This document shows positions 1 through 64,000 of a stretch of 64,000 nucleotides of DNA, piece after piece. Location of the stretch: UHGV virus genome UHGV-1364441. One strand, written 5' to 3'. The stretch comes from a virus. The position numbers and the translations under genes are program-made. Under the pieces are notes generated by a model, which did no database searches, was not told the origin of the DNA, and saw nothing but the letters and a program-made list of their open reading frames with translations. Position 1 is the stretch's first letter. Each line of letters opens with the position of its first letter.

Positions 1-185
1 GGTGAACCATGGAACGGTTTCAGCTACCAGTCGCGGCGGAAATCCTCCGTGACCGGAACAAAGTGTGTCGCTGGTGGCTATTGCGCTCATTCTTCATCTC
101 CTGGTTATTCGCCTATTGTCATCACTTTGTTATTTCGTCACTCAAAGAGAGAGTGAAATCACGGAACATTTACAATTCCCGTTTT

Positions 186-344
186 GTTCTCAAATTGTTC
201 TCAAATTGTTCTCACTTCTATCCAAGTGCCCAGCAGGCGATTAAAGATATTCTCAAAACAACCTCAATTATGACTCTTATTTATCTCTAATTATGTGGAT
301 TTTCGATGCCTTCTCTTTTAAAATCATGATTTGATTCTCAAATG
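186..344. repeat. parC-like centromere candidate: direct repeats GTTCTCAAATT x3 (186-215) plus related copies near 249-258 and 333-344, upstream of parM
   Basis: Tandem and dispersed TTCTCAAA repeats read directly; position upstream of the ParM/ParR operon is where type II parC sites lie. Confidence 0.45.
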
Positions 345-367
345 TGTCTCAGAAGTGGAGCAAGAAG

Positions 368-1324
368 ATGCGCATTTTTATCGACGATGGTTCAACAAAT
401 ATCAAAATGCTGTGGGAACACGACGGGGAAACTCGCACGCACATCAGCCCTAACAGCTTTAAGCGCGGATGGTCAGCAACATTTGGTGCTGGCAAGACAT
501 TTAACTATGTCATTGACGACGAAAAGTATTCGTATGATTTGATCTCGCCAGATGTTCTGCCGACGAATAACGTTGAATGGCAATACAGCCCGCTTAACGT
601 CCTGGCTGTTCACCACGCCCTGCTGACAAGTGGCATTGAGCCGCAGGAAGTAGAAATTGTGGTTACGCTGCCACTGGCGGAGTTTTACGACGACGACGCG
701 CAATACAATCTCGATAACATCGAGCGCAAGAAAGCCAGCCTTATGCGCCCCGTCACGCTGAATAAAGGCAATGTATTCACGATTAAGAAAGTCACGGTAC
801 GCCCGGAGTCTATTCCGGCAGGAATTGGCCTGTGCGACAATCTGACCCCTGCCCACTCTGTTCTTATCGTCGATTTGGGTGGAACTACCCTTGATGTTTC
901 AATGGTCGCCGGGCAAATGACGGCAGTTTCCCGTGTTTTTGGCGATTCGAATCTTGGCGTCTCTCTGGTTACCAGGGAAGTAAGGCAAGCACTTGCCAGA
1001 GCCAATACCGAAACGTCAAATTACAATGTCGATCAGCTCATTATTAACCGCCACGATGAAGATTATCTGAACGACAATATCAATGACCCATCAGCTATTG
1101 GTGATGTGAAAAAGGCCATTGCTGCAAGTATTGACCGTCTGCGTACCCGCGTTCTTGATGTGATTGGCGATTTTAAAGGATATACGCATGTCATGGTGAT
1201 CGGTGGCGGCGCACCGCTGGTGGCTGATGCAATTCGCGAGCAAGTTAATATTCGCGATGACCGTTTCTTCGTGGCGGATGACCCGCAACTTGCTCTTGTT
1301 CATGGCCTGAAAGCAATCGGTTAA
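368..1324 (+). CDS. parM: ParM/StbA-like actin-type plasmid segregation ATPase
   Basis: N-terminus MRIFIDDGSTNIK and overall similarity to R1 ParM/StbA; start moved from track 344 to ATG 368 (GGAG about 8 nt upstream). Confidence 0.8.
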   Translation: MRIFIDDGSTNIKMLWEHDGETRTHISPNSFKRGWSATFGAGKTFNYVIDDEKYSYDLISPDVLPTNNVEWQYSPLNVLAVHHALLTSGIEPQEVEIVVTLPLAEFYDDDAQYNLDNIERKKASLMRPVTLNKGNVFTIKKVTVRPESIPAGIGLCDNLTPAHSVLIVDLGGTTLDVSMVAGQMTAVSRVFGDSNLGVSLVTREVRQALARANTETSNYNVDQLIINRHDEDYLNDNINDPSAIGDVKKAIAASIDRLRTRVLDVIGDFKGYTHVMVIGGGAPLVADAIREQVNIRDDRFFVADDPQLALVHGLKAIG

Positions 1325-1336
1325 CGAGGTATGTCC

Positions 1337-1675
1337 ATGTCTCAGGAACGTAAGAAAGTGATGATTTATCTTCGCCCAGGGGCTTATGCCAATGAAAAGG
1401 CGGCGAGCGAGAAGATAAAAAAACATAGCGATATGGCAAGAACTGCATTGTTGGCAGGGCTTGCGCTGGGAGAAGTCGATAGCAGGCTTCCTGGATTACT
1501 GGCTTCCCTGCTGACCGAAGTCAATAACCCGGAGCAGATCCGAAAAATGCTGGCATCCTTCCTGGAATTACCTGCTGCTGTTGAGGAGCACCCTGCCGCC
1601 ATTGAGCCAGCGAAGGAGCAAGTTGTTGCCAAAAGCGCGTCGGCGCGTAATCTTGCTGATTCTCTACCTGATTGA
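1337..1675 (+). CDS. parR: ParR/StbB-like centromere-binding partner of ParM
   Basis: Small protein directly after parM with TALLAGLAL segment resembling ParR; ATG 1337 has better SD spacing than 1331. Confidence 0.55.
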   Translation: MSQERKKVMIYLRPGAYANEKAASEKIKKHSDMARTALLAGLALGEVDSRLPGLLASLLTEVNNPEQIRKMLASFLELPAAVEEHPAAIEPAKEQVVAKSASARNLADSLPD

Positions 1676-1695
1676 TGGTCAAAACTCTATTTTAA

Positions 1696-1718
1696 GGCTG
1701 CAAATTGCAGCCTTTTTT
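1696..1718 (+). terminator. Rho-independent terminator after parMR
   Basis: GGCTGCA-AATT-TGCAGCC hairpin followed by TTTTTT. Confidence 0.6.
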
Positions 1719-1734
1719 GTTCCTTTTTGGTGTT

Positions 1735-1935
1735 AAAATGGCATCAAAGCGACACCAAATGGGAGTCGTTAATGTACTGGTGCATACTTGGTGCTAATTT
1801 AGTGCTATTCAGGCGCAAAACGTGTACCAGTATCCATCGGATTTGATGTTATAGTTCCGGCATTAAGAATGGTGCTATTGCTGTACCGTTGATGTGTAAA
1901 TGTGGTGCCGTTTTAGTGTAAAAATAGAGCCAAAA
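1735..1935. repeat. Iteron-like short repeats (GGTGCTA / GTGTACC / AGTGCTAT / GTGTAAA family) upstream of parA; parC1-like centromere candidate
   Basis: Many closely spaced copies of related 6-8 bp words in both orientations, seen directly. Confidence 0.45.
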
Positions 1936-1953
1936 TAAAGCCGAGGTATGGAC

Positions 1954-2595
1954 ATGATTATCCTGGTAGCAAGTCAAAAGGGAGGCTGTGGCAAGTCAAC
2001 CACCAGCGTCAATATTTGTGCCGAGCTGGCCCGAAAAAACAAAGATGTCGTCTTGATTGATGCTGATAAGCAGGGAACGGCAGCTCGATGGGCGTCAGAC
2101 CGTAATTCGTCCGAAGTGACACCAGTTATTCATTGCGTCCAGAAGTTTGGAAATATTCGAGAAACTCTGCTCGATCTTAACAATCGATATGAATACGTGG
2201 TTGTTGATACCGCAGGTCGTGATAGTAAAGAGATGCGCACAGGTATAACGGCGGCGGATATTCTATTGGTTCCATTCAGGCCGTCTCAGCCAGATTTGGA
2301 CACGCTGGCACACTTTGTTGAGGTGTTTGAAGAGGCTTTGGATCTGATGCCTAATCCCAATATTAAGGCGTGCGCAGTCTTAACGATGGCCCCGTCAAAT
2401 CCGGTTGTGAATGAAGCAAATGAGGCCAAAGAGTATCTGGCAGAATATCCGCAACTGAAATTGCTGAAAACCATTATTCGCGATCGCAAGGTTTACCGCG
2501 ACTGCATGGCTGAAGGAAAGGGTGTTGTTGAGATGGATAACGGTAAGGCGAAAGGTGAAATTCAGATGTTAGTTAAGGAGTTGCTAAGTGATTAA
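1954..2595 (+). CDS. parA: ParA-family partition ATPase (small, type Ib)
   Basis: Deviant Walker A KGGCGKST near N-terminus, ~213 aa; ATG 1954 has 7-nt SD spacing. Confidence 0.85.
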   Translation: MIILVASQKGGCGKSTTSVNICAELARKNKDVVLIDADKQGTAARWASDRNSSEVTPVIHCVQKFGNIRETLLDLNNRYEYVVVDTAGRDSKEMRTGITAADILLVPFRPSQPDLDTLAHFVEVFEEALDLMPNPNIKACAVLTMAPSNPVVNEANEAKEYLAEYPQLKLLKTIIRDRKVYRDCMAEGKGVVEMDNGKAKGEIQMLVKELLSD

Positions 2596-2872
2596 ACGTC
2601 GAGAACCAGCTAAAGCGCCTAAGGCTACTGATCCGGAACTTGAGCGAAGAATTGAAGAGTTCGCCAGCAAAGCGGATTTAATCCCGGATGAAATTACAAC
2701 GGGGAAGGTGCTTGATAAAGATGCGCCGCGCGACTTTAAATCCATACGCGTGAGCTTTAATGAATATGAGTACGGCGTACTCGATGATTTAAGCAAAAAA
2801 CTGAACCGCAGCAAATTGAACTTGATTCGGCATGCAATCCTCATGTTAGCGGAGTCTGAGGAAGCAAAATAA
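2588..2872 (+). CDS. Ribbon-helix-helix centromere-binding protein (ParG/ParB-like partner of ParA)
   Basis: Overlaps parA 3' end (GTG start); C-terminal RHH-like segment IRVSFNEYEYGVLDDLSKKLNRSKLNLIRHAILML after a basic disordered N-terminus. Confidence 0.5.
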   Translation: MIKRREPAKAPKATDPELERRIEEFASKADLIPDEITTGKVLDKDAPRDFKSIRVSFNEYEYGVLDDLSKKLNRSKLNLIRHAILMLAESEEAK

Positions 2873-2894
2873 TGTCTTTCAGGTTGGTTTTAGA

Positions 2895-3000
2895 ACTTAA
2901 AAATTCTTGAATCAAAGGTGTACCAATGTAGCACCGATTTGGTGCACCTTTACATCCTTTTTGGTGCCAATTGTGTACCATATAGCACTGGTTTACTTAT
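2895..3000. repeat. Second iteron-like array downstream of the ParA/RHH operon (parC2-like)
   Basis: GGTGTACC, TGTAGCACC, TGGTGCACC, TGGTGCCA, TGTGTACCA, AGTGCTATA words of the same family as 1735-1935. Confidence 0.4.
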
Positions 3001-3140
3001 GAGCAGAAGTGGGCTTGATGAAAAAGCTCATTATTGAAATAACGATAGAAAGCAATTTCTAATCAACTAGTGGTTGTCAGCCTATTCGGCTTATAAGATC
3101 ATACGCTGTTATACGTTTTTTACGCTTTGAGGAATCCACA

Positions 3141-4802
3141 ATGAGTGAGGCAGAAGCCCGCCCGACTAACTTTATTCGTCAGATCATCGATGAAGATCTG
3201 GCAAGTGGTAAGCACACCACAGTACATACCCGTTTCCCGCCGGAACCGAATGGCTATCTGCATATTGGTCATGCGAAATCTATCTGCCTGAACTTCGGGA
3301 TCGCCCAGGACTATAAAGGCCAGTGCAACCTGCGTTTCGACGACACTAACCCGGTAAAAGAAGATATCGAGTACGTCGAGTCGATTAAAAACGACGTTGA
3401 ATGGTTAGGTTTTCACTGGTCTGGTAACGTCCGTTACTCCTCCGATTATTTTGATCAGCTCCACGCCTATGCTGTTGAACTGATCAACAAAGGCCTGGCG
3501 TATGTTGACGAACTGACGCCGGAACAGATCCGCGAATACCGCGGCACCCTGACGCAGCCGGGTAAAAACAGCCCGTACCGCGATCGCAGCGTTGAAGAGA
3601 ACCTGGCGCTGTTCGAAAAAATGCGTGCCGGTGGTTTTGAAGAAGGTAAAGCCTGCCTGCGTGCGAAAATCGACATGGCGTCGCCGTTTATCGTGATGCG
3701 CGATCCGGTGCTGTACCGCATTAAGTTTGCTGAACACCACCAGACTGGCAACAAGTGGTGCATCTACCCGATGTACGACTTCACCCACTGCATCAGCGAT
3801 GCGCTGGAAGGTATTACGCACTCTCTGTGTACGCTTGAGTTCCAGGACAACCGTCGCCTGTACGACTGGGTGCTGGACAACATCACCATTCCTGTTCACC
3901 CGCGCCAGTACGAATTCTCGCGCCTGAATCTGGAATACACTGTGATGTCCAAGCGTAAGCTGAACCTGCTGGTGACCGACAAGCACGTTGAAGGCTGGGA
4001 TGACCCGCGTATGCCGACCATTTCCGGTCTGCGTCGTCGTGGTTACACTGCGGCTTCTATTCGTGAGTTCTGCAAACGCATCGGCGTGACCAAGCAGGAC
4101 AACACCATTGAGATGGCGTCGCTGGAATCCTGCATCCGTGAAGATCTCAACGAAAATGCGCCGCGCGCAATGGCGGTTATCGATCCGGTGAAACTGGTCA
4201 TCGAAAACTATCAGGGAGAAGGCGAAATGGTCACCATGCCGAACCATCCAAACAAACCGGAAATGGGTAGCCGTCAGGTGCCGTTTAGCGGTGAGATTTG
4301 GATCGACCGCGCCGATTTCCGAGAAGAAGCTAACAAGCAGTACAAACGTCTGGTGCTGGGTAAAGAAGTGCGTCTGCGTAATGCTTACGTCATTAAGGCT
4401 GAACGCGTGGAGAAAGATGCCGAAGGCAATATCACCACCATCTTCTGTACTTATGACGCCGACACCTTAAGCAAAGATCCGGCAGATGGTCGTAAAGTGA
4501 AAGGCGTTATTCACTGGGTGAGCGCGGCACATGCGCTGCCGGTTGAAATCCGCCTGTACGATCGTCTGTTCAGCGTGCCGAACCCAGGTGCTGCTGATGA
4601 TTTCCTGTCGGTGATTAACCCGGAATCGCTGGTGATCAAACAGGGTTTTGCTGAACCGTCGCTGAAAGAAGCGGTAGCGGGTAAAGCATTCCAGTTTGAG
4701 CGTGAAGGTTATTTCTGCCTCGACAGCCGCCATTCTACGGCGGAAAAACCGGTATTTAACCGCACCGTTGGGCTGCGTGATACCTGGGCGAAGTTAGGTT
4801 AA
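3141..4802 (+). CDS. glnS: Glutaminyl-tRNA synthetase (class I aaRS), full length 553 aa
   Basis: HIGH motif (HIGHAKS), KMSKS-type motif (VMSKR), and end-to-end resemblance to enterobacterial GlnRS as I recall it. Confidence 0.95.
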
Positions 4803-4819
4803 TAGGTATTTCGCCACAT

Positions 4820-4853
4820 AAAAAAGTAAACGCCGCTACTGCGGCGTTTTTTA
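4820..4853. terminator. Bidirectional rho-independent terminator between glnS and the convergent Dam-like gene
   Basis: CGCCGC-TACT-GCGGCG hairpin flanked by an A-run upstream and T-run downstream. Confidence 0.7.
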
Positions 4854-5756
4854 CTTCATTATTGCAATTATATCGTTAGCAACTACACGTGTTGACGCCT
4901 TGCAGGACACCGACCGTCTGGCTGCCATATGATGTACTTTAAACCCGTTTCCTTCATATAGTTCACGGATGTTTGGCGCACCACTATTTGTTATCACTAC
5001 CTTAGCGCCGCGCTGGTGGGCTTCCACCAATAGAGATACCAGCCGTTTCTGTTCGTCGAAACGGAAGCTATTTCCTGAATAACTGGTAAACCCTTCTGTA
5101 TCCGGCAGCGGTTCATACGGCGGATCGCAAAAAATCACATCGCCTTCACCAGCCGCCTCGATGACGCCAGCAAAGTCACCTGATACAAAGGACGTGTTTT
5201 TGAGTACGTCATCAGCCAAAAATGCCTCCATCTCTGCATGTGGGAAGTAGGGCGCTTTGTATTTGCCATACCCCACGTTGAACTCGCCATTTTGGTTGTA
5301 CCGCGTTACGCCATTAAAACAGTGCCGATTAAGGTACAAAAAGGCGGCAGCATGATGTAGCTGGTCATACTTTCCTCTGTTAAATGCCTCACGCACTTCG
5401 AGGTAAGCGTCAGCGTTGTTGTAATTTTTGAAAAAACTATATGACAGCGTGACGAGCGAATGTCCTTCTCGCTGCAATGTCTGATAGAAGTTAATCAGGT
5501 CACCGTTAATATCATTAAGCAGGTTGTGGCGAAATCCTGCATTCGTAAATACGGAACCGCCACCAACGAATGGTTCTATTAACCGCTTACCGTGTGGTAG
5601 ATGCTCAAGCACTGTAGGCAATTCTGAGAATTTACCACCTACCCATTTGAATATCGGACGCTCATATTCATCCGGAGTCCGAATGGTGCGCATATAGCTA
5701 ATTTCAGCCATCGTATCCTGTTTTTCTATGGCTATGCGTGCTATAGATTTACTCAT
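4851..5756 (-). CDS. DNA N6-adenine methyltransferase (Dam/T4 Dam-like)
   Basis: FKWVGGK, EPFVGGGSV and DPPY motifs; ATG 5756 preceded by AAGGGGG RBS; overlaps the upstream gene stop by 8 nt. Confidence 0.8.
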   Translation of the reverse strand: MSKSIARIAIEKQDTMAEISYMRTIRTPDEYERPIFKWVGGKFSELPTVLEHLPHGKRLIEPFVGGGSVFTNAGFRHNLLNDINGDLINFYQTLQREGHSLVTLSYSFFKNYNNADAYLEVREAFNRGKYDQLHHAAAFLYLNRHCFNGVTRYNQNGEFNVGYGKYKAPYFPHAEMEAFLADDVLKNTSFVSGDFAGVIEAAGEGDVIFCDPPYEPLPDTEGFTSYSGNSFRFDEQKRLVSLLVEAHQRGAKVVITNSGAPNIRELYEGNGFKVHHMAARRSVSCKASTRVVANDIIAIMK

Positions 5757-6501
5757 AGAGCACCCCCTTATTCGCTTCGAAAACTGCCTTTGCGAATCCA
5801 TGTGGAGTAGCACTTCGAAAATTAGCCCTGTCAGGCCCTGGTGGCGCGGCATGGATTCTGTTATCTGGCTTGCCTAATGATTCGTCCATTAGGGCATCAG
5901 GCATGACAAAGCCCTGGCCGCTCCAGAGGCATGTTTTTTTGGTGTAGTTATCTTCCTGACAATATGCAGTGAAGAAGTAAGGGTGAAAGATGTGATCTGG
6001 CTTACGCCAGAATGTCGATATTTTGCTGACCGGATTTTCAATCATGTACGGACAACCGATCATCTTTGCAATGTCATAACACTGCCAGACAACCTGCATT
6101 GCTTTGAACTGGAAAACCGGATCTTTATTAGCCTTGTCCGAAAACCAGCGCGCGCCGGAAACAGCCAGGTCAGTACACGGTGGGAACCCGGCCAGAAACA
6201 CGATGCGCTGCAAATTCTTACGGAGAAAAGCGTATACTTCATCGCTATCGATGATCGCACTAATACGCGTCAGAACGGCACCTGATTGCATCCGCTCGTC
6301 ACTGGTCGATAAGTGCTGTGGATCGACGATAGCGGCATCGACACCGTATTCCAGCCAGGGGGCAACCATTGCCCCCGTAAAATCACAAAGACTCACAACA
6401 AGCGGTCGGTTATTATCGTTCTGCTTCACCGCCAATGGCCTCCACCAGCGCGTTAAACAGTGCAGATAATTCGCCCGTAAAGAGCACGAAATCAGCATCA
6501 A
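5749..6501 (-). CDS. DNA cytosine-C5 methyltransferase-like protein (compact, ~250 aa)
   Basis: AGFPPC (PCQ-like catalytic Cys motif) and ENP (ENV-like) motifs; much shorter than canonical Dcm, so function uncertain; 5' end overlaps the rdgC 3' end. Confidence 0.5.
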
Positions 6502-7318
6502 ATCGTTGTGCTACATCCTCCCGGTCGATATCGTCGTTCTGGTCATAGAGATCATCACAGAATGTCAGGGCTTTGATACTCATATCATCGTTGACTCTGA
6601 ACGACGCACGGTCCATCCAGTTAATTGCAACGGTCGTAGCTACTTTCCCCGCCTCAATGTGAGACATAATCTCGTCGGACTGTAGATCAACTTTGTTGCA
6701 GCGAACGGCACCACCATTATCGAGCAGACCCTTTAATGTGGCGTCTTCACCTGCTGTAAATCCGGCAGGGAAGCCGCTTTTAAACCACTCGGTCATTGTA
6801 ATCTCCAGCGGTTCGCGTGGTGTGAATGGAATGACAGGCAGGCTGCCGAGCGACTTTCGCAATAAAGCCAGCTGGTCCTCTGCCTTTTTGGCGCTGCTTG
6901 CCTCAACGAATACCAGATGGTTGCTGCGGTCGATCAGGATTTTGGCGAGTGATTTTCTCGTGAACGCGCGAGGCAAAAGTGAATGCAGGACTTCATCTTT
7001 AAGACTGTCTCTTTCCGTTTTCTTCAGCTTGCGGGCTTGCTCTTCTTCGAGTTTCAGGACTTTTTTCTGCAACTCTTCCTTGAGCACCTGCGAGGGGAGA
7101 ATTTTTTCTTCTCGCTTATGCTGTATTAGCAGAAAACCCTGGTATTCATGGGTGAGGTTGTCACCAAGAACAGGTGTCCAACCGACTTTAGCTGTGTCCT
7201 GAGAACCGCAAGGAGTAAACACGAATTTGCTAAGAGCATCGGATACTTCTGCGGCACTCCAGTTAACTTCACGTGAAAGACGATAGATGAAGATGTTTTT
7301 GAAAGCGACTGATCTCAT
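6413..7318 (-). CDS. rdgC: Recombination-associated protein RdgC homolog
   Basis: 301 aa with RdgC-like blocks along its length ([32 protein letters not shown]). Confidence 0.85.
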
Positions 7319-7324
7319 GTTTCA

Positions 7325-7368
7325 CCAATTATGTTAGAAAATTCTATTCAATTATCTAACATAATTGG
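7325..7368. promoter_or_regulatory. Palindromic operator-like site: perfect 14-bp inverted repeat CCAATTATGTTAGA (16-bp spacer), upstream of the rdgC operon
   Basis: Read directly; carries the TGTTAGA core that recurs across the window. Confidence 0.55.
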
Positions 7369-7377
7369 ATGTATTTT

Positions 7378-8031
7378 CTATCCCTTCTTGAAATCAAAGT
7401 TGCTTGCGATAGCCTGGAAGGTGCCTCCAGCCTTGAAATCAATATTTTCGTCGGCTGTCACAGTAATGTTTTTGCCATTAACGCTGATGTTATCGGCTGA
7501 TTTGACGTTAACACTCCCTCCCGCATTCACTACTACATCAGCCGGACCAATGATGTATATCTGCCCTGATTCATTCATTCCAATCCTTGAGCCTGCTGCC
7601 GTATTCGCTATTTCATATCCACCGCCAGCCGTTCGCACTTCGAGCACATTGTTGCGGTGAATCACGAAATCTTTTGTCGCCGAAAATTGCGGGCGGGGAG
7701 GCGCTCCGTCTACTTCTGGTGGCGTCCAGCCGCTACCATTGCCTGACGCCTCCGGCGCGACGTTTGGTACTCCGCCAGGCGCATCCTGAGCTGCGCCAAC
7801 TATCATTGGGCGTCTGGTATCAATTCGACCATTAACATCCAGATAAGGAAACTCTACCCATACCAGGTCGCCTTTTACTGTAGGTACAAACGCGTTACCT
7901 ATGGGTAACAGGTATTCTGCCCAGGGTAGATCGTCATCAGGAACGCCATTCCAGTCTGGTAAAACACGGACCTGAGCACGCATAAGCCCTGCCGGGTGCA
8001 CAGTTCCAACAATTTGCGCTCTACGCTTCAT
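7378..8031 (-). CDS. Baseplate central spike-like protein (gpV/gp5 OB-fold plus beta-helix type)
   Basis: N-terminal OB-fold-like region and C-terminal V-x-V-N-G/K repeats (SVNVKSADNISVNGKNITV); ATGA-coupled to upstream gene. Confidence 0.4.
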   Translation of the reverse strand: MKRRAQIVGTVHPAGLMRAQVRVLPDWNGVPDDDLPWAEYLLPIGNAFVPTVKGDLVWVEFPYLDVNGRIDTRRPMIVGAAQDAPGGVPNVAPEASGNGSGWTPPEVDGAPPRPQFSATKDFVIHRNNVLEVRTAGGGYEIANTAAGSRIGMNESGQIYIIGPADVVVNAGGSVNVKSADNISVNGKNITVTADENIDFKAGGTFQAIASNFDFKKG

Positions 8032-9008
8032 TTGTTCGGCACTCCTAATATCATTCGTGTTGTGTAGCCTACGCGGTCTTCAAAGTGCGCAACATTTTTT
8101 ACTATCAGCTTGCGGGGCATTGATTCATCAATGCGGTTTTCCTGGTCATAGCGGTATACGATAATCTCTATTACCATTCCCGGTTTTATATCCGGATTGC
8201 CTGCGACTTCTATATCCATTTTGGGGACGAGAGACAGCTGCATATTGCGAAGAGTTTCCATATCAGAGTCGGATATATAACGCACTGGGAGTGAGCTATC
8301 GCCATATTCGACGTAGCCATCGGTCATGGAATACCCAACAAAACGATATTGATTCTTTGCTGTTGTCGCATGTTCCTGTTGGAGTAGGCGCATTTTGGAC
8401 AAAGTGTATTCTGCTTTAGGGTTATTCCCCTCGTAGGTAAATGATGGCGTTTGCTTCATCAGATCAGCCAGGGTGTAAAAGTTAAATTCCCCCCGGCATA
8501 CCCAACATAATGCACCTTTGTCTCGCGCTATCTGCGAGAGCATTTTTGACGGTTTGTCGCCTGCGTTCAGGTGATATGTAACCGCACGCTTTAAGACACT
8601 GCTGGAAATTTTAAGATTGCCGCTATACGCCTTGAATATGGTGTCCGGCGTTTTGTTCGTGTGTAGATTGGTGCGAGGGGAGGGGATCTTAAACCGATGC
8701 ACGTCTTCACTGACCGCAATAACGGTAACTACATCCCCAGCCAGCATTGCTGACGTAACAAAAAAAGTTGTTTTAAAAGTGCCTGCATTACCGTTTGGAT
8801 CGCCCATTTCAGCCACCAGCGATGCACCGTATTTAGCTTTCCAGTCATCAATTATGGTGCCTGTCATGTCATGAATTTCCAGCTTCAATAACGGCGCTTT
8901 AAGGCTGCTCTTTTCCACGTACACTGCGGTAAAAATCCAGTCTCGTGGCACTTTGTTATCGTTAATTGTGACTGACTGGAGGAAGTATTGTTGTAACTCC
9001 TGGGACAT
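8028..9008 (-). CDS. Hypothetical protein (in operon with spike-like gene)
   Basis: 326-aa ORF, translationally coupled both sides. Confidence 0.5.
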   Translation of the reverse strand: MSQELQQYFLQSVTINDNKVPRDWIFTAVYVEKSSLKAPLLKLEIHDMTGTIIDDWKAKYGASLVAEMGDPNGNAGTFKTTFFVTSAMLAGDVVTVIAVSEDVHRFKIPSPRTNLHTNKTPDTIFKAYSGNLKISSSVLKRAVTYHLNAGDKPSKMLSQIARDKGALCWVCRGEFNFYTLADLMKQTPSFTYEGNNPKAEYTLSKMRLLQQEHATTAKNQYRFVGYSMTDGYVEYGDSSLPVRYISDSDMETLRNMQLSLVPKMDIEVAGNPDIKPGMVIEIIVYRYDQENRIDESMPRKLIVKNVAHFEDRVGYTTRMILGVPNK

Positions 9009-9011
9009 TGA

Positions 9012-9779
9012 TTACCCCATAGCCAGCGAGGTTTCAGTAACAACGCGTTTCGCGTCCAATTCCCAGGCTGTGATTACATCCGCAATGACGCTTACAGGTG
9101 CCTGAGTAGCATAAATCCTCTCTTCTCCCACTGGTGCCGAAACATCCGTAAATCCAACGTCTTTAGCATCCTGAATGGAGCAAATCAGAGGAACAGGAAC
9201 ACGCACCAGGTTAGTGTTTGCCTCAAATTGTGTTCCGGTCATCAGGCGGAGCCGCGCGCCCAGCGAATTACACATCAGACTCATGGTTGCTTTATCAGTA
9301 GCCATTAACGTAACGTCATAAGTCAGGATAGCCTGGGTGTATTCCAGAGTCGCTAAAGGCATTCCAGTATCCGGGTTGCAAAAACTGGCAGTTTGCCTGC
9401 GGTCTATCTGCTGATCATCATTGATATAGCTGATATCCATAGACCGGGAGATGTTGATCAACGGCAAGGCATCGCGATTAATGTTCTGGTTTTCCGGTTT
9501 TCTTCCTTGCCCAGCATTTGCGCGACGAACTGCTTTAAGAAACTCGATCGCATTGTCGAAACGGGCCACATAGACACGCTCTGCTGGTGGACGATTCAGG
9601 AATGACGCAAAGCGTTTTTCTTCCGGCGCGGGGGCCACCAGTAAGATATCAGAAAAGATATTGCTGATTAGCGTAGCAAACGCGTTATCCACGTTTTCAA
9701 AGCCCGTGGTCTGGAATTTCCCTGTGCGTGAGGTTTGCCATTCACCTGTTCGCGCCAGGAGGGTTTTATTTGAAGTCAT
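9012..9779 (-). CDS. Hypothetical protein
   Basis: 255-aa ORF, start overlaps the upstream stop. Confidence 0.5.
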   Translation of the reverse strand: MTSNKTLLARTGEWQTSRTGKFQTTGFENVDNAFATLISNIFSDILLVAPAPEEKRFASFLNRPPAERVYVARFDNAIEFLKAVRRANAGQGRKPENQNINRDALPLINISRSMDISYINDDQQIDRRQTASFCNPDTGMPLATLEYTQAILTYDVTLMATDKATMSLMCNSLGARLRLMTGTQFEANTNLVRVPVPLICSIQDAKDVGFTDVSAPVGEERIYATQAPVSVIADVITAWELDAKRVVTETSLAMG

Positions 9780-10567
9780 TCGATCACTCCGTTTTGAGTC
9801 GTATCAAAATTCCTGGCAGGTATGCAGTAGTAAAGCGAACCAACATGCTGTGTGCCGTAGCTAAAAATACGGTGCACGTACCACCAGCGGCGGGCTACGC
9901 CGTTTACCATCTCTTCATTCCATTCAAGAATTGACCCGACGGGGACGTTATTTGCTGCAATACGCAGAATCAGAACATCATCGGTTAAGCCATCCTGCTC
10001 ACCGTCTGCGTCAATCGCATGGAAAGAGTCACGCCCGTCCGGGTTATCCAGCACATAAACGATTTCAGGTTCCTGGTAAGTCAGTTCGCGCTGGTTGTTA
10101 TCCAGTTCAGTGAATGACTCTTCTCCTGTTTCGTCGCTGACTACCCCATATGTGCCAACATCTGGTCGATATAAGAGAGCCTGAAACGCGTCTGGGCTGG
10201 ATTCAATAATCAGCATCCAGTCTGCGCGGATTTGGTCGTTAAAGGCTTTATGCCCGTTATAGCGCGCTTTTAGCTGTGGAGTTGGTTCTCTGCCTGCCAG
10301 GGAAGGTGGAAGTATGGCTATATCTGATTCGCCAGCATCTGGAGTAAGGCCACCGTTGCTATCAGCAAAATTATCATGGCTATCAGCTTTGGCGGCGGGT
10401 TGCTCTTCCAGAATGCTGAATGAATCCGAACTGGTATTGCCATGTTCCGGCGCGCCTCCTGCATTCGCTTCAATCGGCGCTGGCGTTTCTCTCTGCGTGC
10501 TGTCATGTTCTGACCCCTTACTTGCCAGGTTTGCATCGTCAGAAAACCATTCGTCAAAACGGCCCAT
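9776..10567 (-). CDS. Hypothetical acidic protein
   Basis: Start set at MGRFDEWF (GAGGA 6 nt upstream) rather than track start 10690. Confidence 0.45.
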   Translation of the reverse strand: MGRFDEWFSDDANLASKGSEHDSTQRETPAPIEANAGGAPEHGNTSSDSFSILEEQPAAKADSHDNFADSNGGLTPDAGESDIAILPPSLAGREPTPQLKARYNGHKAFNDQIRADWMLIIESSPDAFQALLYRPDVGTYGVVSDETGEESFTELDNNQRELTYQEPEIVYVLDNPDGRDSFHAIDADGEQDGLTDDVLILRIAANNVPVGSILEWNEEMVNGVARRWWYVHRIFSYGTQHVGSLYYCIPARNFDTTQNGVIE

Positions 10568-10873
10568 AAGCATCCTCAAAGGTCGATTTATCAGGTATCG
10601 AGGGGCATTGTCTGGAGATTGTGATTTCACATGAACAAGCTCAAGTTGCACTTGCACTTGCGCATGGTGAATTGGGTTACAATTCATCACAAAGCCATCT
10701 TTTATGCTACATTTGCATTTTTTTATTGTTATTATATCATTATTCGTGTCTTAGGCTGATTGTTGTACTATTGCTTGTTGCGAAGTGAATTTGTGCATAA
10801 GTAACCAGTTGAGTAGAGAGACACGTCGCTCAGAGCGTGGAAAGTATTGAGTGCAATAGAGAGATAATACAAA

Positions 10874-11074
10874 ATGAGGAAGATTCTTTTGACATCAGAG
10901 GTCAAGACCTTGCTACGCATCAAGTCTGATCGGACCCTGACGAAGATGATTAATAGAGGCGAGTTCCCCAAAGGATTCCGTATCGGGCTGCGTCGCATTG
11001 GCTGGTATGAAGACGAGGTGCTAGCTTGGTTGAAAGAGCGTGAGGAAGAAGCTCGTGGCGGAGAGATGTCATAA
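10874..11074 (+). CDS. AlpA-family small HTH regulator / excisionase-like protein
   Basis: 66 aa, EVKTLLRIKSDRTLTKMINRGEFPKGFRIGLRRIGWYEDEVLAWL matches the AlpA pattern. Confidence 0.7.
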   Translation: MRKILLTSEVKTLLRIKSDRTLTKMINRGEFPKGFRIGLRRIGWYEDEVLAWLKEREEEARGGEMS

Positions 11075-11131
11075 TCTCCAACCAGAAGAACTGGAATGAG
11101 TTCATCCCCGCCCAGAAGGGCGGGGATGACG

Positions 11132-12334
11132 TTAAGTTTTAGCATTGTTCTTCACATATTCCACAAACATCTTTTCTGCTTGTGCTGGTGGCGTGCCCGT
11201 CATGATAAGAGCATCAATAAACGCCTGCTTCTTCAGTGCGAACTGATCAGCAAGGCGTTGCTGAAGTTCCTTGTTTTTCTGTTTCTCTCGTTGCAAAGCT
11301 GCTTCTTTTGCCTCCGCCCGTTTTTTCTGTGCGTCTGACAACTTTCTGGCCCTGGTCAGTTGGTCACGTAGCTTGTCGATCTTGCCGTTGTCCTTTGCCA
11401 GTTTTGTACTTAAAGCGGTCTGGCGCTTCTGATAGAGCCTCCATTCGCGCTTGGCGGCGTCAACGTTCGTTTTACTGCTACGATTGCGATTAAACTCCTT
11501 CTCGTCTTCTTTTGAGAAGTGTTTGGTTGTACGGCGCCGATCGTCACCAAATGCAATTTGCGTTGCGGCCTTTTGTAACGCACGAGCAATACTCATTTGC
11601 CAACTGGCGGACTGTAACCGCGTCATTGAGTGGATCACGTGTTTACAGGCGACGCCTTGTAGCTTAGGGTTACGAACTTTTGGATAGGCGTATTCTTTTG
11701 GCGGGGCCAGGGCAAAGTTACCCGCAGTAGCAATGTAACGATACCAGTATTGATGACGACCACAGTCACAATCGAAAGACACTCGCCCGGCGCACAGTGA
11801 TTTAGTGATTTTGAGAGCTGATTTATCGTCTTCTGCGATGTCATCAACCATCTGATCCCATTCTTCAAAGCGTATACGGACGATATGGTGCTGGTGGACG
11901 GATATATCCGATGCTTCTACGCGGATATTAATCACATTGTGGCGAAGAGATACGGGTGTAGCTCTTTTGATACCAGATCCGTCATCCACGGCGTTATTTG
12001 CACGCTTAATATCGATTGCCTGGCTGGATGCCACCAGCTGGGCGTATGTGATGCCAGCCGTCTTGCTGTCATATTTTTCGCGCGTTTTACTCCGTAGCTT
12101 TTCGAAACCTTTCAGGTCGTCTCGCGTGAAGAACGTGCCGCCTTTTTTCTTCCCTAACTTGAGAATATCTTCGGCGGATTTGTTCCTCAGTCTACCTGGC
12201 GTCAGCGTCCGGTGAGCTTGTCGGCGCTTACGGGTTTGTTCTTTCCTGATAAGCTCGAATAAACGCGTGAAGTCCTTAGAGGACAGGCCGTCAGTGATAT
12301 AGCGCCCGTCCTGGTTTTTCAGGAAATCAGGCAT
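11132..12334 (-). CDS. SWIM zinc-finger protein with basic coiled-coil C-terminus
   Basis: CDCGRH...CKH (CxCx(n)CxH) motif; K/R/E/Q-rich tail. Confidence 0.55.
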   Translation of the reverse strand: MPDFLKNQDGRYITDGLSSKDFTRLFELIRKEQTRKRRQAHRTLTPGRLRNKSAEDILKLGKKKGGTFFTRDDLKGFEKLRSKTREKYDSKTAGITYAQLVASSQAIDIKRANNAVDDGSGIKRATPVSLRHNVINIRVEASDISVHQHHIVRIRFEEWDQMVDDIAEDDKSALKITKSLCAGRVSFDCDCGRHQYWYRYIATAGNFALAPPKEYAYPKVRNPKLQGVACKHVIHSMTRLQSASWQMSIARALQKAATQIAFGDDRRRTTKHFSKEDEKEFNRNRSSKTNVDAAKREWRLYQKRQTALSTKLAKDNGKIDKLRDQLTRARKLSDAQKKRAEAKEAALQREKQKNKELQQRLADQFALKKQAFIDALIMTGTPPAQAEKMFVEYVKNNAKT

Positions 12335-12656
12335 TTTCTATCTCCGGTTCCGCGCTCGCGTAATCACGGATCTTGTTCCTCAGCCATGCGACATCAGGAA
12401 GAGTTAACGTGGTCCCGGCGGGCATTTCTTCCATTTCTGACTCATGGCCCACCAGCACCCGGAATACCCAGCGCAAATCTGCATTGCCATACGCCCTGTA
12501 GGCTGCAAGGTCTGAACGATATACTTCATCAATCTTTATCGTGTACTGGAAATTATCAGAGTGATACTCCGATACCCGCTTAATCATTTCCTGGTGAAAC
12601 AGCGCACGAAAAATATCGTCTTCAATGTACCTATCGTCGAGTCTGCTATAGCCCAT
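12327..12656 (-). CDS. Hypothetical protein (coupled upstream partner of the SWIM gene)
   Basis: 109-aa ORF overlapping the SWIM gene start by 8 nt. Confidence 0.45.
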   Translation of the reverse strand: MGYSRLDDRYIEDDIFRALFHQEMIKRVSEYHSDNFQYTIKIDEVYRSDLAAYRAYGNADLRWVFRVLVGHESEMEEMPAGTTLTLPDVAWLRNKIRDYASAEPEIENA

Positions 12657-12747
12657 AACAAAGCTCCTCAGTCATAACCTGGGGAAACTTTATGGAGGAT
12701 GTGAAATGCGAGAAAGCAGCGTCACCAGGGCGGGTGACGCTGTGAAA

Positions 12748-13041
12748 TTAAGCGTGGAAAAATAACGGGCGGATATTTGGGCGAGCGGTTTGTGAAGCGA
12801 CCCAAAGCTCATACTGGGATTGCATACCAGTCCACATCTCGGCACTGGTTCCCAGAGCAGATTCCAGACGAAGCGCCATATCAGCAGAAATCCCTGCTTT
12901 CTCGTTCAGAATCCGAGAAAGCGCCGTGCGAGTAATGCCTAATGCGGCAGCTGCATCTGTGACTGATATGTCTCCCAGATACTCACGAAGAACCGCGCCA
13001 GGATGCGCGGGATTATGCATACGACTCATAGTGTTCCTCAA
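12748..13041 (-). CDS. higA: HigA-like HTH antitoxin
   Basis: XRE-type HTH ([22 protein letters not shown]); ATGA overlap with the toxin gene stop. Confidence 0.75.
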
Positions 13042-13319
13042 TGATAATCCTGATAGTCAACAAGAATTGCGTCTTCGCCTTCAAATCGGAAGGTAAGTCG
13101 CCAGTTACCGTTTACTGATATTGCCCAGTGACCTTTAAGGTCTGCCCCCTTTAGTGGGTGCAATTCCCATCCCGGCGCAGACATATCGTCCGGGCGTTTA
13201 GCTGCATTAAGAGCAGTCAATTGAATGCGTAGCTTAATCGCATGTTTAGCTTGAATGCCTGCTGTTGATCCTGTCTTGAAAAATCGTTCAAGCCCTTTAT
13301 GGCGAAATGACTTAATCAA
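13038..13319 (-). CDS. higB: HigB-like toxin (RelE/ParE superfamily)
   Basis: (M)[13 protein letters not shown] ... HPLKGD ... YQDYH; start proposed at in-frame TTG 13319 giving 93 aa. Confidence 0.7.
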
Positions 13320-13655
13320 AATAACTTCATCCGTGCCTGTATCCTGTGTATACACAGTACACACGGAGAGGGCAAAGTGCAAGCACTATTCGGATGAACA
13401 GAGTTAGTTCGTTGTTCTGGAATTTATTGATTGTCAACAAGTGACTTTCATTAAACTTAAGGCATGGACCAGCTCGATAGTGAGCTGGTTGTTATCTACA
13501 GATCGAAGGGATTCGACAAGATGAATACTTTTAATAAGCTGATTGATTTATTGAATAAATTCATTAGCGCCTCTTTAACTAAGCAGGTGTCCACGTCAGT
13601 GTTTTTGTTACTCTTCTACCTGGTATTGCGGGAGTTAACAAAGCTACTGATGTGA

Positions 13656-14309
13656 TCAAAGTATCACTGTATCTTCATCAACTTCTTTCCCAGCCAGTGA
13701 ATTTGGCTGGGGACTGCCTGCTTTAACCTTTTCATGCCCAATAATGGACAGGAACGAAGCGAGGATGCCTGTTTTGTGCTCTTTCTCGACTGTACCTGTC
13801 ATCTGTTCCACGTAATCCGCACTGGCAACGTTGTGGTATACGGTCGCGTAGCAACACAGGATCATAAGAATATGTTCCGGCCTGATGTCCTGCCAGTTCA
13901 CCCGGTAGACTTCTTCTCCGTTACCGTTGTATTCGGTGTCAACGATGGAGTCGGGGATTTCGAAAGCACCTTTGTTATTTTGCGGCAGGGATAATAGCTT
14001 CTGGAGTTTTAGCTCTCTGTATCTTTCCATCCCGACGATGATCGCAGCTCTGCCGTCGGCATGACGTGTCTTGAGTGTTACCTGGCTTGCTCCGGTGCCA
14101 GCGGAGATCGTTGGCGTAATTTCGTCTACCAGCACCTTAAATTTGCTTTTCCGCAGGGCTGCTATAGCTGGAGGAATTTTTTGCTTTTGTTCCAATGCTG
14201 ACGCGGGAAGGGGTTTTACTTCGTTAATCACGAGAGCGCCGTCTTTCAGTATTGCAGTGAGCATTTGCGGTTTGCTGGTGGTCAGGCTGAATATTGCGAT
14301 CTTTTCCAT
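13656..14309 (-). CDS. Hypothetical protein
   Basis: Start at MEKIAIFSL with strong GGAGGAAGG RBS. Confidence 0.55.
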   Translation of the reverse strand: MEKIAIFSLTTSKPQMLTAILKDGALVINEVKPLPASALEQKQKIPPAIAALRKSKFKVLVDEITPTISAGTGASQVTLKTRHADGRAAIIVGMERYRELKLQKLLSLPQNNKGAFEIPDSIVDTEYNGNGEEVYRVNWQDIRPEHILMILCCYATVYHNVASADYVEQMTGTVEKEHKTGILASFLSIIGHEKVKAGSPQPNSLAGKEVDEDTVIL

Positions 14310-14334
14310 TGTCCTTCCTCCACGGATGACGGAT

Positions 14335-14360
14335 ACAAAAAAAGGCCGCACATGGCGGCC
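14335..14360 (-). terminator. Terminator-like hairpin plus T-run about 30 nt upstream of the 13656-14309 start
   Basis: GGCCGC-ACATG-GCGGCC followed on the minus strand by TTTTTT. Confidence 0.45.
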
Positions 14361-14577
14361 TGCTTTGGCGTTATGACTCCCTACCGCGCTTCGGCTGAAA
14401 GTTAATCGTCAAAAGAACCTTCAACGGGAGCCGTTAGCGCGATGGATTATGTGCAGTTTGTGATTTCCAGAATAGTGTCAACTACTTTTTTGTGGATTTT
14501 TTATTTGCCTGAAATTTGGCCTAAATCATGTTGATGTAGCTTGTTGTTTTTATAACATAAAACTTCATTTTGTTTAC

Positions 14578-15201
14578 ATGAAGGACGGTGTAGTGAAGTT
14601 AAGGGTTTTGGGGGCCGCGCTCGCGGCTATGCTGGGATGTGTATCTGTAAATACAGCCACTGCAACTGCGTTACCCGCACAATTCAGGGCAGGGAAGCAG
14701 GTTATGAATAATGCTGGCGGGGATCGTTCGCAGGCGGCGATATTGGACTTTTGCAAGAGGGAGGGCATCCCATTGCGGCCTGTTGGCACTCAGTTTGTTG
14801 GCAATTCTGACTTTTGCGTTTTTGCATATACAGCGTATCTGACTGATAAAGCTATAACAAAAACAGGTTATTCAACTAAAGATACTCTTGCCAGATTAAG
14901 TCAGGGATGGCAGCAATTCGAAGTGTATCGCCAGCAAGGATTAGGTGAGCTATTGCAGCCACTTTTTATGCTTGCCTTGGTGCCAGAAGGGCAGCAATTT
15001 TTGGTTAAAAAGAGAATGCTTCGCCAAAGCGATGTTGCCGGGTTCGATAGCATGATGGCTTATGAGCGCCAACTAACTGAGCAGCGCAATAAAAAACCAT
15101 CTGCATCATGTGTGCAAAGTAAAACAGCAGAATACAGTGCAGTGGCTGGTCCTTTAGCCAAACAAATGGCAGAGCAATGGTGTAAAAAGTACGGGCAATA
15201 A
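14578..15201 (+). CDS. Secreted or lipoprotein-like hypothetical protein
   Basis: N-terminal signal peptide (LRVLGAALAAMLGC...); true start may be the GTG near 14593. Confidence 0.5.
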   Translation: MKDGVVKLRVLGAALAAMLGCVSVNTATATALPAQFRAGKQVMNNAGGDRSQAAILDFCKREGIPLRPVGTQFVGNSDFCVFAYTAYLTDKAITKTGYSTKDTLARLSQGWQQFEVYRQQGLGELLQPLFMLALVPEGQQFLVKKRMLRQSDVAGFDSMMAYERQLTEQRNKKPSASCVQSKTAEYSAVAGPLAKQMAEQWCKKYGQ

Positions 15202-15221
15202 GTTACGTAGCGGAGGCAAAA

Positions 15222-15614
15222 TTGAAAAAATTAGCTATTGCTTTATTGGCTGCTTTTCCTTTGCTGGCAGACGCTGGGAATCTGCAAGTGAAATGCGGTC
15301 AGTTTGATATAAAAATCTATCCAAACGCTATATTTCTGAACGGGAATAAGGTCGATAACGCACATCGTAAAACTGAATCTGACGTAATGAGTTATGTGTT
15401 CCAGGAATATGCAGAGATGGGAGGCACTTATACGCTGTACTCGCTTGATGTTCCTTCTCGCGGTGATATGACATTATCCCATCAATGGCAGAATGCCGAT
15501 GGCGAAGCTCTGCGCGAGGTGAAGACAGAAAAATGTGGCACTTTCCATTCTTTTGAGGGTAAAGCGCCAAATGTTAAATCTGTGCTTGAAAAACAGCGTG
15601 CAGGTGAGTTTTAA
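15222..15614 (+). CDS. Secreted hypothetical protein
   Basis: Signal peptide MKKLAIALLAAFPLLADA; GGAGG RBS; TTG start. Confidence 0.6.
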   Translation: MKKLAIALLAAFPLLADAGNLQVKCGQFDIKIYPNAIFLNGNKVDNAHRKTESDVMSYVFQEYAEMGGTYTLYSLDVPSRGDMTLSHQWQNADGEALREVKTEKCGTFHSFEGKAPNVKSVLEKQRAGEF

Positions 15615-15671
15615 CCAGTATTAATTATGCCGCCCCACCTTATAGCGGAGTGGGGCGGATTGTTCCCATTG

Positions 15672-15839
15672 TTATTTTTTTCTTTTCATTTTCATGGATT
15701 GTTTACAGGCATAAGCCAACGCCTTAGCTTTCACTTCATCCAGTTTCCCTGTAATCACTTCTTTTCCGAGAGTGACAAACCAGTCATAGCAACCGCCAGT
15801 GATGTTCTGGATTTGATAATTCAGGTAGCGAACGGTCAT
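15672..15839 (-). CDS. Small protein, 55 aa (MTVRYLNYQIQNITGG...KRKK), not in ORF track
   Basis: Own translation; ATGA-coupled to an upstream 31-aa ORF. Confidence 0.4.
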   Translation of the reverse strand: MTVRYLNYQIQNITGGCYDWFVTLGKEVITGKLDEVKAKALAYACKQSMKMKRKK

Positions 15840-15931
15840 TTTGATACTCCCTCCAGTTTTGATGGGAGCAAAGAACGCAGGTTATTGCGTGAGTAGACGG
15901 TGAGTGATGGGAAAAGTTTGTAATTGTTCAT
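15836..15931 (-). CDS. Tiny ORF, 31 aa (MNNYKLFPSLTVYSRNNLRSLLPSKLEGVSK)
   Basis: Canonical AAGGAG 6 nt upstream; stop overlaps the next ATG. Confidence 0.3.
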   Translation of the reverse strand: MNNYKLFPSLTVYSRNNLRSLLPSKLEGVSK

Positions 15932-15979
15932 AGTGACTCCTTGCTTTCGAAGCCGTCACAGACTGTTCCACGGTCTGGT

Positions 15980-16046
15980 GGCGGCGCAATACAGGTTGGA
16001 ACACCGTGAGTCAACGGGGGCTTTTAGCCACCTGTATTGCGCTGCC
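15980..16046. repeat. 17-bp inverted repeat (GGCGGCGCAATACAGGT / ACCTGTATTGCGCTGCC, 1 mismatch) with 33-nt spacer
   Basis: Read directly; lies between the Ref-like gene and the small ORF pair. Confidence 0.4.
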
Positions 16047-16156
16047 ATAACTATGACATTGGCAATCATACGAAATCCTTGAGGATTTGTCTCGTTGCGT
16101 CGAGCGGTGAACCAATCTAATCAAAATGTACAATCAGTAAATTTCAAACTCAACAT

Positions 16157-16177
16157 AAAATGTTAGAAAATTAATTC
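16157..16177 (+). promoter_or_regulatory. Operator-like motif AAAATGTTAGAAAATTAATT overlapping the Ref-like gene stop
   Basis: Instance of the recurrent TGTTAGAAA motif. Confidence 0.5.
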
Positions 16178-16749
16178 ACCATTTCTTGCACCGTCTGATA
16201 GAGCGTCATCTCTTCGGCATTGTGCCGTATAAAATCTGCTTTCCCGCCTATTTTTCCATCAGCATGAACAGGAACCAACCAGGGATATTGTTCGCGGATC
16301 TCTGCTGGCGCTGCGTGCTGGTGGTGCCATTTACACAAAGGGAGAACGTATTTATGGGCATCTTTAGCCGTTCTGCCAAATATGTGGTGGAGAGATACGA
16401 CAGGGCTATGCTTCCCGTGAAGATGGCAGGCAATACAGGGGAGTTTGCCTATAGCGTCCTGTATCCGGCGCTCTTCTGCTGTGAGTGATCTCCCTTTTAA
16501 TCCGCGTGACGGGCGCGTTTTTTTGGGGAGGGCTGACGCCGCCCTCTCTCTTCTGCGCTGTTCACTTTGCCTCACTTTTTCAAGTTTCTTTTGACGATAT
16601 TCAGGCGATGCGGCTTTTTCCCTTGCGCGTTGCTGCTGGCGTTGAGCCTGCTGAAGACGTTTTGCCCTTTGCTCTTCCCGCCATTCCGGATCAGCCAGTT
16701 TTTGCATGGCTTTTTGTCTCTGTTTCTCCCAATAACTCTGTCTCTGCAT
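16171..16749 (-). CDS. Ref-like HNH endonuclease (P1 recombination enhancement function type)
   Basis: Highly basic, K/R/E/Q-rich N-terminal half; C-terminal Cys/His cluster (CIACHLHG ... HHIFGR ... LPLCKWHH). Confidence 0.6.
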   Translation of the reverse strand: MQRQSYWEKQRQKAMQKLADPEWREEQRAKRLQQAQRQQQRAREKAASPEYRQKKLEKVRQSEQRRRERAASALPKKTRPSRGLKGRSLTAEERRIQDAIGKLPCIACHLHGKHSPVVSLHHIFGRTAKDAHKYVLPLCKWHHQHAAPAEIREQYPWLVPVHADGKIGGKADFIRHNAEEMTLYQTVQEMVN

Positions 16750-16795
16750 GTTGGCTGCCTCTTACTTATCAGCGATTTTTTTATGATTGATCATC

Positions 16796-16830
16796 TTTGT
16801 TAGATATTCAAAATTGATTTTCTAACATAA
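16796..16830. promoter_or_regulatory. Operator-like inverted pair TTGTTAGA-N15-TCTAACA upstream of the Ref-like gene
   Basis: Read directly, 45-80 bp upstream of start 16749. Confidence 0.5.
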
Positions 16831-17022
16831 AACATTAATATCAGTCGCTGTTTACTGTTTGGAGGACATGATGCTTATAGCCTTAAGTGCGATCCACCAG
16901 CCACCTGTGAATGAGATCGGCCTGTTTTATGTGCTGTTTTTCGGCGCGTTGGCGCTACTTGAGCTTGGTATTGAGCTTTTTGCAGTGCTTATGTTTTGCG
17001 TCACGATGCTGGGGAAATTTTG

Positions 17023-17646
17023 ATGGTGAAACGTGTTTTGAAAATTTACATCGCGGGTCCGATGACTGGTTATCCAGATTACAACCGCGCGGCGTTTAAT
17101 GCGAAGGCGAGTGAGCTGACGGCTGAAGGGCATATCGTTCTGAATCCAGCGGTGTTACCTGGTGGCCTTTGTCAGAGTGAATACATGGATATTTGCCTGG
17201 CAATGGTGCGTTCTGCTGATGCTATCTATCTGCTTAAGGGCTGGGAAGCGTCCGCAGGAGCACGAGCAGAACACGCCCTGGCTGAAAAACTGGAGCTGAC
17301 GGTAATTTATGAAGCGCCATCTGACACAGATTGCAGAATGGCAGCGCATATTTACCGCGAACTGGTCGATGCGTTACGTGATGTTGCTATTGAATGTCAC
17401 GGCACGGATCAGCTTCGCGCTCGCTTAAGCAATACCCTTTCCAGTTACCTGTCTTTAGCCGAAGGATACAACCTCCGACAGCGGAGAATGGTCAAATTAA
17501 TCACGCGTTTATCTCAATCCCTGGCAAATGCCGAACCAACTAATCCGCTACCTAATGACGCAATGAATTATCTGAAGTCATGCGGCGTTGTTTCTGAAGA
17601 TGCAGTTCGTTTTGTGGAGTTTATGTCTCAGAGGATGTCGGCGTGA
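17023..17646 (+). CDS. DUF4406 / nucleoside 2-deoxyribosyltransferase-like protein
   Basis: KIYIAGPMTGYPDYNRAAF ... NPA ... AIYLLKGWEASAGARAEHALA pattern; ATG 17023 preferred over track TTG 16996. Confidence 0.65.
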   Translation: MVKRVLKIYIAGPMTGYPDYNRAAFNAKASELTAEGHIVLNPAVLPGGLCQSEYMDICLAMVRSADAIYLLKGWEASAGARAEHALAEKLELTVIYEAPSDTDCRMAAHIYRELVDALRDVAIECHGTDQLRARLSNTLSSYLSLAEGYNLRQRRMVKLITRLSQSLANAEPTNPLPNDAMNYLKSCGVVSEDAVRFVEFMSQRMSA

Positions 17647-17960
17647 GCTGGCGGGGATGGGGAAGGGCGGAAATCATGATACTCCGCCAGTGCGCCGGAA
17701 CTATGACAGTCGAGACTATTGGGAGACTGATCGGACGTACCGGTGGCGCAGTCAGGACTAAAGCGCGGCAACTGCGGATCAGCATGATTCTGAAAGGAGA
17801 CTTTCACCAGTCAGCCAAATACCGGCAGAGCGATATAGAACTGGCGCGGCAGCTTCATCAGTGTGGTGTTCCCCGCCGTGAGATCGCAGAAAAACTCGAA
17901 ATGCCCCTGGGAATGATTAATCAGTACGTTTATTTCGAAAGGAGAGTGCATGAAGTCTGA
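17643..17960 (+). CDS. Small HTH DNA-binding protein
   Basis: Two HTH-like segments; GTG start overlapping the upstream stop. Confidence 0.45.
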
Positions 17961-18312
17961 AGGTTTAACGCCCGCACAACTGGCAGAGCGTAACGCTGAA
18001 TTACCCAGGATTACCCAGGAAAAAGCCTTCCACATACTCGAACGATTAGAAACGCTCGCTACGGAGGAGAAGATATCCCCGGAGATGCTGGTCGAGTGCA
18101 GCCGTGTGATATTGCGTCGCAAGAACGACATCGCGCGGCTGACATCTGGCGCACCATCCGTATCAGCCAGTCCAACGCTTTATTGCAGCTTCTGCAACAA
18201 ATCCCAGCACACCGTTAAAAAGTTAATTGCCGGGGACAACGTTTTCATCTGCAACGAGTGCGTGAAAGATTGCAACAACATTATCCAGGAAGAGCAAAGG
18301 GAATCAGCATGA
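17950..18312 (+). CDS. Protein with C-terminal ClpX-type C4 zinc-finger domain
   Basis: [39 protein letters not shown] closely parallels the ClpX N-terminal zinc-binding domain; no AAA+ module follows. Confidence 0.65.
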
Positions 18313-19025
18313 AATTTTCCAAATTTTCTGAGTTGGTGAATCGTATTTTGTCCAACAACCACAGCCATCGTCGCGATATGGATGTAACGATCGTTGTTCA
18401 TTCGCCTGGCAGCATTGGTTCAACACCTTCAGTTGAGGTTCAGTCAATTCACGCTGGTTTTGATTGGGATTCCGGGAAAGTGCTGATTTTCCCAGCACAG
18501 CCACTGACCACGCTAACACCAGAACAGATTACTGATATCACGGATAGTGTGCGCAAAGGTCAGTCTTGGCACGCATATCAGGAATACAAGAAGCATAAAG
18601 AGCAGTTGGAAAAATTATCGATTGAACTTGATGCCGCAAAACAGCGCATTGCAGAACTGGAGAGCGAACGCGTGGTGCTGGCGGCGGAGAATGTGGAGCT
18701 GAAGTCTGTGCACCCTCAACCATTCGGAGCTGAGATGATGAAGGCTCTTGATGCGTATGAGAAGCATCAGGATGAAGTGCCAGAGACAGGAATGCTCAAT
18801 GCATTTTTCATCTTGCGCGACAGCATCCGTGTTGAAACCCCAGCCACCGACGCTTTCCTGGCTGAAGTGCGTGCGCAGGGGGTAGAGATGTACGCAGATA
18901 ACCTCGACAACGCAGCAGACGACGCAGAACGAGGTGGTTTTGATTATGCCGTTAAGTTTCTACGCAGTGAAGCGTCTGGTGTACGTTTGTTCGCCGACCA
19001 GCTTCGCAAAGGAGGCAACCAGTGA
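18309..19025 (+). CDS. Coiled-coil protein sharing a C-terminal [11 protein letters not shown] block with the 22301-22999 product
   Basis: Start at ATG 18309 (ATGA overlap with upstream stop). Confidence 0.5.
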
Positions 19026-19297
19026 ATATCGACACGACAATAACGATCGATACGCTCCTAAATACCGGTCTGGCACTTCTCGGTTGGTTTTACATCATGT
19101 TCAGTGCGGGGAAGTGGGCGGCCTCTGTTTTTCTAAAGCAGTGGGGAAAGCGCCGCAAACAGGAAAAACGCCAGAAAGCGTTGGAGGCGTTCTATGACGC
19201 ATTTGAACTTAGCCGCATTGAACCAGGCACAACAGCGAGGATAGCGACAAAAGGCGACCTGATGATAGTGATGTTCAGACAGGAGAAAACCAAATGA
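19022..19297 (+). CDS. Small membrane protein
   Basis: One predicted TM helix; GTG start. Confidence 0.4.
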   Translation: MNIDTTITIDTLLNTGLALLGWFYIMFSAGKWAASVFLKQWGKRRKQEKRQKALEAFYDAFELSRIEPGTTARIATKGDLMIVMFRQEKTK

Positions 19298-19518
19298 CAG
19301 AACAGACGATGACAAATCGCGAACTTGTTGATGCCGCGATTGAACTTGCTGGCGATTTTTATTCCATGATGGGTTACGAGCATCGACCTGGTTTTAAGTA
19401 TTGGGAGTCACCGCATCCGCAAGAACAACAGGTGTTTGAAATGGCCTGCCGTGCTTTTGAGGTTATTCGCGGTTCTGATGTGATGGATGCCGTTGCCGAC
19501 TTGGAGGATGAAGAGTGA
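19294..19518 (+). CDS. Hypothetical protein (74 aa)
   Basis: Coupled ORF in same operon. Confidence 0.45.
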   Translation: MTEQTMTNRELVDAAIELAGDFYSMMGYEHRPGFKYWESPHPQEQQVFEMACRAFEVIRGSDVMDAVADLEDEE

Positions 19519-19826
19519 GCATCATTAAAGAAATGCCGGTAGAACGTGATGAATATGGCTGCTGGACACATCCGGAGTATGAAAAGTTTTGCGCAGGTCG
19601 TGAATATATATCCACTGAGGAATTTGACGCCTGGATGAAGGAAAATAATCTTCAGTGGACTATTCGCAGTATGGATGAAGATGATTTTGATCTGGACGCA
19701 GCTGGTCCCGATATTGCCGCCTGGGAACCGGAGCGACCAGAGGGTGAAGGCTGGTTTGTTGGCTCTATTCATGACACTGAAGATGGTCCAGTTTGTATCT
19801 GGCTGCGGGAGAAGGTTGCCGCATGA
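19515..19826 (+). CDS. Hypothetical acidic protein (103 aa)
   Basis: Coupled ORF in same operon. Confidence 0.45.
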
Positions 19827-20515
19827 TCCAGGCTCTGCATGAAGTGAATTTATATAGCCGTATTGATGGTTCAGGCTACAGAAACATATGGGTTGTTGGT
19901 GATTTGCACGGTTGCTACACCCTACTTATGAATGAACTCCATCGTGTGGATTTTGACCCGACACAGGATTTACTGATATCGGTTGGCGACCTTATCGATC
20001 GCGGCGCCGAAAATGTTGAATGCCTGGAGCTATTGCAGATGCCCTGGTTCAGGGCAGTAGTGGGGAACCATGAGCTGTTGATGCTCGATGCGTTAAGTCC
20101 TGATGGCAACGTGAATAACTGGCTAATGAATGGCGGTCAATGGTTCTTCATGCTGGACGCTGATCAGGAAATATTAGCCAGGGCGCTGGTGGAGTTGGTA
20201 AGACGACTGCCCTATATCATTGAGTTGAACACCGGGCAAGAAACTATCGTTATAGCCCATGCCGACTATCCGGATAATGAATATCAATTCGGTAAGGAGG
20301 TGCCGCTTTTCAACGTTGTCTGGGCGCGCGAGCGTATCAGTGATTCGATAGATGGCATTGGTGGAGAAATCACAGGCGCAGATCGCTTTATCTTTGGGCA
20401 CACACCGGTACGAAGACCAAAAGCATACTGGAATCAGCACTACATAGACACGGGCGCGGTTTTTTGCGGAAATCTGACGCTAATGCAGGTGAAGGGAGGA
20501 CAGCTTAAAGTCTGA
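19823..20515 (+). CDS. Serine/threonine protein phosphatase (lambda PP / PrpA-like metallophosphatase)
   Basis: GDLHG, GDLIDRG, GNHE motifs; ATG 19823 overlaps upstream stop. Confidence 0.85.
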
Positions 20516-20535
20516 TCAAATCATTTACGCACTCA

Positions 20536-20574
20536 AAATGTGTTAGAACATTGATTTTAGTTTTCTAACATATT
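20536..20574. promoter_or_regulatory. Operator-like inverted pair TGTTAGA-N16-TCTAACA between the phosphatase and DUF968-like genes
   Basis: Read directly. Confidence 0.5.
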
Positions 20575-20612
20575 ATTTTACCGCTCGGAACAAAACAGAG
20601 TCGGTATACATT

Positions 20613-21608
20613 ATGAGTGCAATAATCACACCTCATTTCGTAAACGGAGCTGGTGTGGCTGTCTTTCCGGTAGACAAGCCCACCAGTAACTACATTGGCG
20701 TAGGTCGCCGTTTCATTATCTCCCCACTTCCGCGTGAACAGGCTGAAAACACGCCAGATGGCGTAGTGGATCTGAATTATTCGCTGGTTGCCAACCAGTC
20801 TCTGAAACCGTTTTTTCAAAGCGAGCGCGTATTTAACGCGTTGGGCGGTGAAGATTCGCTTGTTCATTGGGTAAGTTCCAATATCCACGATTGCCAGGCG
20901 CACGATAAGCGCGATTGCAGCCACCAGCTAACCACTCATTTCTATAACGGCTCTGCCGTTCGCCTGTGCTGGAAGCATGATGCGGAATACATGATGAAGG
21001 GGTACAGCAAGCTGGACGACCAGTTATCCCTGAATCGTGCCAACTGGGTTATGAACTGGGCTGCGAGCGAGTTAAAACTACCGCCAGAACGCGATCTGAG
21101 CATGGTTGAACTCACTTTTTGGGCCATTCGCCGGAATCTGAAAGATGAGCTGCCAGATGAAGCCGGTCGCATTGCATTTTGTCAGCCAAAAACTGAAATC
21201 CCTACCGGTACGCTGAAAGAATCAGATATCACCTGGGAGCACAGTACCCGCGAGCTGGTGGACATAACCGCAGAGCAGATCGTCAACCTGTCTGTAGATG
21301 AGGATTCCGGCCTGCTTTATATGCGCCGACCAAAAGCGGTCCTCGGTAAAAGCCCGGCTTATCTCCGGTTTGTGGTTTCTCGTCCGTGCATCGGATGCGG
21401 TGGCAAAGTTAACCACCCGTTCATATACCGCGCCCGCTCGTTAAACGAACACGACCGCTGGGCTGTTCCTCTTTGCGATGACTGCGCCAGAAGCGCAGAA
21501 AACGATGTCCGGGCATGGGAAAAAGCACATGGCATACGCCTTTACGTAGCCGCTAACCAGCTTTTTGACTTCGCCATCGAGCGCGGAGTGATCACTTTCA
21601 ATAACTGA
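20613..21608 (+). CDS. DUF968-like prophage protein with C-terminal Cys/His (HNH-like) cluster
   Basis: CIGCGG ... H ... CDDC motif; general resemblance to YdfU-type lambdoid proteins. Confidence 0.5.
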   Translation: MSAIITPHFVNGAGVAVFPVDKPTSNYIGVGRRFIISPLPREQAENTPDGVVDLNYSLVANQSLKPFFQSERVFNALGGEDSLVHWVSSNIHDCQAHDKRDCSHQLTTHFYNGSAVRLCWKHDAEYMMKGYSKLDDQLSLNRANWVMNWAASELKLPPERDLSMVELTFWAIRRNLKDELPDEAGRIAFCQPKTEIPTGTLKESDITWEHSTRELVDITAEQIVNLSVDEDSGLLYMRRPKAVLGKSPAYLRFVVSRPCIGCGGKVNHPFIYRARSLNEHDRWAVPLCDDCARSAENDVRAWEKAHGIRLYVAANQLFDFAIERGVITFNN

Positions 21609-21624
21609 TGAGGTGGATCAAAAA

Positions 21625-22314
21625 ATGAAAGAACGCGGGATGATTTTTAACGATGAGATGGTCAGGGCCATCCTCGAAGGAGGGAAGACGCAGACTCGCC
21701 GACCTGTAAAAAATGTCAGGGCCGATAACTGCCTGGTTATCCGTAAACCGACAAAGAAACGCAATGGTGTCTATACCCACGTTATGGATGCACCTGAACA
21801 TGGTTTATGCCCGTTCGGTAACGTTGGTGATCGCATATGGGTCCGTGAGGCGTGGGCGATATTAGGCAATGAGGATGGTTGCAGTGTGGACTGGAACGAC
21901 AACCTTTGTCGTGGCGATGAGAAGAACGCAGCAAGGATTTATCGGGCCAGTTGTGAGCAAAAGCCGGGTGATTACGGCTTGTGGTCGATACCCGATGATG
22001 CCGACTGGAAACCTCACACTGTGAATGAAAAATTTGATGGCGGGTGGTGTCCATCAATTCACATGCCGCGCTGGGCATCGCGCATTCTTCTGGAAATTAC
22101 CAACGTGCGCGTTGAGCGGTTGAACGATATCAGCGAATGCGATGCAAGGGCTGAGGGCGCACCAACAGAATCGACCCTCATTGGCGATAAGCATTACCCA
22201 AGTTTCCGTAGCCTATGGAAATCAATTTATGGCGAAGATAGTTGGAACGCTAATCCCTGGGTGTGGGTAATCGAGTTTAAGCGTATTCAGGGGGCAACCA
22301 GTGAGCAAAATTAA
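21625..22314 (+). CDS. Conserved prophage hypothetical protein
   Basis: EMVRAILEGGKTQTRR N-terminal pattern; ATG 21625 with GAGGTGGA RBS. Confidence 0.5.
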   Translation: MKERGMIFNDEMVRAILEGGKTQTRRPVKNVRADNCLVIRKPTKKRNGVYTHVMDAPEHGLCPFGNVGDRIWVREAWAILGNEDGCSVDWNDNLCRGDEKNAARIYRASCEQKPGDYGLWSIPDDADWKPHTVNEKFDGGWCPSIHMPRWASRILLEITNVRVERLNDISECDARAEGAPTESTLIGDKHYPSFRSLWKSIYGEDSWNANPWVWVIEFKRIQGATSEQN

Positions 22315-22999
22315 CTATCAAGAACTGCGCGAGGCGGCGGAACAGGCAACGCAAGATGAATGGGTAGCATATATTTTGCCGGGTCATAACGGCATTTATC
22401 CTGCGCGCACGTCTGAGGGTAGGCATTGCGGATACTTTATTGACTGGCCTGGCATTGATGGACAAAGGAATGCTGGTGCTAATGCCCGTTATATCGCGGC
22501 CATCCCACCAAAAGTTGCGCTGGCACTCCTGGGCGAAATTAAGCGCCTGGAGGACACAAATATTGATGCTATGTGCCGAATAGCACCGCTTGAGACTAAG
22601 CTCGCGGCTCTGGTGGCAGAGAACGCCGGGCTGAAACTCGCAATGGCTGTAACTCTTGATCATGTGTCGGTCACGGATGCAGGGCAGGCCGGAGTTGCTG
22701 CAATGATTATCAACGATGCTCTGCACCACAGCGAAACCCCAGCCACCGATGCTTTTCTGGCTGAAGGGAAGACTGAAGCACGCAAGGAAGGCGCTTATTT
22801 TGTGGCGAACAGAATGTTGGCAGCCTGGAAAGCTGGTTTTATTGATGATACTGCGAAGAACGCTGCGGATATTGCCCGGATGATCCTTACCTCTACTGAG
22901 TTTATGACTAATGCGCCGGAAAGCCATTTTGATCGCTCATTCTCTGATGGCGTTCTCGAAGATATCGCCGAACAGCTTCGTAAAGGAGTCATCCAATGA
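22301..22999 (+). CDS. Ea22-like prophage protein (paralog 1)
   Basis: N-terminus MSKINYQELREAAEQATQDEW; coiled-coil middle. Confidence 0.5.
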   Translation: MSKINYQELREAAEQATQDEWVAYILPGHNGIYPARTSEGRHCGYFIDWPGIDGQRNAGANARYIAAIPPKVALALLGEIKRLEDTNIDAMCRIAPLETKLAALVAENAGLKLAMAVTLDHVSVTDAGQAGVAAMIINDALHHSETPATDAFLAEGKTEARKEGAYFVANRMLAAWKAGFIDDTAKNAADIARMILTSTEFMTNAPESHFDRSFSDGVLEDIAEQLRKGVIQ

Positions 23000-23499
23000 G
23001 CAAGATTGACTATCAGGCACTGCGTGAGGCGGCAGAGAAAGCAACGTGGGGAGACTGGGACTCATATAAACCACACCGTGGCGCACGTGGTTATGAGGTC
23101 CGACTAAGTAGTCAGGCCATCGCGCAACACGTTCTGAAAAACAACGCTGAATTTATTGCTGCCTTTAATCCAAAGATTGCATTGGCACTACTGGATGAAC
23201 GGGAAAGGAACCAGCAATACATCAAATCCCGCGACCAGGAGAACGAGGATATTGCGCTAACGGTAGGGAAGCTGCGCGAGAAGCTGGAAGCCGCAGAGAA
23301 GCGCATTGCAGAGTTAGAAAGTGGTTCTCAGGCACAAAAGTTAGTTGAAGCAATCATTGTTGCGATAGAAAACGAACAGGAAAGGCTTTTTGATGAAGAT
23401 TACCTAATGGATTCGAAAGAATGCATTGACGTAATTCGTGAAGAAGTAAAGCGATGGAATGATTCCCGTGCCGCTGGCATTCGCATCAAAGGAGAGTGA
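22996..23499 (+). CDS. Ea22-like prophage protein (paralog 2)
   Basis: N-terminus MSKIDYQALREAAEKATWGDW, nearly identical to paralog 1. Confidence 0.5.
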   Translation: MSKIDYQALREAAEKATWGDWDSYKPHRGARGYEVRLSSQAIAQHVLKNNAEFIAAFNPKIALALLDERERNQQYIKSRDQENEDIALTVGKLREKLEAAEKRIAELESGSQAQKLVEAIIVAIENEQERLFDEDYLMDSKECIDVIREEVKRWNDSRAAGIRIKGE

Positions 23500-23500
23500 T

Positions 23501-23695
23501 ATGGCAACCAACAACCGTAAAGCAAAGATTCTGTTAGTTCGTAGAAACGCTCCTGGCGTCTGGCAGTGGGTGAGACTCAGCAACCGACGGATGGGGTTGA
23601 TGAAATATTACGGGATGATGGATTGTGGTTTTTGCAAAAAGCCCAGCGCGGCGCAAAACCGCTGGAAAAACCATTTGCGCACTAAAGGAGAGTGA
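23501..23695 (+). CDS. Small hypothetical protein (64 aa)
   Basis: ATG preceded by AAAGGAGAGTGAT RBS block that is duplicated at 23697. Confidence 0.35.
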   Translation: MATNNRKAKILLVRRNAPGVWQWVRLSNRRMGLMKYYGMMDCGFCKKPSAAQNRWKNHLRTKGE

Positions 23696-23696
23696 T

Positions 23697-23906
23697 ATGG
23701 CTATTGCCGCAAGTTACACCATGCATCTCTATTGTGACTGCCGCCAGTGTACGGAAGGTGTATATCCAGTGCCAGACTTCGGTGAATATATCGGTACGTC
23801 ATGGGCTGGCTGTGCAAAAGAGGCACGTAAGGATGGCTGGCGAATAAGCAAAGACAAAACACGTGCTTTTGCGCCCGGGCATAAAGTTTTGAGGATTAAC
23901 AAATGA
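23697..23906 (+). CDS. Small Cys-rich protein (69 aa)
   Basis: CDCRQC ... C motif; same duplicated RBS block upstream. Confidence 0.4.
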   Translation: MAIAASYTMHLYCDCRQCTEGVYPVPDFGEYIGTSWAGCAKEARKDGWRISKDKTRAFAPGHKVLRINK

Positions 23907-24592
23907 CCACTTTAACCGACAAAGAACTGATTAAAGAAATCAAAGAGCGTATCAGCAGCCTGGACGTTCGAGACAATATTGAACGCCGGGCTTATGAAAT
24001 TGCACTGGCATCGCTGGAAGCAGATCCAGTTGCTTATATTTTCAAACATCCGGCCGGGAAATTATTCTGGGCTTTAACGGATGAAAGCAATAAAGAGCAA
24101 CCGGACGTTATTCCTGTTTATGCTGCCGCGCCTGCGTCGGTTGTGCCGGATAATGCATCAGAGCCTCTTGCTTATGCTTACAAAGAGCTTACGCCTGAGA
24201 TTATGCGCAACCAGGCTGCCGAATCCAATCGCGGTAATGAGTGGACCGGCAATCCTGATATTGATAACGCCATCATCATGCTCGACCGCATAGATACGCT
24301 GGAAAATTGCGATGATGACCGTATTGAGGCTGTTAAGGCTGTTTTGCGTAGACTGGCTGGCAACTCTCCGGTAACTCCGGATGGTTGGATAAGCTGTAGT
24401 GAGCGAATGCCGGATAGCAAAACAGCCGTTCTTGTTGCCAGGGAGTTTGACAGGAAAGGTGACTGGCGAATGAAATGGGCGACTTACATCCCGGGGCATC
24501 CTGACGCTAATGATGGGTGGATAATTCCAGGTGCGTCGTGGATACCATCACACTGGATGCCGCTACCAGAACCGCCGCAGGAGGCGAAATGA
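23903..24592 (+). CDS. DUF551-like prophage protein
   Basis: C-terminal W...HWMPLPEPP pattern. Confidence 0.5.
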   Translation: MTTLTDKELIKEIKERISSLDVRDNIERRAYEIALASLEADPVAYIFKHPAGKLFWALTDESNKEQPDVIPVYAAAPASVVPDNASEPLAYAYKELTPEIMRNQAAESNRGNEWTGNPDIDNAIIMLDRIDTLENCDDDRIEAVKAVLRRLAGNSPVTPDGWISCSERMPDSKTAVLVAREFDRKGDWRMKWATYIPGHPDANDGWIIPGASWIPSHWMPLPEPPQEAK

Positions 24593-24849
24593 TGGATGTA
24601 AAAGAGAAGGTTTTGCAGGTGATGCGTTCCCGGGCTGCCCTGCAAGATAAAGCTCTCGGCGGGGAATATCCATTCAGGATGGCAACCTGGAATTTGCGGT
24701 TGGCAATGGAGAAGGAATTTCCTGATGAAGAATGGCGCTCGGCAGATTTGCGCAAAATTCTTATGGAGCTGGCTAAAGACGGAACAGTATCCAAAGATAC
24801 CCATGCCAGCCGGATTGGTCAGGCGGTATGGAGACTGGAGGTGAGGTAA
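24589..24849 (+). CDS. Hypothetical protein (86 aa)
   Basis: ATGA-coupled start. Confidence 0.4.
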   Translation: MMDVKEKVLQVMRSRAALQDKALGGEYPFRMATWNLRLAMEKEFPDEEWRSADLRKILMELAKDGTVSKDTHASRIGQAVWRLEVR

Positions 24850-25130
24850 TGGCTAACCTGCAACTTGCCGTCAAAGGTGAATACTTCGATGACATGATTC
24901 GCGGGGAGAAAACGGAAGAGTATCGCCTGTGTAATGGCTACTGGAATAAGCGAATCATGTTCCGGGAATATGACCGCCTGATTATCACAAAGGGATATCC
25001 GAAGCGCGACGATTCCAGTCGCAGAATAGACGTCCCGTATAACGGATATGAAATCAAGACAATCACACATCCGCACTTCGGTGATAAACCGGTAAAGGTG
25101 TACGCGATAAAGGTGAATATCAATGGCTAA
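24849..25130 (+). CDS. Hypothetical protein (93 aa)
   Basis: TAATG-coupled start at MANLQLAVKGE. Confidence 0.4.
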   Translation: MANLQLAVKGEYFDDMIRGEKTEEYRLCNGYWNKRIMFREYDRLIITKGYPKRDDSSRRIDVPYNGYEIKTITHPHFGDKPVKVYAIKVNING

Positions 25131-25575
25131 ATTTCAAAGAGCTATTATTTTTCTGGCTATGTTATCAGCCAGTCATTTATCCCACGCGTCAGTTATTGCC
25201 GCTGGAGCGGCGGCAACAGCGGCGGCAACAGCGGCGGCAACAGCAGCGGCAACAGCAGCGACCACGGCGGCAGTAAATGCTTCTATCGCCAGCGAGCAAG
25301 CGCGGCGTGCTGCAACCAATGCTTCCGCAAACACCACCACGGTATCAGTCACACAATCAAAACCGAATATAGGCTTTGTTACTTGCGGAAAGAGGAATAG
25401 CGAAATGGTTGGTTCTCTTGGTTGTGTAATGTGGCAAGAGGACGATAGACCTGAAATCCCGTGGAACTCATGGCCTGGTTACATTCTTGGTAAGAAGATA
25501 CCCACCAGCTATGAAGTAAATGCTATTTCATTCGACCAATATAACGGTGTTGCAACGGTGTATTTTCTGTATTAA
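25123..25575 (+). CDS. Secreted protein with Ala/Thr repeat (AAAT)n
   Basis: Signal peptide then AAATAAATAAATAAAT encoded by a 12-bp tandem repeat. Confidence 0.5.
   Translation: MAKFQRAIIFLAMLSASHLSHASVIAAGAAATAAATAAATAAATAATTAAVNASIASEQARRAATNASANTTTVSVTQSKPNIGFVTCGKRNSEMVGSLGCVMWQEDDRPEIPWNSWPGYILGKKIPTSYEVNAISFDQYNGVATVYFLY
25207..25260 (+). repeat. Tandem 12-bp repeat GCGGCGGCAACA x3 plus GCAGCGGCAACA and a partial unit
   Basis: Read directly inside the 25123-25575 CDS. Confidence 0.7.
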
Positions 25576-25587
25576 CACGGAGTAATT

Positions 25588-25881
25588 ATGTGGCGTGGTA
25601 ATAGTCATGGCAGAAGCCAGATGATACTTACCGAATATACGTTAGACCACAAAACCAATAAATCACGCTCAGTATATTTGCTTCGGCACAATAGCCGCGT
25701 AAGGAATACCGTGCTGGAGCAAAATCTGACCGTTGAAATGGATAATTTTGGGAACTTCAAGCCAACAATAGCGCTTGATGATTTTCCGCGTGGTTTAAGC
25801 GAAAGAGAAGCAATGCTTAAATTAGCAGAATGGCTACAGAGATTAAGTATTGCTATTGAAGATAACTGGAGCAATCCGTAA
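25588..25881 (+). CDS. Hypothetical protein (97 aa)
   Basis: ORF with downstream coupled small ORF. Confidence 0.4.
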   Translation: MWRGNSHGRSQMILTEYTLDHKTNKSRSVYLLRHNSRVRNTVLEQNLTVEMDNFGNFKPTIALDDFPRGLSEREAMLKLAEWLQRLSIAIEDNWSNP

Positions 25882-26039
25882 TGAAAAATAAAAAGTTTTG
25901 GTCTACGTTTTTATTTGTCTGTGTTTGTGGCTTTTTTGTTGCTTTAGCTGGTGGCGTAGAATGGGGAACGGAGAACTGCGGCGTAATGGTTGGTGACACC
26001 TTATTACTCGCGGGCATGTTAGCTTTTATTCGTTCATGA
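25881..26039 (+). CDS. Small membrane protein, 52 aa (MKNKKFWSTFLFVCVCGFFVALAGG...), not in ORF track
   Basis: Own translation; TAATG overlap with upstream stop. Confidence 0.35.
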   Translation: MKNKKFWSTFLFVCVCGFFVALAGGVEWGTENCGVMVGDTLLLAGMLAFIRS

Positions 26040-26121
26040 GAAAGATTCAAACCACCAGCAATATTATTACCCCTGTCGTTACGGCAGGGGGCTGCAACAC
26101 TGTGTAATTGAGTAATTTTAT

Positions 26122-26496
26122 ATGATGACATTCAAACATTTTCTTGACCGTCCATTATGGGCGGCAGCCGCAGGCTATGACTTTAATTATATGGATTGCA
26201 TGTCTTATACCGCCAATGCATACGACCATTCCTTCAGTCTGCTGTTTAATTCTTTAAGAATATTGCCGCAAACAGAAGTTGGAGAGCTTCATTTATGGCT
26301 ATTGGGCTTTATCGCGGCTGGAGTTGGTATTGCTGTATGGCCTTTTATTTTCTGGCTGGTGGCTGTTGTAGTGTGGTTTAAGTGCAAGGCATACCGGAAT
26401 AAGTATTTCTTAGGTGATGGAATGACTGATATTGCCAAAAGGAACATTGAAAATTGGACCAAAGAATGCGAAAAGAAATGGAGCAACAAGAAATGA
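26122..26496 (+). CDS. Membrane protein
   Basis: Hydrophobic segment LHLWLLGFIAAGVGIAVWPFIFWLVAVVVWF. Confidence 0.45.
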   Translation: MMTFKHFLDRPLWAAAAGYDFNYMDCMSYTANAYDHSFSLLFNSLRILPQTEVGELHLWLLGFIAAGVGIAVWPFIFWLVAVVVWFKCKAYRNKYFLGDGMTDIAKRNIENWTKECEKKWSNKK

Positions 26497-27209
26497 CCAG
26501 AATCACTAAATTGCGCATATCAGAGATTATTGCACGCATCGAAATGTATGGACACGGTGCTGGATATACGGCAGATGAGGTGTTGGAGCTTGCCAAAATA
26601 GCGTTAGCAACCTGCAAGGATGGTGAAACCATAAAGCTGATTGACTTGTTGGTGCAGGAGCTGCCAAAGCGTGGAGGGTGGCCTGATGATGTGCTCGATT
26701 GTCGCATGGTTAGAGAGGACGAGTATGAACCATCATATGGCCTCTTTGCTTTTGGCTCTGACCCAGCAAAAAGCCTGCGAGGACGCCATTTTTGCCTTGA
26801 GGTCAGACTCCCGATAAGTAACCTTGATCGTGAGGAATACACGGAAATAATTTCGCGCAAACAATACGAAGAGGCTCTAGAAGCATCCAGTAAGTTAAAT
26901 TTTGAGCAATGGCTGGAACAGCAACGCGGGAAAATCGATGTGGACTGTGGTTGTGTGTCCACTGAAACATTCATGCACTGGCTGCGGGTAGCTTACGAGG
27001 CTGGCAACCATCCGGATTTTCCGGATAGTTCCCAACAATCGCCCAAGAAAAGCGTAAAAACCACTCTGGAAAGAGGCTATCTTGAGGCCGCATTAAAGAT
27101 TAAGCCGGGCCATACGCTAGGCGTCATTGATGCCATGTTGGTTCATGAAATGGCGAAGGCTTTATTGCCGCTGGTGGCTGATAAAATTCCGAATAAAGCC
27201 GATATCTGA
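26493..27209 (+). CDS. Hypothetical protein (238 aa)
   Basis: ATGA-coupled start at MTRITKLRI. Confidence 0.5.
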   Translation: MTRITKLRISEIIARIEMYGHGAGYTADEVLELAKIALATCKDGETIKLIDLLVQELPKRGGWPDDVLDCRMVREDEYEPSYGLFAFGSDPAKSLRGRHFCLEVRLPISNLDREEYTEIISRKQYEEALEASSKLNFEQWLEQQRGKIDVDCGCVSTETFMHWLRVAYEAGNHPDFPDSSQQSPKKSVKTTLERGYLEAALKIKPGHTLGVIDAMLVHEMAKALLPLVADKIPNKADI

Positions 27210-27248
27210 TCACCATGCTAAAATCCCCTCAATTCACAGAGGGGATTT

Positions 27249-27521
27249 TTGTATATGTTGCATAGAGTTTTATGGAAAAGCGTTATTGTCGGCGCGATCT
27301 TGGCTATGTCTGGGTGTGCTATGGTGCAATACAATGACGGAGAAAAGGTTAGCATCCAGTCAGATGGTTGGTATGGCCTGGATAGCCTGCAAAAAACAGC
27401 GGATAAAGCCTGCCAGCAATACGGAAAGTCTAAAGCCGTATATCAGCATAGTGCTAACGCTAATCCTCATCTTGCGCCCGGAACAGGCGTTCAGAATACC
27501 ATCTGGAAATGTGAGCCTTAA
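27249..27521 (+). CDS. Small lipoprotein
   Basis: Signal peptide with lipobox-like LAMSGC. Confidence 0.5.
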
Positions 27522-27523
27522 AT

Positions 27524-27775
27524 ATGAGCGACTGGAATATTGCAGCTAAAAGTCAGGAAGAACGGGATAAGGTTAACGTTGATCTGGCTGCCAGCGGTGT
27601 GGCGTACAAAGAGCGATTGAACATACCTGTCATAGCTGAACAGGTAGCCCGCGAGCAACCAGAGAATCTGCGCACCTATTTCATGGAACGGCTACGGCAC
27701 TACCGGCAGTTAAGCCTCCAGTTGCCAAAAGGGAGCGATCCGGTGTATCAGAACGAGGATGCACCAAAAAAATAA
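27524..27775 (+). CDS. Hypothetical protein (83 aa)
   Basis: ORF directly after the lipoprotein gene. Confidence 0.4.
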
Positions 27776-27860
27776 CGGCAAGATGGGGGAGAAATGTGAT
27801 TAGCCCCCAGCGTGGCGCGCCTACAAACCCAGCTTTCACAAACTATGCCTTTTCAATGTA

Positions 27861-27880
27861 TACTGTATGAATAAACAGTA
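27861..27880. promoter_or_regulatory. LexA (SOS) box TACTGTATGAATAAACAGTA
   Basis: Perfect CTGT-N8-ACAG palindrome about 20 bp upstream of the HumD-like start. Confidence 0.7.
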
Positions 27881-27898
27881 TCATTAAGGTAAAACGCT

Positions 27899-28288
27899 AT
27901 GGGCTTCCCTTCTCCTGCGGCGGATTATGCAGAGAGCCGCATTTCTCTTGATCAGCAACTAATCAGACATCCTTCCGCGACCTACTTCATGCGGGCGGCA
28001 GACAGCCATCACCGTGAGGGAATATTGCAAGGTGCTTTGCTGGTGGTTGATTCCTCACTTACTCCGGTTGATGGTTCACTGCTTATATGCGCTATGGAGG
28101 GTGAATATCGCATAAAGAGATACAGGAAATATCCGCGCCAGCACCTGGAGGATTTAAGCACCGGGAAGAAAGAGGCGTTACCAGTAGATGACGATGGATG
28201 CACGGGCAGTAATGCTGTTTTTGGTGTGATCACTTATGTCATTAATGATGCCAGAAGTGGGGAGTTTGATTATAGACCTGTGATTTAA
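27899..28288 (+). CDS. humD: UmuD'-like protein (P1 HumD type, S24 LexA/UmuD fold)
   Basis: FPSPAADY ... SATYF ... LLVVDS ... EYRIKR pattern parallel to UmuD without the N-terminal cleaved tail. Confidence 0.7.
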   Translation: MGFPSPAADYAESRISLDQQLIRHPSATYFMRAADSHHREGILQGALLVVDSSLTPVDGSLLICAMEGEYRIKRYRKYPRQHLEDLSTGKKEALPVDDDGCTGSNAVFGVITYVINDARSGEFDYRPVI

Positions 28289-28333
28289 GGCGCATAAAGA
28301 AGCCCGCCAGACCAGGCGGGCTTTTTGTTGATA

Positions 28334-29428
28334 TCATTCAATGATTTTTTCGGCTGTCAGCCAGCTAATTTCATGCCTGTCTTTCGGCGGTTTTAGCATG
28401 TGAGCATATTCAGCGACATGCTCCCACGGAATTGTTTTTGCCCACTCAACGATAGCATTGTGATCTGCAGTGAAGAGTGGAATAGTGTGCGATTTCAACC
28501 ATTCTAATGTCGTGACGCCATGTTTTTTGGCGTGGTGCTGCGCATGATGCCGGGCTATCACTCGTAATGGCATTGTCCATTCACTACCATCAGGCATCGA
28601 AAAGCGCATTGTCTTCGGCATATCTGATTCAAGAACAGCCTCCCTAATACCAGGGAACTCACCAAGAATCATACGACGATAGTCATCACTATTTCGCCCG
28701 CCATACCTTTCGGCAAAATGATCAAGATATTCTTGGGTAATAAATGGTGAATCCTCCGCACTCAGCTTAATGGCTTTATATACACCACTCGTATTATCTT
28801 CAGCTAAAGCACGTCCATGATGTGAATCATAAAAAAAGCCTATTTCCTCTGGTGACGGAATTGAAGTGAGCAATATGCGTGAATCACCACTAGTCATGCT
28901 TGCCCACACAATGCTGTATGCCCGATCGCTGATATGTGCGGAATCCACAATAATGAATAAAAGATGGTCGGCGTAGTGACCTGCAATGCTATCTTCATAG
29001 TTAAGGCGGTAGTTACAAAAGCACATTCCCCAAAATTCATTGAACATCAGACCGCTATCACCGACCTTAAAATACTCAATGATAAAAGGTTGTTTTTTCA
29101 GCAATGCCTCCCAACATTGCCACACATATGCAACAATTCCTCTTTTGCAAGCATTTGATTTTGGATAAACAATTACTGTCCGGGAATCAGGATACATAAT
29201 CGTATAAAGGGTACTAATAACAGCAAGCACTTGCGGTCGTCCGATCCCATACGGAGTGGTGACAGTAGCTTTTGCATTATTGGGCTGTATAGCTTCAACA
29301 ATTTGTTGTTGCTGGTGGCTTAAATCAATATCAAACAATTCTTTTGCTGCCAGTACCCAATTGTCTTTATATTTCTCCACCAGCGACAGCCAGCGCGGAT
29401 CTTTATAAATATTGCTCTTAGTCGCCAT
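28334..29428 (-). CDS. Terminase-large-subunit paralog with degenerate ATPase motifs
   Basis: Resembles the PacB-like protein at 34728-36236 (shared FYDSHH block), but Walker A is TTPYGIGRPQV (no GKS/T) and Walker B is IIVDSAH. Confidence 0.55.
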   Translation of the reverse strand: MATKSNIYKDPRWLSLVEKYKDNWVLAAKELFDIDLSHQQQQIVEAIQPNNAKATVTTPYGIGRPQVLAVISTLYTIMYPDSRTVIVYPKSNACKRGIVAYVWQCWEALLKKQPFIIEYFKVGDSGLMFNEFWGMCFCNYRLNYEDSIAGHYADHLLFIIVDSAHISDRAYSIVWASMTSGDSRILLTSIPSPEEIGFFYDSHHGRALAEDNTSGVYKAIKLSAEDSPFITQEYLDHFAERYGGRNSDDYRRMILGEFPGIREAVLESDMPKTMRFSMPDGSEWTMPLRVIARHHAQHHAKKHGVTTLEWLKSHTIPLFTADHNAIVEWAKTIPWEHVAEYAHMLKPPKDRHEISWLTAEKIIE

Positions 29429-30185
29429 CTGCCACTTCCTTAACTTCTTCTTTGGCCTGTTCTGCAATCGCCGCACGGCATTTCGCCCTGGCTGTAGCGA
29501 TTGCTTCAGCTCGCACATCGTCTGGAATCGTTGACGTGATATACATATCCAGTTCTTCGGCACGGAATACTGTTTGGTCCAGATATTCGCGTAGCATCCA
29601 GGTAAATTCGAAATCACACGCGATAATCTCTGCGCTACCTTCTGCACCATTTGGGAAATGAATAAATGCCTGTTTAGCCAAACCGATAACACGACATGCG
29701 GTTGCCAAAACAGCGACAACCAGGTTTACATTTTCACACGCTACGGGCTGATTAACGCCGGAGATTACTCCATTTAACTGTCGGTTATATGGAAGGTAGT
29801 TTGAGATGCGTTCTACGCGCCATGTGCCAGTCAGGCTGCCATTTTTAAATATAATTGGTGTAACGGATAGCCCAAGCTCGCGTATAAGTCGTTGCGCTAT
29901 AGCAGGATCATTAAACAGGTCTAATGCTACACATTCGAAAGACTGCGCAAGGGCAAACAGTTCTTCCAGAGAGTAGTCTTTGCCCCTGGCGGTGATGTAA
30001 CGACGAACGCCGCTGTCTGCATCACTCCATATAGCTACGCCATGCTCTTCATTCAGCTCTTCATTAAAGCCGAGATACGTCATGATAGTGCGTTCAATCG
30101 TGTCAAACGGCAGTGACATGTCGGCGTTAACAGCCACCAGCAGGCCATTACGCAAGCGGTATTGAATTGTTTTAGTGCTTTCCAT
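29418..30185 (-). CDS. Hypothetical protein (255 aa)
   Basis: Stop overlaps the start of the terminase paralog. Confidence 0.5.
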   Translation of the reverse strand: MESTKTIQYRLRNGLLVAVNADMSLPFDTIERTIMTYLGFNEELNEEHGVAIWSDADSGVRRYITARGKDYSLEELFALAQSFECVALDLFNDPAIAQRLIRELGLSVTPIIFKNGSLTGTWRVERISNYLPYNRQLNGVISGVNQPVACENVNLVVAVLATACRVIGLAKQAFIHFPNGAEGSAEIIACDFEFTWMLREYLDQTVFRAEELDMYITSTIPDDVRAEAIATARAKCRAAIAEQAKEEVKEVADGD

Positions 30186-30191
30186 GTCAAA

Positions 30192-30854
30192 TCACTCCAC
30201 AACAAACCAGTCACAGGCCAGCAGGTCGCCAACTGAAGGCACCCACGGAACAACTACACCTTGTGCATTTTTTAAGGCGAAATAAGCACCATACGGAACG
30301 AGGTCGCCGGGGAAATATCCCTTAATGGCTTCCATTCGTGCCGGGTACTGTCCTTCGGGAACCAGCCAGCAGAATTGGTTTTCGCCGTTCCACCCGCGTC
30401 GAGCAACTTTCTTGCCATCCTTCAACCACATCAGCGCGTCAGAAAAGTCGGCTGCTTCAAGGTCGATTTCTTCTTGTAGAGTAGCGATACCGCCAGCAGA
30501 AATAGTTACGTCCCTGGCTGTAATGAATGTCACCCCATTGTGACCTTCAATGCTGAGCGATACCCCATTTTCGGAGGCGTCGTTAACCCGGCTATAGCAT
30601 TTTTCAAATGCTTTCTCTGGCACATAGACCAGATAACCATTTTCAGCAGTGACGAGATATCCTCCTATTTGCGGTCGGAACTTTTCCAAGAACACACCAT
30701 CAACACGAAGCGTCATTCCTTTTGGCTCCACGACTTCGATGCTGCCAAAAATGGGCGCATAAGCTTTGCCGACAATAACAATATCTTTGATTTTCGATGC
30801 CCGAATGATGCTGTGGCATTTGTATTTGGGGAACACCTGAAAAGTGCTGGCCAT
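30192..30854 (-). CDS. Protein with C-terminal DUF2829-like domain
   Basis: ALMWLKDGKKVARRGWNG ... PWVPSVGDLLACDWFVVE pattern. Confidence 0.5.
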   Translation of the reverse strand: MASTFQVFPKYKCHSIIRASKIKDIVIVGKAYAPIFGSIEVVEPKGMTLRVDGVFLEKFRPQIGGYLVTAENGYLVYVPEKAFEKCYSRVNDASENGVSLSIEGHNGVTFITARDVTISAGGIATLQEEIDLEAADFSDALMWLKDGKKVARRGWNGENQFCWLVPEGQYPARMEAIKGYFPGDLVPYGAYFALKNAQGVVVPWVPSVGDLLACDWFVVE

Positions 30855-30868
30855 AATCCTTCCTCTAC

Positions 30869-31363
30869 TTAAAACTTTGCGTACTGAAGCGGTGTACGCT
30901 TGATTTCAACGCGGCCTTCCGATGTGCTACCAAAGCCACCAGCACCACGCTCCGTTTCGTTGAGTTCCTCAACCTCGACTAGTGAGACTTGTTCAACACG
31001 CTCAAAAATTCCTTGCATGACAGCCATTCCAGGCTTGAGACAAACGCCTTCCCCGCCTGGATCAGTAATCAGTTTTGCCATGATTTCGCCGCGATAATCG
31101 GAGTCGATAATTCCTACGCAGTTAGCCAGGCGAGTATGTTTTTTGCAGCCCAATCCTGATCGCGGATAGAGTTTCAGACACCAGCCGGGCGGGATCTCCA
31201 TAGCCAGTCCGGTATACACCCACCAGCTTGAGGAAATTGCACCATTGCTATCGACGCATGGTTTTATTTCAACAGCCTCAAAATCCATCGCCGCCGATCC
31301 GGAGGTGGCATAAGCTGGAAGTTTTGCTGCCGGATGTAGGCGTTTCACTTTTACGTAAATCAT
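30869..31363 (-). CDS. dut: dUTP diphosphatase
   Basis: dUTPase motifs RSGLG, GIIDSDYRGE, GFGSTS. Confidence 0.85.
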   Translation of the reverse strand: MIYVKVKRLHPAAKLPAYATSGSAAMDFEAVEIKPCVDSNGAISSSWWVYTGLAMEIPPGWCLKLYPRSGLGCKKHTRLANCVGIIDSDYRGEIMAKLITDPGGEGVCLKPGMAVMQGIFERVEQVSLVEVEELNETERGAGGFGSTSEGRVEIKRTPLQYAKF

Positions 31364-31836
31364 TGTTTTTTAGCTCTCTGCGTGAAGGTGTAAACCCGAC
31401 GTTTGATATGTGGAACGGTAGGAACAGGAAGACAGGAACTTTCAATAACTCCTTGCTCCTCCAGCGATCGCACCGCCCGCAAGAACTGCGACGTGTCGCC
31501 GCCAAACTGGCGGGCATAGGTGCTGCCGTTATGAAGTATTTGAGCTATTACCCGAGCTTTTGTCTGGCTGTCACGATATGCGAATAGCCGCACGGCCTCT
31601 TCTGGCGCAATCGCTAACTGATAGCCTTTCCCGGCACGGTGTCGAATGAATCCATGCGCCAGTAGGTTTTTGAGTTCGTTACGAGTGCGAACAGATCCGT
31701 AATCCAGGAAGTGTGGATTGATAACGACTGGCTTAAACCATTCCGTAGGTGCTTTAGCTAATAGAGCTAACAGCTTCCCGGACAATTCTGGATAGGAAGA
31801 CGGGTAACAATTCAGAGATGGGTAATAAGTTTTCAC
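31360..31836 (-). CDS. Hypothetical protein, possible winged-helix DNA-binding
   Basis: 158-aa ORF coupled to dut. Confidence 0.45.
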   Translation of the reverse strand: MKTYYPSLNCYPSSYPELSGKLLALLAKAPTEWFKPVVINPHFLDYGSVRTRNELKNLLAHGFIRHRAGKGYQLAIAPEEAVRLFAYRDSQTKARVIAQILHNGSTYARQFGGDTSQFLRAVRSLEEQGVIESSCLPVPTVPHIKRRVYTFTQRAKKQ

Positions 31837-32177
31837 CGACGCCCCCTTGCCGGATATCGACCTGCATTAGTATCCGGTGCAATAAAGCCGGTAGTGGGGC
31901 GAGTGAAAGCGAGATTAATCTTCTCGACCATAGTGCGATAATTTTCCTGATAGTGGGCCAGGAGTTTTTCGGCGGCAATGATGGTTACTTTCCGGACGTA
32001 GCTTTCTGCTTCCTCCAGATTTCGCCAGTTTTTTTCGAGGGTAAACACAGGGACGGCCTCAAGCCCGGTCATGATGCCGAACACAACGACAGCATGACTG
32101 TTCTTAACACCAGCGGCGAAGGTTACGGTGTAACCATCCACCTTGAAGCGTCTTGATTCCGTGATTTGACTCTGCAA
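31833..32177 (-). CDS. Hypothetical protein (114 aa)
   Basis: First gene after the operator-like site at 32233-32252. Confidence 0.45.
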   Translation of the reverse strand: MQSQITESRRFKVDGYTVTFAAGVKNSHAVVVFGIMTGLEAVPVFTLEKNWRNLEEAESYVRKVTIIAAEKLLAHYQENYRTMVEKINLAFTRPTTGFIAPDTNAGRYPARGRR

Positions 32178-32232
32178 AGCACCCTCCTAAATAGGCGAGG
32201 GTACTTTACAGCAAAGGCGTTAATCTAAAAAG

Positions 32233-32252
32233 ATGTGTTAGAAATTTAATTT
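32233..32252 (+). promoter_or_regulatory. Operator-like motif ATGTGTTAGAAATTTAATTT at the 3' end of the recombinase gene
   Basis: Instance of the recurrent motif. Confidence 0.45.
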
Positions 32253-33279
32253 ACGAATCCATCAGGCGGCTATTAGCCCCCACAGACACGCCACCACGGC
32301 GAAGATACCGCATAAGTGTTTCCGGTTTCTTCCAGGTTCCTTCCTGCATGATCTCCACCATAGACACCTGCTTTTCAGCCATATCAATAGCGGCCCCGAC
32401 GCGTGCACTATGCCCGGTCCACGTCCGGTATCTTCCTTTGTTTGGCGTAGCATCTCTTTTATTCAGCAACACCCAGGCGTCGCTGAATATTTTCTCCATT
32501 GCAGGTGCAGTAAGGGGCGTTGTCGTGATCCTGGCCTTATTGCTACGGTGTATCGGCGGGAACAGCACTGCGTCAGGATGTTCGCGAAGCCCGGAAACAT
32601 CCAGCCAGTCATTCAGCACAGCGGTAGTGCGACGGGAAAGCACCTTATCAAGCCCGGCGGCGGTCGTTATTGTCTTCGTGTGTGAAATATGTAGCGTGAC
32701 AGTGTCACCTGTTTGGTCCAGATCTCCTACACGAATACGCGAGATTTCCGACATACGCATCAGCGTATTGTATGCAACAAAGAGAAAAGCCCGGTTGCGC
32801 AGATCCACCAGCCGTTCTGACCTGGACAACAGGACGTCGAGCAGTTTCAGATCGTCCCACCGCAGCGGTATAGCCTGGCCTGTTCGTTCGCCTTTTTCAG
32901 TTGCCGCTTCGCGCCGGATGCGCCGCATAGCCAGAGAAACACTTTTATCATCCGAAAGTGGCGGAAGGCCACAATGCGAAAGCAGCATGTTCAGCATGGC
33001 GTAGTGCTTATCAATGGTGGTCGAAGCCAGATCGGCATCATGCAGCTGAAGAAAATACTCGCGGGCCATTTCTGGTGAGATCGGAAACCAGGCAAGCTGG
33101 CGAGCGTGACACCAGCGCGCCCAGGAATGAAACACCAAACGGAGGTCGCGCAGAGTATTCGGCGCATAAGCTCCCTGGTCATTCATGAACCGCATAAAGT
33201 TTTCTGCGGCTTCCTGGTACTCTTTGCCAATGTTGCGCAGAAAACCACCGGAACTGCCAGAGATAATTAATTCACTCAT
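32251..33279 (-). CDS. dre: Cre-family tyrosine recombinase, Dre-like
   Basis: 342 aa, colinear with P1 Cre (WFP, LSxxGLP, VSLxMRRIR, YNTL, WxGHSARVGAA, EIMQ blocks); adjacent rox-like site. Confidence 0.85.
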   Translation of the reverse strand: MSELIISGSSGGFLRNIGKEYQEAAENFMRFMNDQGAYAPNTLRDLRLVFHSWARWCHARQLAWFPISPEMAREYFLQLHDADLASTTIDKHYAMLNMLLSHCGLPPLSDDKSVSLAMRRIRREAATEKGERTGQAIPLRWDDLKLLDVLLSRSERLVDLRNRAFLFVAYNTLMRMSEISRIRVGDLDQTGDTVTLHISHTKTITTAAGLDKVLSRRTTAVLNDWLDVSGLREHPDAVLFPPIHRSNKARITTTPLTAPAMEKIFSDAWVLLNKRDATPNKGRYRTWTGHSARVGAAIDMAEKQVSMVEIMQEGTWKKPETLMRYLRRGGVSVGANSRLMDS

Positions 33280-33431
33280 GAAACTATTTAACCTCTATAT
33301 ACAGATGACGCTACGCGAAAAATATAAAAATGACAGGGTAGCTATAAGTTAATTTTCAAGATTCAAGCCTTTGATTCGAGGCACGTATTTTCAGTGATGT
33401 CAATACTGATCATCTACCCATGATTATAGCC

Positions 33432-33463
33432 TAACTTTAAATAATGCCAATTATCTAAAGTTA
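33432..33463. other. rox-like recombination site TAACTTTAAATAAT-GCCA-ATTATCTAAAGTTA
   Basis: 14-bp inverted arms (1 mismatch) around a 4-bp spacer, about 150 bp upstream of the recombinase start; 31/32 identical to the rox site as I recall it. Confidence 0.75.
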
Positions 33464-33634
33464 GAAATTTAGGAATTTTTTTTCTTTCCGCGCAGATGGG
33501 CAATGCATTGCTGGTGTGGGCTTTAAGTTATGCCTGGCAGTTTTTAAGCAGAATTTTCTAAATTGGATGATAAAAAAATGCATCTTGATCCTTTACTCAC
33601 CCTGTTATTCGGCATAGATTTGTCATAGTAATTT

Positions 33635-33652
33635 TATGTTAGAAAACTAAAT
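33635..33652 (+). promoter_or_regulatory. Operator-like motif TATGTTAGAAAACTAAAT about 15 bp upstream of the 33665 start
   Basis: Instance of the recurrent motif. Confidence 0.45.
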
Positions 33653-33664
33653 CGAGTAGGAATA

Positions 33665-34702
33665 ATGAGTAAGAAGTCGATCGAGAAAGAGTACAAACGG
33701 TTCCTGCAAACCGCTGAACGGTGGAAAGAGCTGGTGGTCGCAAACTCTGTTTTCCATGATACCAGTTATTCCGGCGAGGAATTCCGCCATGTTGCACTAA
33801 CACATGATCAGAATGTGCTAGAAGAAGCTGAAAAGTGCCTCACAGAATGGAAAGCCTTTGTTGACTTGTGCCGTAACGCTGACGGCAAAGCGTCTAACAT
33901 TGTTGAGTCTGTATATTCTCCGATCCCATTCATTATCGAGGACACAAATCAAAGCACGCATATTGTTGTGCAAAGCGCGACCACCACCCGCTCATTTACG
34001 CGCGAAAATCTGCTCAAAAAATATGATGCAATTATAAAGAAAAGCCTGAAAAACAAGATATTTTCGCAGATTGTTGGTGCACTTGAAGAAGAGCGCCGTT
34101 TTTTCGCATCAGAACCTGAAGGGGAAGTTTACCGGGCGCGCAAAGATGGATACACAGATGTAGTGCTTACAACAAACATTGAAGGCAGCAATGCTCTGTC
34201 ACGATTCAGGGTAGGCGCACACGGAGCCTTAGTGTTCGCAAAACTTCCGAACACCACAGTGCCCGTTGTTAATAATGTCGGCGAACGTCGCAGCATTACT
34301 ATTTATTCTGGGGTTGAGTCGATACCTTGCGGCCTGCTTGGTGACTTTAGTCTCTATCGCGTTCGCGATCTGGAGAAACACCAACCAAGCTATGTTGCGA
34401 AGTCATACATCTTGCGAAACATCGACATCCGCAATGAGAGCTTAAAGAACAAATCAGCCAAAATGCTTGAGGAAGCCGATCCGGCTATTCGCCATATCAT
34501 TGAGCGTAAAATACAGACAGCACGCGAAGCGATGGCGCGACTGAATAAAATGGATCTGGAGTTGTTAGACGTAATGATGACATCCGGAGATGACCTGACA
34601 GGCATAAAACTGACAGACGCGCGGAAAAGATACGGTAAAACCATAGAAGAACGTTACGGGTTCACTTTCTCCCAAACACAGCACGCCGCTAAACTCTGGT
34701 AA
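33665..34702 (+). CDS. Hypothetical protein; candidate C1-like master repressor (by position only)
   Basis: Sits between the rox site and pacB, convergent with pacB, as c1 does in P1; operator-like motif just upstream; no sequence-level assignment made. Confidence 0.4.
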   Translation: MSKKSIEKEYKRFLQTAERWKELVVANSVFHDTSYSGEEFRHVALTHDQNVLEEAEKCLTEWKAFVDLCRNADGKASNIVESVYSPIPFIIEDTNQSTHIVVQSATTTRSFTRENLLKKYDAIIKKSLKNKIFSQIVGALEEERRFFASEPEGEVYRARKDGYTDVVLTTNIEGSNALSRFRVGAHGALVFAKLPNTTVPVVNNVGERRSITIYSGVESIPCGLLGDFSLYRVRDLEKHQPSYVAKSYILRNIDIRNESLKNKSAKMLEEADPAIRHIIERKIQTAREAMARLNKMDLELLDVMMTSGDDLTGIKLTDARKRYGKTIEERYGFTFSQTQHAAKLW

Positions 34703-34727
34703 TCATAAGCCCCGCATTGCCGGGGCT

Positions 34728-36236
34728 TTATATATCCAGATCTGGCATTTCCACATCTGCAAGAACCTGATCGCGGAAGGTAGCCATTTCAGCGCCGATA
34801 TCTTCATTAGCAGGAACATAGTCCACCAGCATTGTAAAGCAGTAGGTATCCCATCGGTCAGGTGATTTGATGTTCAGCTTTTGCCGCATGTGCTCCTTGC
34901 GCATCATCGCCATCTTCCCTTCTTCATTAAGTAAAAAGGGGATTTTTGACGCTTGCTCTGCCGTTTTAGGGTCACTGTCTATTCGCATACGACCTGACTT
35001 TATGGCATCACGAGCCATAATATTTGCGTAGGCACGCTGGTTAACAAAACGCTCCTTGTCTTTGTTCGAAAACATGGGTTTCCCCCACCGAATCCGTACC
35101 GGATTAGCCCCACGGCGCACCAGCTGCGCACAGGTATCTGAACCAAAACCGTCTGCGTCAACCGCGATTGTAATATTCGGGTATTTATCCGGCGTGCATT
35201 CGTTGTATATAAAGTCAGCAAAAGCCAGCGGGTCCATAGTCCCTGGCATTTCCATTACCTTAAAGTTAACAACACGCCGCTTTTCCCGGTGACCAGACAC
35301 TTTACAGATATTAAGAACTGACTTGTCTCGCCCGTTACCAACGTCAGCAGTAGCCACCCATCCCCAGTTTTTCTCCAACAACACCTTGCGCCGCGCAGCG
35401 CGATCGCATTCATCACGACCAAGCAAATAGCCGTTAATCTCCCGAGGAAACTGACCAAGAACCTTGACCATGTACTCAATAGAATCGCGCCCGCCATATT
35501 CCAGGAGTTTCTGCCTGATGAATTGTGGTGTGACGAACGGTGATTCTTCTGAGTTAAGAACAATTGCTGTCCAGATCCCTTTCGGGTTGTCTGGGGTTTT
35601 AGCTTGAGAATGGTGCGAATCGTAGAAATAACCACTTGGCCTTGTTGGCTGGGATAGCATCAACATTCGGTTATCTTCTTCAGTCAGAGCGCCAGTCATT
35701 ACGCCGATCGCTTTATCAGATATACCTGATGCTTCATCCAGAATTAGAAGCAAATGTGCCGCGTGCTCCCCCGCCAGAGCTTCTTCGTTACCGAGTCGAT
35801 AGCCTTTGCAGAGAACTTCCCAGATCCCCTTTCGAGAGCGTTCATAAAACATGGTGTCAGACAGGACAAAATAGGTCTGTAACCACCCATGACGCTTAAC
35901 GGCATTCGCCCAATACTGTTTAACGTATTTAAATACACCTGTCTTAACCTGACCTATTTTGTTAGCAACAATGATGACACGGGCATCGGGGAACAGAATC
36001 AAATAAATCAGCAACAACATAGCCGTTAGCGACGATTTCCCTGTACCGTGACCAGAGGTAACAGTGGTTCTGCTCCCTTTTTGCTGTACGGACTGGATAA
36101 TCTCCTGCTGCTGGTGGGAGGGAAACATCCCGAATATATCAACAACAGCCTGGGTAAAGTTGTAGCGGTATTTGATTACCATATCGCGCCAGCGTGGATC
36201 GCTGGTGACGCATTTAATCTTGCGCCCACCAGCCAT
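34728..36236 (-). CDS. pacB: Terminase large subunit (PacB-like)
   Basis: Walker A TSGHGTGKSS and Walker B LLILDEASGI; 502 aa; coupled to upstream small-subunit-like gene. Confidence 0.7.
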   Translation of the reverse strand: MAGGRKIKCVTSDPRWRDMVIKYRYNFTQAVVDIFGMFPSHQQQEIIQSVQQKGSRTTVTSGHGTGKSSLTAMLLLIYLILFPDARVIIVANKIGQVKTGVFKYVKQYWANAVKRHGWLQTYFVLSDTMFYERSRKGIWEVLCKGYRLGNEEALAGEHAAHLLLILDEASGISDKAIGVMTGALTEEDNRMLMLSQPTRPSGYFYDSHHSQAKTPDNPKGIWTAIVLNSEESPFVTPQFIRQKLLEYGGRDSIEYMVKVLGQFPREINGYLLGRDECDRAARRKVLLEKNWGWVATADVGNGRDKSVLNICKVSGHREKRRVVNFKVMEMPGTMDPLAFADFIYNECTPDKYPNITIAVDADGFGSDTCAQLVRRGANPVRIRWGKPMFSNKDKERFVNQRAYANIMARDAIKSGRMRIDSDPKTAEQASKIPFLLNEEGKMAMMRKEHMRQKLNIKSPDRWDTYCFTMLVDYVPANEDIGAEMATFRDQVLADVEMPDLDI

Positions 36237-37600
36237 TAGTCATCCTCCGGCGGTTCTATCGCAATATCATCATCTCCGGCGTCATACCCTGCATCTGATG
36301 CATCATAATCACCGTAAATTTCAGCCGTTGCCGAAGGGTCAATGTCCAACTCTTCATCGTTGGCCTCGAATTCCCCAGCCTTACGCTCGCCATTGTGGTC
36401 GTAATCTCCGCACCCCAGATCTTCAACAATGGTTGCCACATCCGCCCGGCGCTCTGCCAGCCATTGCGGATGGTTAGCCTGAAGCGATGCAAACTCCTTC
36501 GCTTCTTTGTCCAGCTGTTCATCATCAACATCATTGATGTCAGAAACTGGAGGTTCGAGAAGAGTGATAGCTTTCGCCGCGCGCGCCGCGAGGATAGCCG
36601 GGACACTGACACCCTGACGCTCGATGTATTCAGCAACACCGATATCGTCCAGCTCCTCGCGCTCACGCATACGTATAGCGGCGGCGATAACTCTGGCTGC
36701 GCGTGCGTCAGCGCCAATGCGATATTCAATCTCTTTGCCACGCTGTTCGGCCTGTAGGCGTGCTAATTCGAGTTTTTCTCTGGCCTCGGCCTCTCTGAAT
36801 GCTTGCTGGCGAGCACCCTGACGAAGTTTTTCATCACCCTGTCGCAGCTTTTGTTCGGACTGATATATCGCTGCCAACCTACTGATAAAATCGTTCATGT
36901 AGTAGGCCGCGTCACTGATTAGACCGAGAAGTCGCTGCCCAGGGTGCATTCCTTCTGGCTGTTCATCACCCAGGGCGTCTATCTCCGCCTGTAGGCGTTC
37001 GGCCTCCTGATCAACAATGCTTTGGTACTGAAGTGCGCGTTCTTGCGCCATTTGAATTGCTAACCGCAGGTGCTCTTCTGCGCCGTTCTTCATCATGTCG
37101 CGAGCCACACTCGTAGTGGGCAACGTGGCACGCTGCACAGCACCGCCAGGGATCATTGCTGAAGATCCCTCGATTTTTGAGGCGCATTTATCTTCGGTGG
37201 GGATCATTTTCGCCATTTTTTCGCGCAATGATCTCCTGACAGATTCTTTTATCTCATTGTTATTATTTGCATTATTTTCATGATCCGAAGTTTTCTTTCT
37301 CGGCATACTTCGGAAAGAACCTGTGCCCTGTGAATTGTCAATTTCTGTAAATTTTGTTGTTTCTGTACCCTCTTCTGGTCTTTTTTTTGCTCTTCCTGCC
37401 CGTTTTTTTTGAGGTGATTTGGTGCTTTTTTTTGTAGTCTTCACCTGCGACCGCACCTCATTTTTTTTCATATTGAGATGCTTTCTGGCGGTATTGAAGC
37501 TAAGGTCGTGTTGCTCGCAGTATTCCTTTACGGTGATCCCTTTTTCTTCACGCAACGCTATAAATTTGGCGCGGTGCTCTTCCCAATTAACCAGACTCAT
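36236..37600 (-). CDS. pacA: Terminase small subunit / pac-recognition protein (PacA-like)
   Basis: N-terminal HTH (ITVKEYCEQHDLSFNTARKHL), acidic C-terminus, immediately upstream of pacB-like gene. Confidence 0.55.
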   Translation of the reverse strand: MSLVNWEEHRAKFIALREEKGITVKEYCEQHDLSFNTARKHLNMKKNEVRSQVKTTKKSTKSPQKKRAGRAKKRPEEGTETTKFTEIDNSQGTGSFRSMPRKKTSDHENNANNNNEIKESVRRSLREKMAKMIPTEDKCASKIEGSSAMIPGGAVQRATLPTTSVARDMMKNGAEEHLRLAIQMAQERALQYQSIVDQEAERLQAEIDALGDEQPEGMHPGQRLLGLISDAAYYMNDFISRLAAIYQSEQKLRQGDEKLRQGARQQAFREAEAREKLELARLQAEQRGKEIEYRIGADARAARVIAAAIRMREREELDDIGVAEYIERQGVSVPAILAARAAKAITLLEPPVSDINDVDDEQLDKEAKEFASLQANHPQWLAERRADVATIVEDLGCGDYDHNGERKAGEFEANDEELDIDPSATAEIYGDYDASDAGYDAGDDDIAIEPPEDD

Positions 37601-37989
37601 AAAGCAACACCACGCTTTTTAACGGCGGCATTCCACAGCTTATTCGCCATGTCCACCAGCTCTCGTTGCTCTTTTCGCGCCTGTTCGACTGATTTCCTGC
37701 TACAGTTTTTAACCAGTAAGCTACCGTATTCAGGGGTGCGCCCGCGCACCTTGAACTGATATCCGTTCAGGCCATGCAACCAGTATTTCCGTGGGTAAAC
37801 ACGATCATCAAGCTCACAAATAGCTCGGCTTGACCGCACAAAATGCCGAATGATGTTGGTTACACTTACTCGTGAAACATGAAGGTGAGGATATTTTTCT
37901 TTAGCTAGAGTGGTGATTTCGGTGACTGTCAGATAGCAGTCAGCCCTAATCATGATATCCGCAATTTCTGCGCTGCTGATATGCTCCAT
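37597..37989 (-). CDS. Hypothetical protein (130 aa)
   Basis: ATGA-coupled to the pacA-like gene. Confidence 0.45.
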   Translation of the reverse strand: MEHISSAEIADIMIRADCYLTVTEITTLAKEKYPHLHVSRVSVTNIIRHFVRSSRAICELDDRVYPRKYWLHGLNGYQFKVRGRTPEYGSLLVKNCSRKSVEQARKEQRELVDMANKLWNAAVKKRGVAL

Positions 37990-38065
37990 TAATCCCCCAG
38001 GCAGGAAATGACCGAGGGGATGATAATGAGAATGTTATTTCTGTATAGACTGGCAAAAAGTTGGT

Positions 38066-38097
38066 TATATTAGAAAATTAATTCCATTCATCTAACG
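38066..38097. promoter_or_regulatory. Operator-like pair TATTAGAAAATTAATT ... TCTAACG (degenerate)
   Basis: Variant of the recurrent motif between two minus-strand genes. Confidence 0.4.
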
Positions 38098-38490
38098 CTA
38101 CCAGCGAGATAAGCGAACGACGTGTTTTACCTTAGCGATCCACTTACCACGTGAGTTATTAATTACGGCCTGCGCCACCTTTAAGCTGACTTCAAAATCA
38201 GCCTTACGACCATCAGAATCCACCAGCGTTGCACCGTCTATTTCCGGCAGGCTTAAATAATCCTGTTCTACCTCTAATGGCATTGACGGCTCTCTGAATG
38301 GTGTCAATTGCCGAGCTTTCCAGATAAAGCGAACTCTCAATCCCCTATAAGCCATTACCATGTAGCCTGTTATCGTGCTCTTATGGCCTGCATCAGTACG
38401 CGCAGCATTACACGATACAATCTTACAGGTGACGATATTCCACTCCACGTTGGAGACTTCGTGAATGCTTAATTTTGTTGTCTCGTACAT
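38098..38490 (-). CDS. Hypothetical protein (130 aa)
   Basis: ORF coupled to the upstream gene. Confidence 0.45.
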   Translation of the reverse strand: MYETTKLSIHEVSNVEWNIVTCKIVSCNAARTDAGHKSTITGYMVMAYRGLRVRFIWKARQLTPFREPSMPLEVEQDYLSLPEIDGATLVDSDGRKADFEVSLKVAQAVINNSRGKWIAKVKHVVRLSRW

Positions 38491-39065
38491 CAGAATGCCT
38501 CCCAGTCAGTTGCGATAATATCCACGCCAGTTGCGAACCAGTCTGTCTGCGCCTGTAAATCCCCATTCATCATTACCAGGCGAGGCATAACCATCACATC
38601 GCACCCTTCCACAATATCGAATGCCTCTTCCGGCAAGAATTCGAAGAGCTTTTCTTTGCTGCCAATGCTGCCACGGAACATCGATAAATAGCTCCCTTTA
38701 GGCCATGATGCCCGGCGGGCATCCAGCCCCTTCATCATCCAGAACATGGCGGCAGAAAAATTGATGTTCTTTTTGGCGATGAAAACATTATTGGCTTCTG
38801 TTTGCTTCAGAAACTTAATTAGCCTTGCCATCGACTCGGATAACGCTACGTATGGCTCATGATTGGCTGCGGACACGCTCACACCATGTAATCCAACACT
38901 GACTACCGTCATATCGCCGCTTTGAGCGGTTTCAATGTTGACACCTTTGCGAACTAACGAGGCATAAAGTTCCTCTCGCTTTTGTGTCCAGCGTTCCCGC
39001 TGACCGATGAAGTCACTCAATATGAGGTCTGCTTCTGCATACGCGTTATCGTTCGCCGTTAACAT
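38490..39065 (-). CDS. Hypothetical protein with DUF2829-like segment
   Basis: AAMFWMMKGLDARRASWPKGSYL resembles the DUF2829 pattern of 30192-30854. Confidence 0.4.
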   Translation of the reverse strand: MLTANDNAYAEADLILSDFIGQRERWTQKREELYASLVRKGVNIETAQSGDMTVVSVGLHGVSVSAANHEPYVALSESMARLIKFLKQTEANNVFIAKKNINFSAAMFWMMKGLDARRASWPKGSYLSMFRGSIGSKEKLFEFLPEEAFDIVEGCDVMVMPRLVMMNGDLQAQTDWFATGVDIIATDWEAF

Positions 39066-39519
39066 AACGTCTCCTTTTTACACGCGCGACCATCCCTCGG
39101 TTAAACCGATAGAGATGTCGAAACTTCGTATTAATTAAGGGTTACAGCCTGAGCGGCTATATGATGAATTGAAAGGAGTTGTGGCGGTGGTGCCTCCACC
39201 TGCCAGGTCAGCCACGCCCGGCGACGACACTTATCAGAACCGCAATTAATGAAAATGGCTTCGTCACGAGCGCATAGCCGCAATTACCACAACGGAAACG
39301 GTGCTCACGCTAATTAAACGCCTTTTCCTGTTGTGCGCCGTGCTCTTCCGGCTGTCACACCGAATCGCCAGGGTGGTGAGTCCTCGGTCCGACGATATGA
39401 ACGGGGCTTGCACATTCCGGCTACCTGGTTTGTTGCCTGAGCTAGGGGAAAAGGTAACCCCTTTAACGTCACCAGACCGCTAACGACGCATGTGCCATAC
39501 GCCGTGTTACAACCAAATA

Positions 39520-39595
39520 TGGTGGCCCCTACCGGACTTGAACCGGTGACCGTGCGATTATGAGTCGCCAGCTCTAACCACTGAGCTAAAGGGCC
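39520..39595 (-). tRNA. tRNA-Ile2 (anticodon CAU, lysidine type) or tRNA-Met-like
   Basis: Manual fold: 7-bp acceptor stem, CCA encoded, anticodon loop CUCAUAA; close to E. coli ileX; one mismatch at the base of the anticodon stem. Confidence 0.75.
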
Positions 39596-39604
39596 AGATT
39601 ACTG

Positions 39605-39733
39605 TTAATTCCGCTTACGCTTTTTGCCAGAACCGCGTAAGGCTTTTGCCGCTTGCTCGATCCCATATGCAACCACCAGCAGAAATAAAAATGTCCAACC
39701 AGGGTTCTTATCGGCAAAGGCCCAAAAATCCAT
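39605..39733 (-). CDS. Possible 42-aa membrane peptide (MDFWAFADKNPGWTFLFLLVVAYGIEQAAKALRGSGKKRKRN)
   Basis: Own translation; one TM helix plus basic tail; weak RBS. Confidence 0.25.
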   Translation of the reverse strand: MDFWAFADKNPGWTFLFLLVVAYGIEQAAKALRGSGKKRKRN

Positions 39734-40007
39734 CACTTGCAGCTACCTTTTAAGACAAAACGCCATTGCTGTTAGATTGCGGTGCCTGGTGCCTCCAGGT
39801 GACGTTAACCAGTTAACAATTAACGCCGGGATGTTTGACTTCACTATTGAGGAAAATTGTTTTAACTGTTCCGCGTGCGCTTAGCCGCATTCACCGCAAT
39901 GGTAAGAGCACTTGGCTGGCTGGGCGGCGATGACGCCTGTACGCATTTGGTGATCCGGTTCTGCTTCCGGCATTCGCTTAATTAGCCAAATACTCTTAAC
40001 GTTGCGC

Positions 40008-40094
40008 TGGCGGAGAGTAATGGAATCGAACCATCATCGCTTGCGCAATGGGACGGTTTTCAAGACCGCTTGAGCACCATGCTCCCTACTCTCC
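40008..40094 (-). tRNA. tRNA-Ser (anticodon UGA), type II with long variable arm
   Basis: Manual fold: 7-bp acceptor, 3-bp D-stem, anticodon loop CUUGAAA, variable-arm hairpin with GCAA loop, T-loop TTCGATT, CCA encoded. Confidence 0.65.
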
Positions 40095-40478
40095 GGCCGT
40101 TGTGGTGGCCGGTACTGAATCTCCGGCATACGGTGCAGCCAATTAGGACTACGGACGATCACCGCTCGCGAAAGGGAAGGTTTGCGGCCGCATTTCCCTA
40201 ACATCCAAGAAAGCTATCGCATCAGTCTGCGAATCCACCACAACGTTGAGAACACTGGTTGTCACGCTGCAACGCAACATTTATTCGTAGATTGGGATAT
40301 GACCCCGTTACGTCAGTGTTCTCAACGTTGTAGTACCGGTTACGGTTCCGGCCAGGCCTCTTCCTCAACGGGGTATTCTCCATACGGACTACCGTTTATT
40401 GGTCGTTCCTGCGGTTTATGTTGTGAAGCCAGATGCTTATCTTCTGGTTGCTTCAAAGAGCTGCACTTCATCACAACG

Positions 40479-40552
40479 GTAAGGGTACTTCGTAGGGATT
40501 CGAACCCTCTGCCAAGCACGGCGATCTCCGACGTCGCAAAATACCCTTACCT
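40479..40552 (-). other. tRNA-like fragment or structured element (T-arm-like GGGTTCGAATCCC inside a 10-bp closing stem)
   Basis: Does not fold as a canonical cloverleaf (no D or anticodon arm in register, no CCA). Confidence 0.3.
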
Positions 40553-40559
40553 GTTGTGT

Positions 40560-40635
40560 TGGTGCCGATTAACGGACTCGAACCGCTGACATCCTGCTTA
40601 CAAGGCAGGCGCTCTACCAACTGAGCTAAACCGGC
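40560..40635 (-). tRNA. tRNA-Thr (anticodon UGU)
   Basis: Manual fold: canonical cloverleaf, anticodon loop CUUGUAA, CCA encoded. Confidence 0.85.
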
Positions 40636-40637
40636 AT

Positions 40638-40714
40638 TGGCGATGGTGGGTGGATTCGAACCACCGACCGACAGCTTAGAAGGCTGCTGCTCTATCCTAC
40701 TGAGCTACACCATC
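40638..40714 (-). tRNA. tRNA-Arg (anticodon UCU)
   Basis: Manual fold: canonical cloverleaf, anticodon loop CUUCUAA, CCA encoded; 2 nt from tRNA-Thr. Confidence 0.85.
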
Positions 40715-41220
40715 ACTTGCCGGGTACGTCTCCGGCGAGGGCTTCCACCTCCGTATGCTTTTCGGCGCACCGCGCCCTGGCTGCAATTCAGTAACAGGGG
40801 ATGCATAACCCTGGCTTCCAGCGTGATAAGCGCCTTCAGCATGACGGGATATACCCGTAACCAACAAACTTTCCCATATACCATCAAACAATGGCTGTTA
40901 CGCGGGAGGGACGTAACAGGTAAGGGCGCTGACCAGAAAGACCTGACCCTTCTCATTCATCTGGTTAATCACACCAGCGCCCTTGCCTGTTATGCCTCCC
41001 CGTTCCCTAATACACAGACGGGGTCACTCTGCGGTCGATTTTTTGACGGGGGACGACTCATACCCCGTGGCGTCTGGCTTCTTAGGCCGCTACCATCATC
41101 AGATCATCGTTTGCATTTACTTTAATGGTCGGTTTCTAAACCGCCGCAAAGCCGCTAACCATGACGAAAACCCTAAAAAAGCCCACCCGAAGATGGGCAA
41201 ATACGCTACATCTCACACAA

Positions 41221-41293
41221 GAAAGAAGCCGACTGCCTGAGCTGGATTCACTTTCAAATGCCCGCAGAAAGGGAACACAAGTCGGCTTCTTTC
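41221..41293. repeat. Perfect 14-bp inverted repeat GAAAGAAGCCGACT / AGTCGGCTTCTTTC with 45-nt spacer
   Basis: Read directly in the non-coding stretch. Confidence 0.5.
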
Positions 41294-41512
41294 TTGATGC
41301 GGCACTCTCTCCGCCCGTCACCGCTCTGTCTCGGTTGTCGCGTTTGCCACGCCAGCCATAACGAGGTTTAAAGTCTTTGCACGTTTCCATCACTCGACTG
41401 CCGTCTGTGGCTGTTCGTTGCAGCGGGGGTGCCTCCCCCTGGGGATATCCCCGGCCTTACCCCATTCTTTCAAGACACAATGCAAGGCCGCATCCGCATA
41501 GGTGCATTACCG

Positions 41513-41579
41513 CAACATTAAGGAGACTTAGGGCAAAAGGTAATCGCCACAAAAAAATCCCTATGCCTCCTTAATGTTG
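41513..41579. repeat. Perfect 13-bp inverted repeat CAACATTAAGGAG / CTCCTTAATGTTG with 41-nt spacer
   Basis: Read directly; spacer contains a nested TAGGG/CCCTA pair. Confidence 0.5.
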
Positions 41580-41783
41580 AGGATGTGCATTGATGATGAT
41601 TCGATGCGGCGAGTCCCGTTACTCTCTGCCGGACCATCATCAATGAACATCTTAAAAAGACCTTCCGTGGCTCAACATGTCTTGTCGTTTACTCCGTAAA
41701 GTGCTCTCTCTGAAACCACTTTACGCACTAAACCTGCTGAACTTTGGCTTGCTCGGTGCCAAAGCAAATCCCTGTATGCATGT

Positions 41784-41805
41784 AATTTTCTAACACTTTA
41801 ATTTG
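41784..41805 (-). promoter_or_regulatory. Operator-like motif (minus strand GTGTTAGAAAATTAC)
   Basis: Instance of the recurrent motif. Confidence 0.45.
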
Positions 41806-41937
41806 TTATTTGCTGGTGGGCGAACAACAACCAATAAGTGACTATCAAGCCCAGCAAGCGAAATGTGGCAACGCTCCACCAGCAAGGAAAATTCTAAGTT
41901 AAGTTACTCTCACAATCAATATGTTCGTTTGGTGAAA

Positions 41938-41960
41938 TTAGATTTCTAACACATTATTTC
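41938..41960 (-). promoter_or_regulatory. Operator-like motif (minus strand GTGTTAGAAATCTAA) overlapping the 41954 stop
   Basis: Instance of the recurrent motif. Confidence 0.45.
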
Positions 41961-43174
41961 CCATAAAGATCTTCTACGCCCCCATTCTTCTTGTCCCATT
42001 CGTTAGCCCACACCCGGCAGGCATCAATAATTTCTTGACGACGGTCGCCCTGCATAAAGGGGATGCTTTCATGAAAACTACTTGGGATACAGGCCACGCT
42101 GAATACGGTATCAAACGCAGTCTGTTTGATAGCTTCCAACGTCTCTGGGCGCATTTTCAATTCATCGATCGGCGCATCCTTAGAGTCCATAATCCGGCGA
42201 TGCAGGCGCGGGAAATCAGTCTCCAGGTACGCCATAATTTTATCTGCCAGGCATTCGTCTATATCGGTATTCCAGTCCGTTTCGAAGCCGGGCAGGCGAT
42301 AGTAAAGCGGCGTTCCCCATACTGATGGGATCACATCCATCGTCAGCAGGCGGTTGGTTCTAATTTGTTGATGGTAATTAGCCGTCAACAGAGCTTCACC
42401 ACGCTGACCAGTCTCCGCAACCAGACCATGCGGGTACTCATGGATATAGGCAATAGCATCCACCCCGTCATACATGAGCGGGAATGTCTCTGGCCTTTGT
42501 CCCATACCACAAGCGCGGTTCAGATCATGACCAAGCTGTGAGCACTCTCGTTTCAGCGTTTCAATAATGTTCTGCGCTGCTGCTAACTTTTTACGCAGTG
42601 TGACGCCTTCGCCTTGATACTTAATGCATTGCTGATTCAGCTCTGTTAAACGCTCTTTTAGTTCCCGACGCTCTCTTTTCAGCGCACGGTTATCCTTCTC
42701 CGCAACATCCAGTCGTTTTGACAGACTGGCTGGATAGTCTTTTTTGTAACGACTCAAATCGGCTTCTGCGGATTTGCGCAGTGTGTTTGCCTGTTCAAGA
42801 CGCGCTTCCAGATTGCCGATCTCACTACGCATATTCGCGGCAAATTGATTAACAGCATTGCCAAGACTTTCAACTGTCGCTGATACGCCTGTGACTTGTG
42901 AAAAACGGATCAAGCCATCATTAACGGCTTGTTGATATTCCTCAAACTGATCCACCAGCTTGTTGTAATCAACCGTCCCTTCCTCAAGTAGCTGGTTGAT
43001 CTCCGCGACCAGGTTATCAGTAGTGGCAATGACGCTCTCATGTAGCCGTCTAGACAGGTCATCCCCCGGATTCCGCTTTTGAATAAGGGCGATCTGTGTC
43101 CGCAGCGTTTCAATCGCGGCTGAGATGATTTCCAGATTAGAAGTATCAGTTTGTTGACTCATTGCAGTTCCCAT
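41954..43174 (-). CDS. Coiled-coil hypothetical protein (406 aa)
   Basis: N-terminal coiled coil, C-terminal globular region; start could be ATG 43162. Confidence 0.5.
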   Translation of the reverse strand: MGTAMSQQTDTSNLEIISAAIETLRTQIALIQKRNPGDDLSRRLHESVIATTDNLVAEINQLLEEGTVDYNKLVDQFEEYQQAVNDGLIRFSQVTGVSATVESLGNAVNQFAANMRSEIGNLEARLEQANTLRKSAEADLSRYKKDYPASLSKRLDVAEKDNRALKRERRELKERLTELNQQCIKYQGEGVTLRKKLAAAQNIIETLKRECSQLGHDLNRACGMGQRPETFPLMYDGVDAIAYIHEYPHGLVAETGQRGEALLTANYHQQIRTNRLLTMDVIPSVWGTPLYYRLPGFETDWNTDIDECLADKIMAYLETDFPRLHRRIMDSKDAPIDELKMRPETLEAIKQTAFDTVFSVACIPSSFHESIPFMQGDRRQEIIDACRVWANEWDKKNGGVEDLYGK

Positions 43175-43183
43175 TGTTTTTGC

Positions 43184-43207
43184 AAAATTAGTTTTCTAAC
43201 ATATTTT
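43184..43207 (-). promoter_or_regulatory. Operator-like motif (minus strand ATATGTTAGAAAACTAATTT), 10-25 bp upstream of the 43174 start
   Basis: Instance of the recurrent motif. Confidence 0.5.
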
Positions 43208-43276
43208 ATTAGTATGAGAACAAGATCGAAAGATGTGATAAACAAAAAACCCGCTAATCGGCGGGTTTTTGAGCGG

Positions 43277-43591
43277 TTATTGTGTCATTGCCTGGTAGAT
43301 AAAATACACGATGCATACCGGTACGATAGCCCATTGCAGCAATGAAAGCAGCCTCATGGCTGTCATTGGAGTAACTCCGTCTACGTATTCCTTCTCTGAC
43401 ATTTTCCCTAACCAACTAACCGACAAAAGGGTCGAGTTCTCCCCCATTTCCAGCTCCCTGAGGGCTTCCCGGATTAAAGGCGCTGTTACCACCTTGCGGG
43501 CAGTGTTGAGCGTAATGCTCCGCGTCCTCCCGGCGTCATCGGCAAACGCCAGGTTCACATGATATTTTTTGCTCAATGTACAAACTCCCAA
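43277..43591 (-). CDS. Small membrane protein (104 aa)
   Basis: Hydrophobic C-terminal segment. Confidence 0.4.
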   Translation of the reverse strand: MGVCTLSKKYHVNLAFADDAGRTRSITLNTARKVVTAPLIREALRELEMGENSTLLSVSWLGKMSEKEYVDGVTPMTAMRLLSLLQWAIVPVCIVYFIYQAMTQ

Positions 43592-43773
43592 TCATCAGCG
43601 CCTGTACTTTCCGGGGTAATGTGAACCTTATCACCAGTGACAATATTCCGAGCCTCTATTGTTCCATTGCTGTGTTTCAACAACTCAACACACAATGGTT
43701 GCTGCCAGGAACGACGGCGAGCAACAACGTTAGCACCAGCAGGGATAAGTTCAGCCACGTTAAGTAAACGCAA
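43573..43773 (-). CDS. Hypothetical protein (66 aa)
   Basis: Overlaps downstream gene start. Confidence 0.35.
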   Translation of the reverse strand: MRLLNVAELIPAGANVVARRRSWQQPLCVELLKHSNGTIEARNIVTGDKVHITPESTGADDWEFVH

Positions 43774-43787
43774 AACGATTTCTCCGT

Positions 43788-44252
43788 TTAATCAAGACAA
43801 ACATATTCCGTGATAGCTTTTATGGCTTCAGCGGCACTGCGCGCCTCAAAGCAGTAGTAACCCGCTTCGGTGAGGCGAGTCATCCAGACGAGTTGTTCGG
43901 GAGTCAGGCGATTTCTCCCATGTTTCATCTCAATGCGCATTCCGTGGTATCCACCGCAAGCAAGGTCTATAGAAAGATCGGGATATCCCTTCTTTTGCCC
44001 TTCTGCCACCATCTTTATTGCCGTCCTTATGCCTCGCAGACCGCCGTTTGGAGTGGCGTGTGTATGCTCATACACATAGCGCATATTGCGATACAACCAA
44101 TCCAGGACGCGTACCTGCTCGTAATGCTCATGGTTCCTTTTTATTAGATCTGGGTTTTTCTCCAGTTCTCTGAGAGCTGCGGCATGTGGGGATGTTTCAG
44201 AATATTCACTGCGACGCCTTCTTTTTCGCGCTATTTTTTCTAACACACCCAT
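43788..44252 (-). CDS. VRR-NUC domain nuclease
   Basis: Q..V..WL ... NGG ... GYPDL ... E.K pattern. Confidence 0.6.
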   Translation of the reverse strand: MGVLEKIARKRRRRSEYSETSPHAAALRELEKNPDLIKRNHEHYEQVRVLDWLYRNMRYVYEHTHATPNGGLRGIRTAIKMVAEGQKKGYPDLSIDLACGGYHGMRIEMKHGRNRLTPEQLVWMTRLTEAGYYCFEARSAAEAIKAITEYVCLD

Positions 44253-44420
44253 TGATAGTAAATAAGCGAAATAATAACAACTGCGTTAGATTTGTAAAAC
44301 AAGAGAAATACTACTCAAGGCTGGGCTATATGCAACAGGTCGGATTTGCTTTTAGAGTAAAGAGTGACCTTAATCAACAAGGAGGGTAAATCGCATGGTA
44401 TTTACCCAACTTGTTATTTT

Positions 44421-44681
44421 TTAAATGTTTATTTTATCCGGTTCGGATATTTCTGTGATTGTCTTGTCGATTGCGATCAACCACCCTTCATAGGTTAAAT
44501 CGTCAACAAGCTCTACCAGTTTGTCTTCTGTATGAGGGAAGTATACCCAGCTCCAGCTCGCCGGGTTTTCTGCTTTTCGCAGCGTAAAAACCTTCTTGTA
44601 ACGGTGGAACTCAAGGACATACCCCTTCGATATGGAATATTCCTTTAGGTCTTCGAGCGTAAACCGACGGTTCTTTCGCAT
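44421..44681 (-). CDS. Hypothetical protein (86 aa)
   Basis: ORF adjacent to the next gene. Confidence 0.4.
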   Translation of the reverse strand: MRKNRRFTLEDLKEYSISKGYVLEFHRYKKVFTLRKAENPASWSWVYFPHTEDKLVELVDDLTYEGWLIAIDKTITEISEPDKINI

Positions 44682-44683
44682 GA

Positions 44684-45118
44684 CTACCCCATAATTCGAT
44701 ATTTCTCTATAGACTCATCGTAGCTTGTGTATACATATGGCTCTGTATCATCGGCATAAGCCGCGACTTCCAGAGCATGAACGGGATTGTATACCGCGTC
44801 ATTTTCCAGGCGATCGCTCGAATACAGATGTCCAGCTAAAACCGTAAGCGCCGGGCGACTCATTCTGTAGATCTCTGCCACATCGCTATCTACAACCTGT
44901 CCAAATGATGTGTCGCCGCGCTCCAGCAATATCGTTTTAAGCGCAGGCCACCACGGACCATAAAGGTGATAAAGCTGTGGATCTTTCTTTAGTCTTTCAA
45001 CCATCCCAGCGAGATATACTGTCAGGAACTCGTCTTCACTCCTGCCATTGAGCGCCTGCGGCAAAATTTCTTCAAGGTAAGATTCTGTCGGTTTAACTGT
45101 ATCAATTAATGTCGTCAT
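44684..45118 (-). CDS. Hypothetical protein (144 aa)
   Basis: ORF immediately downstream of the DarB-like gene. Confidence 0.45.
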   Translation of the reverse strand: MTTLIDTVKPTESYLEEILPQALNGRSEDEFLTVYLAGMVERLKKDPQLYHLYGPWWPALKTILLERGDTSFGQVVDSDVAEIYRMSRPALTVLAGHLYSSDRLENDAVYNPVHALEVAAYADDTEPYVYTSYDESIEKYRIMG

Positions 45119-45154
45119 TCAAATTCGGCCCCGGCTGGGGCCGCTCCTTATCTG

Positions 45155-48100
45155 TTAAGCCGCATCGGCGATTATTTTACGTAGTTCATCTACCGAGTAA
45201 CGAGTAGATACCATCCATGCCGGACGGTCAAAGTTCACATCAGCAACCGGGTTTGCTTCAAAATTCCAGAAACGCCCGCCAATCTTCTTAATCGCGTCCT
45301 TGGCGTTCCGTATTGTCGAGGAACCTGGCTGATCGGCAATGAGATAAACGGCACCCACATCTTCACTGACACTCCACCAGCGCCCGCGAACACGGGCTTT
45401 AGCGCGAATCGGCTTATCATTAACCACAATGATATAATCATCGTTCGCAGCTTCTTCAGCTCTGGCTTCAGCCACTGCCGCCTGCTCTTCTCTTTTGCTT
45501 TCAGCCTGCTCAAGTCTTTCTGCGATCTCTGATTCGGTGGCTCCGCCGTTTTTCAGCGATACATAGTCTTGCCACGTTGCCGATTTGAGCGCATCTGGTA
45601 ACTCATTCACATAGTCCCCGTCTTTCAAAGCTCGAGCACGGCGGACAGCCATTTCGACCAGGCGGTTAACAGAAACAGCATCAGCAAAATCGTCCTTACT
45701 AATGTGTTTTTCATCAAATGCATTGATGACAGCCCCCACCTTAATCCACTGTGCTGCTGGCGAATCCAGAGGATTATCGGCCTGAACAATGGCTAATTTC
45801 GCTCCATCGACACCATTATTAGCCAGCTGCTCCAATGCCGACCAGCCATCGGCATCGCTGAGTGATTTATATTGCTCAAACAATGCATCGCGCCAGGCCA
45901 CCAGCGCAGCTCGTGTTTTCTCAATTTTCGCCGTAATTTTCGCGGCCTTCACCTGATTAAACATCCGTTCAATGTCATCAGTGTTGCTAAAGGCTTTCAT
46001 CCTGCCCTGGAATAAACGGTATGCCACCACGGTCTTCCAGAAAGATTCCAGCCCTTCTCCGGACGGTTTACGGAACAGGCTAAGAATATCTTCAGAAGTA
46101 ACTTTATTAAGTGAGCGACCGGACAAACCACGCCCTGCCATCCAGTTTTCAAACTCCTGGGAAACATCATCCATCGTGGCCTGTGACCCCCATGCCTGCA
46201 TTCCCTGGATGTAATCATATCCATACAATGCCTGGAGGAATCCCTCGCCGTCCACGACATTCAGCGGGTTATCACTGGCTTGTATTTTTGCCACTTCACG
46301 CTTCAGCGCCTCATCGTTGCCATCAGGGTAAATCCACCGCTCAGGCGCTATATCCGATGCTCGCCCGATTTTTTGACCTATTACGCCATCATAAGCCGAT
46401 GACAGTGCAATCTGACCATCATCGGTGCGATAAGCCCAGTATTTAATAGCTGAACCACCGCCCCATACTCTACCAGGCTTCCCGGCAGTGACATTCATTA
46501 CCCCATTGCGAATAGCATCATAGAACTGATCGCGCGTAAGTGTTGTTGATAGCTGGTGGCATTGAACACCACGTGCAGCTGTTTCACGCGATTCTGCAAC
46601 TCCCTCTTCAAAGGTTACCGATTCAATTATCAGGTTAAAGGGCAAAAATAATGCCGTCCCCGGAGAACGAGAGTAACGACTAGCCACATCCAGCCAGGAT
46701 ATGCGGCACGTACACCCGCCCCTTTCCGCATCAATGGCGGTAACACGAACAATTGCTGTCGTATTGTGATTCTCATCGATGATCGCGCGATAATGGCTGC
46801 CCTTGTGCAACAAGATATTTTTCTCAGTGCGTACATACTCCTGTGGGTTCTGCAATACATCGGCATCAAGCTCCAGAACCCCGGCTTTAATCGCACGTTC
46901 CAGATCACCACGAGAACGTTTCATAACGGTGTCAGCGTCTTTAGCTCTGGTGATCGCAAAGCGTAGCTCCCGCACACGTTTTCTGTAGTCTCGCAACTGT
47001 TCCAGAACATATTTCTGCCCGTTCCTGTTCGTCCCCGCTTTAATCAGGTCGTCAAGATTGCGCTGGTAATGCTCTACCTGCTCCATCGCGCTTTTCAGTT
47101 CTGTCTCCATCATGCCGATATCTTTCCCGGCAGCATTCGCCGCTTTCAGGTAGTTATCGAGAGCATTATTGGCTTCGCGTAGGGCTTTCAGTTTCAGACG
47201 TTCTTCACGCTCTTGCGCCTGACGACTCATGATTGCACGGCGTTCTTCCGGATTTGCCGCCAGCATAATGGCGCGTTCATCTGCGTCATCCGCATCACCA
47301 TTGGCGATCTCTGACATGTCGGAGGTCATCACCATATTGATCCAGTCCTTCTTACGTTTCAGCGTATCCAGACGGAAGTCATCAAATGTGCCTTTGCCAC
47401 AATAGTAGTGAACATTGACCTTTTCTTGTGGTGAGCCTACCCGAGCGCCGCGCCCATTACGTTGGTCGATACTGGCAGGAGTCCAGGGTAGTGTCAGATG
47501 GTGGATATCGGTTGTCCCGATGTGCAAGTTAATACCTACTTCAGCCTTCTTGTTACAGATTATGATGCGCGTGCGACCTTCGTTATAGTCGGCGGCAATA
47601 CCTTCCATGCCCTCAAGGCCAGCATCATTTTTAGCTGAGAGATAATCCTCATATTGGGCAAGTTTGCTGTAGTAGGTTTCCCATGCACCTTCTTTGTATT
47701 CACCGTTTTTATTTGGCGTAGGTTCAGTCGGCTTATTCACCTTCTTCAGCTTGACGCCGCCAGCCTGGCTAACTGTCGTCGCATTGATAATGCCTATCTC
47801 CTGCTCCGGCATTTGCAGTGCACTGGCAATAATACGGCGCAGCTTCTGGTGCTGGGCTTTTTCATCAATGAAGACGATTTGTTTACCGTTCTTCAGACCT
47901 TCACGAAGGTTTTCGATCAGCGCGGCATACTTCGGCGGGATGGGGTGTGATACCTGCTGCATATCAATACCGGCAGCCGCAATGGCCTTCAGTATTTCAG
48001 CTTCCAGTTCAATGCCAGCACGTATTTCAACATGCGACGGATGTTCGCTAAAGGTGGTCTTCACTACCTTGCTGGTACGCGTACTGACCAGCCCACCAGC

Positions 48101-51100
48101 GCCATCTTCTTCGGCCTCGTCTACATCATCTGCCACTTTACCGCCAGCTACTTTTGGCAGGGCATCAGCAATAGCTTTTACCTTGTCTGCAAGCTCAACG
48201 GGGAACTGGAATGTAATCGCACTGGCATACAGATCAGGATCTATAGCAACCTTATCCATGTCGCGGATGATGGAGAAGATGAAATCATCCGGTTTTTCGT
48301 TTGTGATATGCCCGTTTTCATCGACCGTCAGCGCATCTTTACTACTTAACTCCTGTGCACGCTTACGAAGTTCTTCGTAAATGGCCTCTTGCTCTCCTGT
48401 CATCGGGATCTGCAAGGTATTCTCGACAATATCAGGGATTTTTACCGTCGCCCCGACGTCCGCAGCAGTCTTCAGAGTAGTCCAGCGATGGAAAATACCA
48501 CGCAGACCATCCAGGTTCTGGAAGCCCACCAGTCCCTGCTTCTCTTCCACCTCACCGGAAATTTTCTGAACCTGAACTGTGGCTGTTTTACCGAACACGC
48601 GAACGAAATCATCCGGCGTAACAATACCCATGCGCATCCACTCTTCCTGCGGAATGACAGTAGACAGCATGTTGAAAGCATCAATCGGGCTGTTCACCAG
48701 CGGTGTTGCCGTCAGCATAACCACACCACGCCCGTTGTTGCGTTTCATCATGTACGCAGCTTTTACAGCCATGTCGCGGGCCATTTTGGATACTGCCGGG
48801 TTAGGCAAATATGCCAGTTGCCCCGCTTCGCGCCCGGCGCTAAAGGAGTTGCGGTAGTTATGCCCTTCGTCGGCAATTACGCTATCGAAGTTCATATCCT
48901 CAAAGTACGGGATATTCTGCTTCTTCGTTGTACCGGTATTTGCGGCCTGGTCCTTAATCTTGTTCTTCTTCTGCGCGTCACGGTGTTTGCCAGATGCCAG
49001 GTCAAGACGCCCCATTTCCACAGCATTAAAGACCGCTTGCTGTGAGTTTTCCTCAATGGTTTCTTCTCGTAGCGGGATAGACGCGAATTGCTCTTTTGTC
49101 ATGATGACCGTTCGCCAATTTGACGACGGGATCATGTTCATGCGCTGAACGATAACGGCGCTGGCGGACTCTTTCACAACATTTCTGGTAAGAGCCTGCC
49201 CGTTACTGTCGAGGCGTGGTTCGCCATTTTCATCAAGCACCGGCGCGGTCAGAATATTTCCGCTGTCATCACGAACTTCATCCAAACCGATAAACATCAT
49301 ATTGGCGAAGGCATCAGCACTGTAGAAACTCTGTGCCTCGTGATACCAGTTCTGATAAACCGCCTTCGGAACAACAATACACGTGCGTTTAGTGCGACCT
49401 GTTTCGAAGTTATACGCCTCAAGCGCAAGCGCGGTCGTGGTTTTACCCAGCCCGGTGCCAAATCCCATGATGCCGCGCCCATCTTCTGATAAGCGACGAA
49501 CTTCTTCATTCTGATAAGTCAGAGGAATGCGCTTCCCACTAATCCCCTCCAGGCCAAGCGGTGCGTCAGAATGCGTAAACGGGATGAAGCCATTAAATGC
49601 GTCGTTATAGTCGCGGGCTATCTGATCAGCCTGCGGGTGAGTGCGTAACCAGTCGTTGAAGCTAATTTCCAGTTGAGCAATCTTATCCAGGTACTCGTTA
49701 GCGTTCTGCCCACGCGGTTTAATGCCGTTCAGGTAGTTTTCTAACTGGTTCAGGAAGCCGTCTTTATTGTTGGCCTTCTTGAACTCATTCCCGTTTTTGC
49801 CGTTTACGGTTCGTAGTTGATAGCCAGTAAATACCCCGTCCTTACCTTCGTAATCGTCCGGAGATACCAGAATGCCGTCCTCAACCTTAAGGTCGGGTTC
49901 TGTATACTTAAACTCGTCATAGCCTTGCTCTGCCAGGAACTCTTTTATCAAGCGGCGATCCAGCCAGCGGGCGTTCAGATTAACGGTGACTTTATTTAGT
50001 GGCGTGAAAATGCGTTTCTCTTCGATTTTCGCCAACTGACGCTCAAAGTTCGCTTTCTGCTCACCTGTTGACGCATCACGCCAGCCCACCAGCAATGCTG
50101 TTTTGGTTGCAATATCGCCGCTGGTGGCGCGGTCCATAGGCAGCAGGCAGCCATACCCATCAATAGCGATATCATCAAATTTCGCCAGGTATTCCAGAGC
50201 AGCATCGTCGTCTCCTGGCAGTTCGCCAGCAAACGCCTCACGAAAATAGTCCAGTGTGATTGGATTAAGTGCCACGTCACTGAAAAGGTGGGTTACAACT
50301 TGTTCCGGGCGTGTAAAGTCAATACCGGCAGCACCATCCGTTACATCAAGTCGTCCAGCAAGGAGGTCAGAAGCAGAGCCGTCCTGTTTCACGTTGCCAG
50401 TGAAAGTCATCCAGTTTTTAGCGCCAGCTTCAGCAATCCCATTCAGCTTAATCGCGTGCGGCGGACCATACTTCGCAATTTCGGCTTCCGCCAGGCGCGC
50501 GGCATCAGCAAGTTCATCATCAACATTTTCCCCCAGATTACGCTTATCAAGCGCCTTGTTGATCAACTGCCCTATCAGTGCGCCGCGCATAACGCGTTCT
50601 CTGTCTTTTTCTCTCTGCTTGCCAGCAAAGCGAATCATTGCCGCTACTTCATCACTGATAACCGACGGATAGTCGGACGCGATCGCCGATATCTGGTCCC
50701 ATGACAACGCCAGAATGCCATTTGTTGACTGAAACGCGATCTGCAGATCACCAAACGTCGTAACACCATATCGATTTACATCAAGCGCGGAGGATTTGGT
50801 TGTCGCGTCCTTGACCCATTTCAGACCATCAAACTCATGCCAGATGCCGCCTACAAGGCGTTTATCGCCCACTTTCGCGCCCTGCCATGCCTGAGTAGTT
50901 ACGCCAAGCAAATCCCAATTAATGCGGCTTTCAAAGCGGCGCGATAGAGCGGTTTTCATCGACTCATTGGATACACGACCGTCCTTTTTCACCACCAGGG
51001 TATTGCGGAAGCTGGTACGCTCCATATCGCCGTAAACAAATCGCTTCCCTTCGGTTGTAAACCATTTCCCTTTGAGGAAGGTATCCCAAAGGACGTTTGC

Positions 51101-51994
51101 CGACTTGAGCGTTGCATCATCCGTGTCGGGGATCATCTCCAGGAAGGTTTCCGGGTGTTTACGCAATACCCATACGTCCACCACTGTATCTGTACCGGAT
51201 TCGCTGAACGTACCAGAAGGCATACGATGTGCGCCCAAAAATTCCGCTTTACGGCTGACTTTATCGCGCAATTTTTTGTATTTCGTACCATCGGTCATGC
51301 CATTCGGCACCACCAATACAATTAGTCCACCAGGCTTAACCTTGTCGATCGTGCGCAGCACAAAATAATTGCCAACGTTCTTCTCGTTTGCATATGCCGG
51401 ATCAAGCCCGGCGACACCGGAACGCCCTTCGCCAAACGGTACGTTACCAACAGCATGGTCATACATTGCGTCTTTCGCCGCCAGAGCTTCAAACGCCCCG
51501 ATATTCACATCGTCTTCCGGGTGCAAAAGCTGGTTTATTCGACCGGAAATCGGAGACAGTTCGGCGCTGGTCATTATCATGCCCTGCCGTTTTGTCTCCT
51601 GGAAAATACCTGTGCCCGCTGATGGTTCCAGTACGTGCCCACCATCAATACCGTAGTCAGCAAACAGATCCCATATACCTTCAGCCATAAACTGTGGCGT
51701 GTAGTATTCGTATTGGCTGCCCTCACCATCTGTCAGGCCACCTTCACCGGTATACCCGGCAAGAATCTGACGTTGTTCGTCAGTTAATTTCGCCCCATCG
51801 AAGCCGGGCGGAAGGGAATTAAGAAGATTTACTGCGGCATTGTTTGCTGCCCGGCGTGTTTTCTGAATACTGACGCCATCGGCTTTCCTGACGCCAAAGG
51901 TCGCAACAGCACGTAATTTATGCAACCGACTAACAATTTCAATCAGTTCGCCTAAGCTGGAGGCTTCACTGATTGAATGAAGTAGTTTGTCCAA
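45155..51994 (-). CDS. darB: DarB-like giant anti-restriction protein: N6-adenine methyltransferase plus SF2 (DEGH/SNF2-like) helicase, 2279 aa
   Basis: SAM-binding LEPSAGTG, NVPFG motif, helicase Walker A GTGLGKT, DEGH box, LTATP, QRNGRGAR; size matches P1 DarB. Confidence 0.8.
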   Translation of the reverse strand: MDKLLHSISEASSLGELIEIVSRLHKLRAVATFGVRKADGVSIQKTRRAANNAAVNLLNSLPPGFDGAKLTDEQRQILAGYTGEGGLTDGEGSQYEYYTPQFMAEGIWDLFADYGIDGGHVLEPSAGTGIFQETKRQGMIMTSAELSPISGRINQLLHPEDDVNIGAFEALAAKDAMYDHAVGNVPFGEGRSGVAGLDPAYANEKNVGNYFVLRTIDKVKPGGLIVLVVPNGMTDGTKYKKLRDKVSRKAEFLGAHRMPSGTFSESGTDTVVDVWVLRKHPETFLEMIPDTDDATLKSANVLWDTFLKGKWFTTEGKRFVYGDMERTSFRNTLVVKKDGRVSNESMKTALSRRFESRINWDLLGVTTQAWQGAKVGDKRLVGGIWHEFDGLKWVKDATTKSSALDVNRYGVTTFGDLQIAFQSTNGILALSWDQISAIASDYPSVISDEVAAMIRFAGKQREKDRERVMRGALIGQLINKALDKRNLGENVDDELADAARLAEAEIAKYGPPHAIKLNGIAEAGAKNWMTFTGNVKQDGSASDLLAGRLDVTDGAAGIDFTRPEQVVTHLFSDVALNPITLDYFREAFAGELPGDDDAALEYLAKFDDIAIDGYGCLLPMDRATSGDIATKTALLVGWRDASTGEQKANFERQLAKIEEKRIFTPLNKVTVNLNARWLDRRLIKEFLAEQGYDEFKYTEPDLKVEDGILVSPDDYEGKDGVFTGYQLRTVNGKNGNEFKKANNKDGFLNQLENYLNGIKPRGQNANEYLDKIAQLEISFNDWLRTHPQADQIARDYNDAFNGFIPFTHSDAPLGLEGISGKRIPLTYQNEEVRRLSEDGRGIMGFGTGLGKTTTALALEAYNFETGRTKRTCIVVPKAVYQNWYHEAQSFYSADAFANMMFIGLDEVRDDSGNILTAPVLDENGEPRLDSNGQALTRNVVKESASAVIVQRMNMIPSSNWRTVIMTKEQFASIPLREETIEENSQQAVFNAVEMGRLDLASGKHRDAQKKNKIKDQAANTGTTKKQNIPYFEDMNFDSVIADEGHNYRNSFSAGREAGQLAYLPNPAVSKMARDMAVKAAYMMKRNNGRGVVMLTATPLVNSPIDAFNMLSTVIPQEEWMRMGIVTPDDFVRVFGKTATVQVQKISGEVEEKQGLVGFQNLDGLRGIFHRWTTLKTAADVGATVKIPDIVENTLQIPMTGEQEAIYEELRKRAQELSSKDALTVDENGHITNEKPDDFIFSIIRDMDKVAIDPDLYASAITFQFPVELADKVKAIADALPKVAGGKVADDVDEAEEDGAGGLVSTRTSKVVKTTFSEHPSHVEIRAGIELEAEILKAIAAAGIDMQQVSHPIPPKYAALIENLREGLKNGKQIVFIDEKAQHQKLRRIIASALQMPEQEIGIINATTVSQAGGVKLKKVNKPTEPTPNKNGEYKEGAWETYYSKLAQYEDYLSAKNDAGLEGMEGIAADYNEGRTRIIICNKKAEVGINLHIGTTDIHHLTLPWTPASIDQRNGRGARVGSPQEKVNVHYYCGKGTFDDFRLDTLKRKKDWINMVMTSDMSEIANGDADDADERAIMLAANPEERRAIMSRQAQEREERLKLKALREANNALDNYLKAANAAGKDIGMMETELKSAMEQVEHYQRNLDDLIKAGTNRNGQKYVLEQLRDYRKRVRELRFAITRAKDADTVMKRSRGDLERAIKAGVLELDADVLQNPQEYVRTEKNILLHKGSHYRAIIDENHNTTAIVRVTAIDAERGGCTCRISWLDVASRYSRSPGTALFLPFNLIIESVTFEEGVAESRETAARGVQCHQLSTTLTRDQFYDAIRNGVMNVTAGKPGRVWGGGSAIKYWAYRTDDGQIALSSAYDGVIGQKIGRASDIAPERWIYPDGNDEALKREVAKIQASDNPLNVVDGEGFLQALYGYDYIQGMQAWGSQATMDDVSQEFENWMAGRGLSGRSLNKVTSEDILSLFRKPSGEGLESFWKTVVAYRLFQGRMKAFSNTDDIERMFNQVKAAKITAKIEKTRAALVAWRDALFEQYKSLSDADGWSALEQLANNGVDGAKLAIVQADNPLDSPAAQWIKVGAVINAFDEKHISKDDFADAVSVNRLVEMAVRRARALKDGDYVNELPDALKSATWQDYVSLKNGGATESEIAERLEQAESKREEQAAVAEARAEEAANDDYIIVVNDKPIRAKARVRGRWWSVSEDVGAVYLIADQPGSSTIRNAKDAIKKIGGRFWNFEANPVADVNFDRPAWMVSTRYSVDELRKIIADAA

Positions 51995-52145
51995 AGGATT
52001 TCCCCCTCTAAACCGTAAAAATTTCCGCTATGCGGTACGGTTGAGAGGGTATGGAGAATGTTATTTTCATGGGGACGATACTACCGTCAAAATCACATAC
52101 TCCCCATAGTTTGCCTACTTATTAACCCATGACCGGGAGAAAAAT

Positions 52146-52631
52146 ATGGCAAATATTGAACCTCGCTGGCTAATTGAAGCCCGTAAGCACATTGGCCTGA
52201 CTGAAATAAAAGGCGCTAAACACAACCCTGAAATCGTTCAGTTCTGGCGCGACATCAAGCGCGGCGGAATTAAAGACGATGAAACGCCGTGGTGCGCAGC
52301 ATTTGTCGGTGCAATGCTGGAACGTGTAGGCATCCGCTCAACAAGATTTGAGTCGGCAAAATCCTATCTGGATTGGGGCGAGAAATTAGATACACCGGCA
52401 TACGGATGTATCGTTGTATTTACCCGCGTAGGCGGTGGGCACGTAGGCTTCGTTGTCGGACGCCGTGCCAATGGCGATCTGCTTGTCCTGGGTGGGAACC
52501 AGGGGGATGCGGTTAATATTCGCGCATTCCCAACATCAAGAGTGTCTGGCTATCGCTGGCCTGCTGGCGAACCACGCAATACCGCTCTGTTACCAGTCGG
52601 AGACGCAGCAACCTCAACTAATGAGGCATGA
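52146..52631 (+). CDS. CHAP/NlpC-P60-like cysteine peptidase (putative cell-wall hydrolase)
   Basis: Conserved Cys (TPWCAAFV) and His (GGGHVGFVV) arrangement; divergent from DarB-like gene. Confidence 0.55.
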   Translation: MANIEPRWLIEARKHIGLTEIKGAKHNPEIVQFWRDIKRGGIKDDETPWCAAFVGAMLERVGIRSTRFESAKSYLDWGEKLDTPAYGCIVVFTRVGGGHVGFVVGRRANGDLLVLGGNQGDAVNIRAFPTSRVSGYRWPAGEPRNTALLPVGDAATSTNEA

Positions 52632-52663
52632 AAAAAGCCCCGGCTTGGCCGGGGCATCACGCT

Positions 52664-52864
52664 TCAAGTCACGATCCAATCATTACCGACTATATCAGCC
52701 GTCGATAAATCAACTTCCCGGATCTGGAGTCCATTAATACAAAACCATCCGGTAGTAGAGTAATTATCAGGCCAGGCCCATACACCAACACTCCATGCTT
52801 TACGGCGGCACACTTCAGCCTGTTCTTCCCTGATTTTTTTTACCGCCTGCATGATGTCCATCAC
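52664..52864 (-). CDS. Hypothetical protein (66 aa)
   Basis: ORF coupled downstream of the Rha-like gene. Confidence 0.35.
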   Translation of the reverse strand: MMDIMQAVKKIREEQAEVCRRKAWSVGVWAWPDNYSTTGWFCINGLQIREVDLSTADIVGNDWIVT

Positions 52865-53553
52865 TCACCTCCCCAACCGATCACCTGGAATTGCCCCATT
52901 TTTGGGTGATACCAGCGTTTTCCTCGGTGTTCAGCCTCCGACATCATCCGGTTAAAAGCATTCATGAAGGGAGATAAGGCCACGATGGATCGACGCGACA
53001 ATACCCCCTCTGGAGTTAAAAACTCATGTGTATCGGTGGGAATCCGGTAAGCGTTGACCAGGTTGCGACATTTGGCTTTGGTCAGGCCGCATTTTGCCGC
53101 CAGCTGGCGGTAGCCAATGTAGCCTTCCGGCATATTGCCTTTCTTGATTTGCTCAACGGTTTCAGCGACCTGGCTAACCTTTGACTCAACAGCATGAAGC
53201 CGCTTTTGCTGCTGAACTGCATTTGCAGCCATTGCGGCGATCTTCTCTATTTCGGTCAACGGCTGGCGTACTTGTTCTTCCAGTTCGCGCCAGCGGTCCA
53301 CCAGCCGGGCGGTGAATTCCGGAGAGAGCTGCGCAACGACAATAATGCTGTCTCGTTTGCCTTGCTCGCCTTCGAAGACGTAATAGCTCGCCGGGCGGCC
53401 TGCGGTGGGCTTTTCCTCAATTTGAGGAAAAGATATTACGCCCCGTTCCGCTAGGTGTTCAATGGTGCGTTTAACGTTATCAGGGCGCTTACCTACCAGT
53501 TCCGCGATCTCAATGCTGGTCATTGATGGCTTTTCAAGAATGCAGATATCCAT
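52861..53553 (-). CDS. Rha-family phage regulatory protein (antirepressor-like)
   Basis: N-terminal Rha/Bro-N-like HTH region; ATG 53553 with GGAGG RBS, ATGA overlap with upstream ORF. Confidence 0.65.
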   Translation of the reverse strand: MDICILEKPSMTSIEIAELVGKRPDNVKRTIEHLAERGVISFPQIEEKPTAGRPASYYVFEGEQGKRDSIIVVAQLSPEFTARLVDRWRELEEQVRQPLTEIEKIAAMAANAVQQQKRLHAVESKVSQVAETVEQIKKGNMPEGYIGYRQLAAKCGLTKAKCRNLVNAYRIPTDTHEFLTPEGVLSRRSIVALSPFMNAFNRMMSEAEHRGKRWYHPKMGQFQVIGWGGE

Positions 53554-53975
53554 CAGTGTGCCTCCGCAATTCCGGAATTGGTAATATTGCGATACCAAGG
53601 ATTAGTGTTTGGTTGTGATGAAGAAGAGAAACGGCCAGTAAGGACGCCATGTTGATCAGGGATCAGAGAACGGGCTTCTTTTTCAGTTGCGGCAATTGCG
53701 AAGTGATCACAGTGTTTTTGCAGGGAGTGGAAACGCCAGATAAATTCCGGGCGCGAGCAAGGATTGGCATTAACCATAGTTACGGCCTCATTCGTAGGTT
53801 TAACAACCTGCGCCCCGCTGCTAAACGGGTGGCAGGACGTGACGGGGTTAGCAGACTGGCACGAATGAAACCAGCAGGCCGAAGCCTCCCCATCACGCCC
53901 CACCATAATTCGGGCGTAACGTGGTTTTACGGACACAAAAATACCGCAATATCGGATATCTGCGGTTGTCCGCAT
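53553..53975 (-). CDS. Hypothetical protein upstream of the Rha-like gene
   Basis: Coupled ORF; an antisense ORF 53649-53993 competes, so the coding frame is uncertain. Confidence 0.3.
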   Translation of the reverse strand: MRTTADIRYCGIFVSVKPRYARIMVGRDGEASACWFHSCQSANPVTSCHPFSSGAQVVKPTNEAVTMVNANPCSRPEFIWRFHSLQKHCDHFAIAATEKEARSLIPDQHGVLTGRFSSSSQPNTNPWYRNITNSGIAEAH

Positions 53976-54120
53976 TCGTATTCAGGCTGCTAAACCCGGT
54001 CGCAGAATTTGCTACGACGACATGAATATAAGCCTGAAAACATGGAAGATCAACTAAAAATTTCAGCAATGGATGACTTCAGTCGATGATGCAGATCATA
54101 CATTCCGATTTAGAAACGGC

Positions 54121-54144
54121 AAATTAATTTTCTAACACAAAATG
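54121..54144 (-). promoter_or_regulatory. Operator-like motif (minus strand TTTTGTGTTAGAAAATTAATTT), ~150 bp upstream of the 53975 start
   Basis: Instance of the recurrent motif. Confidence 0.5.
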
Positions 54145-54191
54145 TCGAGCGAGCATTTTCCGATCATTGGGATGTTTTGTAGACGCACAGG

Positions 54192-55154
54192 TCATCCCCT
54201 AAAGCCAGCCGGGATTGACCAATCCTCACGGTCAAATTCAGACCGATAGCCACGCTGTTTCATCAGGTCAAAGGCTTCACCAATGGTTGCACACCCCTGG
54301 GAGCCAGAATAATCCATTGAGAAATCCAGGGCACTGGATTGTTTAGGCTTATTCACTGCGGTAGCGGCACTACGTATCCATGCAAATTTTTTTGCCAGCT
54401 TTTCAGCGGTACGATACAGAGCCTGCCGTTTTGTGTGCCCCTCGTCTGAACGACGCTTTGCAGCTCTCGCTTTTGCCGCCGCCAGGCAGTGGTTGGTCTG
54501 TTCTTCCCTGATTACTGTTTTTTTATCCAGTACCCCGTTATCCGTTTGAGAACTATCTGCTGGTGAAGCCTTTGGCTGAACCGCGCATGATCTTTCTCTT
54601 CTTTTGGCTATAGAGTGACTCTTATTTTCTATTGGCTGTTCATTTTGAACATGGGGGGACTTGTTCAATTTGAACAGGGGGTTCCCAGTTTCAAAAAAAT
54701 AACGAACCTTTGAAATCAACTGCTTAACCAGTTTTGTGGCGTTGGCAAATTTGATGCCCTGCTTACCCCCTATCTCCATTGCTACATGAATGAAGTGGAG
54801 AAATTGTGTCGTAAACCGATATACGTTACACACCTGGGCATTGTTATTCGCTACCTGATGTTGCTTAACAAGCATTCCGCACTTCGTCGCTTCAGCAAAT
54901 GCCCGGCGTACAGTAGAAATACTGCGTCCTGTAATCTCGGACATATCAGCATATGAGCGACGGATCATGTATTCATCGGTAGACCCTGCCAGGTTGGCGA
55001 ACTCGGCAATAATGGCGCTATGTGAAGGGGAAAGAAGACCGCTATGACGAGCAAAAAAACTCAACTGATGACCTTTGATTTTTTTGTGGTATTCAGTGTT
55101 GTTTTTATACTCAGAAGTGTTGAAAGTTACTGAAACTGAATTTAAAATATTCAT
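54192..55154 (-). CDS. Hypothetical DNA-binding protein, possibly replication-associated
   Basis: N-terminal HTH-like segment ITGRSISTVRRAFAEATKCGMLV; 320 aa. Confidence 0.45.
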   Translation of the reverse strand: MNILNSVSVTFNTSEYKNNTEYHKKIKGHQLSFFARHSGLLSPSHSAIIAEFANLAGSTDEYMIRRSYADMSEITGRSISTVRRAFAEATKCGMLVKQHQVANNNAQVCNVYRFTTQFLHFIHVAMEIGGKQGIKFANATKLVKQLISKVRYFFETGNPLFKLNKSPHVQNEQPIENKSHSIAKRRERSCAVQPKASPADSSQTDNGVLDKKTVIREEQTNHCLAAAKARAAKRRSDEGHTKRQALYRTAEKLAKKFAWIRSAATAVNKPKQSSALDFSMDYSGSQGCATIGEAFDLMKQRGYRSEFDREDWSIPAGFRG

Positions 55155-55214
55155 CAGATAGTTCCGTGCAAAAATCTATCTACCGTATAAATCTATGCCA
55201 GTGGATTTATACAC

Positions 55215-55249
55215 CAAAAAGCCGCTTCTCAGCGGCTTTTGCTTTTTTT
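55215..55249. terminator. Bidirectional rho-independent terminator
   Basis: GCCGC-TTCTCA-GCGGC hairpin with T-runs on both strands. Confidence 0.65.
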
Positions 55250-55324
55250 GGCAGTCGCTACCGGAGCAGTGACCGCGATCCTACTCGATCACATCGGACA
55301 GGATCAACAGTGTATATAAATACA

Positions 55325-55345
55325 CTATGTTAGAAATTTAATTTC
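55325..55345 (+). promoter_or_regulatory. Operator-like motif CTATGTTAGAAATTTAATTTC
   Basis: Instance of the recurrent motif between the late-operon end and the terminator. Confidence 0.5.
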
Positions 55346-55354
55346 ATGCAGCGG

Positions 55355-56353
55355 TTATCCCCGTCGCGAAACGAAGAGTAATGGGGTAGTATTTTTGCTC
55401 TCCTTCGGCGATAACTCCGGCTCTTTCTTGCCTGATATCGGCAAGCCATAAGTCGCATTTGCCCCCAGAGATTCAAGCATCGCAGCCACTATGCGAGCAT
55501 CATCTTCAGACTGCATACGGCAGAGCGCCCGACGCTGTTCTGCGCTGATAAAAACAGGCAGCTCCTGGATAGCATCACGCAAAATCCTACGGCATTTCTT
55601 CGCATCTTCGCCCTGGCTTTCCATCATTGCGGCCTGGTTGCGTAATTTGTCGCGAAGTTGCATATTTTCCACTTCAAGGAGCATCAATTCTGACTCAAGG
55701 GCTTCACGCTGTGCTGACTCGAAAATAGCCTGCTGATTCTTCATTGCTGAAAAGTGGTGAACAAGATCCGTAGCCGCGTTATCGGTAAAACCTTGTTCGA
55801 TAAGTGCCGCATGAATAGCCGCGTCGCGCTCTTCTGCTGATTCAAGCATCAGGCTTTTCTTGTCGAGGCTGATATAGTTAGGAACAGTTACGTAATCAAA
55901 GCCGTGGAAAGACTTTACCAGGGATACCGATGAATCTGGACCAGATGTAGCCCACGACCAACCACCAGCACCAGAGTTAATCATGCCCTGAACAATACGC
56001 CCGGTGTCTGTATCCAGTATTTCCTGCGTATGAGTAACAATGCCGTTGTCGTCAATCGAAATGTCGATAGTCCTGTTTGACGGCACGTTCTCCAATACAA
56101 CAGGCTTCCCATCTACCATCACAACAGAGACTTCCGGCAAGTTCAGGCTTTTCGTTTTGTTATAGTGCATCGCCCGGCGACCATGACCGTAATAACCATA
56201 CATCTCACCCAGCGCGATACGCTCTTTTGTTTCTGGCGAGTTGAATGTGTCTCGTACCGACTGAATGACGTAATTTCGGTTGTTCTGCGGTGTGTGTTTG
56301 CGGATTTTCTCTACCAGGGAGAAGCGATCCGTAACAGTATTCAGTGATTGCAT
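55355..56353 (-). CDS. Hypothetical protein (332 aa), last gene of a long minus-strand operon
   Basis: Coiled-coil C-terminal half; possible head-assembly role is inference only. Confidence 0.45.
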   Translation of the reverse strand: MQSLNTVTDRFSLVEKIRKHTPQNNRNYVIQSVRDTFNSPETKERIALGEMYGYYGHGRRAMHYNKTKSLNLPEVSVVMVDGKPVVLENVPSNRTIDISIDDNGIVTHTQEILDTDTGRIVQGMINSGAGGWSWATSGPDSSVSLVKSFHGFDYVTVPNYISLDKKSLMLESAEERDAAIHAALIEQGFTDNAATDLVHHFSAMKNQQAIFESAQREALESELMLLEVENMQLRDKLRNQAAMMESQGEDAKKCRRILRDAIQELPVFISAEQRRALCRMQSEDDARIVAAMLESLGANATYGLPISGKKEPELSPKESKNTTPLLFVSRRG

Positions 56354-56366
56354 TATTTCCCTCCGG

Positions 56367-58049
56367 TTAATTGCTCATCACAAATTTTGCAAAGTTTATT
56401 AACTGTTCTGGCGTCCAGTTTTCCGGATCGTCACCGGACGACAACGGCGCGGATTCGTACATACCATGCTCGTTGTTTTGCTCTGATTCATTCGCCTTAA
56501 ACTCTTTGATCATGGTGTTGAGAGTGTCATCGTCGATGTGCAACTGCTCAGTGAACAGATAACGCATAAACGCGTCGCTACCAGCCAGTTTCGGGTTGTT
56601 CTGGATCTGGTCCATAATTTGGGAGATGACAGCAACAAAGTTGGCGCGTGCATCCAGTTCTCGGTTTTCCTCTTCCTGGATAGCAGTGTTCATTGAGTTG
56701 AATTGCACGTCATAAGGGCGGTTTGTTTCGGTGTAAACCTTGCCGTATTTATAAGCGAGGTGAATGTCCAGAAGCCGATAAATAGTTCGCTGGGCGGCCT
56801 GTCTGATCCAGTTCGCACGCAATGCAGCCTGGATAGCAGTTTGCTGCCAGCCGCCTTCTCCAAGCCCTCCGCTCATCTGATCAGCCCAGCCAAGCATTGT
56901 TGCGTCAATGCCGAGGCTTGCAGCAAGCTGCCGGAGGTGAAACATAACGTCTTCGATACCACTGATATCTGCGGGTATGGATTGCGTATCAATGGTGATG
57001 CCGTTCTTCCCGTCTCCCATAACAGGTATCAGATGGTTAAGCACAGTCGGAATAGCGTTGGCATTAATCGACCTTTGCGCCACCAGGTCACTATGACGCT
57101 TCAATGCCTGGCTGACGCCACGCGTATAGTTCGCCGCATTAACCGGGTCCAGTGTGTTCGTCGTAAGAGCAATCAGGCGGTCAATTTTGGCTGCATTATT
57201 TCGCGTTGATTTCAGCGCGGCGAGCGAAGCACATAAATTAAGGTAAGGTTCATAGCTGTATTCCAGGAATGAAGTTCCGTAATTCTGCGTCTCCATTAAC
57301 GGCTTATCAGCCTGATCACTTAACAGTGAGTACCCTTTTGTGCCGTAGCTAACCGGAATAACTTTATGCTGTGGCGTCCAATAGGGATTTTTCATGGAAA
57401 CCAGATTCCACGGTTCGGTTATTACTCTGCGCAAACTATGCGTATCCAGAATGTAATCACCACTGAAACCTACCAGCTGGCTACCACGATAAAACTCCTG
57501 GACGAAGTGTGGCAGAGTGTAATAACTGGACTCAATGCCTGTTATCCCCCTGCCCTGTTCAGCATAAGGTCGGACATAAGACACCCCAAAGATAGCCATA
57601 ATCATGGCCCATGAAGGAAGTCCGTCATTAATCATCGCCCCCAAATCAGCGGTTAACTCTTCACATCTACTTACTGCCTCAGCATCGGAACCATCCTTTG
57701 GCGAAAGGATGAATGCTTGTCCGGTTTTTTTTGAAGGCGCAAGCGCATGTGCAATGTGAATGTTTAAAGCCGTCGAGATAGTCGGGCTTTTAGCCATCGT
57801 TTCCAGGATGTTGTACTTTTGCAGGCGCTCGCCGGGCAGTTCAGCGGATAAAGAAATTGAATCTGCTGCACTCGTCATGCCATCGCTGTTGCTCCCCAGT
57901 ATACCTGGACGTAAAGCAGACAGGCCGGAACGAGCAACGACACTATGCCCGCTCGTAAAAACGACCGGATCGGCGGGCGTAACATCACCACCGTTGAAGG
58001 CTTTCTTCAATGCTGACAGAAAGCCTTTGTTTTTGTCTTTCGTTGCCAT
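56367..58049 (-). CDS. Hypothetical protein (560 aa), possible virion or portal-class protein
   Basis: Size and operon position only. Confidence 0.45.
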   Translation of the reverse strand: MATKDKNKGFLSALKKAFNGGDVTPADPVVFTSGHSVVARSGLSALRPGILGSNSDGMTSAADSISLSAELPGERLQKYNILETMAKSPTISTALNIHIAHALAPSKKTGQAFILSPKDGSDAEAVSRCEELTADLGAMINDGLPSWAMIMAIFGVSYVRPYAEQGRGITGIESSYYTLPHFVQEFYRGSQLVGFSGDYILDTHSLRRVITEPWNLVSMKNPYWTPQHKVIPVSYGTKGYSLLSDQADKPLMETQNYGTSFLEYSYEPYLNLCASLAALKSTRNNAAKIDRLIALTTNTLDPVNAANYTRGVSQALKRHSDLVAQRSINANAIPTVLNHLIPVMGDGKNGITIDTQSIPADISGIEDVMFHLRQLAASLGIDATMLGWADQMSGGLGEGGWQQTAIQAALRANWIRQAAQRTIYRLLDIHLAYKYGKVYTETNRPYDVQFNSMNTAIQEEENRELDARANFVAVISQIMDQIQNNPKLAGSDAFMRYLFTEQLHIDDDTLNTMIKEFKANESEQNNEHGMYESAPLSSGDDPENWTPEQLINFAKFVMSN

Positions 58050-58113
58050 GAATCACCGCAAATTGTTTCCAGTTTTGCGGCAGCATAATCAGTATGTGAT
58101 TTCAGCGGTTGGC

Positions 58114-59511
58114 TTAGTTTTCCATACTGCAATTATTTAGAACTGTAGAATTTTCAAACATAGCAAAGTTCAGACCTTTCCCTTCGCCAAATTCACCCTC
58201 AATTTCATCAGAAACGGCAGATAAAATGCTACGCAGATCGACATCTCCGCCGCCGAACATATCGCCTAACGCTTGTTGTTGGTGAATAAGTTCATCGTTA
58301 ATTTTTTGCGCCAGTTTCTTGAAAGCGGCCCCCATTCGCTTAGCGCTTCGGTTGTTGGCAACAATAAACAGAGCAAGCGCTTCTGCTTCCGGAGTGCTAT
58401 CTCCAAACAATCCACGCTGTGCGATCACCTCTTCTACTGCCTGACCGTTATCTTTTGCTTCACGAACAAGGTTAATTGCTTCCTGTAGCGCTGCAATAGC
58501 CTGTTTATCCAGGCCATTAACCTGCTCTATACCGTCCACTAAGCCTGTTACTGCGTCATGGTGAGCGTCGCCAGACAGCGACTGCATTTGCGCAAAATCG
58601 CTGGCTGCCGTATTTAATGCGGTCAGGATATTACGCATTTCCGGATCTGGCTCTTCCGACACTAGCCGAACAAGCCTTTCATCCTTGTACGCTTTGGCAA
58701 AAATTGCATTCTGGATGCGATCGATAAGCTGTTTCGTGGGACGCCCATCGGCAGTAAGCAAGCCTGCCGTCGCTGTATCGCCAATTTCGCGCAAAAACGC
58801 ACGAATAAACGCATCATTGGACCGCGCCAGCAGATTTCCATCATCTGAAGGATTAAATAGCGCCATGACGCTCTCAGTGAGAAATTGCGCATCCGCATAC
58901 GCTTTTTCACTTGCTGCCATCTCTTGCAGATCGCTAATGTTTGAATCGCGGGCAAATTGAGCGCGGTCTACATCTGTGAGTCTTTCTCGCACTAGTACGG
59001 GCATAGACATTTGCGAAATTTCGTCAGGATTCAGACCAAACTCTTTCGCATGGTCGATCAGGTACTGGCGATACTCATCCGCCTGTCCTTGCTCATAGGC
59101 ACGCCAGATACCCATACTCCTTCCGTTGCCGGATTCAACAACGTTGTCCGGACCAACTATCGGCGCTCCGTGGCTGCTCATACCGGAATCCGTTAATTGT
59201 GCCGGGCGTAAATTGGAGGCAATACGGTTAACCTGGAGTTTGCTGGATAGCCGGGTACGATCTCGTGGTTGGAGTTCTTCCGGGAAGGCCGGGTTAATCA
59301 TACCGTCAAGGTTGTTCGAAATGATCAGACTGCTGGCATCAACGACCTTAAAAGCCGTCTTTACCTCTGCACCTTTGCTGGTGACTACGTAGCTACTTCG
59401 CCCCAGGCGTGTTTCTTTCCTCTCTAATGAAGAAACCAGAGCAATGACGCTGTTAATATCTGCGGCCTCGGAAAGCGCAGAAGTAACTGATTTGTTCAAA
59501 ATACACTCCAA
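58114..59511 (-). CDS. Hypothetical protein (465 aa) with possible ParB/Srx-like N-terminal motif
   Basis: ELQPRDRTR segment resembles the ParB-like nuclease-domain QPR motif; weak. Confidence 0.4.
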   Translation of the reverse strand: MECILNKSVTSALSEAADINSVIALVSSLERKETRLGRSSYVVTSKGAEVKTAFKVVDASSLIISNNLDGMINPAFPEELQPRDRTRLSSKLQVNRIASNLRPAQLTDSGMSSHGAPIVGPDNVVESGNGRSMGIWRAYEQGQADEYRQYLIDHAKEFGLNPDEISQMSMPVLVRERLTDVDRAQFARDSNISDLQEMAASEKAYADAQFLTESVMALFNPSDDGNLLARSNDAFIRAFLREIGDTATAGLLTADGRPTKQLIDRIQNAIFAKAYKDERLVRLVSEEPDPEMRNILTALNTAASDFAQMQSLSGDAHHDAVTGLVDGIEQVNGLDKQAIAALQEAINLVREAKDNGQAVEEVIAQRGLFGDSTPEAEALALFIVANNRSAKRMGAAFKKLAQKINDELIHQQQALGDMFGGGDVDLRSILSAVSDEIEGEFGEGKGLNFAMFENSTVLNNCSMEN

Positions 59512-59593
59512 CTATAGAGAAAGCTGTGAGTGTAAAAAGAGTGTGATTTATGTGAGAACAGAGAAGTGAAAGGGGCATTTCGCCCCCTTTTGA

Positions 59594-59968
59594 TTACCCG
59601 GCATAACCGTTGGCTTTCACCCAGCTTATGGTCTGTTCTTTAGCCTGCTCCAACGTAAGGAACTCGCCAACATAGTTTGAGATCCCACGCAGCGCATCAA
59701 TAAATTCCATTTGTGTGGACTTTGTGAACACGCCGCCCAGGAAGTCAGTCACTATCTTAGGAACTTCATCTGCAACAGGATCAGACTGTGGTTGTGGTTG
59801 CGGTTCCGACATCGGTTGAGCGGCAGTACCCAACCCCAGTTTAAGCATCAGATCAACAATCTGCTTACCAATGGCGACGCGTTGTAATACTGGCGCGGTT
59901 TTCTGCGCCTGCATTAAATCTGATAGCTCTTTACCCAATTTCAGACGGTCTAAAACAGAGATAGTCAT
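59594..59968 (-). CDS. Hypothetical protein (124 aa)
   Basis: Coupled ORF in same operon. Confidence 0.45.
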   Translation of the reverse strand: MTISVLDRLKLGKELSDLMQAQKTAPVLQRVAIGKQIVDLMLKLGLGTAAQPMSEPQPQPQSDPVADEVPKIVTDFLGGVFTKSTQMEFIDALRGISNYVGEFLTLEQAKEQTISWVKANGYAG

Positions 59969-61905
59969 TAAGCACCTCCCTGCTGAATTTCAGCCAGAAT
60001 GTTGATCAGGTAGTCAACTGCTGCGCCAACCGTTGATTCGTTCTCGTCGTATCGACCAGCACTGATAAGAGCGTTTGCAGCTTCCTGCACATGGTCAAGT
60101 TCGGCACTGATTACCGTCAGATCGCGAGATGTAAACTGCACCGGGACGGATTTAAGGTACTCCAACGCTTTATCTGCTTCCTGATCAGCTTCAGTTGCCG
60201 CTTCTTCAGCGTCTTCCGGCGTTGGCTGTTGCTCTGGTGCTGTTTGTGGGTGTGATTCTGGCTCAACTACAGGTGCTAATTCAGGCTCTGGCGTTACTTC
60301 GTTTGAATGATTTTGAAGGGCGTTATATACGTCCATAATGAAAAGGTTCTCCCCATCACCAAGTGGATACGCCACGTTTGGAAACGCTTTGCGGAAAAGA
60401 ATTTTCACTTGCGCCTTGAATGTTTTCAGGTCACTGCCAAACAGGTCTACATAGCCATCAATATGTTTCGACATGCTGGACACAACCAATTGGCCTGCAA
60501 AATCTTTCAGCTCATCTTCATCAGGAAGATAGAGCAACTCGTACTGGCTGACTTCTTCATCTGTCAGTTTACGGTCATACGTAATGATACCGTGACGAGC
60601 ATATTCGTAATACTGATCAGCCTGGTCAGGACGATCAAGCACGGCTTTATTTCCATCCGGCACAGCACCAACACCAGCCGGGCGAGATTGAAGTGCATAG
60701 TGGTATTTACCTACATCTTGGCTCTCTGGTTGTGATACTGGGTTCGTCTCGGGGTCTGTCTGTGGTGGTTCGGAGTCTTCCTGCTGGCCTGGTAACACAT
60801 CAACTTTATATTTATCTGCGTTATGCTCTCGGTAGGCTTTAAGTAATTTGGTTGCAGCATCTGCCAAACTGCCTCCTTTGACAGCACTGACATCAATACT
60901 GAATTTACCTTCAGGTGCTACTATCGTAACGAAATTGTCACTGCCGGACGTGACATAATTAACTTCAGCGCCATTATCCAGCACTGTTTTTCCGTCAATG
61001 GCAAGATTATGTTTTACATGTCGCAGCTGGTCACTAAACGCTCGTTCCTTCGTTTTTTTACCTTTAGCAGACAACAATTTATCGCGTTTTTCTTGTAATT
61101 CCTCGTTGATGGCTTTCTGGGCATCAAGTTTTTTTTGCATCTCCGTAAGAGCAGCACGCTTTTCAGTCAGCCCACGTTGCGCAACGTCCACCTGATCAAT
61201 CATTATTGACCGTTCTTCTGCCAGTTTATCTGCTTCATTGAGATAACTCTCAATATCTGCCTTCATTTTGTCCTGGCGCTCTTTTGCTTTCTTAAATTTT
61301 TCGCTGTTACGCTCAATCAAATTAGATAGCGCCTGGCATACCTGGCTTAAAGAAACATCTCTCCCACCAATCGGGGCGACAACGTGAGTTACGTTACGCT
61401 TATTAAGTAAAAACTGAAATGCAACAAGCTCGTCGTTACTCTTTATTTTTGCCCCGTCAGCTGTTGGAGAGTGGAAAATTATGCTTGTACTCTGCCCGTC
61501 AGTAAGCGGTATCTGCGCGGTCAAAACAGGGATATTAGCTACCCGACGTACACGACCGATAATCGCACCACCAATACAATTACGTCCATTTTCATCGGTC
61601 CCGGCTTCATCAGTCCCTGCCATAATATTCGTACCATTCAGGCCACGATTCAGCGCACGGACGAAAGCTCGCATTGTTTGAGCTAACCGAATTCTGGTTG
61701 TAGTTATGGACTCAAACATAGCTTCGTCAGACACAACCAGAATTTCATTGCCCATATAGGCAAGCTCAATATCTTCTAAGGTCGCCGCCTCAAAAATCAG
61801 GTCATCTTCGCTTAATTCTTCTGAAGACCAGCGACTTGGCATATAGCCGGGGATCGTATCAGCAAAAGTAGACTGAATATTAATTCGTAAAGGATTGTTA
61901 ATCAT
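59968..61905 (-). CDS. Large hypothetical protein, possible DarA-like internal head protein
   Basis: Size close to P1 DarA and position after LydA/LydB-like genes; start set at ATG 61905 (GGAGG 6 nt upstream). Confidence 0.4.
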   Translation of the reverse strand: MINNPLRINIQSTFADTIPGYMPSRWSSEELSEDDLIFEAATLEDIELAYMGNEILVVSDEAMFESITTTRIRLAQTMRAFVRALNRGLNGTNIMAGTDEAGTDENGRNCIGGAIIGRVRRVANIPVLTAQIPLTDGQSTSIIFHSPTADGAKIKSNDELVAFQFLLNKRNVTHVVAPIGGRDVSLSQVCQALSNLIERNSEKFKKAKERQDKMKADIESYLNEADKLAEERSIMIDQVDVAQRGLTEKRAALTEMQKKLDAQKAINEELQEKRDKLLSAKGKKTKERAFSDQLRHVKHNLAIDGKTVLDNGAEVNYVTSGSDNFVTIVAPEGKFSIDVSAVKGGSLADAATKLLKAYREHNADKYKVDVLPGQQEDSEPPQTDPETNPVSQPESQDVGKYHYALQSRPAGVGAVPDGNKAVLDRPDQADQYYEYARHGIITYDRKLTDEEVSQYELLYLPDEDELKDFAGQLVVSSMSKHIDGYVDLFGSDLKTFKAQVKILFRKAFPNVAYPLGDGENLFIMDVYNALQNHSNEVTPEPELAPVVEPESHPQTAPEQQPTPEDAEEAATEADQEADKALEYLKSVPVQFTSRDLTVISAELDHVQEAANALISAGRYDENESTVGAAVDYLINILAEIQQGGA

Positions 61906-62518
61906 GCTCATCCTCCAGGCGCGCGATTTCTTCTTTAAGAGCACGTGTCTTAGCTACTTCCTGAGACAAGGCAGCTTTAACATTACCCGTATCTTGCATT
62001 ACTTTGTCTGACTTGCTCTGGAGTTTAGACAGTTTGTCGTTAGCATTAGCGATATCTTCACGGAGTGCATCACGTGATTCTTTCGCTTCAGCTAATTTCT
62101 GAGCGTTAGATTTAACTCCCTGCCGCTTCTTATTTCCGTCATCAATATTTTTTGCTGCACGAGCAAGTTTTCGAGCTAATGACTTCTGGAAAGAAGTTGC
62201 TCCACGATTAAATAAAGCCGCAAGAGATTGCCCCAAAGCCGACATTGTTTTTACTGGCTTGAACGGTACTGTTTTACCATTCAGTTTGATCCCAGATATA
62301 TCACCGGTATCGTTAACCTGAACTTCCATTGTCTGTTCATCAATACCAATAAGGGTAAACGTGCGCGTCATGATCCCATCTTTCTTCCTGCCATTACTTG
62401 CAGGGATCACCCTCGCTATCTTGTAACCACCTTTGCTGATTTCTTTGACGAGTTTTGACAGCCCCTTTTCGTTTAACTCATCATAATTAAGAAGAACATA
62501 ATTATTCTTATTTGACAT
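61898..62518 (-). CDS. Coiled-coil hypothetical protein (206 aa)
   Basis: Start at ATG 62518 with AAGGAG RBS. Confidence 0.45.
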   Translation of the reverse strand: MSNKNNYVLLNYDELNEKGLSKLVKEISKGGYKIARVIPASNGRKKDGIMTRTFTLIGIDEQTMEVQVNDTGDISGIKLNGKTVPFKPVKTMSALGQSLAALFNRGATSFQKSLARKLARAAKNIDDGNKKRQGVKSNAQKLAEAKESRDALREDIANANDKLSKLQSKSDKVMQDTGNVKAALSQEVAKTRALKEEIARLEDEHD

Positions 62519-62954
62519 CCCAGTCTCCTTCACGCTTTTCGATCGTAAACTGGCGCTCTATGCAGTCATTGATAGGGAAAATGCGATAAAGCGGATTCAG
62601 TCGACAGTTACCGTTAGTCAATGTGACTTTCAGATCCCACTTCGTTGGTTCAAGATATTTCGTATCGATGAGCAAATACTCTTCTCTCTCACCGCGTTTT
62701 GAGGCGTCAACTGGTCGCGTTTTCCCTGAAATAACCACAGATGGATTTTTCAGGTCTTGCAACCAATATTCGATTTGAGCATTGCTGACCCAGCTTCGCT
62801 TAACACGTAGCGAAACAGGAAATGCTATAGCGGATTCTTTCACTACAGCGTCACCAATACTCAAAATCTCAACACTCTTGCGACGAAAAATGAAACGGTC
62901 AATGATGGCAACAAATGCCATGATAAAAATGAAATAATTTCCAAAGTTACCCAT
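62508..62954 (-). CDS. Membrane-anchored protein, possible LydB-like antiholin
   Basis: N-terminal TM helix; 148 aa; follows a holin-like gene as lydB does in P1. Confidence 0.35.
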   Translation of the reverse strand: MGNFGNYFIFIMAFVAIIDRFIFRRKSVEILSIGDAVVKESAIAFPVSLRVKRSWVSNAQIEYWLQDLKNPSVVISGKTRPVDASKRGEREEYLLIDTKYLEPTKWDLKVTLTNGNCRLNPLYRIFPINDCIERQFTIEKREGDWDVK

Positions 62955-63280
62955 TATTTCTCTCCACCTTTTCCCCCATTCGCTATTACGCTTAAGAGAT
63001 TCAAGACGTTACTAGCTCTGGACTTCAAGCCCTGTAAAATTTCACTACCGTTGTTACTGGCAATCAGAACAACGCAGAAAATGATACCTTCAGGCCATTC
63101 TTGGCTAACCGCCACCCCATACCCCGCAAGCCCGGCTGTTACCGCAGTAAACAATTCACTCGCAAGATTGAGCAGGGACGCAGAAATGCGCCCGTCTCTA
63201 ACTCCGAGAAGGAATACGCCGGTTCCACTTAGTAGGGATGTTATGACTACTACAGCCAGATTTTCATAATCTGCAAACAT
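62954..63280 (-). CDS. Holin-like small membrane protein, possible LydA-like
   Basis: 108 aa with about three hydrophobic helices; first gene of the operon. Confidence 0.4.
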   Translation of the reverse strand: MFADYENLAVVVITSLLSGTGVFLLGVRDGRISASLLNLASELFTAVTAGLAGYGVAVSQEWPEGIIFCVVLIASNNGSEILQGLKSRASNVLNLLSVIANGGKGGEK

Positions 63281-63384
63281 ACCCCTCCAGAAATAACATC
63301 TAATGCGCCACTAACTTAGCCAGTTTGTTATTTCCTTACAGGACATCTTCTAGAATCTCCTTCCTTAACATACAAGGGGGACAT

Positions 63385-63945
63385 ATGCTTATTGGATACA
63401 TTCGCGTATCAACTAATGACCAAAACACTGCTTTACAACGAAACGCTCTTGAAAGCGCAGGATGTGAGCTAATTTTTGAGGACAAGGCGAGCGGCAAAAA
63501 GGCTGAGCGCCCTGGGTTAAAAAAGGTACTCCGTATGCTTTCCAGAGGTGATACCCTGGTCGTATGGAAGTTAGACCGTCTTGGGCGCAGCATGCGTCAC
63601 TTAGTTGTGCTGGTGGAAGAGCTGCGTGACAGAGGCATTAACTTCCGGAGTCTCACTGACTCCATCGACACCAGTACACCAATGGGGCGCTTTTTCTTTC
63701 ACGTAATGGGGGCGCTGGCAGAAATGGAACGTGAGCTTATCGTTGAACGTACACGCGCTGGACTTGATGCAGCTCGCGCAGAAGGTCGTATAGGTGGGCG
63801 TCGACCTAAATACCAAGAAGAAACATGGCAGCAAATGCGGCGATTGCTGGAGAAGGGCATCCCCCGTAAGCAGGTTGCAATCATCTATGATGTGGCTGTT
63901 TCCACGCTTTATAAGAAGTTTCCGGCGTCATCCTTTCAATCCTAA
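63385..63945 (+). CDS. cin: Cin/Hin/Gin-family serine DNA invertase
   Basis: MLIGYIRVSTNDQN ... LVVWKLDRLGRS ... GRRPK, near-colinear with P1 Cin; 186 aa from ATG 63385. Confidence 0.85.
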   Translation: MLIGYIRVSTNDQNTALQRNALESAGCELIFEDKASGKKAERPGLKKVLRMLSRGDTLVVWKLDRLGRSMRHLVVLVEELRDRGINFRSLTDSIDTSTPMGRFFFHVMGALAEMERELIVERTRAGLDAARAEGRIGGRRPKYQEETWQQMRRLLEKGIPRKQVAIIYDVAVSTLYKKFPASSFQS

Positions 63946-64000
63946 ACCTTGGTTTAAGAGAACTCGGTACCAGCGGTGAAAAGATCCCCCTGTTGAGTAC

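Follow-up and report, generated by a model that had tools for sequence, protein, structure and literature searches.

A phage-plasmid gene for a standalone ClpX-type zinc-binding domain behind an orphan helical hairpin, a candidate modulator of ClpXP

Results

Organisation of the locus

The window (the whole stretch of 64,000 nucleotides that was analysed) comes from a D6-like phage-plasmid related to P1, in agreement with the original prediction as far as the replicon is concerned. It carries a gene for a protein of 120 residues that ends in a ClpX-type zinc-binding domain (ZBD). The gene, its parts and its neighbours are all on the + strand:

17643–17960, +, upstream gene for an HTH 'DNA-binding protein' with a weak Sigma70_r4_2 match, in the same operon as the ZBD gene
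17940–17944, +, Shine-Dalgarno sequence AGGAG, 5 nt 5' of the ATG (read from the sequence)
17950–18312 (including the stop), +, gene for the standalone ClpX-ZBD protein, 120 aa, ATG start (from the ORF list and the sequence)
17950–18009, +, foreign leader of 20 codons, of the D6 orf91 type, outside the core family
18000–18019, +, recombination junction with a 10-bp tandem duplication
18010–18144, +, orphan N-terminal domain, a helical hairpin (residues 21–65; helices 23–39 and 44–65)
18145–18177, +, flexible Ser/Pro/Ala linker (residues 66–76; pLDDT 64–70, without secondary structure)
18178–18294, +, ClpX-type C4 ZBD (residues 77–115; Cys79, Cys82, Cys101 and Cys104)
18309–19025, +, downstream gene of 238 aa with no assigned function, its start overlapping the stop of the ZBD gene

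With its Shine-Dalgarno sequence, its overlaps with both neighbours and its dN/dS values (see below), the ORF looks like a real gene. The AGGAG is identical to that upstream of D6 orf91, the last 11 nt of the HTH gene are at the same time the first 11 nt of the ZBD gene, and the ATGA at 18309–18312 contains both the stop of the ZBD gene and the start of the downstream gene. On D6-like plasmids the gene lies within a long, tightly packed accessory operon, adjoining Ea22, DUF4752 and Ppp genes. The HTH gene was not found beside P2-like homologues of the ZBD gene, and the 238-aa protein has no similarity to the proteins encoded 3' of those homologues; the two genes are neighbours of the ZBD gene and not conserved partners. 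Promoter and terminator scans around the ZBD gene and two P2-like loci gave no more than the shuffle expectation and were uninformative.

The C-terminal domain is a ClpX-type ZBD

As had been predicted, the protein ends in a genuine ClpX-type ZBD. Pfam zf-C4_ClpX (PF06689) matches the protein with 63.8 bits (E=1.3e-17; gathering cutoff 27 bits) over profile positions 2–39 of 39, and it is the sole Pfam family with E≤1 for the 120-aa protein. Identity to the E. coli ClpX ZBD extends to 28 of 40 positions (70%), and a tblastn search of the window with the E. coli ZBD as query returns 18178–18303 at E=1.9e-17. The ClpX ZBD chains 1ovx and 2ds5 in the PDB match at E ~1e-15. Over 38 superposed residues the AF2 model fits 2ds5, 2ds6, 2ds7 and 2ds8 to 0.5–0.6 Å, and its strands (92–94 and 99–101) and helix (102–119) make up a predicted treble-clef fold. 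The four cysteines (codons at 18184–18186, 18193–18195, 18250–18252 and 18259–18261) are spaced CxxC-x18-CxxC like C14, C17, C36 and C39 of ClpX; Cys is present in 22 of the 22 members compared, and C79, C82, C101 and C104 are invariant across a 31-sequence family alignment. Within the window the gene is the sole real ORF with an in-frame CxxC-x(14-24)-CxxC motif.

A profile search had been proposed as a check that the domain is not a generic zinc ribbon. That alternative is rejected, since the sole Pfam match is zf-C4_ClpX and the best structures are ClpX ZBDs; all seven Foldseek PDB hits with E≤0.001 are ClpX or its ZBD, and LIM, PHD and ZZ fingers match the protein only at E>0.4. The protein was also considered, and rejected, as a ClpX unfoldase, being 120 aa long and without the AAA+ ATPase module, the pore loops and the ClpP-docking loop. 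The full-length ClpX models of NCBIfam (TIGR00382 and NF003745) score 43–47 bits against cutoffs of 359–371, and their matches span model positions 5–50 alone, of 414–418, which bears out the earlier statement that an AAA+ module is absent. An SspB-type XB tail (LRVVK-like) was not found in the protein, whose C-terminus reads ...IQEEQRESA, and none of the window's ORFs shows an XB-like motif within its 20 C-terminal residues.

Ligand-contact and core residues

A passage of PMC3064785, citing Thibault 2006, reports F16, A29 and Y34 of ClpX as important for SspB binding, and a passage of PMC7804408 describes a hydrophobic patch of F16 and I46 to which λO, trigger factor, SspB and RssB bind. In the window protein the residues at F16, A29, Y34 and I46 are F81, A94, F99 (Y→F) and I111. 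Among the 22 family members compared, all keep the F16 equivalent and 21 have an aliphatic residue (I/V/L/A) at position 46, while position 29 is A in 15 and T in 7 and position 34 is aromatic in 15 and C (Y34C) in 7; in one sub-clade A29T and Y34C occur together. The ZBD of the window clade differs from ClpX at positions 18, 23, 31, 32, 34, 41, 42 and 45, and L42 of ClpX is Asp in the window protein. Given this drift and the A29T/Y34C sub-clade, ligand specificity may no longer match that of ClpX. Deep members of the family (from Salmonella and other hosts) have a ZBD that is almost host-like (AGPSVYIC...CVDLCN). The small-domain core that is near-invariant between ClpX and the family consists of L12, Y13, F16, V24, I28, V33, I35, V40, N44 and I47.

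An orphan hairpin and a borrowed leader

The original prediction described an unrelated N-terminus of 80 aa; the lack of relatives stands, and the length is corrected to 76 aa. Profile searches found no relatives of the N-domain in Pfam (best E ~0.002, with inconsistent families) or in the PDB (best E 0.37), and structural searches of the PDB and BFVD gave no significant matches beyond the ZBD. When an N-domain profile was run against 1.84e9 representatives, matches were confined to its own family, and all full-length members recovered end in a ClpX ZBD. Since the N-domain is seen solely with the ClpX ZBD and both domains are under purifying selection, the ZBD appears to be integral to function. 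The AF2 model predicts hairpin helices of ~17 and 22 residues (pLDDT 84–93 over residues 21–50); T38-E39-E40 form an acidic tip, and the residues LRRK make up a basic patch. E40 is invariant in the family alignment and T38, E39, R56 and R57 are near-invariant; the linker varies in length and sequence between homologues.

The first 20 codons have a different origin. Canonical relatives such as D6 orf93 and P88 gp19 are 106–110 aa long. Canonical family members begin MTTSHSA, and here positions 17930–17999 follow the start of D6 orf91 almost base for base, with divergence beyond. Many plasmids have nucleotides 1–50 of the gene 5' of unrelated Ea22/Eae-type genes, and nucleotides 61–363 recur separately as a ZBD cassette. 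A three-way comparison with D6 orf91 and orf93 places the junction at the tandem duplication (ATTACCCAGG/ATTACCCAGG), where the reading frame runs on from the borrowed leader into codon 8 of the family gene. This comparison points to an in-frame deletion that brought the leader of a neighbouring gene onto the ZBD gene.

Family, distribution and selection

The family of hairpin plus ZBD is already named in databases, as PHROG 6797 and as the NCBI 'ClpX C4-type zinc finger protein'. Residues 16–119 of the window protein align to positions 3–106 of 107 of the phrog_6797 profile (E=1.3e-54), and full-length homologues are 56–96% identical to it. The fused form, with the foreign leader, makes up clusters P0001–P0004 (57, 98, 17 and 4 member sequences), and the representatives of P0001 and P0002 are 96% identical to the window protein. 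Several plasmids have copies at 99–100% identity, and a plasmid copy with 100% nucleotide identity is annotated 'ClpX C4-type zinc finger protein'. The earlier reading knew of no described role for such a protein, and our full-text search of the literature likewise returned neither a functional study nor a role.

Going by cluster names, from which the host range was taken, the family is confined to temperate phages of Enterobacterales: P2-like prophages, D6-like plasmids and plasmids of ~108 kb. Its main and most diverse home is the P2-like prophages, not P1-type plasmids; in these prophages the gene always lies in the variable hotspot between gpA and the portal gene gpQ. The gene is missing from P1 and P7. 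The window contains no phd/doc homologue (approximate query sequences) and no P1 C1-operator consensus, and the P1-specific rationale of the original prediction, dependence on ClpXP for antitoxin and repressor turnover, is weakened. A scan for the N-domain pattern in one genome per species gave no confirmed locus. By blastn (11-nt words) the gene was found in 246 of 5,426 complete E. coli genomes (~4.5%). Carriers include plasmids from clinical and livestock isolates.

Nearly all pairwise comparisons of the gene that allow an estimate give dN/dS below 1, and the N-domain and the ZBD are both under purifying selection; among close relatives the ZBD gives 0.65–1.2, with just 39 codons compared. 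A conserved partner gene or operon was sought and rejected, the neighbours being different in each lineage (D6-like, ~108 kb plasmids and P2-like). Purifying selection on both domains together with varying neighbours argues for an autonomous cassette. Recent capture from E. coli clpX is not supported: blastn (11-nt words) never matched clpX, and the absence of nucleotide-level similarity indicates that the gene was not recently captured.

Discussion

A candidate decoy for ligands of the ClpX ZBD

ClpXP governs σS, SOS components, ssrA-tagged proteins, antitoxins and the replication and transposition proteins of phages, and the ZBD largely determines which clients it takes. Our best explanation for the protein, which we put forward tentatively, is that a free ClpX docking domain encoded by the phage may act as a decoy for ZBD ligands. 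The phage ZBD would fold, and probably dimerise, as the host ClpX domain does, and would bind the peptides and surfaces that dock on the ClpX ZBD, such as the SspB tail, RssB and UmuD-type adaptors, as well as substrates that depend on the N-domain, for example replication and transposition proteins of the λO or MuA kind. Adaptors and substrates bound in this way would be kept off the ClpX ring, and the outcome would be a selective dampening of adaptor- and N-domain-dependent ClpXP proteolysis that leaves pore-only degradation intact. The hairpin could contribute self-association, with more ZBDs per particle and hence avidity for dimeric adaptors, or else a second binding specificity, and the gene would work without a fixed partner gene.

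Several observations count for a decoy: the close homology to the host ZBD (70%, and 0.5–0.6 Å to 2ds5 and to the ZBD-XB complex 2ds8), the retention of contact residues F16, A29 and I46 with only a conservative change at Y34, and the almost host-like ZBD of deep members. So do the purifying selection on both domains and the presence of a ClpX ZBD in every full-length member. Variation of the neighbours between lineages is compatible with an effector that works on its own and targets a conserved component of the host. Moreover, free ClpX ZBD at 5–20 µM inhibits RssB-dependent σS degradation by 0.6 µM ClpXP in vitro, and the isolated ZBD crosslinks to RssB (Micevski et al. 2020, PMC7226468). 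Inhibition by the ZBD in trans is, in our reading, a direct experimental precedent for the decoy mechanism. Together with the retained F81 and I111, it makes the competition for adaptors that the original prediction raised plausible. Wojtyra and colleagues, in 2003, reportedly also used purified ClpX ZBD as an in vitro competitor in trans. Since the σS precedent used 5–20 µM ZBD, a decoy would require high expression or extra avidity. A pure decoy also leaves the strong conservation of the N-domain unexplained, and the drift of the ZBD in the window clade, with its dN/dS of 0.65–1.2 among close relatives, counts against a decoy as well.

Alternative explanations

One alternative is that the protein is an adaptor that hijacks ClpX, with the ZBD forming heterodimers with the ClpX ZBD or riding on the hexamer and the hairpin binding cargo, so that a chosen host or rival-phage protein is delivered to ClpXP or the N-domain layer of the hexamer is poisoned. 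The near-invariant core makes a mixed ClpX/phage ZBD dimer sterically plausible, the hairpin and the ZBD always co-occur, and a conserved second domain with a charged E39/E40 tip and an LRRK patch looks like a dedicated binding module. However, ClpX ZBDs are described as constitutive dimers, at very high local concentration within the hexamer, and exchange with a free domain should therefore be inefficient; rapid crosslinking of the ClpX ZBD dimer has been reported (PMC7226468). Because the neighbours of the gene are not conserved, its context offers no cargo candidate either, and we consider such hijacking quite improbable. A function independent of ClpX, with the ZBD as a zinc-stabilised module for dimerisation or peptide binding directed at a phage target or another host target, seems to us unlikely, if a little less so. 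One version would be an RNA polymerase binder shaped like DksA or TraR: the hairpin, the CxxC-x18-CxxC motif, the terminal helix and the invariant acidic tip are presumably reminiscent of the layout of secondary-channel factors, and the gene lies among early accessory genes, a kind that includes the TraR-like proteins of lambdoid phages. The variation of ligand-contact positions 29, 34, 42 and 46 within the family would also be consistent with a target other than ClpX ligands. Set against this, the DksA/TraR zinc-finger profile, like all of Pfam but zf-C4_ClpX, gives no match at E≤1, DksA, TraR and Gre are absent from the best 50 Foldseek PDB hits, the hairpin helices are shorter than the DksA and Gre coiled coils, and the nearly host-identical ZBD of the deepest members is hard to explain without ClpX mimicry.

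It is also conceivable, at about the same low probability as the hijacking of ClpX, that the ZBD decoy serves the prophage in exclusion or counter-defence, either by blocking phages that need the ClpX N-domain (for Mu-type transposition or λO turnover) or by keeping toxin-antitoxin or abortive-infection systems from being activated in a ClpXP-dependent manner. The consistent placement of P2-like copies in the gpA-gpQ hotspot speaks for this, as that site bears old, tin and many defence systems, and the locus table of the same study lists 'StbA + Plasmid_stab_B + zf-C4_ClpX + hypothetical' arrangements (Rousset et al., PMC9122126). Yet the main text of that study does not mention the zf-C4_ClpX arrangement as tested, the hotspot also bears non-defence cargo such as partition genes, D6-like copies sit in an accessory operon and not in a defence island, and PADLOC-DB v2 returned no family for the ZBD protein and its neighbours (10 proteins). 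The foreign first 20 codons and the illegitimate junction marked by the 10-bp duplication could, finally, be taken for signs of a non-functional mosaic remnant, in which a deletion produced an in-frame fusion by accident that is not under selection in this element. We think this very improbable, because the fused form is intact and common (four clusters, with nearly identical plasmid copies), a good Shine-Dalgarno sequence and the start and stop overlaps with both neighbours have been kept, and the core family is under purifying selection.

Relation to known systems and implications

The phage ZBD shares with that of host ClpX its C4 spacing and the equivalents of F16, A29 and I46, but the host domain is N-terminal and joined to an AAA+ unfoldase, whereas the phage domain is C-terminal and follows an orphan hairpin. 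The purified ZBD studied in trans was likewise free of the motor, with the same proposed mechanism; it was a laboratory fragment in large molar excess, whereas the phage protein is naturally encoded, carries a second, conserved domain and has diverged at its surface. The anti-adaptors IraP, IraM and IraD are also small and stabilise σS by blocking RssB, thus acting at the level of the adaptor as proposed here; in both cases ClpXP specificity would be redirected and the catalytic machinery left alone. Searches of Pfam, the PDB and Foldseek found no relation in sequence or fold between them and the phage protein. The Ira proteins bind RssB by unrelated folds, whereas the phage protein would mimic the ClpX side of the interface and, unlike them, could affect several adaptors and substrates at once. 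Small phage proteins aimed at regulated proteolysis of the host are known: PinA of T4 and Gp4.5 of T7 inhibit Lon, and λ CIII inhibits FtsH. These bind the protease itself, whereas the phage ZBD protein would mimic a protease domain and bind the clients.

We think it possible, though doubtful, that the ClpX N-domain mimic of Enterobacterales temperate phages represents a new class of modulator, one that imitates the client-docking domain of a host AAA+ protease. Such a mimic would soak up SspB, RssB, UmuD-type adaptors and N-domain substrates, and σS as well as replication or regulatory proteins of the phage would thereby become more stable. Encoded in the P2 gpA-gpQ hotspot, it might also keep out Mu-like phages and other rivals that depend on ClpX, or weaken toxin-antitoxin defences triggered by ClpXP. 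The orphan hairpin would give it oligomerisation, and hence avidity, or a second target. If this holds, it would be the first known phage factor to rewire ClpXP specificity through domain mimicry, it would provide a genetic tool to separate N-domain-dependent from pore-only degradation in vivo, and it could help explain the effects of phage-plasmids and P2-like prophages on host stress physiology and on rival phages. Since ~4.5% of complete E. coli genomes carry the gene, an influence on the turnover of RpoS or of SOS proteins would matter epidemiologically. Even without contact with ClpXP, the protein would be a case of the ClpX ZBD being reused as a general interaction module.

Other standalone ClpX-ZBD proteins, small and either ZBD-only or ZBD-containing, occur in phages, namely phrog_12435, phrog_5259, those of Caulobacter phage Cr30 and Bacillus phage G (gp258), and a 65-aa protein of Pseudomonas phage PP9W2 labelled 'Clp protease'. 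They have no AAA+ module, as here; unlike the present protein they have no hairpin N-domain, their ZBD identity is far lower (38–58%) and their hosts are different. The comparison suggests that the theme of a standalone ZBD may recur in phages.

A ClpX zinc-binding domain on a standalone phage protein

The ORF and its protein agree exactly with the transcription in the original prediction, and the start codon is preceded by a ribosome-binding sequence.

17940–17944, + strand, Shine-Dalgarno AGGAG, read from the sequence
17950–18312, + strand, ZBD gene, 120 aa

At its start the gene shares 11 nt with the 3' end of the upstream HTH gene, and its TGA stop is interleaved with the next start codon (ATGA, 18309–18312), so the close-packed + strand gene string around it, running from ~16870 to past the ppp phosphatase gene at 20515, is probably translationally coupled. 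An imperfect inverted repeat (16779–16839; 26-nt arms, 73% complementary, including TGTTAGA...TCTAACA) lies in the intergenic region from which ref (− strand) and this + strand accessory operon diverge; it may be a repressor operator.

Residues 77–115 match Pfam zf-C4_ClpX at 63.8 bits (cutoff 27; E=1.3e-17), with no other Pfam family at E<=1, and a sequence search of the PDB returned ClpX chains only, headed by the isolated E. coli ZBD (1ovx and 2ds5; E ~1e-15), to which the domain is identical at 28 of 40 positions. An AlphaFold2 model built from 31 family sequences (mean pLDDT 78; 82–90 across the blocks covering residues 81–110) places the C-terminal domain within 0.5–0.6 Å of crystal structures of the ZBD, among them 2ds8, its complex with the XB peptide. 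The original prediction had proposed a profile search as a check against a generic zinc ribbon; zf-C4_ClpX was the sole Pfam match and LIM, PHD and ZZ fingers gave E>0.4 in the structural comparison, so that alternative was discarded. NCBIfam ClpX models match over their first ~50 positions only, confirming that the protein has no AAA+ module. The assignment as a ClpX ZBD is robust.

An in-frame fusion within a D6-like replicon

Over the surrounding 5 kb the window shares 90% identity with Escherichia phage D6, a plasmid prophage related to P1, and 94–96% with many E. coli plasmids of ~90–93 kb. Gene order is as in D6 (ref, a small membrane ORF, DUF4406, the HTH protein, the ZBD gene, Ea22-type genes, DUF4752 and ppp). 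P1 and P7 lack the ZBD gene and have only ppp in common with the window in this stretch. Elsewhere the window carries four tRNA genes at 39520–40714 (− strand; Met-CAT, Ser-TGA, Thr-TGT, Arg-TCT) and a very large ORF of 2,279 aa at 45155–51994 (−), whose size resembles that of the giant DarB-type proteins of P1-like phages.

Canonical family members are 102–113 aa long and begin MTTSHSAIT(Q/E)EKAF, whereas the first 20 codons of the window gene are the start of another gene, orf91 of D6, where orf91 is followed by the Ea22-like orf92 and by orf93, the ZBD gene. Base by base, window 17930–17999 equals the orf91 start; a perfect 10-bp tandem duplication (ATTACCCAGG/ATTACCCAGG, 18000–18019) lies exactly where the orf91-type leader joins the ZBD-family gene; and from 18010 on the window corresponds to orf93 starting at codon 8. 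Both parts recur separately in E. coli genomes, gene nt 1–50 upstream of unrelated genes and nt 61–363 as a ZBD cassette. The gene in the window is therefore an in-frame deletion-fusion. The duplication looks like a scar of illegitimate recombination in which the rest of orf91 and orf92 were deleted relative to D6. The fused form is frequent (57, 98, 17 and 4 member sequences in protein clusters P0001, P0002, P0003 and P0004) and is present at 99–100% identity on some plasmids, which rules out an assembly artefact.

A cassette of temperate phages

A word-indexed search of 5.8 billion proteins retrieved ~30 full-length clusters, whose named organisms are all Escherichia or Salmonella; below these ranked only ClpX itself or ClpX fragments. 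More distant clusters with an organism name add Yersinia enterocolitica and Serratia. When 1.84 billion representatives were searched with a profile of the N-domain only, 16 hits were found, and all full-length ones terminate in a ClpX ZBD.

Every divergent member examined comes from a P2-like prophage, where it is found in the interval from the replication gene gpA to the portal gene gpQ. This interval is a hotspot of variable cargo including old, tin and many defence systems (Rousset et al., PMC9122126); the supplementary locus table of that paper includes arrangements such as 'StbA + Plasmid_stab_B + zf-C4_ClpX + hypothetical', of which no mention was found in its main text. Other homes are D6-like plasmids and phage or plasmid records of ~106–111 kb such as PhiR41_1 and CMS-2020a. 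Among complete E. coli genomes, 246 of 5,426 carry a family gene, in 196 plasmid and 103 chromosomal places. Since neighbours change with setting, the immediate downstream proteins are mutually unrelated, and PADLOC models match neither the ZBD protein nor its neighbours, the gene behaves like a self-contained cassette that requires no particular partner.

In two P88-type P2-like prophages a ParM/StbA + Plasmid_stab_B partition module sits in the gpA–gpQ hotspot directly 5' of the ZBD gene (L003 4439–5714; L010 2662–3937). Such a module is unexpected in phages that integrate and may point to a plasmid-like phase; beyond P2-like prophages, the family occurs on plasmid prophages of two kinds. 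In the window a DUF4406 gene (nucleoside deoxyribosyltransferase-like; 16996–17646) is the second gene upstream of the ZBD gene, and another is found in the early region of a P2-like prophage hosting a distant family member (L012 282–587), probably as shared accessory cargo rather than through a functional link.

A predicted orphan hairpin and the ligand-contact positions

The N-terminus, described as unrelated in the original prediction, has no relative in Pfam or the PDB. AlphaFold2 predicts a helical hairpin (helices 23–39 and 44–65; pLDDT 84–93 over residues 21–50). In the family alignment its acidic tip has an invariant E40 and nearly invariant T38 and E39, an LRRK patch is conserved, and a Ser/Pro/Ala-rich linker of ~11 residues leads to the ZBD. 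Pairwise dN/dS is 0.1–0.5 for both domains in most comparisons; between closest relatives the ZBD gives 0.65–1.2, a noisy value from 39 codons. Between deeply diverged members, conservation is greater in the ZBD (dN 0.2–0.4) than in the N-domain (dN 0.4–0.95).

Deep members have a nearly host-like ZBD, e.g. AGPSVYICNECVDLCN, with identity of up to 82% among 22 sequences scored, and in the window's clade positions 18, 23, 31, 32, 34 (Y→F), 41, 42 and 45 (E. coli ClpX numbering) are changed. By blastn the gene was never linked to clpX itself in 5,426 E. coli genomes, so recent capture from clpX was rejected and the ZBD appears to be an old acquisition or an old relative.

PMC3064785, citing Thibault 2006, names F16, A29 and Y34 of ClpX as important for SspB binding, and PMC7804408 describes an F16/I46 hydrophobic region common to λO, trigger factor, SspB and RssB. 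The corresponding residues here are F81, A94, F99 and I111. Phe at position 16 is invariant (22/22 members); A29 is retained in 15 members and replaced by Thr in 7. At position 34, Phe (10 members) is the most frequent residue, ahead of Cys (7), Tyr (4) and Trp (1); at position 46 it is Val (12), ahead of Ile (7), with Leu, Ala and Gly seen once each. T29 and C34 mostly co-occur in a single sub-clade, which may reflect altered ligand preference or mere shared ancestry.

Possible interference with ClpXP

In PMC7226468, purified ClpX ZBD supplied in trans at 5–20 µM inhibited the RssB-dependent degradation of σS by ClpXP and was crosslinked to the C-domain of RssB; λO degradation requires the ClpX ZBD (PMC7804408). 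A natural free ZBD that retains the contact patch would therefore be expected to draw adaptors and N-domain-dependent substrates away from ClpX, and pore-only degradation would stay unaffected. We tentatively favour such a decoy as the best explanation; the in-trans inhibition of σS degradation is the strongest external evidence for it. All evidence on function is inferential, and surface drift in the window's clade tempers confidence. A bare decoy also leaves the conserved hairpin unexplained. Most economically, the hairpin would self-associate, giving a particle with several ZBDs that could bind dimeric adaptors with avidity; alternatively, the hairpin might supply a second binding specificity.

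Modulation of ClpXP, first suggested to work through heterodimerisation with ClpX or competition for adaptors, seems a reasonable idea with a precedent in vitro. Its P1-specific motivation, turnover of Phd and repressor, found no support: with the query sequences used, no phd/doc homologue was detected in the 64-kb window, which nowhere contains the P1 C1-operator consensus. With P2-like phages at the centre of the family's distribution, this motivation is weakened further. Of the two routes, insertion into the ClpX N-domain layer by heterodimerisation, making the protein a hijacker or adaptor, strikes us as rather improbable. It is unlikely, if slightly less so, that the protein is a ClpX-independent regulator reusing the ZBD as an interaction module; this includes a DksA/TraR-like reading, which the layout of hairpin plus zinc finger recalls but profile and fold searches do not support. 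Decoy chemistry could also be unchanged but selected for phage exclusion or counter-defence, as location in the P2 hotspot would fit; we give this about the same low weight as the hijacker. That the protein is a dead fusion remnant is very hard to credit.

Existing annotation and related phage proteins

In agreement with the original prediction, a full-text literature search found no role assigned to this protein or to any standalone phage ZBD protein. Neither the domain nor the family is new: the latter is catalogued by NCBI ('ClpX C4-type zinc finger protein'), as PHROG 6797 ('unknown function') and in the Rousset locus table. Not previously described are the architecture of orphan hairpin and C-terminal ZBD, the confinement to temperate phages of Enterobacterales and the mimicry proposed as mechanism. 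The family yields a concrete, cheaply testable hypothesis on phage control of ClpXP specificity.

An older NCBI label, 'carboxylate--amine ligase', is widespread in the family, D6 orf93 included (phage D6 locus L001, 5960–6280); it has no sequence support, and newer records read 'ClpX C4-type zinc finger protein'. Small proteins that consist of or contain a ZBD but have no AAA+ module are also encoded by unrelated phages (phage records H62–H100; BFVD A0A9E7CCK4 and A0A1C9II97), some of them annotated 'Clp protease'. Examples come from Mu-like and jumbo phages of Pseudomonas, from Caulobacter Cr30 and from Bacillus phage G, and the use of free ClpX ZBDs may recur among phages.

Follow-up and report, generated by a model that had tools for sequence, protein, structure and literature searches.

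A mosaic accessory operon in a D6-like plasmid prophage, with a repeated stop/ribosome-site/start junction as the probable place of cassette exchange

Clark et al. 2001 reportedly dealt, in phage HK620, with the linker (boundary) sequences of lambdoid phages. Among the accessory proteins of these phages, Ea22 proteins are mosaics of three-part architecture with variable C-terminal domains (PMC10834534), and all of them end in K/R-G-E, a motif "of unknown significance" (PMC7093339). Lambda Ea22 is pro-lysogenic and forms a tetramer with a dimeric C-terminal domain (PMC7093339, PMC10834534). Exchange of lambdoid modules through short conserved flanks has been proposed (Clark et al. 2001, as cited in PMC2327257).

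We analyzed a window of 64,000 nucleotides from the virus genome UHGV-1364441. Phage D6 aligns to 54,044 of these bases in the same order and with 84-99% identity, synteny extends over structural, immunity and plasmid-maintenance genes, and the window carries the D6/P1-type genes c1, pacAB, darB, cin, tail sheath, ref, phd-doc and cre. Judged by this gene order, the window is identified as a D6-like (P1-related) plasmid prophage. Its closest database matches are non-mobilizable plasmids of ~90 kb (rep_cluster_1704). A lambdoid prophage, defined by a lambda-like organization (int-xis, exo-bet, cI/cro, O-P, Q and lambda-type late genes), was considered and rejected, the window being syntenic with D6/P1-type genes and only its accessory genes being of lambdoid type. 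The initial annotation had described a lambdoid-style accessory block. This is right for the gene types: the three Ea22-family paralogues, the small ORFs, the lambda-type phosphatase and the DUF968, DUF551 and DUF4752 genes are of kinds known from the exo-xis and nin regions of lambdoid phages. It is not right for the element, which is a D6-like phage-plasmid.

As in D6, the accessory block is flanked by ref and hot/humD. The variable region of D6 (orf88-orf105) and those of D6-like plasmid prophages of E. coli, Salmonella and Shigella have the same position and strand, with DUF4406, DUF4752, the Ppp phosphatase, PdcB-like DUF968, Ea22-like genes and 63- and 71-aa ORFs as common anchors and with 84-97% DNA identity in shared segments. 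Relative to D6, the window adds a lambda-tailed second Ea22-like gene, a junction-fused 64-aa ORF, the DUF551 gene and others, and is without orf92, orf99 and orf103.

The genes from 17023 to ~26000 are on the same strand (Table 1), and most are joined through ATGA/GTGA overlaps, as are the two small ORFs 19294-19518 and 19515-19826, or through a one-base gap. Since they overlap or nearly abut on one strand, these genes would be co-transcribed and probably translated in a coupled way. The phosphatase matches PDB 1G5B with E 2e-94 (residues 10-226 on 3-219), and GDLHG, GDLIDRG and GNHE can be read in its translation; with full-length similarity and metal-binding motifs it is assigned to the lambda-type PPP phosphatases. 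The DUF968, DUF551, DUF4406 and DUF4752 proteins were assigned by Pfam scores above the gathering threshold, which all four exceed. The phosphatase and the DUF968, DUF551 and DUF4406 proteins, previously placed within 18309-23906, are all present, but the DUF551 and DUF4406 genes lie outside those limits. The DUF551 gene is itself mosaic, with homology breakpoints at 24032, 24207 and 24386-24412. No family among the PADLOC anti-phage defense profiles matched any of 10 block proteins.

Table 1. Features of the accessory operon, in coordinates of the window
Feature	Coordinates	Strand	Evidence
TGTTAGA...TCTAACA inverted element with promoter-like TTGATT, ref/DUF4406 intergenic	16798..16829	.	
DUF4406 protein, first gene of the operon	17023..17646	+	Pfam PF14359, E 2e-34, 118.2 bits
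Small DNA-binding-like protein, tail F E R R V H E V and stop	17643..17960	+	
ClpX C4-type zinc-finger protein	17950..18312	+	Pfam PF06689, E 1e-17
Ea22-family paralogue A	18309..19025	+	phrog_368, E 1e-54, residues 17-238
Type-B junction, copy 1, CAGCTTCGCAAAGGAGGCAACCAGTGA	18997..19025	+	
DUF4752 protein	19022..19297	+	Pfam PF15944, E 2e-41, 140.6 bits
Two small conserved phage ORFs (19294-19518, 19515-19826)	19294..19826	+	phrog_4132, phrog_1372
Lambda-type Ser/Thr protein phosphatase (P1 Ppp / lambda NinI relative)	19823..20515	+	1G5B, Pfam Metallophos
Inverted TGTTAGAA site pair, in the block's sole intergenic gap of appreciable size	20541..20572	.	
DUF968 protein (P1 PdcB-like)	20613..21608	+	Pfam PF06147, E 4e-45, 154.5 bits; D6 orf98 annotation
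Conserved phage protein without known function	21625..22314	+	phrog_874, E 1e-90
Ea22-like protein 1	22301..22999	+	Pfam PF13935, E 2e-22
Ea22-like protein 2	22996..23499	+	Pfam PF13935, E 9e-31
Type-A junction, copy 1, CGCATCAAAGGAGAGTGATATGGC	23482..23505	+	
64-aa basic protein, end ...RTKGE and stop	23501..23695	+	phrog_1380, E 2e-39
Type-A junction, copy 2, CGCACTAAAGGAGAGTGATATGGC	23678..23701	+	
69-aa Cys-rich protein	23697..23906	+	phrog_926, E 8e-37
DUF551 protein	23903..24592	+	Pfam PF04448, E 2e-20, 74 bits

The element at 16798-16829 is a candidate repressor operator heading the operon, and the site pair at 20541-20572 a candidate second operator/promoter. The motif TGTTAGAAAAT has 16 copies in the window against 1.5 expected, a count suggesting that a repressor acting at these sites may control the operon.

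An 18-mer, AAAGGAGAGTGATATGGC, had been noted near 23485 and 23681 as the ribosome-binding site and start of two small ORFs. Both statements were borne out. The copies are at 23488-23505 and 23684-23701, with no match to the string in 100 shuffles, and each carries AAGGAG followed by an ATG (23501 and 23697). The repeat reaches 24 nt at 92% identity (23482-23505 and 23678-23701). Each 18-mer also contains the end of the upstream ORF, AAA GGA GAG TGA, or K G E and stop; the ATG follows one base past this stop and six bases after the strong Shine-Dalgarno AAGGAG. A third copy of AAAGGAGAGTG at 17938-17948 lies in a different frame in the last codons of the 17643-17960 gene and serves as the ribosome site of the gene that follows (17950-18312). 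The junction supplies the first three codons (MAT) of the 64-aa protein, most homologues of which begin MKNRKA behind another junction. In a frame test the 64-aa ORF showed 52 synonymous versus 94 non-synonymous differences and beat the other frames, which is moderate evidence. For the 69-aa ORF, 11 variants differ by 61 synonymous versus 16 non-synonymous codons, and 28 of the 43 variable columns are third codon positions.

The initial annotation had called this arrangement a duplicated RBS cassette. The repeat is real, but the ORFs behind the copies are unrelated, and a self dot-plot contains short repeats (34, 18/24, 37 and 24 nt) with no large internal duplication. A local tandem duplication, in which the 18-24-nt copies and the paralogues arose together and the small ORFs are diverged duplicates, would account for two direct repeats 196 bases apart, each in front of a small ORF of similar size. 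However, the 64- and 69-aa proteins give no alignment, the shared DNA is limited to 24 bases between unrelated flanks, each copy with its own flanks occurs separately in many other phages, and the junction has ~50 other flank combinations. With no homology of the units beyond the repeat, this origin is largely refuted and has a negligible chance of being correct.

The spread of the junction is considerable. The 18-mer was found in at least 120 viral contigs, which were chosen for the exact string and are not independent, many being near-identical prophages, and the count does not give the share of all junctions. Among the matches listed, 25 upstream clusters and 16 downstream clusters flank it, paired in ~50 different ways. 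The proteins upstream are unrelated and end in ...GIRIKGE, ...RTKGE or ...GKGE, and the ORFs downstream are mutually unrelated. The Ea22-like 2 gene of the window is followed by another downstream gene in 6 contigs, and 9 contigs are analogous at copy 2; in all 15, homology stops at the final base of the 18-mer (its 3' edge). Of 40 cases with the 69-aa gene, 24 have the 64-aa gene ahead of it and 7 have a GIRIKGE-tailed gene directly ahead, so that some loci have the 64-aa cassette between two copies of the junction and others lack it. The same short sequence is thus found between differing modules, with homology breaking there, and by this comparison the type-A junction qualifies as a linker.

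With the anatomy, spread and exact breakpoints of the junction observed here, we consider it probable that the region is a D6-like accessory operon in which the type-A repeat is a reusable stop/ribosome-site/start junction where cassettes swap among phages. AAA GGA GAG TGA closes the upstream protein, and AAGGAG with the ATG starts the next gene. Because the junction is identical in many enterobacterial temperate phages, it would double as a point of cassette exchange, most likely through short-homology recombination, and an incoming cassette would keep its translation signals intact.

A different account of the K-G-E ends is that the tail, (A)GIRIKGE or K/R-G-E, has a function as a C-terminal peptide, for instance as a tag for interaction or degradation, and that the DNA repeat is secondary. 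It would fit the K/R-G-E end of all Ea22 proteins in the literature (PMC7093339) and a conserved tail of eight residues, longer than a ribosome site requires. We surveyed Ea22 homologues picked by their N-terminus. KGE was present in 33 of 60 distinct ends and in 33 of 33 was spelled AAA GGA GAG, a spelling expected at 4% under the codon usage of the block, whose genes use GGA for only 17% of Gly codons; this absence of synonymous variation speaks against a peptide motif. So do the variation of the third tail residue (E/D/G/A) while AAAGGAG is retained, the occurrence of the tail on unrelated proteins, among them DUF551-like proteins and the 64-aa basic protein, and the same bases preceding an ATG in another frame at 17938. 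Ends other than KGE bear other AGGAG-containing tails. In nearly all KGE ends, again contrary to a peptide motif, a start codon follows 1-2 bases past the stop, the exceptions being one GTG start and lambda, which has GATCGG and no ATG. The constraint thus appears to be on nucleotides rather than on the peptide, and a functional peptide is quite improbable as the primary cause. The published K/R-G-E motif of Ea22 would then be explained as a by-product of the ribosome site of the next gene.

The initial annotation had described two tandem Ea22-like genes with near-identical N-termini, the first sharing a C-terminal block of 11 residues with an otherwise different protein (18309-19025). The tandem genes are confirmed, both passing Pfam PF13935 (Ead_Ea22) with 80.5 bits (22301-22999) and 107.7 bits (22996-23499) against a cut-off of 27. 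Their N-termini are similar, but the wording was too strong: residues 1-17 agree at 14 positions, the N-terminal DNA is 86% identical over 37 nt, and the proteins are 41% identical over ~100 aa. The block common to 18309-19025 and 22301-22999 was recovered as 34 nt with 94% identity (18834-18867 and 22733-22766). Beyond this block the two proteins are not dissimilar either: they align with 27% identity over ~235 columns (BLASTP E 2e-7), and phrog_368 covers nearly the full length of both. The 18309-19025 protein had no Pfam match; the phrog_368 hit and the alignment confine its relationship to the coiled coil and the C-terminal part. On these alignments the Ea22 family has three paralogues in the block, the supposedly different protein included, and the proposed shuffling of paralogues is supported with that higher number.

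Paralogue A starts with a different N-terminal module (phrog_6026), continues with a coiled coil, the internal 34-nt block and a variable C-terminal core, and has QLRKGGNQ as its tail. Ea22-like 1 starts with the canonical Ea22 N-terminus; a coiled coil, the same block and a variable core follow, and its tail is QLRKGVIQ. Ea22-like 2 has the tail of lambda Ea22 (AAGIRIKGE) on a different C-terminal domain. Its N-terminus and coiled coil share 50% identity with lambda Ea22, whose gene ends in GCTGGCATTCGCATCAAAGGAGAGTGA, 27 bases identical to the end of 22996-23499 (tail AGIRIKGE) and made up of the type-A junction DNA with GGCATTCGCATC ahead of it. This tail of eight residues exceeds the needs of a ribosome site, and the peptide may have a role. 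The three-part lambda-like architecture with swappable C-terminal domains (PMC10834534) is found here too. Unlike in lambda, the Ea22 genes of the window are in a P1-type plasmid prophage, away from exo/xis, and have other C-terminal domains; the lambda junction is orphaned, its ATG being absent and ea8.5 being 191 bases away.

Paralogue A and Ea22-like 1 end in a second repeated type of junction, CTTCGYAAAGGAGKCAWCCARTGA (18997-19025 and, as copy 2 at the end of Ea22-like 1, 22971-22999). Copy 1 comprises the tail LRKGGNQ, the ribosome site AAAGGAGG and the overlapping GTGA start of the next gene. An overlapping xTGA start ends 61 of 64 distinct cores, and 26 core clusters are combined with 20 downstream clusters. 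The internal 34-nt block occurs in at least 118 contigs, selected by exact string and non-independent in the same way as those of the 18-mer, with 22 C-terminal clusters downstream of it among the matches listed. The type-B junction (CTTCGCAAAGGAGGCAACCAGTGA, tail LRKGGNQ) and the internal block probably serve likewise as exchange points, here flanking the variable C-terminal cores of the other Ea22-like proteins.

The prevalent model of lambdoid mosaicism is illegitimate recombination with selection (Juhala et al. 2000, Hendrix 2003, both as cited in PMC2327257), by which joints arise at any place, those at gene ends alone survive, and the junction is kept for translation and has no part in recombination. 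The stop, ribosome site and start are plainly functional and, like the many breakpoints of D6-like plasmids away from junctions, agree with this model. About two thirds of the homology endpoints in these plasmids are inside genes, off the junctions, and 31% are within 20 nt of a gene boundary versus 11.5% at random. However, identity spans bases for which translation offers no obvious use: GGCATTCGCATC stands ahead of the ribosome site in 60 of 130 loci among the matches listed, and roughly half of the unbiased Ea22 ends have it too, in front of at least 10 unrelated C-terminal domains. The fixed base at which homology ends in 15 independent-looking cases is also difficult to reconcile with illegitimate joining. 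We regard that model as unlikely for these joints, which would have been made by homologous recombination and not by selection after illegitimate joining.

Cassette content varies among D6-like plasmids. None of 72,556 plasmids covered at least 80% of the block (17000-27800), and one of 5,426 E. coli genomes covered at least 80% of the 18000-24700 core. The region is an ordinary, highly shuffled mosaic accessory operon and is well explained as such. A broader proposal, which we offer tentatively and hold to be somewhat less than an even chance, is that type-A (GGCATTCGCATCAAAGGAGAGTGAtATG) and type-B junctions and the internal block form a "cassette grammar" of 25-35-base, nucleotide-maintained linkers that act as portable homology arms. 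If so, Red/RecT/Erf, or RecA with P1-type Ref, would swap genes and C-terminal domains through the linkers, the swaps would bridge lambdoid prophages and P1/D6-type phage-plasmids with translational coupling preserved, and the K/R-G-E end of Ea22 would be a linker by-product and no protein motif.

The type-A and type-B junctions are similar to the lambdoid linkers, described in PMC2327257 as short conserved sequences at module boundaries with differing flanks, proposed as sites of homologous exchange. They differ in that the junction of the window is defined to the base, overlaps a gene end and the next translation start, and is common to lambdoid phages and a P1-type phage-plasmid. Integron cassettes are likewise promoterless small genes in one orientation that come and go at a recurring boundary element. 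Here, in contrast, there is neither an integron integrase nor an imperfect inverted repeat (attC) at the boundary, and exchange would depend on general or phage homologous recombination.

Of the window's 64,000 bases, 54,044 align collinearly with phage D6 (NC_050154), at 84-99% identity, and its nearest matches in the databases are non-mobilizable E. coli plasmids of ~90 kb. The window represents a plasmid prophage of the D6-like, P1-related kind. The accessory block lies between ref and the hot/humD region, a stretch over which the D6 similarity fragments into short pieces and which forms a single gene array on the plus strand. From 17023 to about 26000 most neighbouring genes share an ATGA/GTGA overlap or are one base apart, and the array has a sole sizeable gap, of 97 bases. 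As an accessory operon the region is ordinary: mosaic, in a known type of element, and made up of a new combination of known cassettes in a known variable region of D6-like plasmid prophages. PADLOC gave no defence-system match among 10 block proteins, and a sigma-70 promoter scan returned fewer matches than shuffled sequences, none of them useful inside the block. A permissive-threshold Rfam scan of 15500-29000 found no family inside the block and only a chance-level isrG match besides a sub-threshold match to C4 antisense RNA (39.7 bits against a gathering score of 45, E 1e-4), the position of which is consistent with the P1-type immI region upstream of icd/ant.

Coordinates of features in the window and, where named, in other elements
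Feature	Position	Strand
Sub-threshold C4 antisense RNA match (RF01695)	15974-16052	-
ref	16171-16749	-
Out-of-frame copy of 11 junction bases	17938	
Paralogue A (Ea22-like)	18309-19025	+
Internal block, two copies	18834; 22733	
Type-B junctions	18997-19025; 22971-22999	
Sole sizeable gap of the array	20516-20612	
Ea22-1	22301-22999	+
Coiled-coil/internal-block segment of Ea22-1	22604-22766	
Matching segment in D6	77843-78005	
Ea22-2	22996-23499	+
Type-A junctions	23482-23505; 23678-23701	
18-mer within type-A junctions	23488; 23684	
64-aa ORF	23501-23695	+
69-aa gene	23697-23906	+
150-aa ORF	25123-25575	+
12-base tandem repeat	25206-25271	
Terminator-like hairpin	27220-27249	
90-aa ORF	27249-27521	+
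Candidate operators, TGTTAGAAAAT	7332/7351, 16161, 16817, 20541/20560, 32236, 33637, 38068, 41785, 43191, 44235, 54127, 55328	
Type-A junction of lambda ea22	29847-29870	-
TnpB insertion, NZ_CP028585.2	3755-4963	
PAPS-reductase-family insertion, NZ_LR890273.1	7067-7939	

With at most one mismatch, the window has 16 occurrences of the motif TGTTAGAAAAT(TAATTT), against 1.5 expected. The motif is asymmetric, with an extended consensus of about TA-TGTTAGAAAAT-TAATTT; most of its sites lie between genes, and there are some inverted pairs. One site lies in the ref/DUF4406 intergenic region and an inverted pair lies in the gap before DUF968. C1 operators of 17 bp are scattered in P1, and by analogy TGTTAGAAAAT looks like a candidate dispersed operator, and TGTTAGAAAATTAATTT a candidate target, of a D6-type C1 repressor; the block operon would then be under repressor control through the TGTTAGAAAAT sites. 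Further along, a 150-aa ORF has a signal-peptide-like N-terminus and an Ala/Thr-rich run coded by the tandem repeat AGCGGCGGCAAC (5.5 copies, 90% matches); its product may be an accessory protein that is secreted and varies in length. A terminator-like hairpin, the strongest of the region (11 pairs, then a T run), sits immediately upstream of a 90-aa ORF whose product has a lipoprotein-type signal (..LAMSGC..); this ORF may be a moron at the operon end with expression of its own.

The initial annotation, made from the sequence alone, described shuffled Ea22-like paralogues and a repeated ribosome-site cassette, and was correct in substance. Both tandem Ea22-like genes (Ea22-1 and Ea22-2) pass Pfam Ead_Ea22. 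Their N-termini, described as near-identical, are similar (14 of the first 17 residues, 37 bases at 86%), but identity is 41% over ~100 residues. An 11-residue segment, here called the internal block, is indeed common to Ea22-1 and paralogue A (34 bases, 94% identity). Paralogue A had been taken as otherwise different; instead, it aligns to Ea22-1 over most of its length (E 2e-7), and both proteins match the phage protein family phrog_368 nearly end to end. The block thus carries three Ea22-family paralogues, assembled from different modules. As proposed, the phosphatase is closely related to that of lambda (1G5B, E 2e-94), and DUF968, DUF551 and DUF4406 proteins are present, but DUF551 and DUF4406 lie just outside 18309-23906; DUF4752 was also confirmed in the block. 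Self-comparison of the region by dot-plot gave short repeats only, with no large duplication.

The 18-mer AAAGGAGAGTGATATGGC, noted as occurring twice, is found nowhere else in the window (0 in 100 shuffles), and the repeat stretches to 24 bases at 92% identity (the type-A junction). Each copy is in frame, AAA GGA GAG TGA giving the K-G-E and stop of the upstream gene, followed after one base by the ATG GC of the downstream gene, with AAGGAG six bases 5' of this ATG in both copies. Since the 64-aa and 69-aa proteins downstream of the two copies are unrelated to each other, the repeat is not a duplicated gene, and local duplication was rejected. A structured RNA element was rejected as well: the two copies shared no common structure on folding, and copy 1 scores worse than shuffled sequences (z +1.4) and copy 2 has weak structure (z -1.85).

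Exact matches to the 18-mer are present in at least 120 viral contigs. Among the matches listed, it is flanked by 25 upstream and 16 downstream sequence clusters in ~50 combinations; the upstream proteins are unrelated save for their last residues (...AGIRIKGE, ...RTKGE, ...GKGE), and the downstream ORFs belong to many families. Conservation in these matches extends 12-25 bases 5' of the 18-mer, commonly as GCTGGCATTCGCATC, and ends right after ATGGC. Again among the matches listed, the Ea22-2 gene is followed by a different gene in 6 contigs, as is the gene upstream of the second copy in 9, and in 15 of 15 such contigs the homology with the window breaks off after the final base of the 18-mer.

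Of 40 cases of the 69-aa gene, 24 have the 64-aa gene upstream and 7 have a GIRIKGE-tailed gene immediately upstream; thus the 64-aa cassette is present or absent between two type-A junction copies. An exact-string search found no GIRIKGE tail fused to the window's exact 69-aa gene start; the adjacency was found with a synonymous variant of that start. Homologues of the 64-aa protein mostly start MKNRKA behind another junction, and fusion of the type-A junction to this ORF, giving MATNNRKA, occurs in the window and one contig. The 64-aa ORF in the window is an uncommon recombinant in its own right, and its frame test covered the aligned part, as most homologues start differently. The gene that precedes the 64-aa homologue in several viral contigs ends ...KRKPTASQNRRKKG.., resembling the C-terminus KKPSAAQNRWKNH of the 64-aa protein, a likeness suggesting that this small basic protein has tandem paralogues in other phages.

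A second junction (type B) ends the other Ea22-like genes, whose tails ...QLRKGGNQ and ...QLRKGVIQ are spelled CTTCGYAAAGGAG..CCARTGA; AAAGGAG is again the predicted ribosome site, with an overlapping GTGA or ATGA start. A scan for the internal block gave at least 118 contigs. Among the matches listed, 22 unrelated C-terminal cores follow it, the overlapping-start junction ends 61 of 64 distinct cores, and the cores form 26 clusters that pair with 20 clusters of downstream genes. The commonest gene after the core in these matches is a canonical Ea22 gene (57/111), and therefore the tandem Ea22 pair of the window is the usual arrangement. The coiled-coil/internal-block segment of Ea22-1 is 92% identical to a D6 segment within orf91, a 118-aa protein encoded in the first half of the operon in D6; thus the same module occupies a different gene and a different place in each element.

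In PLSDB, no plasmid contains as much as 80% of the whole block (17000-27800); 80% of the 18000-24700 core is covered in only 1 of 5,426 complete E. coli genomes, pieces of it being present in 3,521. The number of Ea22-like genes differs among five D6-like plasmids and D6. The same operon has a TnpB RNA-guided endonuclease gene inserted in one other D6-like plasmid, and a PAPS-reductase-family gene in another. Across D6 and the five plasmids, 31% of homology endpoints lie within 20 bases of a gene boundary versus 11.5% at random (highest of 2,000 rounds, 22.5%), and the remaining endpoints cluster at domain boundaries within Ea22-like and DUF551 genes.

The anatomy, distribution and exact breakpoints of the junctions are matters of direct observation. 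Their stop/start arrangement would couple translation of the block genes, and phage or host recombination may use the junctions as short stretches of homology when cassettes are exchanged. The main rival to such exchange, illegitimate joining with subsequent selection, probably accounts for many intragenic joints. An integron-like mechanism was rejected, there being no integrase and no inverted-repeat boundary. According to PMC2327257, Clark et al. 2001 put forward exchange at short-homology junctions for lambdoid phages; our literature search for lambdoid 'linker sequences' yielded nothing direct, the concept being reached through that citation.

Dydecka et al. 2020 (PMC7093339) report that all Ea22 proteins share a K/R-G-E end, of unknown significance, although their C-terminal domains are unrelated, and PMC10834534 later describes them as mosaics of the same architecture; a literature search for Ea22 together with Shine-Dalgarno found no paper. 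Lambda ea22 ends GCTGGCATTCGCATCAAAGGAGAGTGA with the tail AGIRIKGE, the same as Ea22-2, and the two proteins are 50% identical over the N-terminus and coiled coil. The lambda type-A junction lacks a start codon after it (TGAGATCGG instead of TGATATGGC), and ea8.5 starts 191 bases beyond; it appears to be an orphan left by loss of the downstream cassette. Peptide and nucleotide conservation were compared at 80 loci picked by Ea22 N-terminus, not by junction, with 60 distinct ends. KGE makes up 33 of these and is spelled AAA GGA GAG in all 33, a spelling expected 4% of the time from the block's own codon usage; ATG follows the stop by 1-2 bases in nearly all of them, the exceptions being lambda's orphaned end and one GTG start. 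Non-KGE ends have other AGGAG-containing tails before an overlapping or adjacent start. Elsewhere the third tail residue varies (E, D, G, A) and AAAGGAG is kept; the same 11 bases also stand before the ATG of the window's ClpX-zinc-finger gene, where the upstream gene reads them in a different frame. From the uniform spelling, the varying third residue and this out-of-frame copy we conclude that K/R-G-E would be the ribosome site (Shine-Dalgarno) of the next gene read in frame, a simple and testable account of an end listed in the literature as unexplained. The ribosome site does not account for the extra conserved bases GGCATTCGCATC, which point to common descent of the junction itself.

The region itself is routine phage mosaicism, and the junction analysis goes slightly beyond routine. 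The type-A junction is a convenient natural substrate for weighing short linkers against illegitimate joining as the driver of mosaicism, and documents gene flow between integrated prophages and phage-plasmids: it is a linker defined to the base, at which cassettes change partners, shared by lambda, Stx-type prophages and P1-type phage-plasmids.

What the first reader, a model, noticed from the sequence alone, without database searches (positions are those of the whole stretch)
25123..25575. Secreted protein gene containing a 12-bp tandem repeat
The signal-peptide protein encodes (AAAT)n from GCGGCGGCAACA repeated at least four times. In-frame 12-bp tandem repeats can expand or contract by slippage, altering protein length without frameshifting.
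Basis: seen in the sequence. Interest (0 to 1): 0.45.

Follow-up and report, generated by a model that had tools for sequence, protein, structure and literature searches.

The report
Length-variable repeat in phage-plasmid exported protein
A small exported protein of unknown function, carried on a D6/P1-type phage-plasmid of Escherichia, contains a real 12-base in-frame repeat whose copy number runs from 1 to 4 among otherwise near-identical relatives, but it lies in a spacer that tolerates any length, so it is most likely an ordinary slippage polymorphism rather than a switch.

Summary
ORF 25123-25575 (+) encodes a 150-aa protein with a Sec-type signal peptide. It contains GCGGCGGCAACA three times exactly, a fourth unit with one mismatch (25207-25254) and a degenerate fifth unit, giving (AAAT)4-AATT. 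This is the strongest tandem repeat in the window.

Related D6-like phage-plasmids carry 1, 2 or 3 units on the same haplotype. Two metagenome contigs match the window's gene at every base except one 12-bp unit. A sister lineage independently duplicated a 21-bp unit in the same tract. The window's 4-unit allele is the longest of its series that I found.

The protein belongs to a narrow, uncharacterised phage family (phrog_8805; no Pfam). Its layout is signal peptide, then an Ala/Thr-rich spacer of 20-63 aa, then a conserved two-cysteine domain of 65-73 aa. The repeat lies in the spacer, which varies freely in length and sequence across the family.

The best reading is a near-neutral coding repeat polymorphism produced by replication slippage, not a phase-variation device. 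Protein function is unknown; I infer a role in the cell envelope. In passing, sibling alleles without the repeat have a lipobox cysteine that the window's allele lacks. Interest is low to moderate.

The parts
25123..25575 (+). Gene for a 150-aa exported protein of family phrog_8805, stop codon included
   Evidence: ORF list. phrog_8805 match at E=9e-46. No Pfam family. Substitutions concentrate at codon position 3.
25110..25115 (+). Shine-Dalgarno sequence AAGGTG, 7 nt before the ATG. The start codon overlaps the stop of the upstream ASCH-annotated gene (24828/24849-25130).
   Evidence: Read directly from the sequence. Annotation of relatives.
25123..25188 (+). Predicted Sec signal peptide, residues 1-22, with cleavage after S-H-A. 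Residue 17 is Ser (AGT, 25171-25173) where sibling alleles have Cys in a lipobox.
   Evidence: Sequence inspection. The Ala at -1 is invariant in family alignments. Lipobox rule check.
25207..25254 (+). Four tandem 12-bp units: three exact GCGGCGGCAACA and one GCAGCGGCAACA, encoding (AAAT)4
25255..25266 (+). Degenerate fifth unit GCAGCGACCACG (AATT), present in all repeat-type alleles
25234..25245 (+). The 12 bp (GCGGCAACAGCA in this register) that the window has in excess of the 3-unit alleles. Placement within the array is arbitrary.
   Evidence: MAFFT alignment of 11 alleles.
25189..25371 (+). Spacer of the mature protein (residues 23-83), Ala/Thr-rich and predicted helical; this is the length-variable module of the family
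   Evidence: AlphaFold2 gives a helix over residues 2-67 with pLDDT about 85 for residues 31-50. Spacer is 20-63 aa across the family.
25372..25572 (+). Conserved C-terminal domain (residues 84-150) with invariant Cys88 (25384-25386) and Cys101 (25423-25425) and the motifs GFVTCGK, SLGC, WPGY.LG and VATVYF.Y
   Evidence: Alignments A3 and A4. Profile search.

Best explanation
This is a genuine coding variable-number tandem repeat. The gene is an accessory gene inside a long co-directional operon of a D6-like (P1-related) phage-plasmid. It encodes a small protein that is most likely exported by Sec and cleaved after Ala22. The mature protein has an Ala/Thr-rich, probably helical spacer followed by a conserved two-cysteine domain of about 67 aa. 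The 12-bp units GCGGCGGCAACA lie in the spacer. They are identical at the DNA level, so they are recent duplications and not an old protein motif. During replication the nascent strand misaligns by one unit (RecA-independent slipped-strand mispairing). This adds or removes four residues (AAAT) without changing the frame. Because the spacer has no fixed length or sequence in the family, such alleles are tolerated and drift. The result is a near-neutral length polymorphism and not a programmed switch. Shown here: the repeat, the coding frame, the allele series on one haplotype, the independent 21-bp expansion, and the variability of the spacer. Inferred: the slippage mechanism, the export and cleavage, the helical state, and neutrality. 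Protein function is unknown. From its export signal, the conserved cysteine pair and its position among accessory genes of temperate and virulent enterobacterial phages, I infer a periplasmic or envelope role, for example modifying or shielding an envelope component during infection or lysogeny.
For: The repeat is real and far above chance. Gene lengths among relatives are 453, 441, 429 and 417 bp. The DNA allele series is n=1 (L004, L007), n=2 (L003, L009), n=3 (L001, L002, L011) and n=4 in the window. On one identical 88-aa C-terminal background, n takes the values 1, 2, 3 and 4; on a second background a 7-aa unit is present in 0, 1 or 2 extra copies. L024 and L035 equal the window's gene apart from 12 bp, and L009 (n=2) differs by one further SNP. 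The E. marmotae lineage has a 21-bp duplication bounded by GCGGCA direct repeats. The spacer is 20-63 aa while the domain is 65-73 aa across the family. Alleles without seed repeats in their DNA (134- and 133-aa types, more than 850 contigs) show no length variation, so the DNA substrate alone explains where variation occurs. The single-stranded DNA fold of the tract is unremarkable (z = -0.64), and there is no Rfam feature at the locus.
Against: Neutrality is inferred and was not measured. The tract is fairly hydrophobic (Kyte-Doolittle 19-residue mean up to 1.56, against 1.65 for the signal peptide) and predicted helical, so its length could matter for membrane association, reach or oligomerisation. 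Contig counts are redundant samples and not independent events. No read data were available, so the actual slippage rate is unknown. The C-terminal domain model is poor (pLDDT 36-63), so nothing constrains the function.
Confidence: 0.7

Rival explanations
1. Adaptive spacer tuning. The Ala/Thr helix acts as a ruler or tether that sets how far the C-terminal domain reaches in the periplasm, or how it oligomerises. Gain or loss of units (about 0.6 nm per unit if helical) would then be selected, for instance in an arms race with other phages or with host envelope variants.
For: Two independent expansions with different units (12 bp and 21 bp) hit the same tract. The tract is predicted helical with fair confidence. 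All expanded alleles belong to the Ser17 lineage, which lacks the lipobox found in sibling alleles, so anchoring and spacer length could be linked. One family member gives a weak, sub-threshold hit to the Lpp/OprI alanine-zipper model (P0084, E=0.007, 16.8 bits against a cut-off of 43).
Against: Both expansions are explained by the local DNA, which has short GC-rich direct repeats. The Ser17 association is a single linked lineage and therefore one event. Spacer length and sequence are unconstrained across the family. The alanine-zipper hit is far below threshold and absent for the window's protein. No phenotype is known.
Confidence: 0.17
2. Programmed high-frequency variation. The locus is a contingency locus that generates subpopulations with different protein lengths within a single culture.
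For: The locus is an in-frame repeat in an exported protein, the class of gene where such loci occur. Several alleles exist on one haplotype.
Against: There are only 1-4 units of a 12-bp repeat; by general knowledge of VNTR behaviour, short arrays mutate slowly. The frame is preserved, so there is no on/off switching. Most sampled elements carry n=1 or n=2, and large clonal groups share one allele. There is no promoter or regulatory placement. Variation within a sample could not be tested.
Confidence: 0.06
3. Artefact or non-gene. The repeat number is an assembly error, or the ORF is a chance reading frame through GC-rich DNA, possibly belonging to the opposite strand.
For: A 59-aa shadow ORF exists on the minus strand (25173-25352). 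The exact 150-aa protein is absent from the large protein collection.
Against: The array is only 48-60 bp, shorter than any read. Discrete alleles recur in many independent assemblies. Substitutions show the codon-position-3 bias of the + frame. Homologues are conserved in unrelated phages. The collection also lacks the n=3 allele that is present in RefSeq plasmids, so absence from it is uninformative.
Confidence: 0.02

Closest known systems
Coding VNTR (MLVA-type) loci of E. coli and Salmonella: short in-frame tandem repeats inside ORFs that vary by slipped-strand mispairing
   Same: It has head-to-tail identical units whose length is a multiple of three. Copy number differs among otherwise near-identical sequences, and the change alters protein length only.
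   Different: It lies on a phage-plasmid and not the chromosome. The array is very short (1-4 units), so the expected mutation rate is low (general knowledge, not measured here). It is not part of any typing scheme I found.
Phase-variable contingency loci, such as simple-sequence repeats in Neisseria or Haemophilus surface genes
   Same: It is a repeat in a gene for an exported protein and is subject to slippage.
   Different: The unit is 12 bp, so the frame is always kept and there is no on/off switching. It is not in a promoter. High-frequency switching has not been shown.
Low-complexity Ala-rich linkers and stalks of envelope proteins, such as Ala/Pro linkers, or the Lpp alanine-zipper whose length sets periplasmic width
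   Same: It is an Ala-rich, probably helical segment between a targeting signal and a folded domain, and its length varies among homologues.
   Different: There is no significant match to the Lpp/OprI model. No oligomerisation or anchoring has been shown, and the window's allele lacks a lipobox.
Small periplasmic or lipoprotein accessory proteins of phages that act on the envelope, such as P1 Sim, T4 Spackle, and the Cor and Llp receptor-blocking lipoproteins (from my own knowledge)
   Same: It is a small, signal-peptide-bearing protein encoded among accessory genes of temperate and virulent enterobacterial phages. Sibling alleles fit a lipobox rule.
   Different: No sequence or fold similarity to any of them was detected. 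No exclusion phenotype is known. This is an analogy by context only.

Membership tests
Coding variable-number tandem repeat (slippage locus) | Two or more head-to-tail copies of the same unit, beyond chance | tested here: met
   TRF score 97 with 5.5 copies. There are 3 exact units and 1 near-exact unit; 0 of 100 shuffles reach the count.
Coding variable-number tandem repeat (slippage locus) | Unit length is a multiple of 3 and lies inside a real ORF | tested here: met
   A 12-bp unit inside ORF 25123-25575. Coding is supported by the codon-position bias.
Coding variable-number tandem repeat (slippage locus) | Copy number differs among closely related sequences | tested here: met
   n = 1, 2, 3 and 4 on one protein background. 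L024 and L035 differ from the window's gene by the unit alone.
Phase-variable contingency locus | A change in repeat number switches expression on or off, by frameshift or promoter spacing | tested here: not met
   The 12-bp unit keeps the frame. All alleles are full-length ORFs, and the repeat is not in a promoter.
Phase-variable contingency locus | High-frequency variation within a clonal population | not testable with these tools
   No read-level data were available.
Sec / signal peptidase I substrate | N-terminal basic region, hydrophobic core and small residues at -3 and -1 | tested here: met
   MAKFQR / AIIFLAMLSA / SHLSHA|S. The Ala at -1 is invariant in family alignments. This was judged by inspection only; no predictor or experiment was used.
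Bacterial lipoprotein | Lipobox [LVI][ASTVI][GAS]C at the end of the signal peptide | tested here: not met
   The window has LSAS (Ser17). Sibling alleles P0009 and P0065 have LSAC and pass a PROSITE-style rule.
phrog_8805 (phage protein family of unknown function) | Significant match to the family profile over the conserved domain | tested here: met
   E=9.1e-46 over residues 29-150. The Mu-like homologue P0035 scores E=7.5e-81.
Lpp/OprI alanine-zipper lipoproteins | Match to NCBIfam NF040598 above its cut-off | tested here: not met
   There is no hit for the window's protein. P0084 scores 16.8 bits against a cut-off of 43.
Known anti-phage defence proteins (PADLOC) | Match to any PADLOC model | tested here: not met
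   No families matched the gene, six neighbouring genes or P0035.

The most novel reading that the evidence does not exclude
The Ala/Thr tract is a selectable ruler. In this reading the family is a phage-encoded periplasmic effector, for example for superinfection exclusion or envelope remodelling. Its reach or oligomeric state is set by spacer length. The D6-like lineage toggles between a lipid-anchored form (Cys17, fixed short spacer) and a soluble form (Ser17) whose spacer is free to grow by slippage. This would give phage-plasmids a cheap way to diversify an envelope-acting protein.
Probability: 0.1. Interest if true: 0.5.

Novelty: new member of a known kind. Interest (0 to 1): 0.25.

Why it matters
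As it stands, this is a tidy, well-documented example of slippage polymorphism in a phage-plasmid accessory gene. It could serve as a fine-scale marker for tracking D6-like phage-plasmids, which circulate widely in Escherichia, Salmonella and Shigella. The more interesting residue is the protein family itself. It is a narrow exported family with two conserved cysteines and no known function or fold. It recurs in accessory regions of D6-like plasmid prophages, Mu-like prophages and virulent phages, and it has lipobox and non-lipobox allelic forms. If the spacer length or the anchor change has a phenotype, that would point to a new phage function acting on the envelope. None of the evidence here requires that.

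Tried and rejected
Pfam, NCBIfam and PADLOC gave no significant family for the protein. PHROGs gave only phrog_8805, of unknown function.

A profile search of PDB sequences returned nothing; the best hit was E=1.1.

Two AlphaFold2 runs on shallow alignments of 16 and 14 sequences gave mean pLDDT of 54 and 59. Only the N-terminal helix was modelled with confidence. Foldseek searches with the second model therefore returned only a family member in BFVD and nothing in the PDB. The afdb50 library was unavailable.

An exact 36-bp search for three or more units in viral and metagenome contigs found 25 loci. Only L019, L024 and L035 are this gene, all with n=3. The rest are unrelated low-complexity DNA.

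Exact look-ups of hypothetical alleles (n=0, 5, 6 and 7 on the window's background; n=0, 2, 3 and 4 on the sister background) found nothing. The same look-up also missed the real n=3 RefSeq allele, so this negative result is uninformative.

I looked for an RNA element or an unusual DNA hairpin at the tract and found none.

Literature searches found no report of this gene or polymorphism.

I rejected the minus-strand shadow ORF 25173-25352 as a gene because of the codon-position bias and the homologues.

Full report
**What is there**

The ORF at 25123-25575 on the + strand encodes 150 aa. AAGGTG lies 7 nt upstream of its ATG. The ATG overlaps the stop codon of the preceding gene by 8 nt, and the next gene starts 13 nt after the stop codon. 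The gene therefore sits inside a tightly packed co-directional operon. Tandem Repeats Finder reports a period-12 array at 25206-25271 with 5.5 copies and score 97, the strongest repeat in the window. GCGGCGGCAACA occurs exactly at 25207, 25219 and 25231, and with one mismatch at 25243. None of 100 shuffles reaches that count. A degenerate unit GCAGCGACCACG follows. The translation is AAG-(AAAT)4-AATT.

**What replicon this is**

Positions 36-58 kb of the window are 93.5% identical to phage D6 over 99% of their length. The window also carries the P1-type C4 antisense RNA and its targets, several tRNAs, a homologue of hot (DNA polymerase III theta) and a humD-like S24 peptidase just downstream of the locus. 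The nearest records are non-mobilizable plasmids of about 90 kb (rep_cluster_1704) from Escherichia, Salmonella and Shigella. The window is a D6-like phage-plasmid. D6 itself lacks the gene. In 5,426 complete E. coli genomes the gene occurs in 33, always on plasmids.

**Is it a gene?**

Differences between the window and divergent alleles fall mostly on codon position 3 of the + frame (23-25 of 35-37 differences). Homologues are found in unrelated phages. The 59-aa ORF on the opposite strand is a shadow of the GC-rich tract. The array is 73% G+C, against 48% for the window.

**Copy-number variation**

- The gene is 453 bp here and 441, 429 or 417 bp in relatives.
- The DNA shows a clean series: one unit in L004 and L007, two in L003 and L009, three in L001, L002 and L011, and four in the window.
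- After removing the tract, one identical 88-aa C-terminal background carries n = 1, 2, 3 and 4.
- Metagenome contigs L024 and L035 match the window's gene at every base except one 12-bp unit. L009 (n=2) differs by one additional SNP.
- The window's extra unit reads GCGGCAACAGCA, a duplication of the last unit in a shifted register, as slippage would produce.
- In E. marmotae plasmids the same tract carries an independent duplication of a 21-bp unit (AATTAAT), bounded by GCGGCA. Protein variants show one or two extra copies of it.
- Summed over the listed cluster members, contig counts are about 486 for n=1, 491 for n=2 and 61 for n=3. These are redundant samples and not independent events.
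- I found no other n=4 and no longer allele of this 12-bp series in PLSDB, the E. coli genomes, or the viral and metagenome contigs. The exact-sequence look-up proved unreliable for such negatives.
- Some protein length differences in the databases are start-codon calls and not repeat changes. I therefore scored the tract itself.

**The protein**

It has no Pfam, NCBIfam or PADLOC family. It matches phrog_8805, of unknown function. A profile search of 1.84 billion representative proteins found only 14 clusters, so the family is narrow.

- All members share one layout: a signal peptide ending in a small-x-Ala site, a spacer, and a conserved domain.
- The domain has the motifs GFVTCGK, SLGC, WPGY.LG and VATVYF.Y and two invariant cysteines.
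- The spacer ranges from 20 to 63 aa and is not conserved in sequence. The domain stays at 65-73 aa.
- AlphaFold2 predicts the Ala/Thr tract as a helix with pLDDT about 85, but does not model the domain with confidence. The fold searches were therefore uninformative, and no solved relative exists by sequence.

The family sits among accessory genes of three further kinds of phage:

- Mu-like prophages, between the B transposition protein and gemA/mor.
- 45-kb Escherichia and Klebsiella phages, next to the terminase gene.
- The virulent phage Av-05 of the Vequintavirinae.

**How it most likely works**

The units are identical in DNA, so they are recent duplications. The alleles differ by whole units on one haplotype, and a second unit size has expanded in the same tract. 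Sibling alleles whose DNA lacks seed repeats show no length variation in more than 850 contigs. Replication slippage between short GC-rich direct repeats explains all of this.

The spacer is the one part of the protein that varies freely across the family, so such changes are probably tolerated and nearly neutral. If the tract is helical, each unit would add about 0.6 nm. I cannot exclude that this matters, because the tract is fairly hydrophobic and function is unknown.

The 12-bp unit keeps the frame, so this is not an on/off switch. Whether the rate is high enough to create heterogeneity within a culture cannot be tested without reads.

**Comparison with known systems**

The locus works like a coding VNTR and meets each defining feature I could test. 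It fails the defining feature of a phase-variable contingency locus, because there is no frameshift or promoter effect. The window's allele is not a lipoprotein, since Ser17 replaces the lipobox cysteine found in sibling alleles. Resemblance to phage periplasmic exclusion proteins rests on context only.

**Verdict**

The finding is an ordinary kind of polymorphism in an uncharacterised gene: a new member of a known kind, of low to moderate interest.

Noticed in passing
window 25171-25173 (codon 17); compare L006, L008, L010, P0009, P0065: Sibling alleles without the repeat read FLAMLSAC and pass a PROSITE-style lipobox rule, whereas every repeat-type allele, including the window's, has Ser17 (AGT instead of TGT). 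Co-segregation is 38/38 against 39/39, but these are linked lineages, so it counts as one event. The family may therefore exist in lipid-anchored and soluble forms.
   Followed up: partly
L005 (E. marmotae plasmid NZ_CP099353.1), locus 1624-2061; proteins P0079-P0082: An independent duplication of a 21-bp unit (AATTAAT), bounded by GCGGCA direct repeats, occurs in the same tract. Variants carry one or two extra copies, giving proteins of 145 and 152 aa.
   Followed up: yes
window about 25413-25440: There is a recombination breakpoint inside the gene. L003 and L019 carry the window-type 5' half and the sister-type 3' half, so alleles are shuffled by recombination as well as by slippage.
   Followed up: partly
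window 25881-26039, 26122-26496, 27249-27521: A run of small predicted envelope proteins lies downstream in the same operon. They are a 52-aa protein with hydrophobic segments, a 124-aa membrane protein (phrog_2638) and a 90-aa protein with an MSGC lipobox (phrog_7757). All are of unknown function and sit just before hot (27524-27775) and a humD-like S24 peptidase (27899-28288).
   Followed up: no
L012-L014 (E. coli chromosomes), gene at 6001-6414; L015-L017: The same protein family (phrog_8805) is present in Mu-like prophages between the transposition genes and gemA/mor, in 45-kb Escherichia and Klebsiella phages beside the terminase gene, and in the virulent phage Av-05. This is a scattered distribution typical of a mobile accessory gene.
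   Followed up: partly
window 53825-53910 and 53979-54031 (-); 39520-40714 (-): The P1-type C4 antisense RNA and its a1/b1 targets, plus four tRNA genes (Met, Ser, Thr, Arg), are consistent with a P1/D6-type immunity region and tRNA cluster.
   Followed up: no
window 24828-25130: The upstream gene is annotated as ASCH domain-containing in RefSeq relatives, but it gave no Pfam hit at E<=0.01 in my scan. A segment of about 120-130 bp of it is 92-96% identical to lambdoid and P22-like phages such as HK022, ST104 and phiV10, which shows the mosaic origin of this accessory region.
   Followed up: no
protein collection look-ups: The exact-sequence collection lacks the pure 3-unit allele that is present in RefSeq plasmids and in metagenome contigs. 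Negative exact look-ups should therefore not be read as absence.
   Followed up: yes

What the first reader, a model, noticed from the sequence alone, without database searches (positions are those of the whole stretch)
27861..28288. Perfect SOS box upstream of the UmuD'-like gene
TACTGTATGAATAAACAGTA fits CTGT-N8-ACAG and sits about 20 bp upstream of the HumD-like start, over the likely -10 region. The product lacks the N-terminal segment that UmuD loses on activation, so it would be constitutively in the UmuD' form but expressed only during SOS.
Basis: partly seen in the sequence, partly recalled or inferred. Interest (0 to 1): 0.4.

Follow-up and report, generated by a model that had tools for sequence, protein, structure and literature searches.

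The report
LexA-controlled humD gene, P1-like phage-plasmid

Summary
TACTGTATGAATAAACAGTA lies at 27861-27880, 18 nt upstream of a 129-aa ORF (27899-28288). It matches the 20-nt E. coli LexA consensus at 17/20 positions (0 of 100 shuffles reach this) and overlaps a good sigma-70 promoter (TTCACA-18-TATACT, 27835-27864). The product is 95% identical to phage P1 HumD and passes the NCBIfam HumD equivalog model (210 bits, cutoff 120). Its Gly2 aligns with Gly25 of UmuD, the first residue of UmuD'. An in-frame TAA 9 nt upstream excludes a longer N-terminus. The box is present at the same distance in 85/85 P1-like loci and in 22/39 divergent enterobacterial HumD loci (shuffles: 0.012). The window is a D6-like phage-plasmid with no umuC gene. 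All this repeats published knowledge: the P1 and P7 GenBank records annotate this LexA site, and the literature describes HumD as an already-activated UmuD. Only two things differ here. The divergent lxr gene of P1 is absent, so the operator serves humD alone. phd-doc is replaced downstream by a terminator and a convergent gene. "Expressed only during SOS" is unproven, because no terminator separates humD from the upstream hot operon. Verdict: already known, low interest.

The parts
27835..27840 (+). predicted -35 hexamer TTCACA of the humD promoter
   Evidence: Consensus scan, 10/12 match with an 18-nt spacer. The same hexamer is found in about 35 related loci of the hot-adjacent context. Predicted only, not mapped.
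27859..27864 (+). predicted -10 hexamer TATACT, overlapping the left arm of the LexA box by 4 nt
   Evidence: A TATACT/AATACT hexamer at offset -2 from the box start recurs in nearly all HumD-family loci that have a box.
27861..27880 (.). LexA operator (SOS box) TACTGTATGAATAAACAGTA
   Evidence: 17/20 to the E. coli consensus, reached by 0/100 shuffles. Present 18-19 nt from the ATG in 85/85 P1-like loci, with invariant CTGT/ACAG arms. Homologous position annotated as protein_bind LexA in P1 and P7.
27885..27890 (+). ribosome-binding site TAAGGT (AAGG 9 nt before the ATG)
   Evidence: Read from the sequence. Conserved as T(A/G)AGGT in P1, P7 and 813R1.
27890..27892 (+). in-frame TAA stop, 2 codons upstream of the start, which excludes any N-terminal extension
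   Evidence: Read from the sequence.
27899..28288 (+). humD coding sequence (129 aa plus stop): a UmuD'-like protein of the HumD family
   Evidence: NCBIfam NF051876 HumD equivalog, 210 bits against a cutoff of 120, profile 1-129/129. Pfam Peptidase_S24. 95% identical to P1 HumD. Matches UmuD' structures 1umu and 1i4v, E about 1e-22.
28297..28329 (.). bidirectional intrinsic terminator: GC stem GCCCGCC/GGCGGGC, A-tract before and U-tract after
   Evidence: Fold energy -23.8 kcal/mol, z -4.9, reached by 0/200 shuffles. The terminator scan also found it on the minus strand. It lies between humD and the convergent gene 28334-29428.
27524..27775 (+). context: hot (Pol III theta homologue), the co-directional upstream neighbour, with no terminator before humD
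   Evidence: Pfam DNA_pol3_theta, E 4.6e-34. No terminator-like site in the spacer. The spacer folds no better than shuffles, z 0.58.

Best explanation
This is the humD cassette of a D6/P1-type phage-plasmid: a single-gene transcription unit made of promoter, LexA operator, RBS, humD and terminator. In undamaged cells a host LexA dimer on 27861-27880 covers the -10 hexamer and the predicted start site and blocks RNA polymerase. DNA damage activates RecA*, LexA cleaves itself, and the promoter fires. The protein is made directly in the UmuD' form: Met followed by the residue that corresponds to UmuD Gly25. It therefore skips the slow RecA-mediated cleavage that normally delays Pol V assembly. 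A HumD dimer then pairs with the host's UmuC, since the element carries no umuC, to give a Pol V-like translesion polymerase that raises damage tolerance and mutagenesis. Shown here: the sequence anatomy, family membership, conservation of the operator, and absence of umuC. Taken from the literature: P1 HumD complements UmuD' and binds UmuC and RecA filaments (McLenigan 1999, cited, which I could not read). Inferred: LexA occupancy, the start site, and SOS-only expression.
For: Operator quality and rarity. Promoter overlap. The homologous site is annotated as a LexA binding site in P1 AF234172 and P7 AF503408. The operator is at the same distance in 85/85 P1-like loci, across upstream contexts that differ (hot-adjacent, lxr-adjacent and others), with variation confined to positions outside the CTGT/ACAG arms. 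It is found in 22/39 divergent HumD loci (52-89% protein identity; Kluyvera, Citrobacter, Klebsiella, Enterobacter, Scandinavium, Erwinia, Franconibacter) against 0.012 in shuffles. HumD equivalog model passed. 95% identity to P1 HumD. Gly2 aligns to UmuD Gly25. In-frame stop upstream. No umuC in the window: tblastn best E 0.7, and no IMS domain in any scanned ORF of at least 280 aa. [quoted passage not shown]
Against: I found no direct LexA-binding, start-site or lexA-dependent expression data for humD in the papers available. The P1 record places its predicted PhumD about 440 bp upstream of the box, inside lxr, not at the box. The promoter assignment is therefore not settled even for P1. No terminator separates humD from the upstream hot operon, so some LexA-independent transcription is possible. 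17 of 39 divergent HumD loci have no box within 120 nt. About 26 kb of the roughly 90-kb element lies outside the window, so a umuC there is not formally excluded. None is known in P1 or D6.
Confidence: 0.85

Rival explanations
1. humD is not strictly SOS-gated. It is also transcribed by read-through from the long co-directional operon that ends in hot. The LexA site then adds an SOS boost, or acts as a roadblock, rather than being the sole switch.
For: hot ends 123 nt before humD on the same strand, and there is no terminator-like site in the spacer. In this lineage hot directly follows upstream genes with no gap: the ORF 27249-27521 ends 2 nt before the hot start at 27524. Ronayne 2016 grouped humD with genes not controlled by C1 that still showed measurable induction on lytic induction. 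The numbers are in a figure I could not see.
Against: The box and a good promoter are strictly conserved right at the gene, which argues that the local promoter matters. A bound LexA dimer can also impede elongating polymerase. From my own recollection of the McLenigan 1999 abstract, which I could not read here, HumD is poorly expressed in vivo.
Confidence: 0.3
2. HumD's main role is not translesion synthesis with host UmuC. Instead it modulates the host SOS response or replisome for the phage's benefit. It might titrate UmuD or UmuC, act on RecA filaments, or bind Pol III subunits together with the adjacent theta homologue Hot.
For: humD is an orphan without umuC in every enterobacterial HumD-family locus examined. 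It sits next to hot in many P1-like elements. It is dispensable for P1 lytic growth (PMC10695390). The role of umu-like genes on mobile elements is called unclear in PMC11541004. That UmuD and UmuD' interact with Pol III subunits is established knowledge; the title of reference 82 of PMC4713147 says so.
Against: P1 HumD, 95% identical, is reported to restore mutagenesis and to bind UmuC and RecA filaments (McLenigan 1999, as its title is cited). Nothing in the sequence points to a new activity.
Confidence: 0.12
3. The box is a relic of the divergent lxr promoter region of P1-type genomes and has no function here, or it is a chance palindrome.
For: In P1 the site is annotated as shared by lxr and humD, and lxr is missing in this window. 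The bare CTGT-N8-ACAG motif is expected 0.71 times per window.
Against: The 20-mer is far beyond chance. It keeps the same distance to humD in lineages with and without lxr, and in distant chromosomal HumD genes. Sequence upstream of the promoter is unrelated between contexts, while the box, RBS and start are conserved.
Confidence: 0.03

Closest known systems
Phage P1 humD with its LexA site (GenBank AF234172; also P7 AF503408)
   Same: The protein is 129 aa and 95% identical. The operator sits at the homologous position and differs at 2 central bases: P1 TACTGTATAAATGAACAGTA, 19 nt from the ATG; window TACTGTATGAATAAACAGTA, 18 nt. The RBS and start are the same, and neither element has a cognate umuC.
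   Different: P1 has the divergent lxr gene upstream, so the site lies in a shared divergent control region. P1 also has phd-doc downstream. Here hot lies directly upstream on the same strand and lxr is absent. Downstream, phd-doc is replaced by a bidirectional terminator and a convergent 364-aa hypothetical gene. The -35 here is closer to consensus (TTCACA against TGCACC). The C-terminal residues are DYRPVI instead of DDCPVI.
Phage D6 and D6-like E. coli phage-plasmids (MF356679; pEHP91H1-2, NZ_CP149812)
   Same: This is the backbone of the window: 97-98% DNA identity over large stretches. pEHP91H1-2 has the identical layout of hot, 123-nt spacer, humD, convergent gene and 99% HumD identity.
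   Different: In D6 itself hot is truncated and fused to the humD promoter region, and an extra ORF plus phd-doc follow humD.
E. coli umuDC operon (Pol V) and its SOS box
   Same: The operator is LexA-type and overlaps the promoter. The S24-fold protein matches UmuD' structures at E about 1e-22 and is 44% identical to UmuD. The counterparts of Ser60 and Lys97 (Ser36, Lys73) are present.
   Different: There is no 24-residue N-terminal arm and no Cys-Gly cleavage site, so no RecA-mediated activation step. No umuC is co-transcribed. There is a 10-residue C-terminal extension (SGEFD..PV.), a one-residue deletion in the GDSM motif, and a different 80-105 region.
Plasmid and ICE UmuD homologues: MucA, RumA, ImpA, SamA
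   Same: They are mobile-element-borne, SOS-linked UmuD-family proteins (established knowledge; PMC7092418).
   Different: Those are full-length, need cleavage, and sit in operons with their own UmuC-type polymerase. HumD is pre-truncated and an orphan.

Membership tests
HumD family (NCBIfam NF051876, equivalog) | Full-length match above the curated cutoff | tested here: met
   210.1 bits against a cutoff of 120, residues 1-129 on profile 1-129/129.
HumD family (NCBIfam NF051876, equivalog) | Translation starts at Met-Gly, with the Gly equivalent to UmuD Gly25 (no N-terminal arm) | tested here: met
   Gly2 aligns to Gly25 of 8gmt_B and to residue 1 of 1umu_A. MGFPSPA is invariant in 14 family members. 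In-frame TAA at 27890-27892.
HumD family (NCBIfam NF051876, equivalog) | Orphan gene: no cognate umuC next to it | tested here: met
   tblastn of UmuC against the window gives a best E of 0.7. None of the enterobacterial HumD loci has umuC within 1.5 kb. No IMS domain in the scanned ORFs of at least 280 aa. The roughly 26 kb of the element outside the window was not seen.
HumD family (NCBIfam NF051876, equivalog) | Functionally replaces UmuD' (mutagenesis with host UmuC; binds UmuC and RecA*) | not testable with these tools
   Inferred from 95% identity to P1 HumD, for which this is reported by McLenigan 1999 (title cited). The paper itself is not held.
E. coli-type LexA operator (SOS box) | CTGT-N8-ACAG core within the 20-nt palindromic consensus TACTGTATATATATACAGTA | tested here: met
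   Core perfect. 17/20 to the consensus, reached by 0/100 shuffles.
E. coli-type LexA operator (SOS box) | Placed so that bound LexA occludes the promoter core or start site | tested here: met
   The predicted -10 hexamer at 27859-27864 overlaps the box, with the -35 at 27835-27840. The same geometry appears across the family. This is a prediction only: no start site has been mapped.
E. coli-type LexA operator (SOS box) | Evolutionary conservation with the regulated gene | tested here: met
   85/85 P1-like loci. 22/39 divergent loci against 0.012 in shuffles. The proximal box lies 15-21 nt from the ATG throughout.
E. coli-type LexA operator (SOS box) | LexA binding and lexA-dependent, damage-inducible expression | not testable with these tools
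   No direct experiment was found in the papers held. Annotated as a LexA site in P1 and P7.
Self-cleaving S24 proteins (UmuD/LexA type) | S24 catalytic core with the Ser-Lys dyad | tested here: inconclusive
   Pfam PF00717, E 1.2e-8. Ser36 and Lys73 align with UmuD Ser60 and Lys97. The Ser position is Ser or Thr across the family, and Lys is invariant. Activity cannot be judged from sequence.
Self-cleaving S24 proteins (UmuD/LexA type) | N-terminal arm carrying an Ala/Cys-Gly cleavage site | tested here: not met
   The arm is absent and the ORF cannot extend upstream. The protein is therefore UmuD'-like, not a UmuD-type proprotein.

The most novel reading that the evidence does not exclude
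hot and humD, adjacent here with no terminator between them, could form a two-gene 'replisome-retuning' module. Hot (theta homologue) and HumD (UmuD' homologue) would act together on host Pol III and Pol V during SOS to favour replication of the phage-plasmid. The LexA site would serve both as operator and as a roadblock that keeps humD silent despite upstream transcription. Widespread orphan HumD genes in enterobacterial chromosomes, some with tandem LexA boxes, would then point to a general function beyond classical mutagenesis and independent of an adjacent umuC.
Probability: 0.08. Interest if true: 0.4.

Novelty: already known. Interest (0 to 1): 0.1.

Why it matters
It matters little beyond correct annotation. 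The locus shows that D6-type phage-plasmids keep the P1 humD cassette with its LexA operator intact, even though the flanking genes (lxr, phd-doc) have been swapped. That supports selection on SOS-gated expression of a pre-activated UmuD'. The cassette is present in about 13% of complete E. coli genomes (685/5426), almost always on plasmids. Any contribution of HumD to damage-induced mutagenesis, for example under fluoroquinolone exposure, would therefore be widespread. That idea is already in the literature and is not new here.

Tried and rejected
1. I could not retrieve the primary papers: McLenigan 1999, Lobocka 2004 and Chikova & Schaaper 2007. Their content is used only through titles, citing papers, GenBank notes, or my own recollection, which is marked as such. 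One search failed on a term that was too short.

2. The Ref paper (PMC4713147) has humD qPCR primers, but it used humD only as a gene not controlled by C1 during thermal induction. It is not an SOS or LexA test.

3. I considered computing the Lewis heterology index but did not have the published matrix. I used mismatch counts, shuffles and comparative conservation instead.

4. The bare CTGT-N8-ACAG count is not significant by itself, so it is rejected as sufficient evidence.

5. The chance or relic explanation is rejected on conservation.

6. The idea that the short ORF is a mis-called, truncated umuD is rejected. There is an in-frame stop upstream, the promoter and operator occupy the upstream DNA, and MGFPSPA starts are family-wide.

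7. Four distant loci with umuC downstream (L119-L121, L130) share only 37-42% identity with the query. For L119 and L120 the frame stays open upstream and reads like a UmuD arm, so they look like ordinary full-length umuD-umuC operons that happened to match the search pattern. I did not check this for L121 (only 3 open codons upstream) or L130. I do not count any of the four as HumD.

8. For minus-strand ORFs I trimmed the wrong end: the stop was included and the first codon dropped. This has no effect on the domain results, but it made the crude mismatch count at the end meaningless, so I ignored it.

9. No structure prediction was run because close solved homologues exist.

Full report
**Observation.** The sequence TACTGTATGAATAAACAGTA lies at 27861-27880. 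It is the only CTGT-N8-ACAG in the window. That minimal motif alone is not remarkable: 0.71 are expected, and 54 of 100 shuffles contain one. The full 20-mer is remarkable. It differs from the E. coli LexA consensus TACTGTATATATATACAGTA at only 3 central positions. No shuffle of 100 and no Markov simulation of 300 produced a site that good. The box ends 18 nt before the ATG (27899) of a 129-codon ORF that runs to 28288. A sigma-70-like promoter, TTCACA-18 nt-TATACT (10 of 12), spans 27835-27864, so its -10 hexamer shares 4 bases with the left arm of the box. An AAGG ribosome-binding site sits 9 nt before the ATG. An in-frame TAA at 27890-27892 makes any longer N-terminus impossible. Directly after the stop codon there is a strong hairpin with flanking A and U tracts (-23.8 kcal/mol, z -4.9). 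It serves as a bidirectional terminator between humD and a convergent gene. The unit is therefore a compact one-gene cassette.

**Identity of the gene.** The protein hits Pfam Peptidase_S24 and the NCBIfam equivalog model 'HumD family translesion DNA polymerase' over its full length, at 210 bits against a cutoff of 120. It is 95% identical to HumD of phage P1 and P7, 93% to D6, and 99% to that of plasmid pEHP91H1-2. Against solved structures the best matches are E. coli UmuD' (1umu, 1i4v; E about 1e-22). In the alignment to full-length UmuD (8gmt_B), Gly2 of the query pairs with Gly25, the first residue left after RecA-mediated cleavage. A family alignment shows MGFPSPA as an invariant start. 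The Lys that corresponds to UmuD Lys97 (Lys73) is invariant. The position of the catalytic Ser60 (Ser36 here) is Ser or Thr. A 10-residue C-terminal extension is absent from UmuD.

**Genome context.** The window is a P1-like phage-plasmid of the D6 type. The humD region matches P1, P7, RCS47, SJ46 and D6 at 91-95%. The flanks match D6 and about 90-kb E. coli plasmids at 97-98%. In P1 the order is hot, lxr (divergent), LexA site, humD, phd-doc. Here lxr is missing: hot (27524-27775, Pfam DNA_pol3_theta) is followed after 123 nt by humD. Downstream, phd-doc is missing. The same layout is seen in pEHP91H1-2. There is no umuC-like gene in the window: six-frame tblastn gives a best E of 0.7, and the scanned ORFs of at least 280 aa have no IMS domain.

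**Is the operator under selection?** I checked 80 IMG/VR loci plus P1, P7, D6, 813R1 and pEHP91H1-2. All 85 have a CTGT-N8-ACAG box 18 or 19 nt before the ATG. There are 11 sequence variants, and all differences lie outside the CTGT/ACAG arms. The DNA further upstream falls into several unrelated contexts. I then examined 39 more distant HumD-type loci from representative bacterial genomes (35-89% protein identity). Of these, 22 have a strong box within 120 nt, all among loci of 52-89% identity, against a mean of 0.012 in shuffled controls. In every one of the 22, a box lies 15-21 nt from the ATG. A Citrobacter/Kluyvera/Klebsiella sub-lineage has a second box 4 nt further upstream. A TATACT/AATACT hexamer overlapping the box by 4 nt recurs throughout. 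This is a clear phylogenetic footprint of a LexA-controlled promoter that travels with the gene.

**Mechanism.** The best-supported reading is the textbook one. LexA bound to the box occludes the -10 region and start site. SOS induction removes LexA. HumD is then made directly in the UmuD' form, skipping the cleavage step, and works with host UmuC. The anatomy, family membership and conservation are shown here. [quoted passage not shown] LexA occupancy, the start site and damage-inducibility are inferred. I found no direct test in the papers held. Two points temper 'only during SOS'. First, no terminator separates humD from the co-directional hot operon. Second, the P1 record places its predicted PhumD about 440 bp further upstream rather than at the box.

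**Comparison and novelty.** The site is annotated in P1 as 'LexA binding site in the regulatory region of lxr and humD' and in P7 as 'regulation of humD expression'. The hot-lxr-humD segment is already described as a variable region of P1-like phage-plasmids (PMC9603915). humD is non-essential for P1 lytic growth (PMC10695390). The cassette occurs in 685 of 5426 complete E. coli genomes, with 700 of 717 places on plasmids. The finding is therefore correct but already known. The local differences are the missing lxr and phd-doc, a -35 closer to consensus, two central base changes in the box, and DYRPVI at the C-terminus. These are ordinary lineage variation.

**Side observations.** A second LexA-like site, TACTGTTTTTTTATCCAGTA, lies at 54513-54532 and is also beyond chance. 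It sits inside the coding sequence of the D6-type lytic replication gene. In 21 homologues its arms alternate between CTGT/ACAG and CTGG/CCAG forms, and its meaning is unresolved. A near-chromosomal copy of glnS at 3141-4802 is a known D6 feature.

Noticed in passing
window 54513-54532: Second LexA-like site, TACTGTTTTTTTATCCAGTA: 4 mismatches to the consensus and, from memory, one base different from the uvrB operator. It lies inside the coding sequence of the D6-type lytic replication gene (54192-55154, minus strand), not at a promoter. 0 of 300 simulations give any site this good. In 21 homologous genes the arms alternate between CTGT/ACAG and CTGG/CCAG, and both forms keep the palindrome. 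It could link SOS to lytic replication or be coding-constrained coincidence.
   Followed up: partly
window 3141-4802 (+): Full-length glutaminyl-tRNA synthetase gene on the phage-plasmid, about 97% identical to chromosomal E. coli glnS. It is annotated in phage D6 and is found on 81 plasmid places among complete E. coli genomes. This is a known D6-lineage feature, and its role is unclear.
   Followed up: partly
window 27524-29428: Relative to P1, the divergent lxr gene between hot and humD is absent. Downstream of humD, phd-doc is replaced by a bidirectional terminator and a convergent hypothetical gene of 364 aa in the RefSeq annotation of pEHP91H1-2, with no Pfam hit.
   Followed up: partly
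L004 (phage D6 MF356679) 2938-3084: In D6 itself hot is truncated. The annotated 48-aa 'theta-like' CDS D6_107 begins with the hot N-terminus and then reads through the humD promoter and LexA box region. A deletion appears to have fused hot to the humD control region.
   Followed up: no
L087, L089, L091, L093, L094, L105, L106, L115 (Kluyvera, Citrobacter, Klebsiella, Pseudocitrobacter loci): Chromosomal HumD-family genes with two tandem LexA boxes separated by 4 nt. The proximal box is 18-21 nt from the ATG, as in the window, and the distal box is at 42-45 nt. 17 of the 39 divergent loci have no box within 120 nt.
   Followed up: partly
HumD residue 36 (window 28004-28006) and family alignments A2/A3: The residue aligned with the UmuD catalytic Ser60 is Ser or Thr across the HumD family, whereas the Lys97 equivalent (Lys73) is invariant. 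This HumD also ends DYRPVI instead of the usual DDCPV(M/I).
   Followed up: no
window 27249-27521 (+): A 90-aa ORF immediately upstream of hot. Its N-terminus looks like a lipoprotein signal peptide with the lipobox LAMSGC. It has no Pfam hit, and this is my reading from the sequence only.
   Followed up: no
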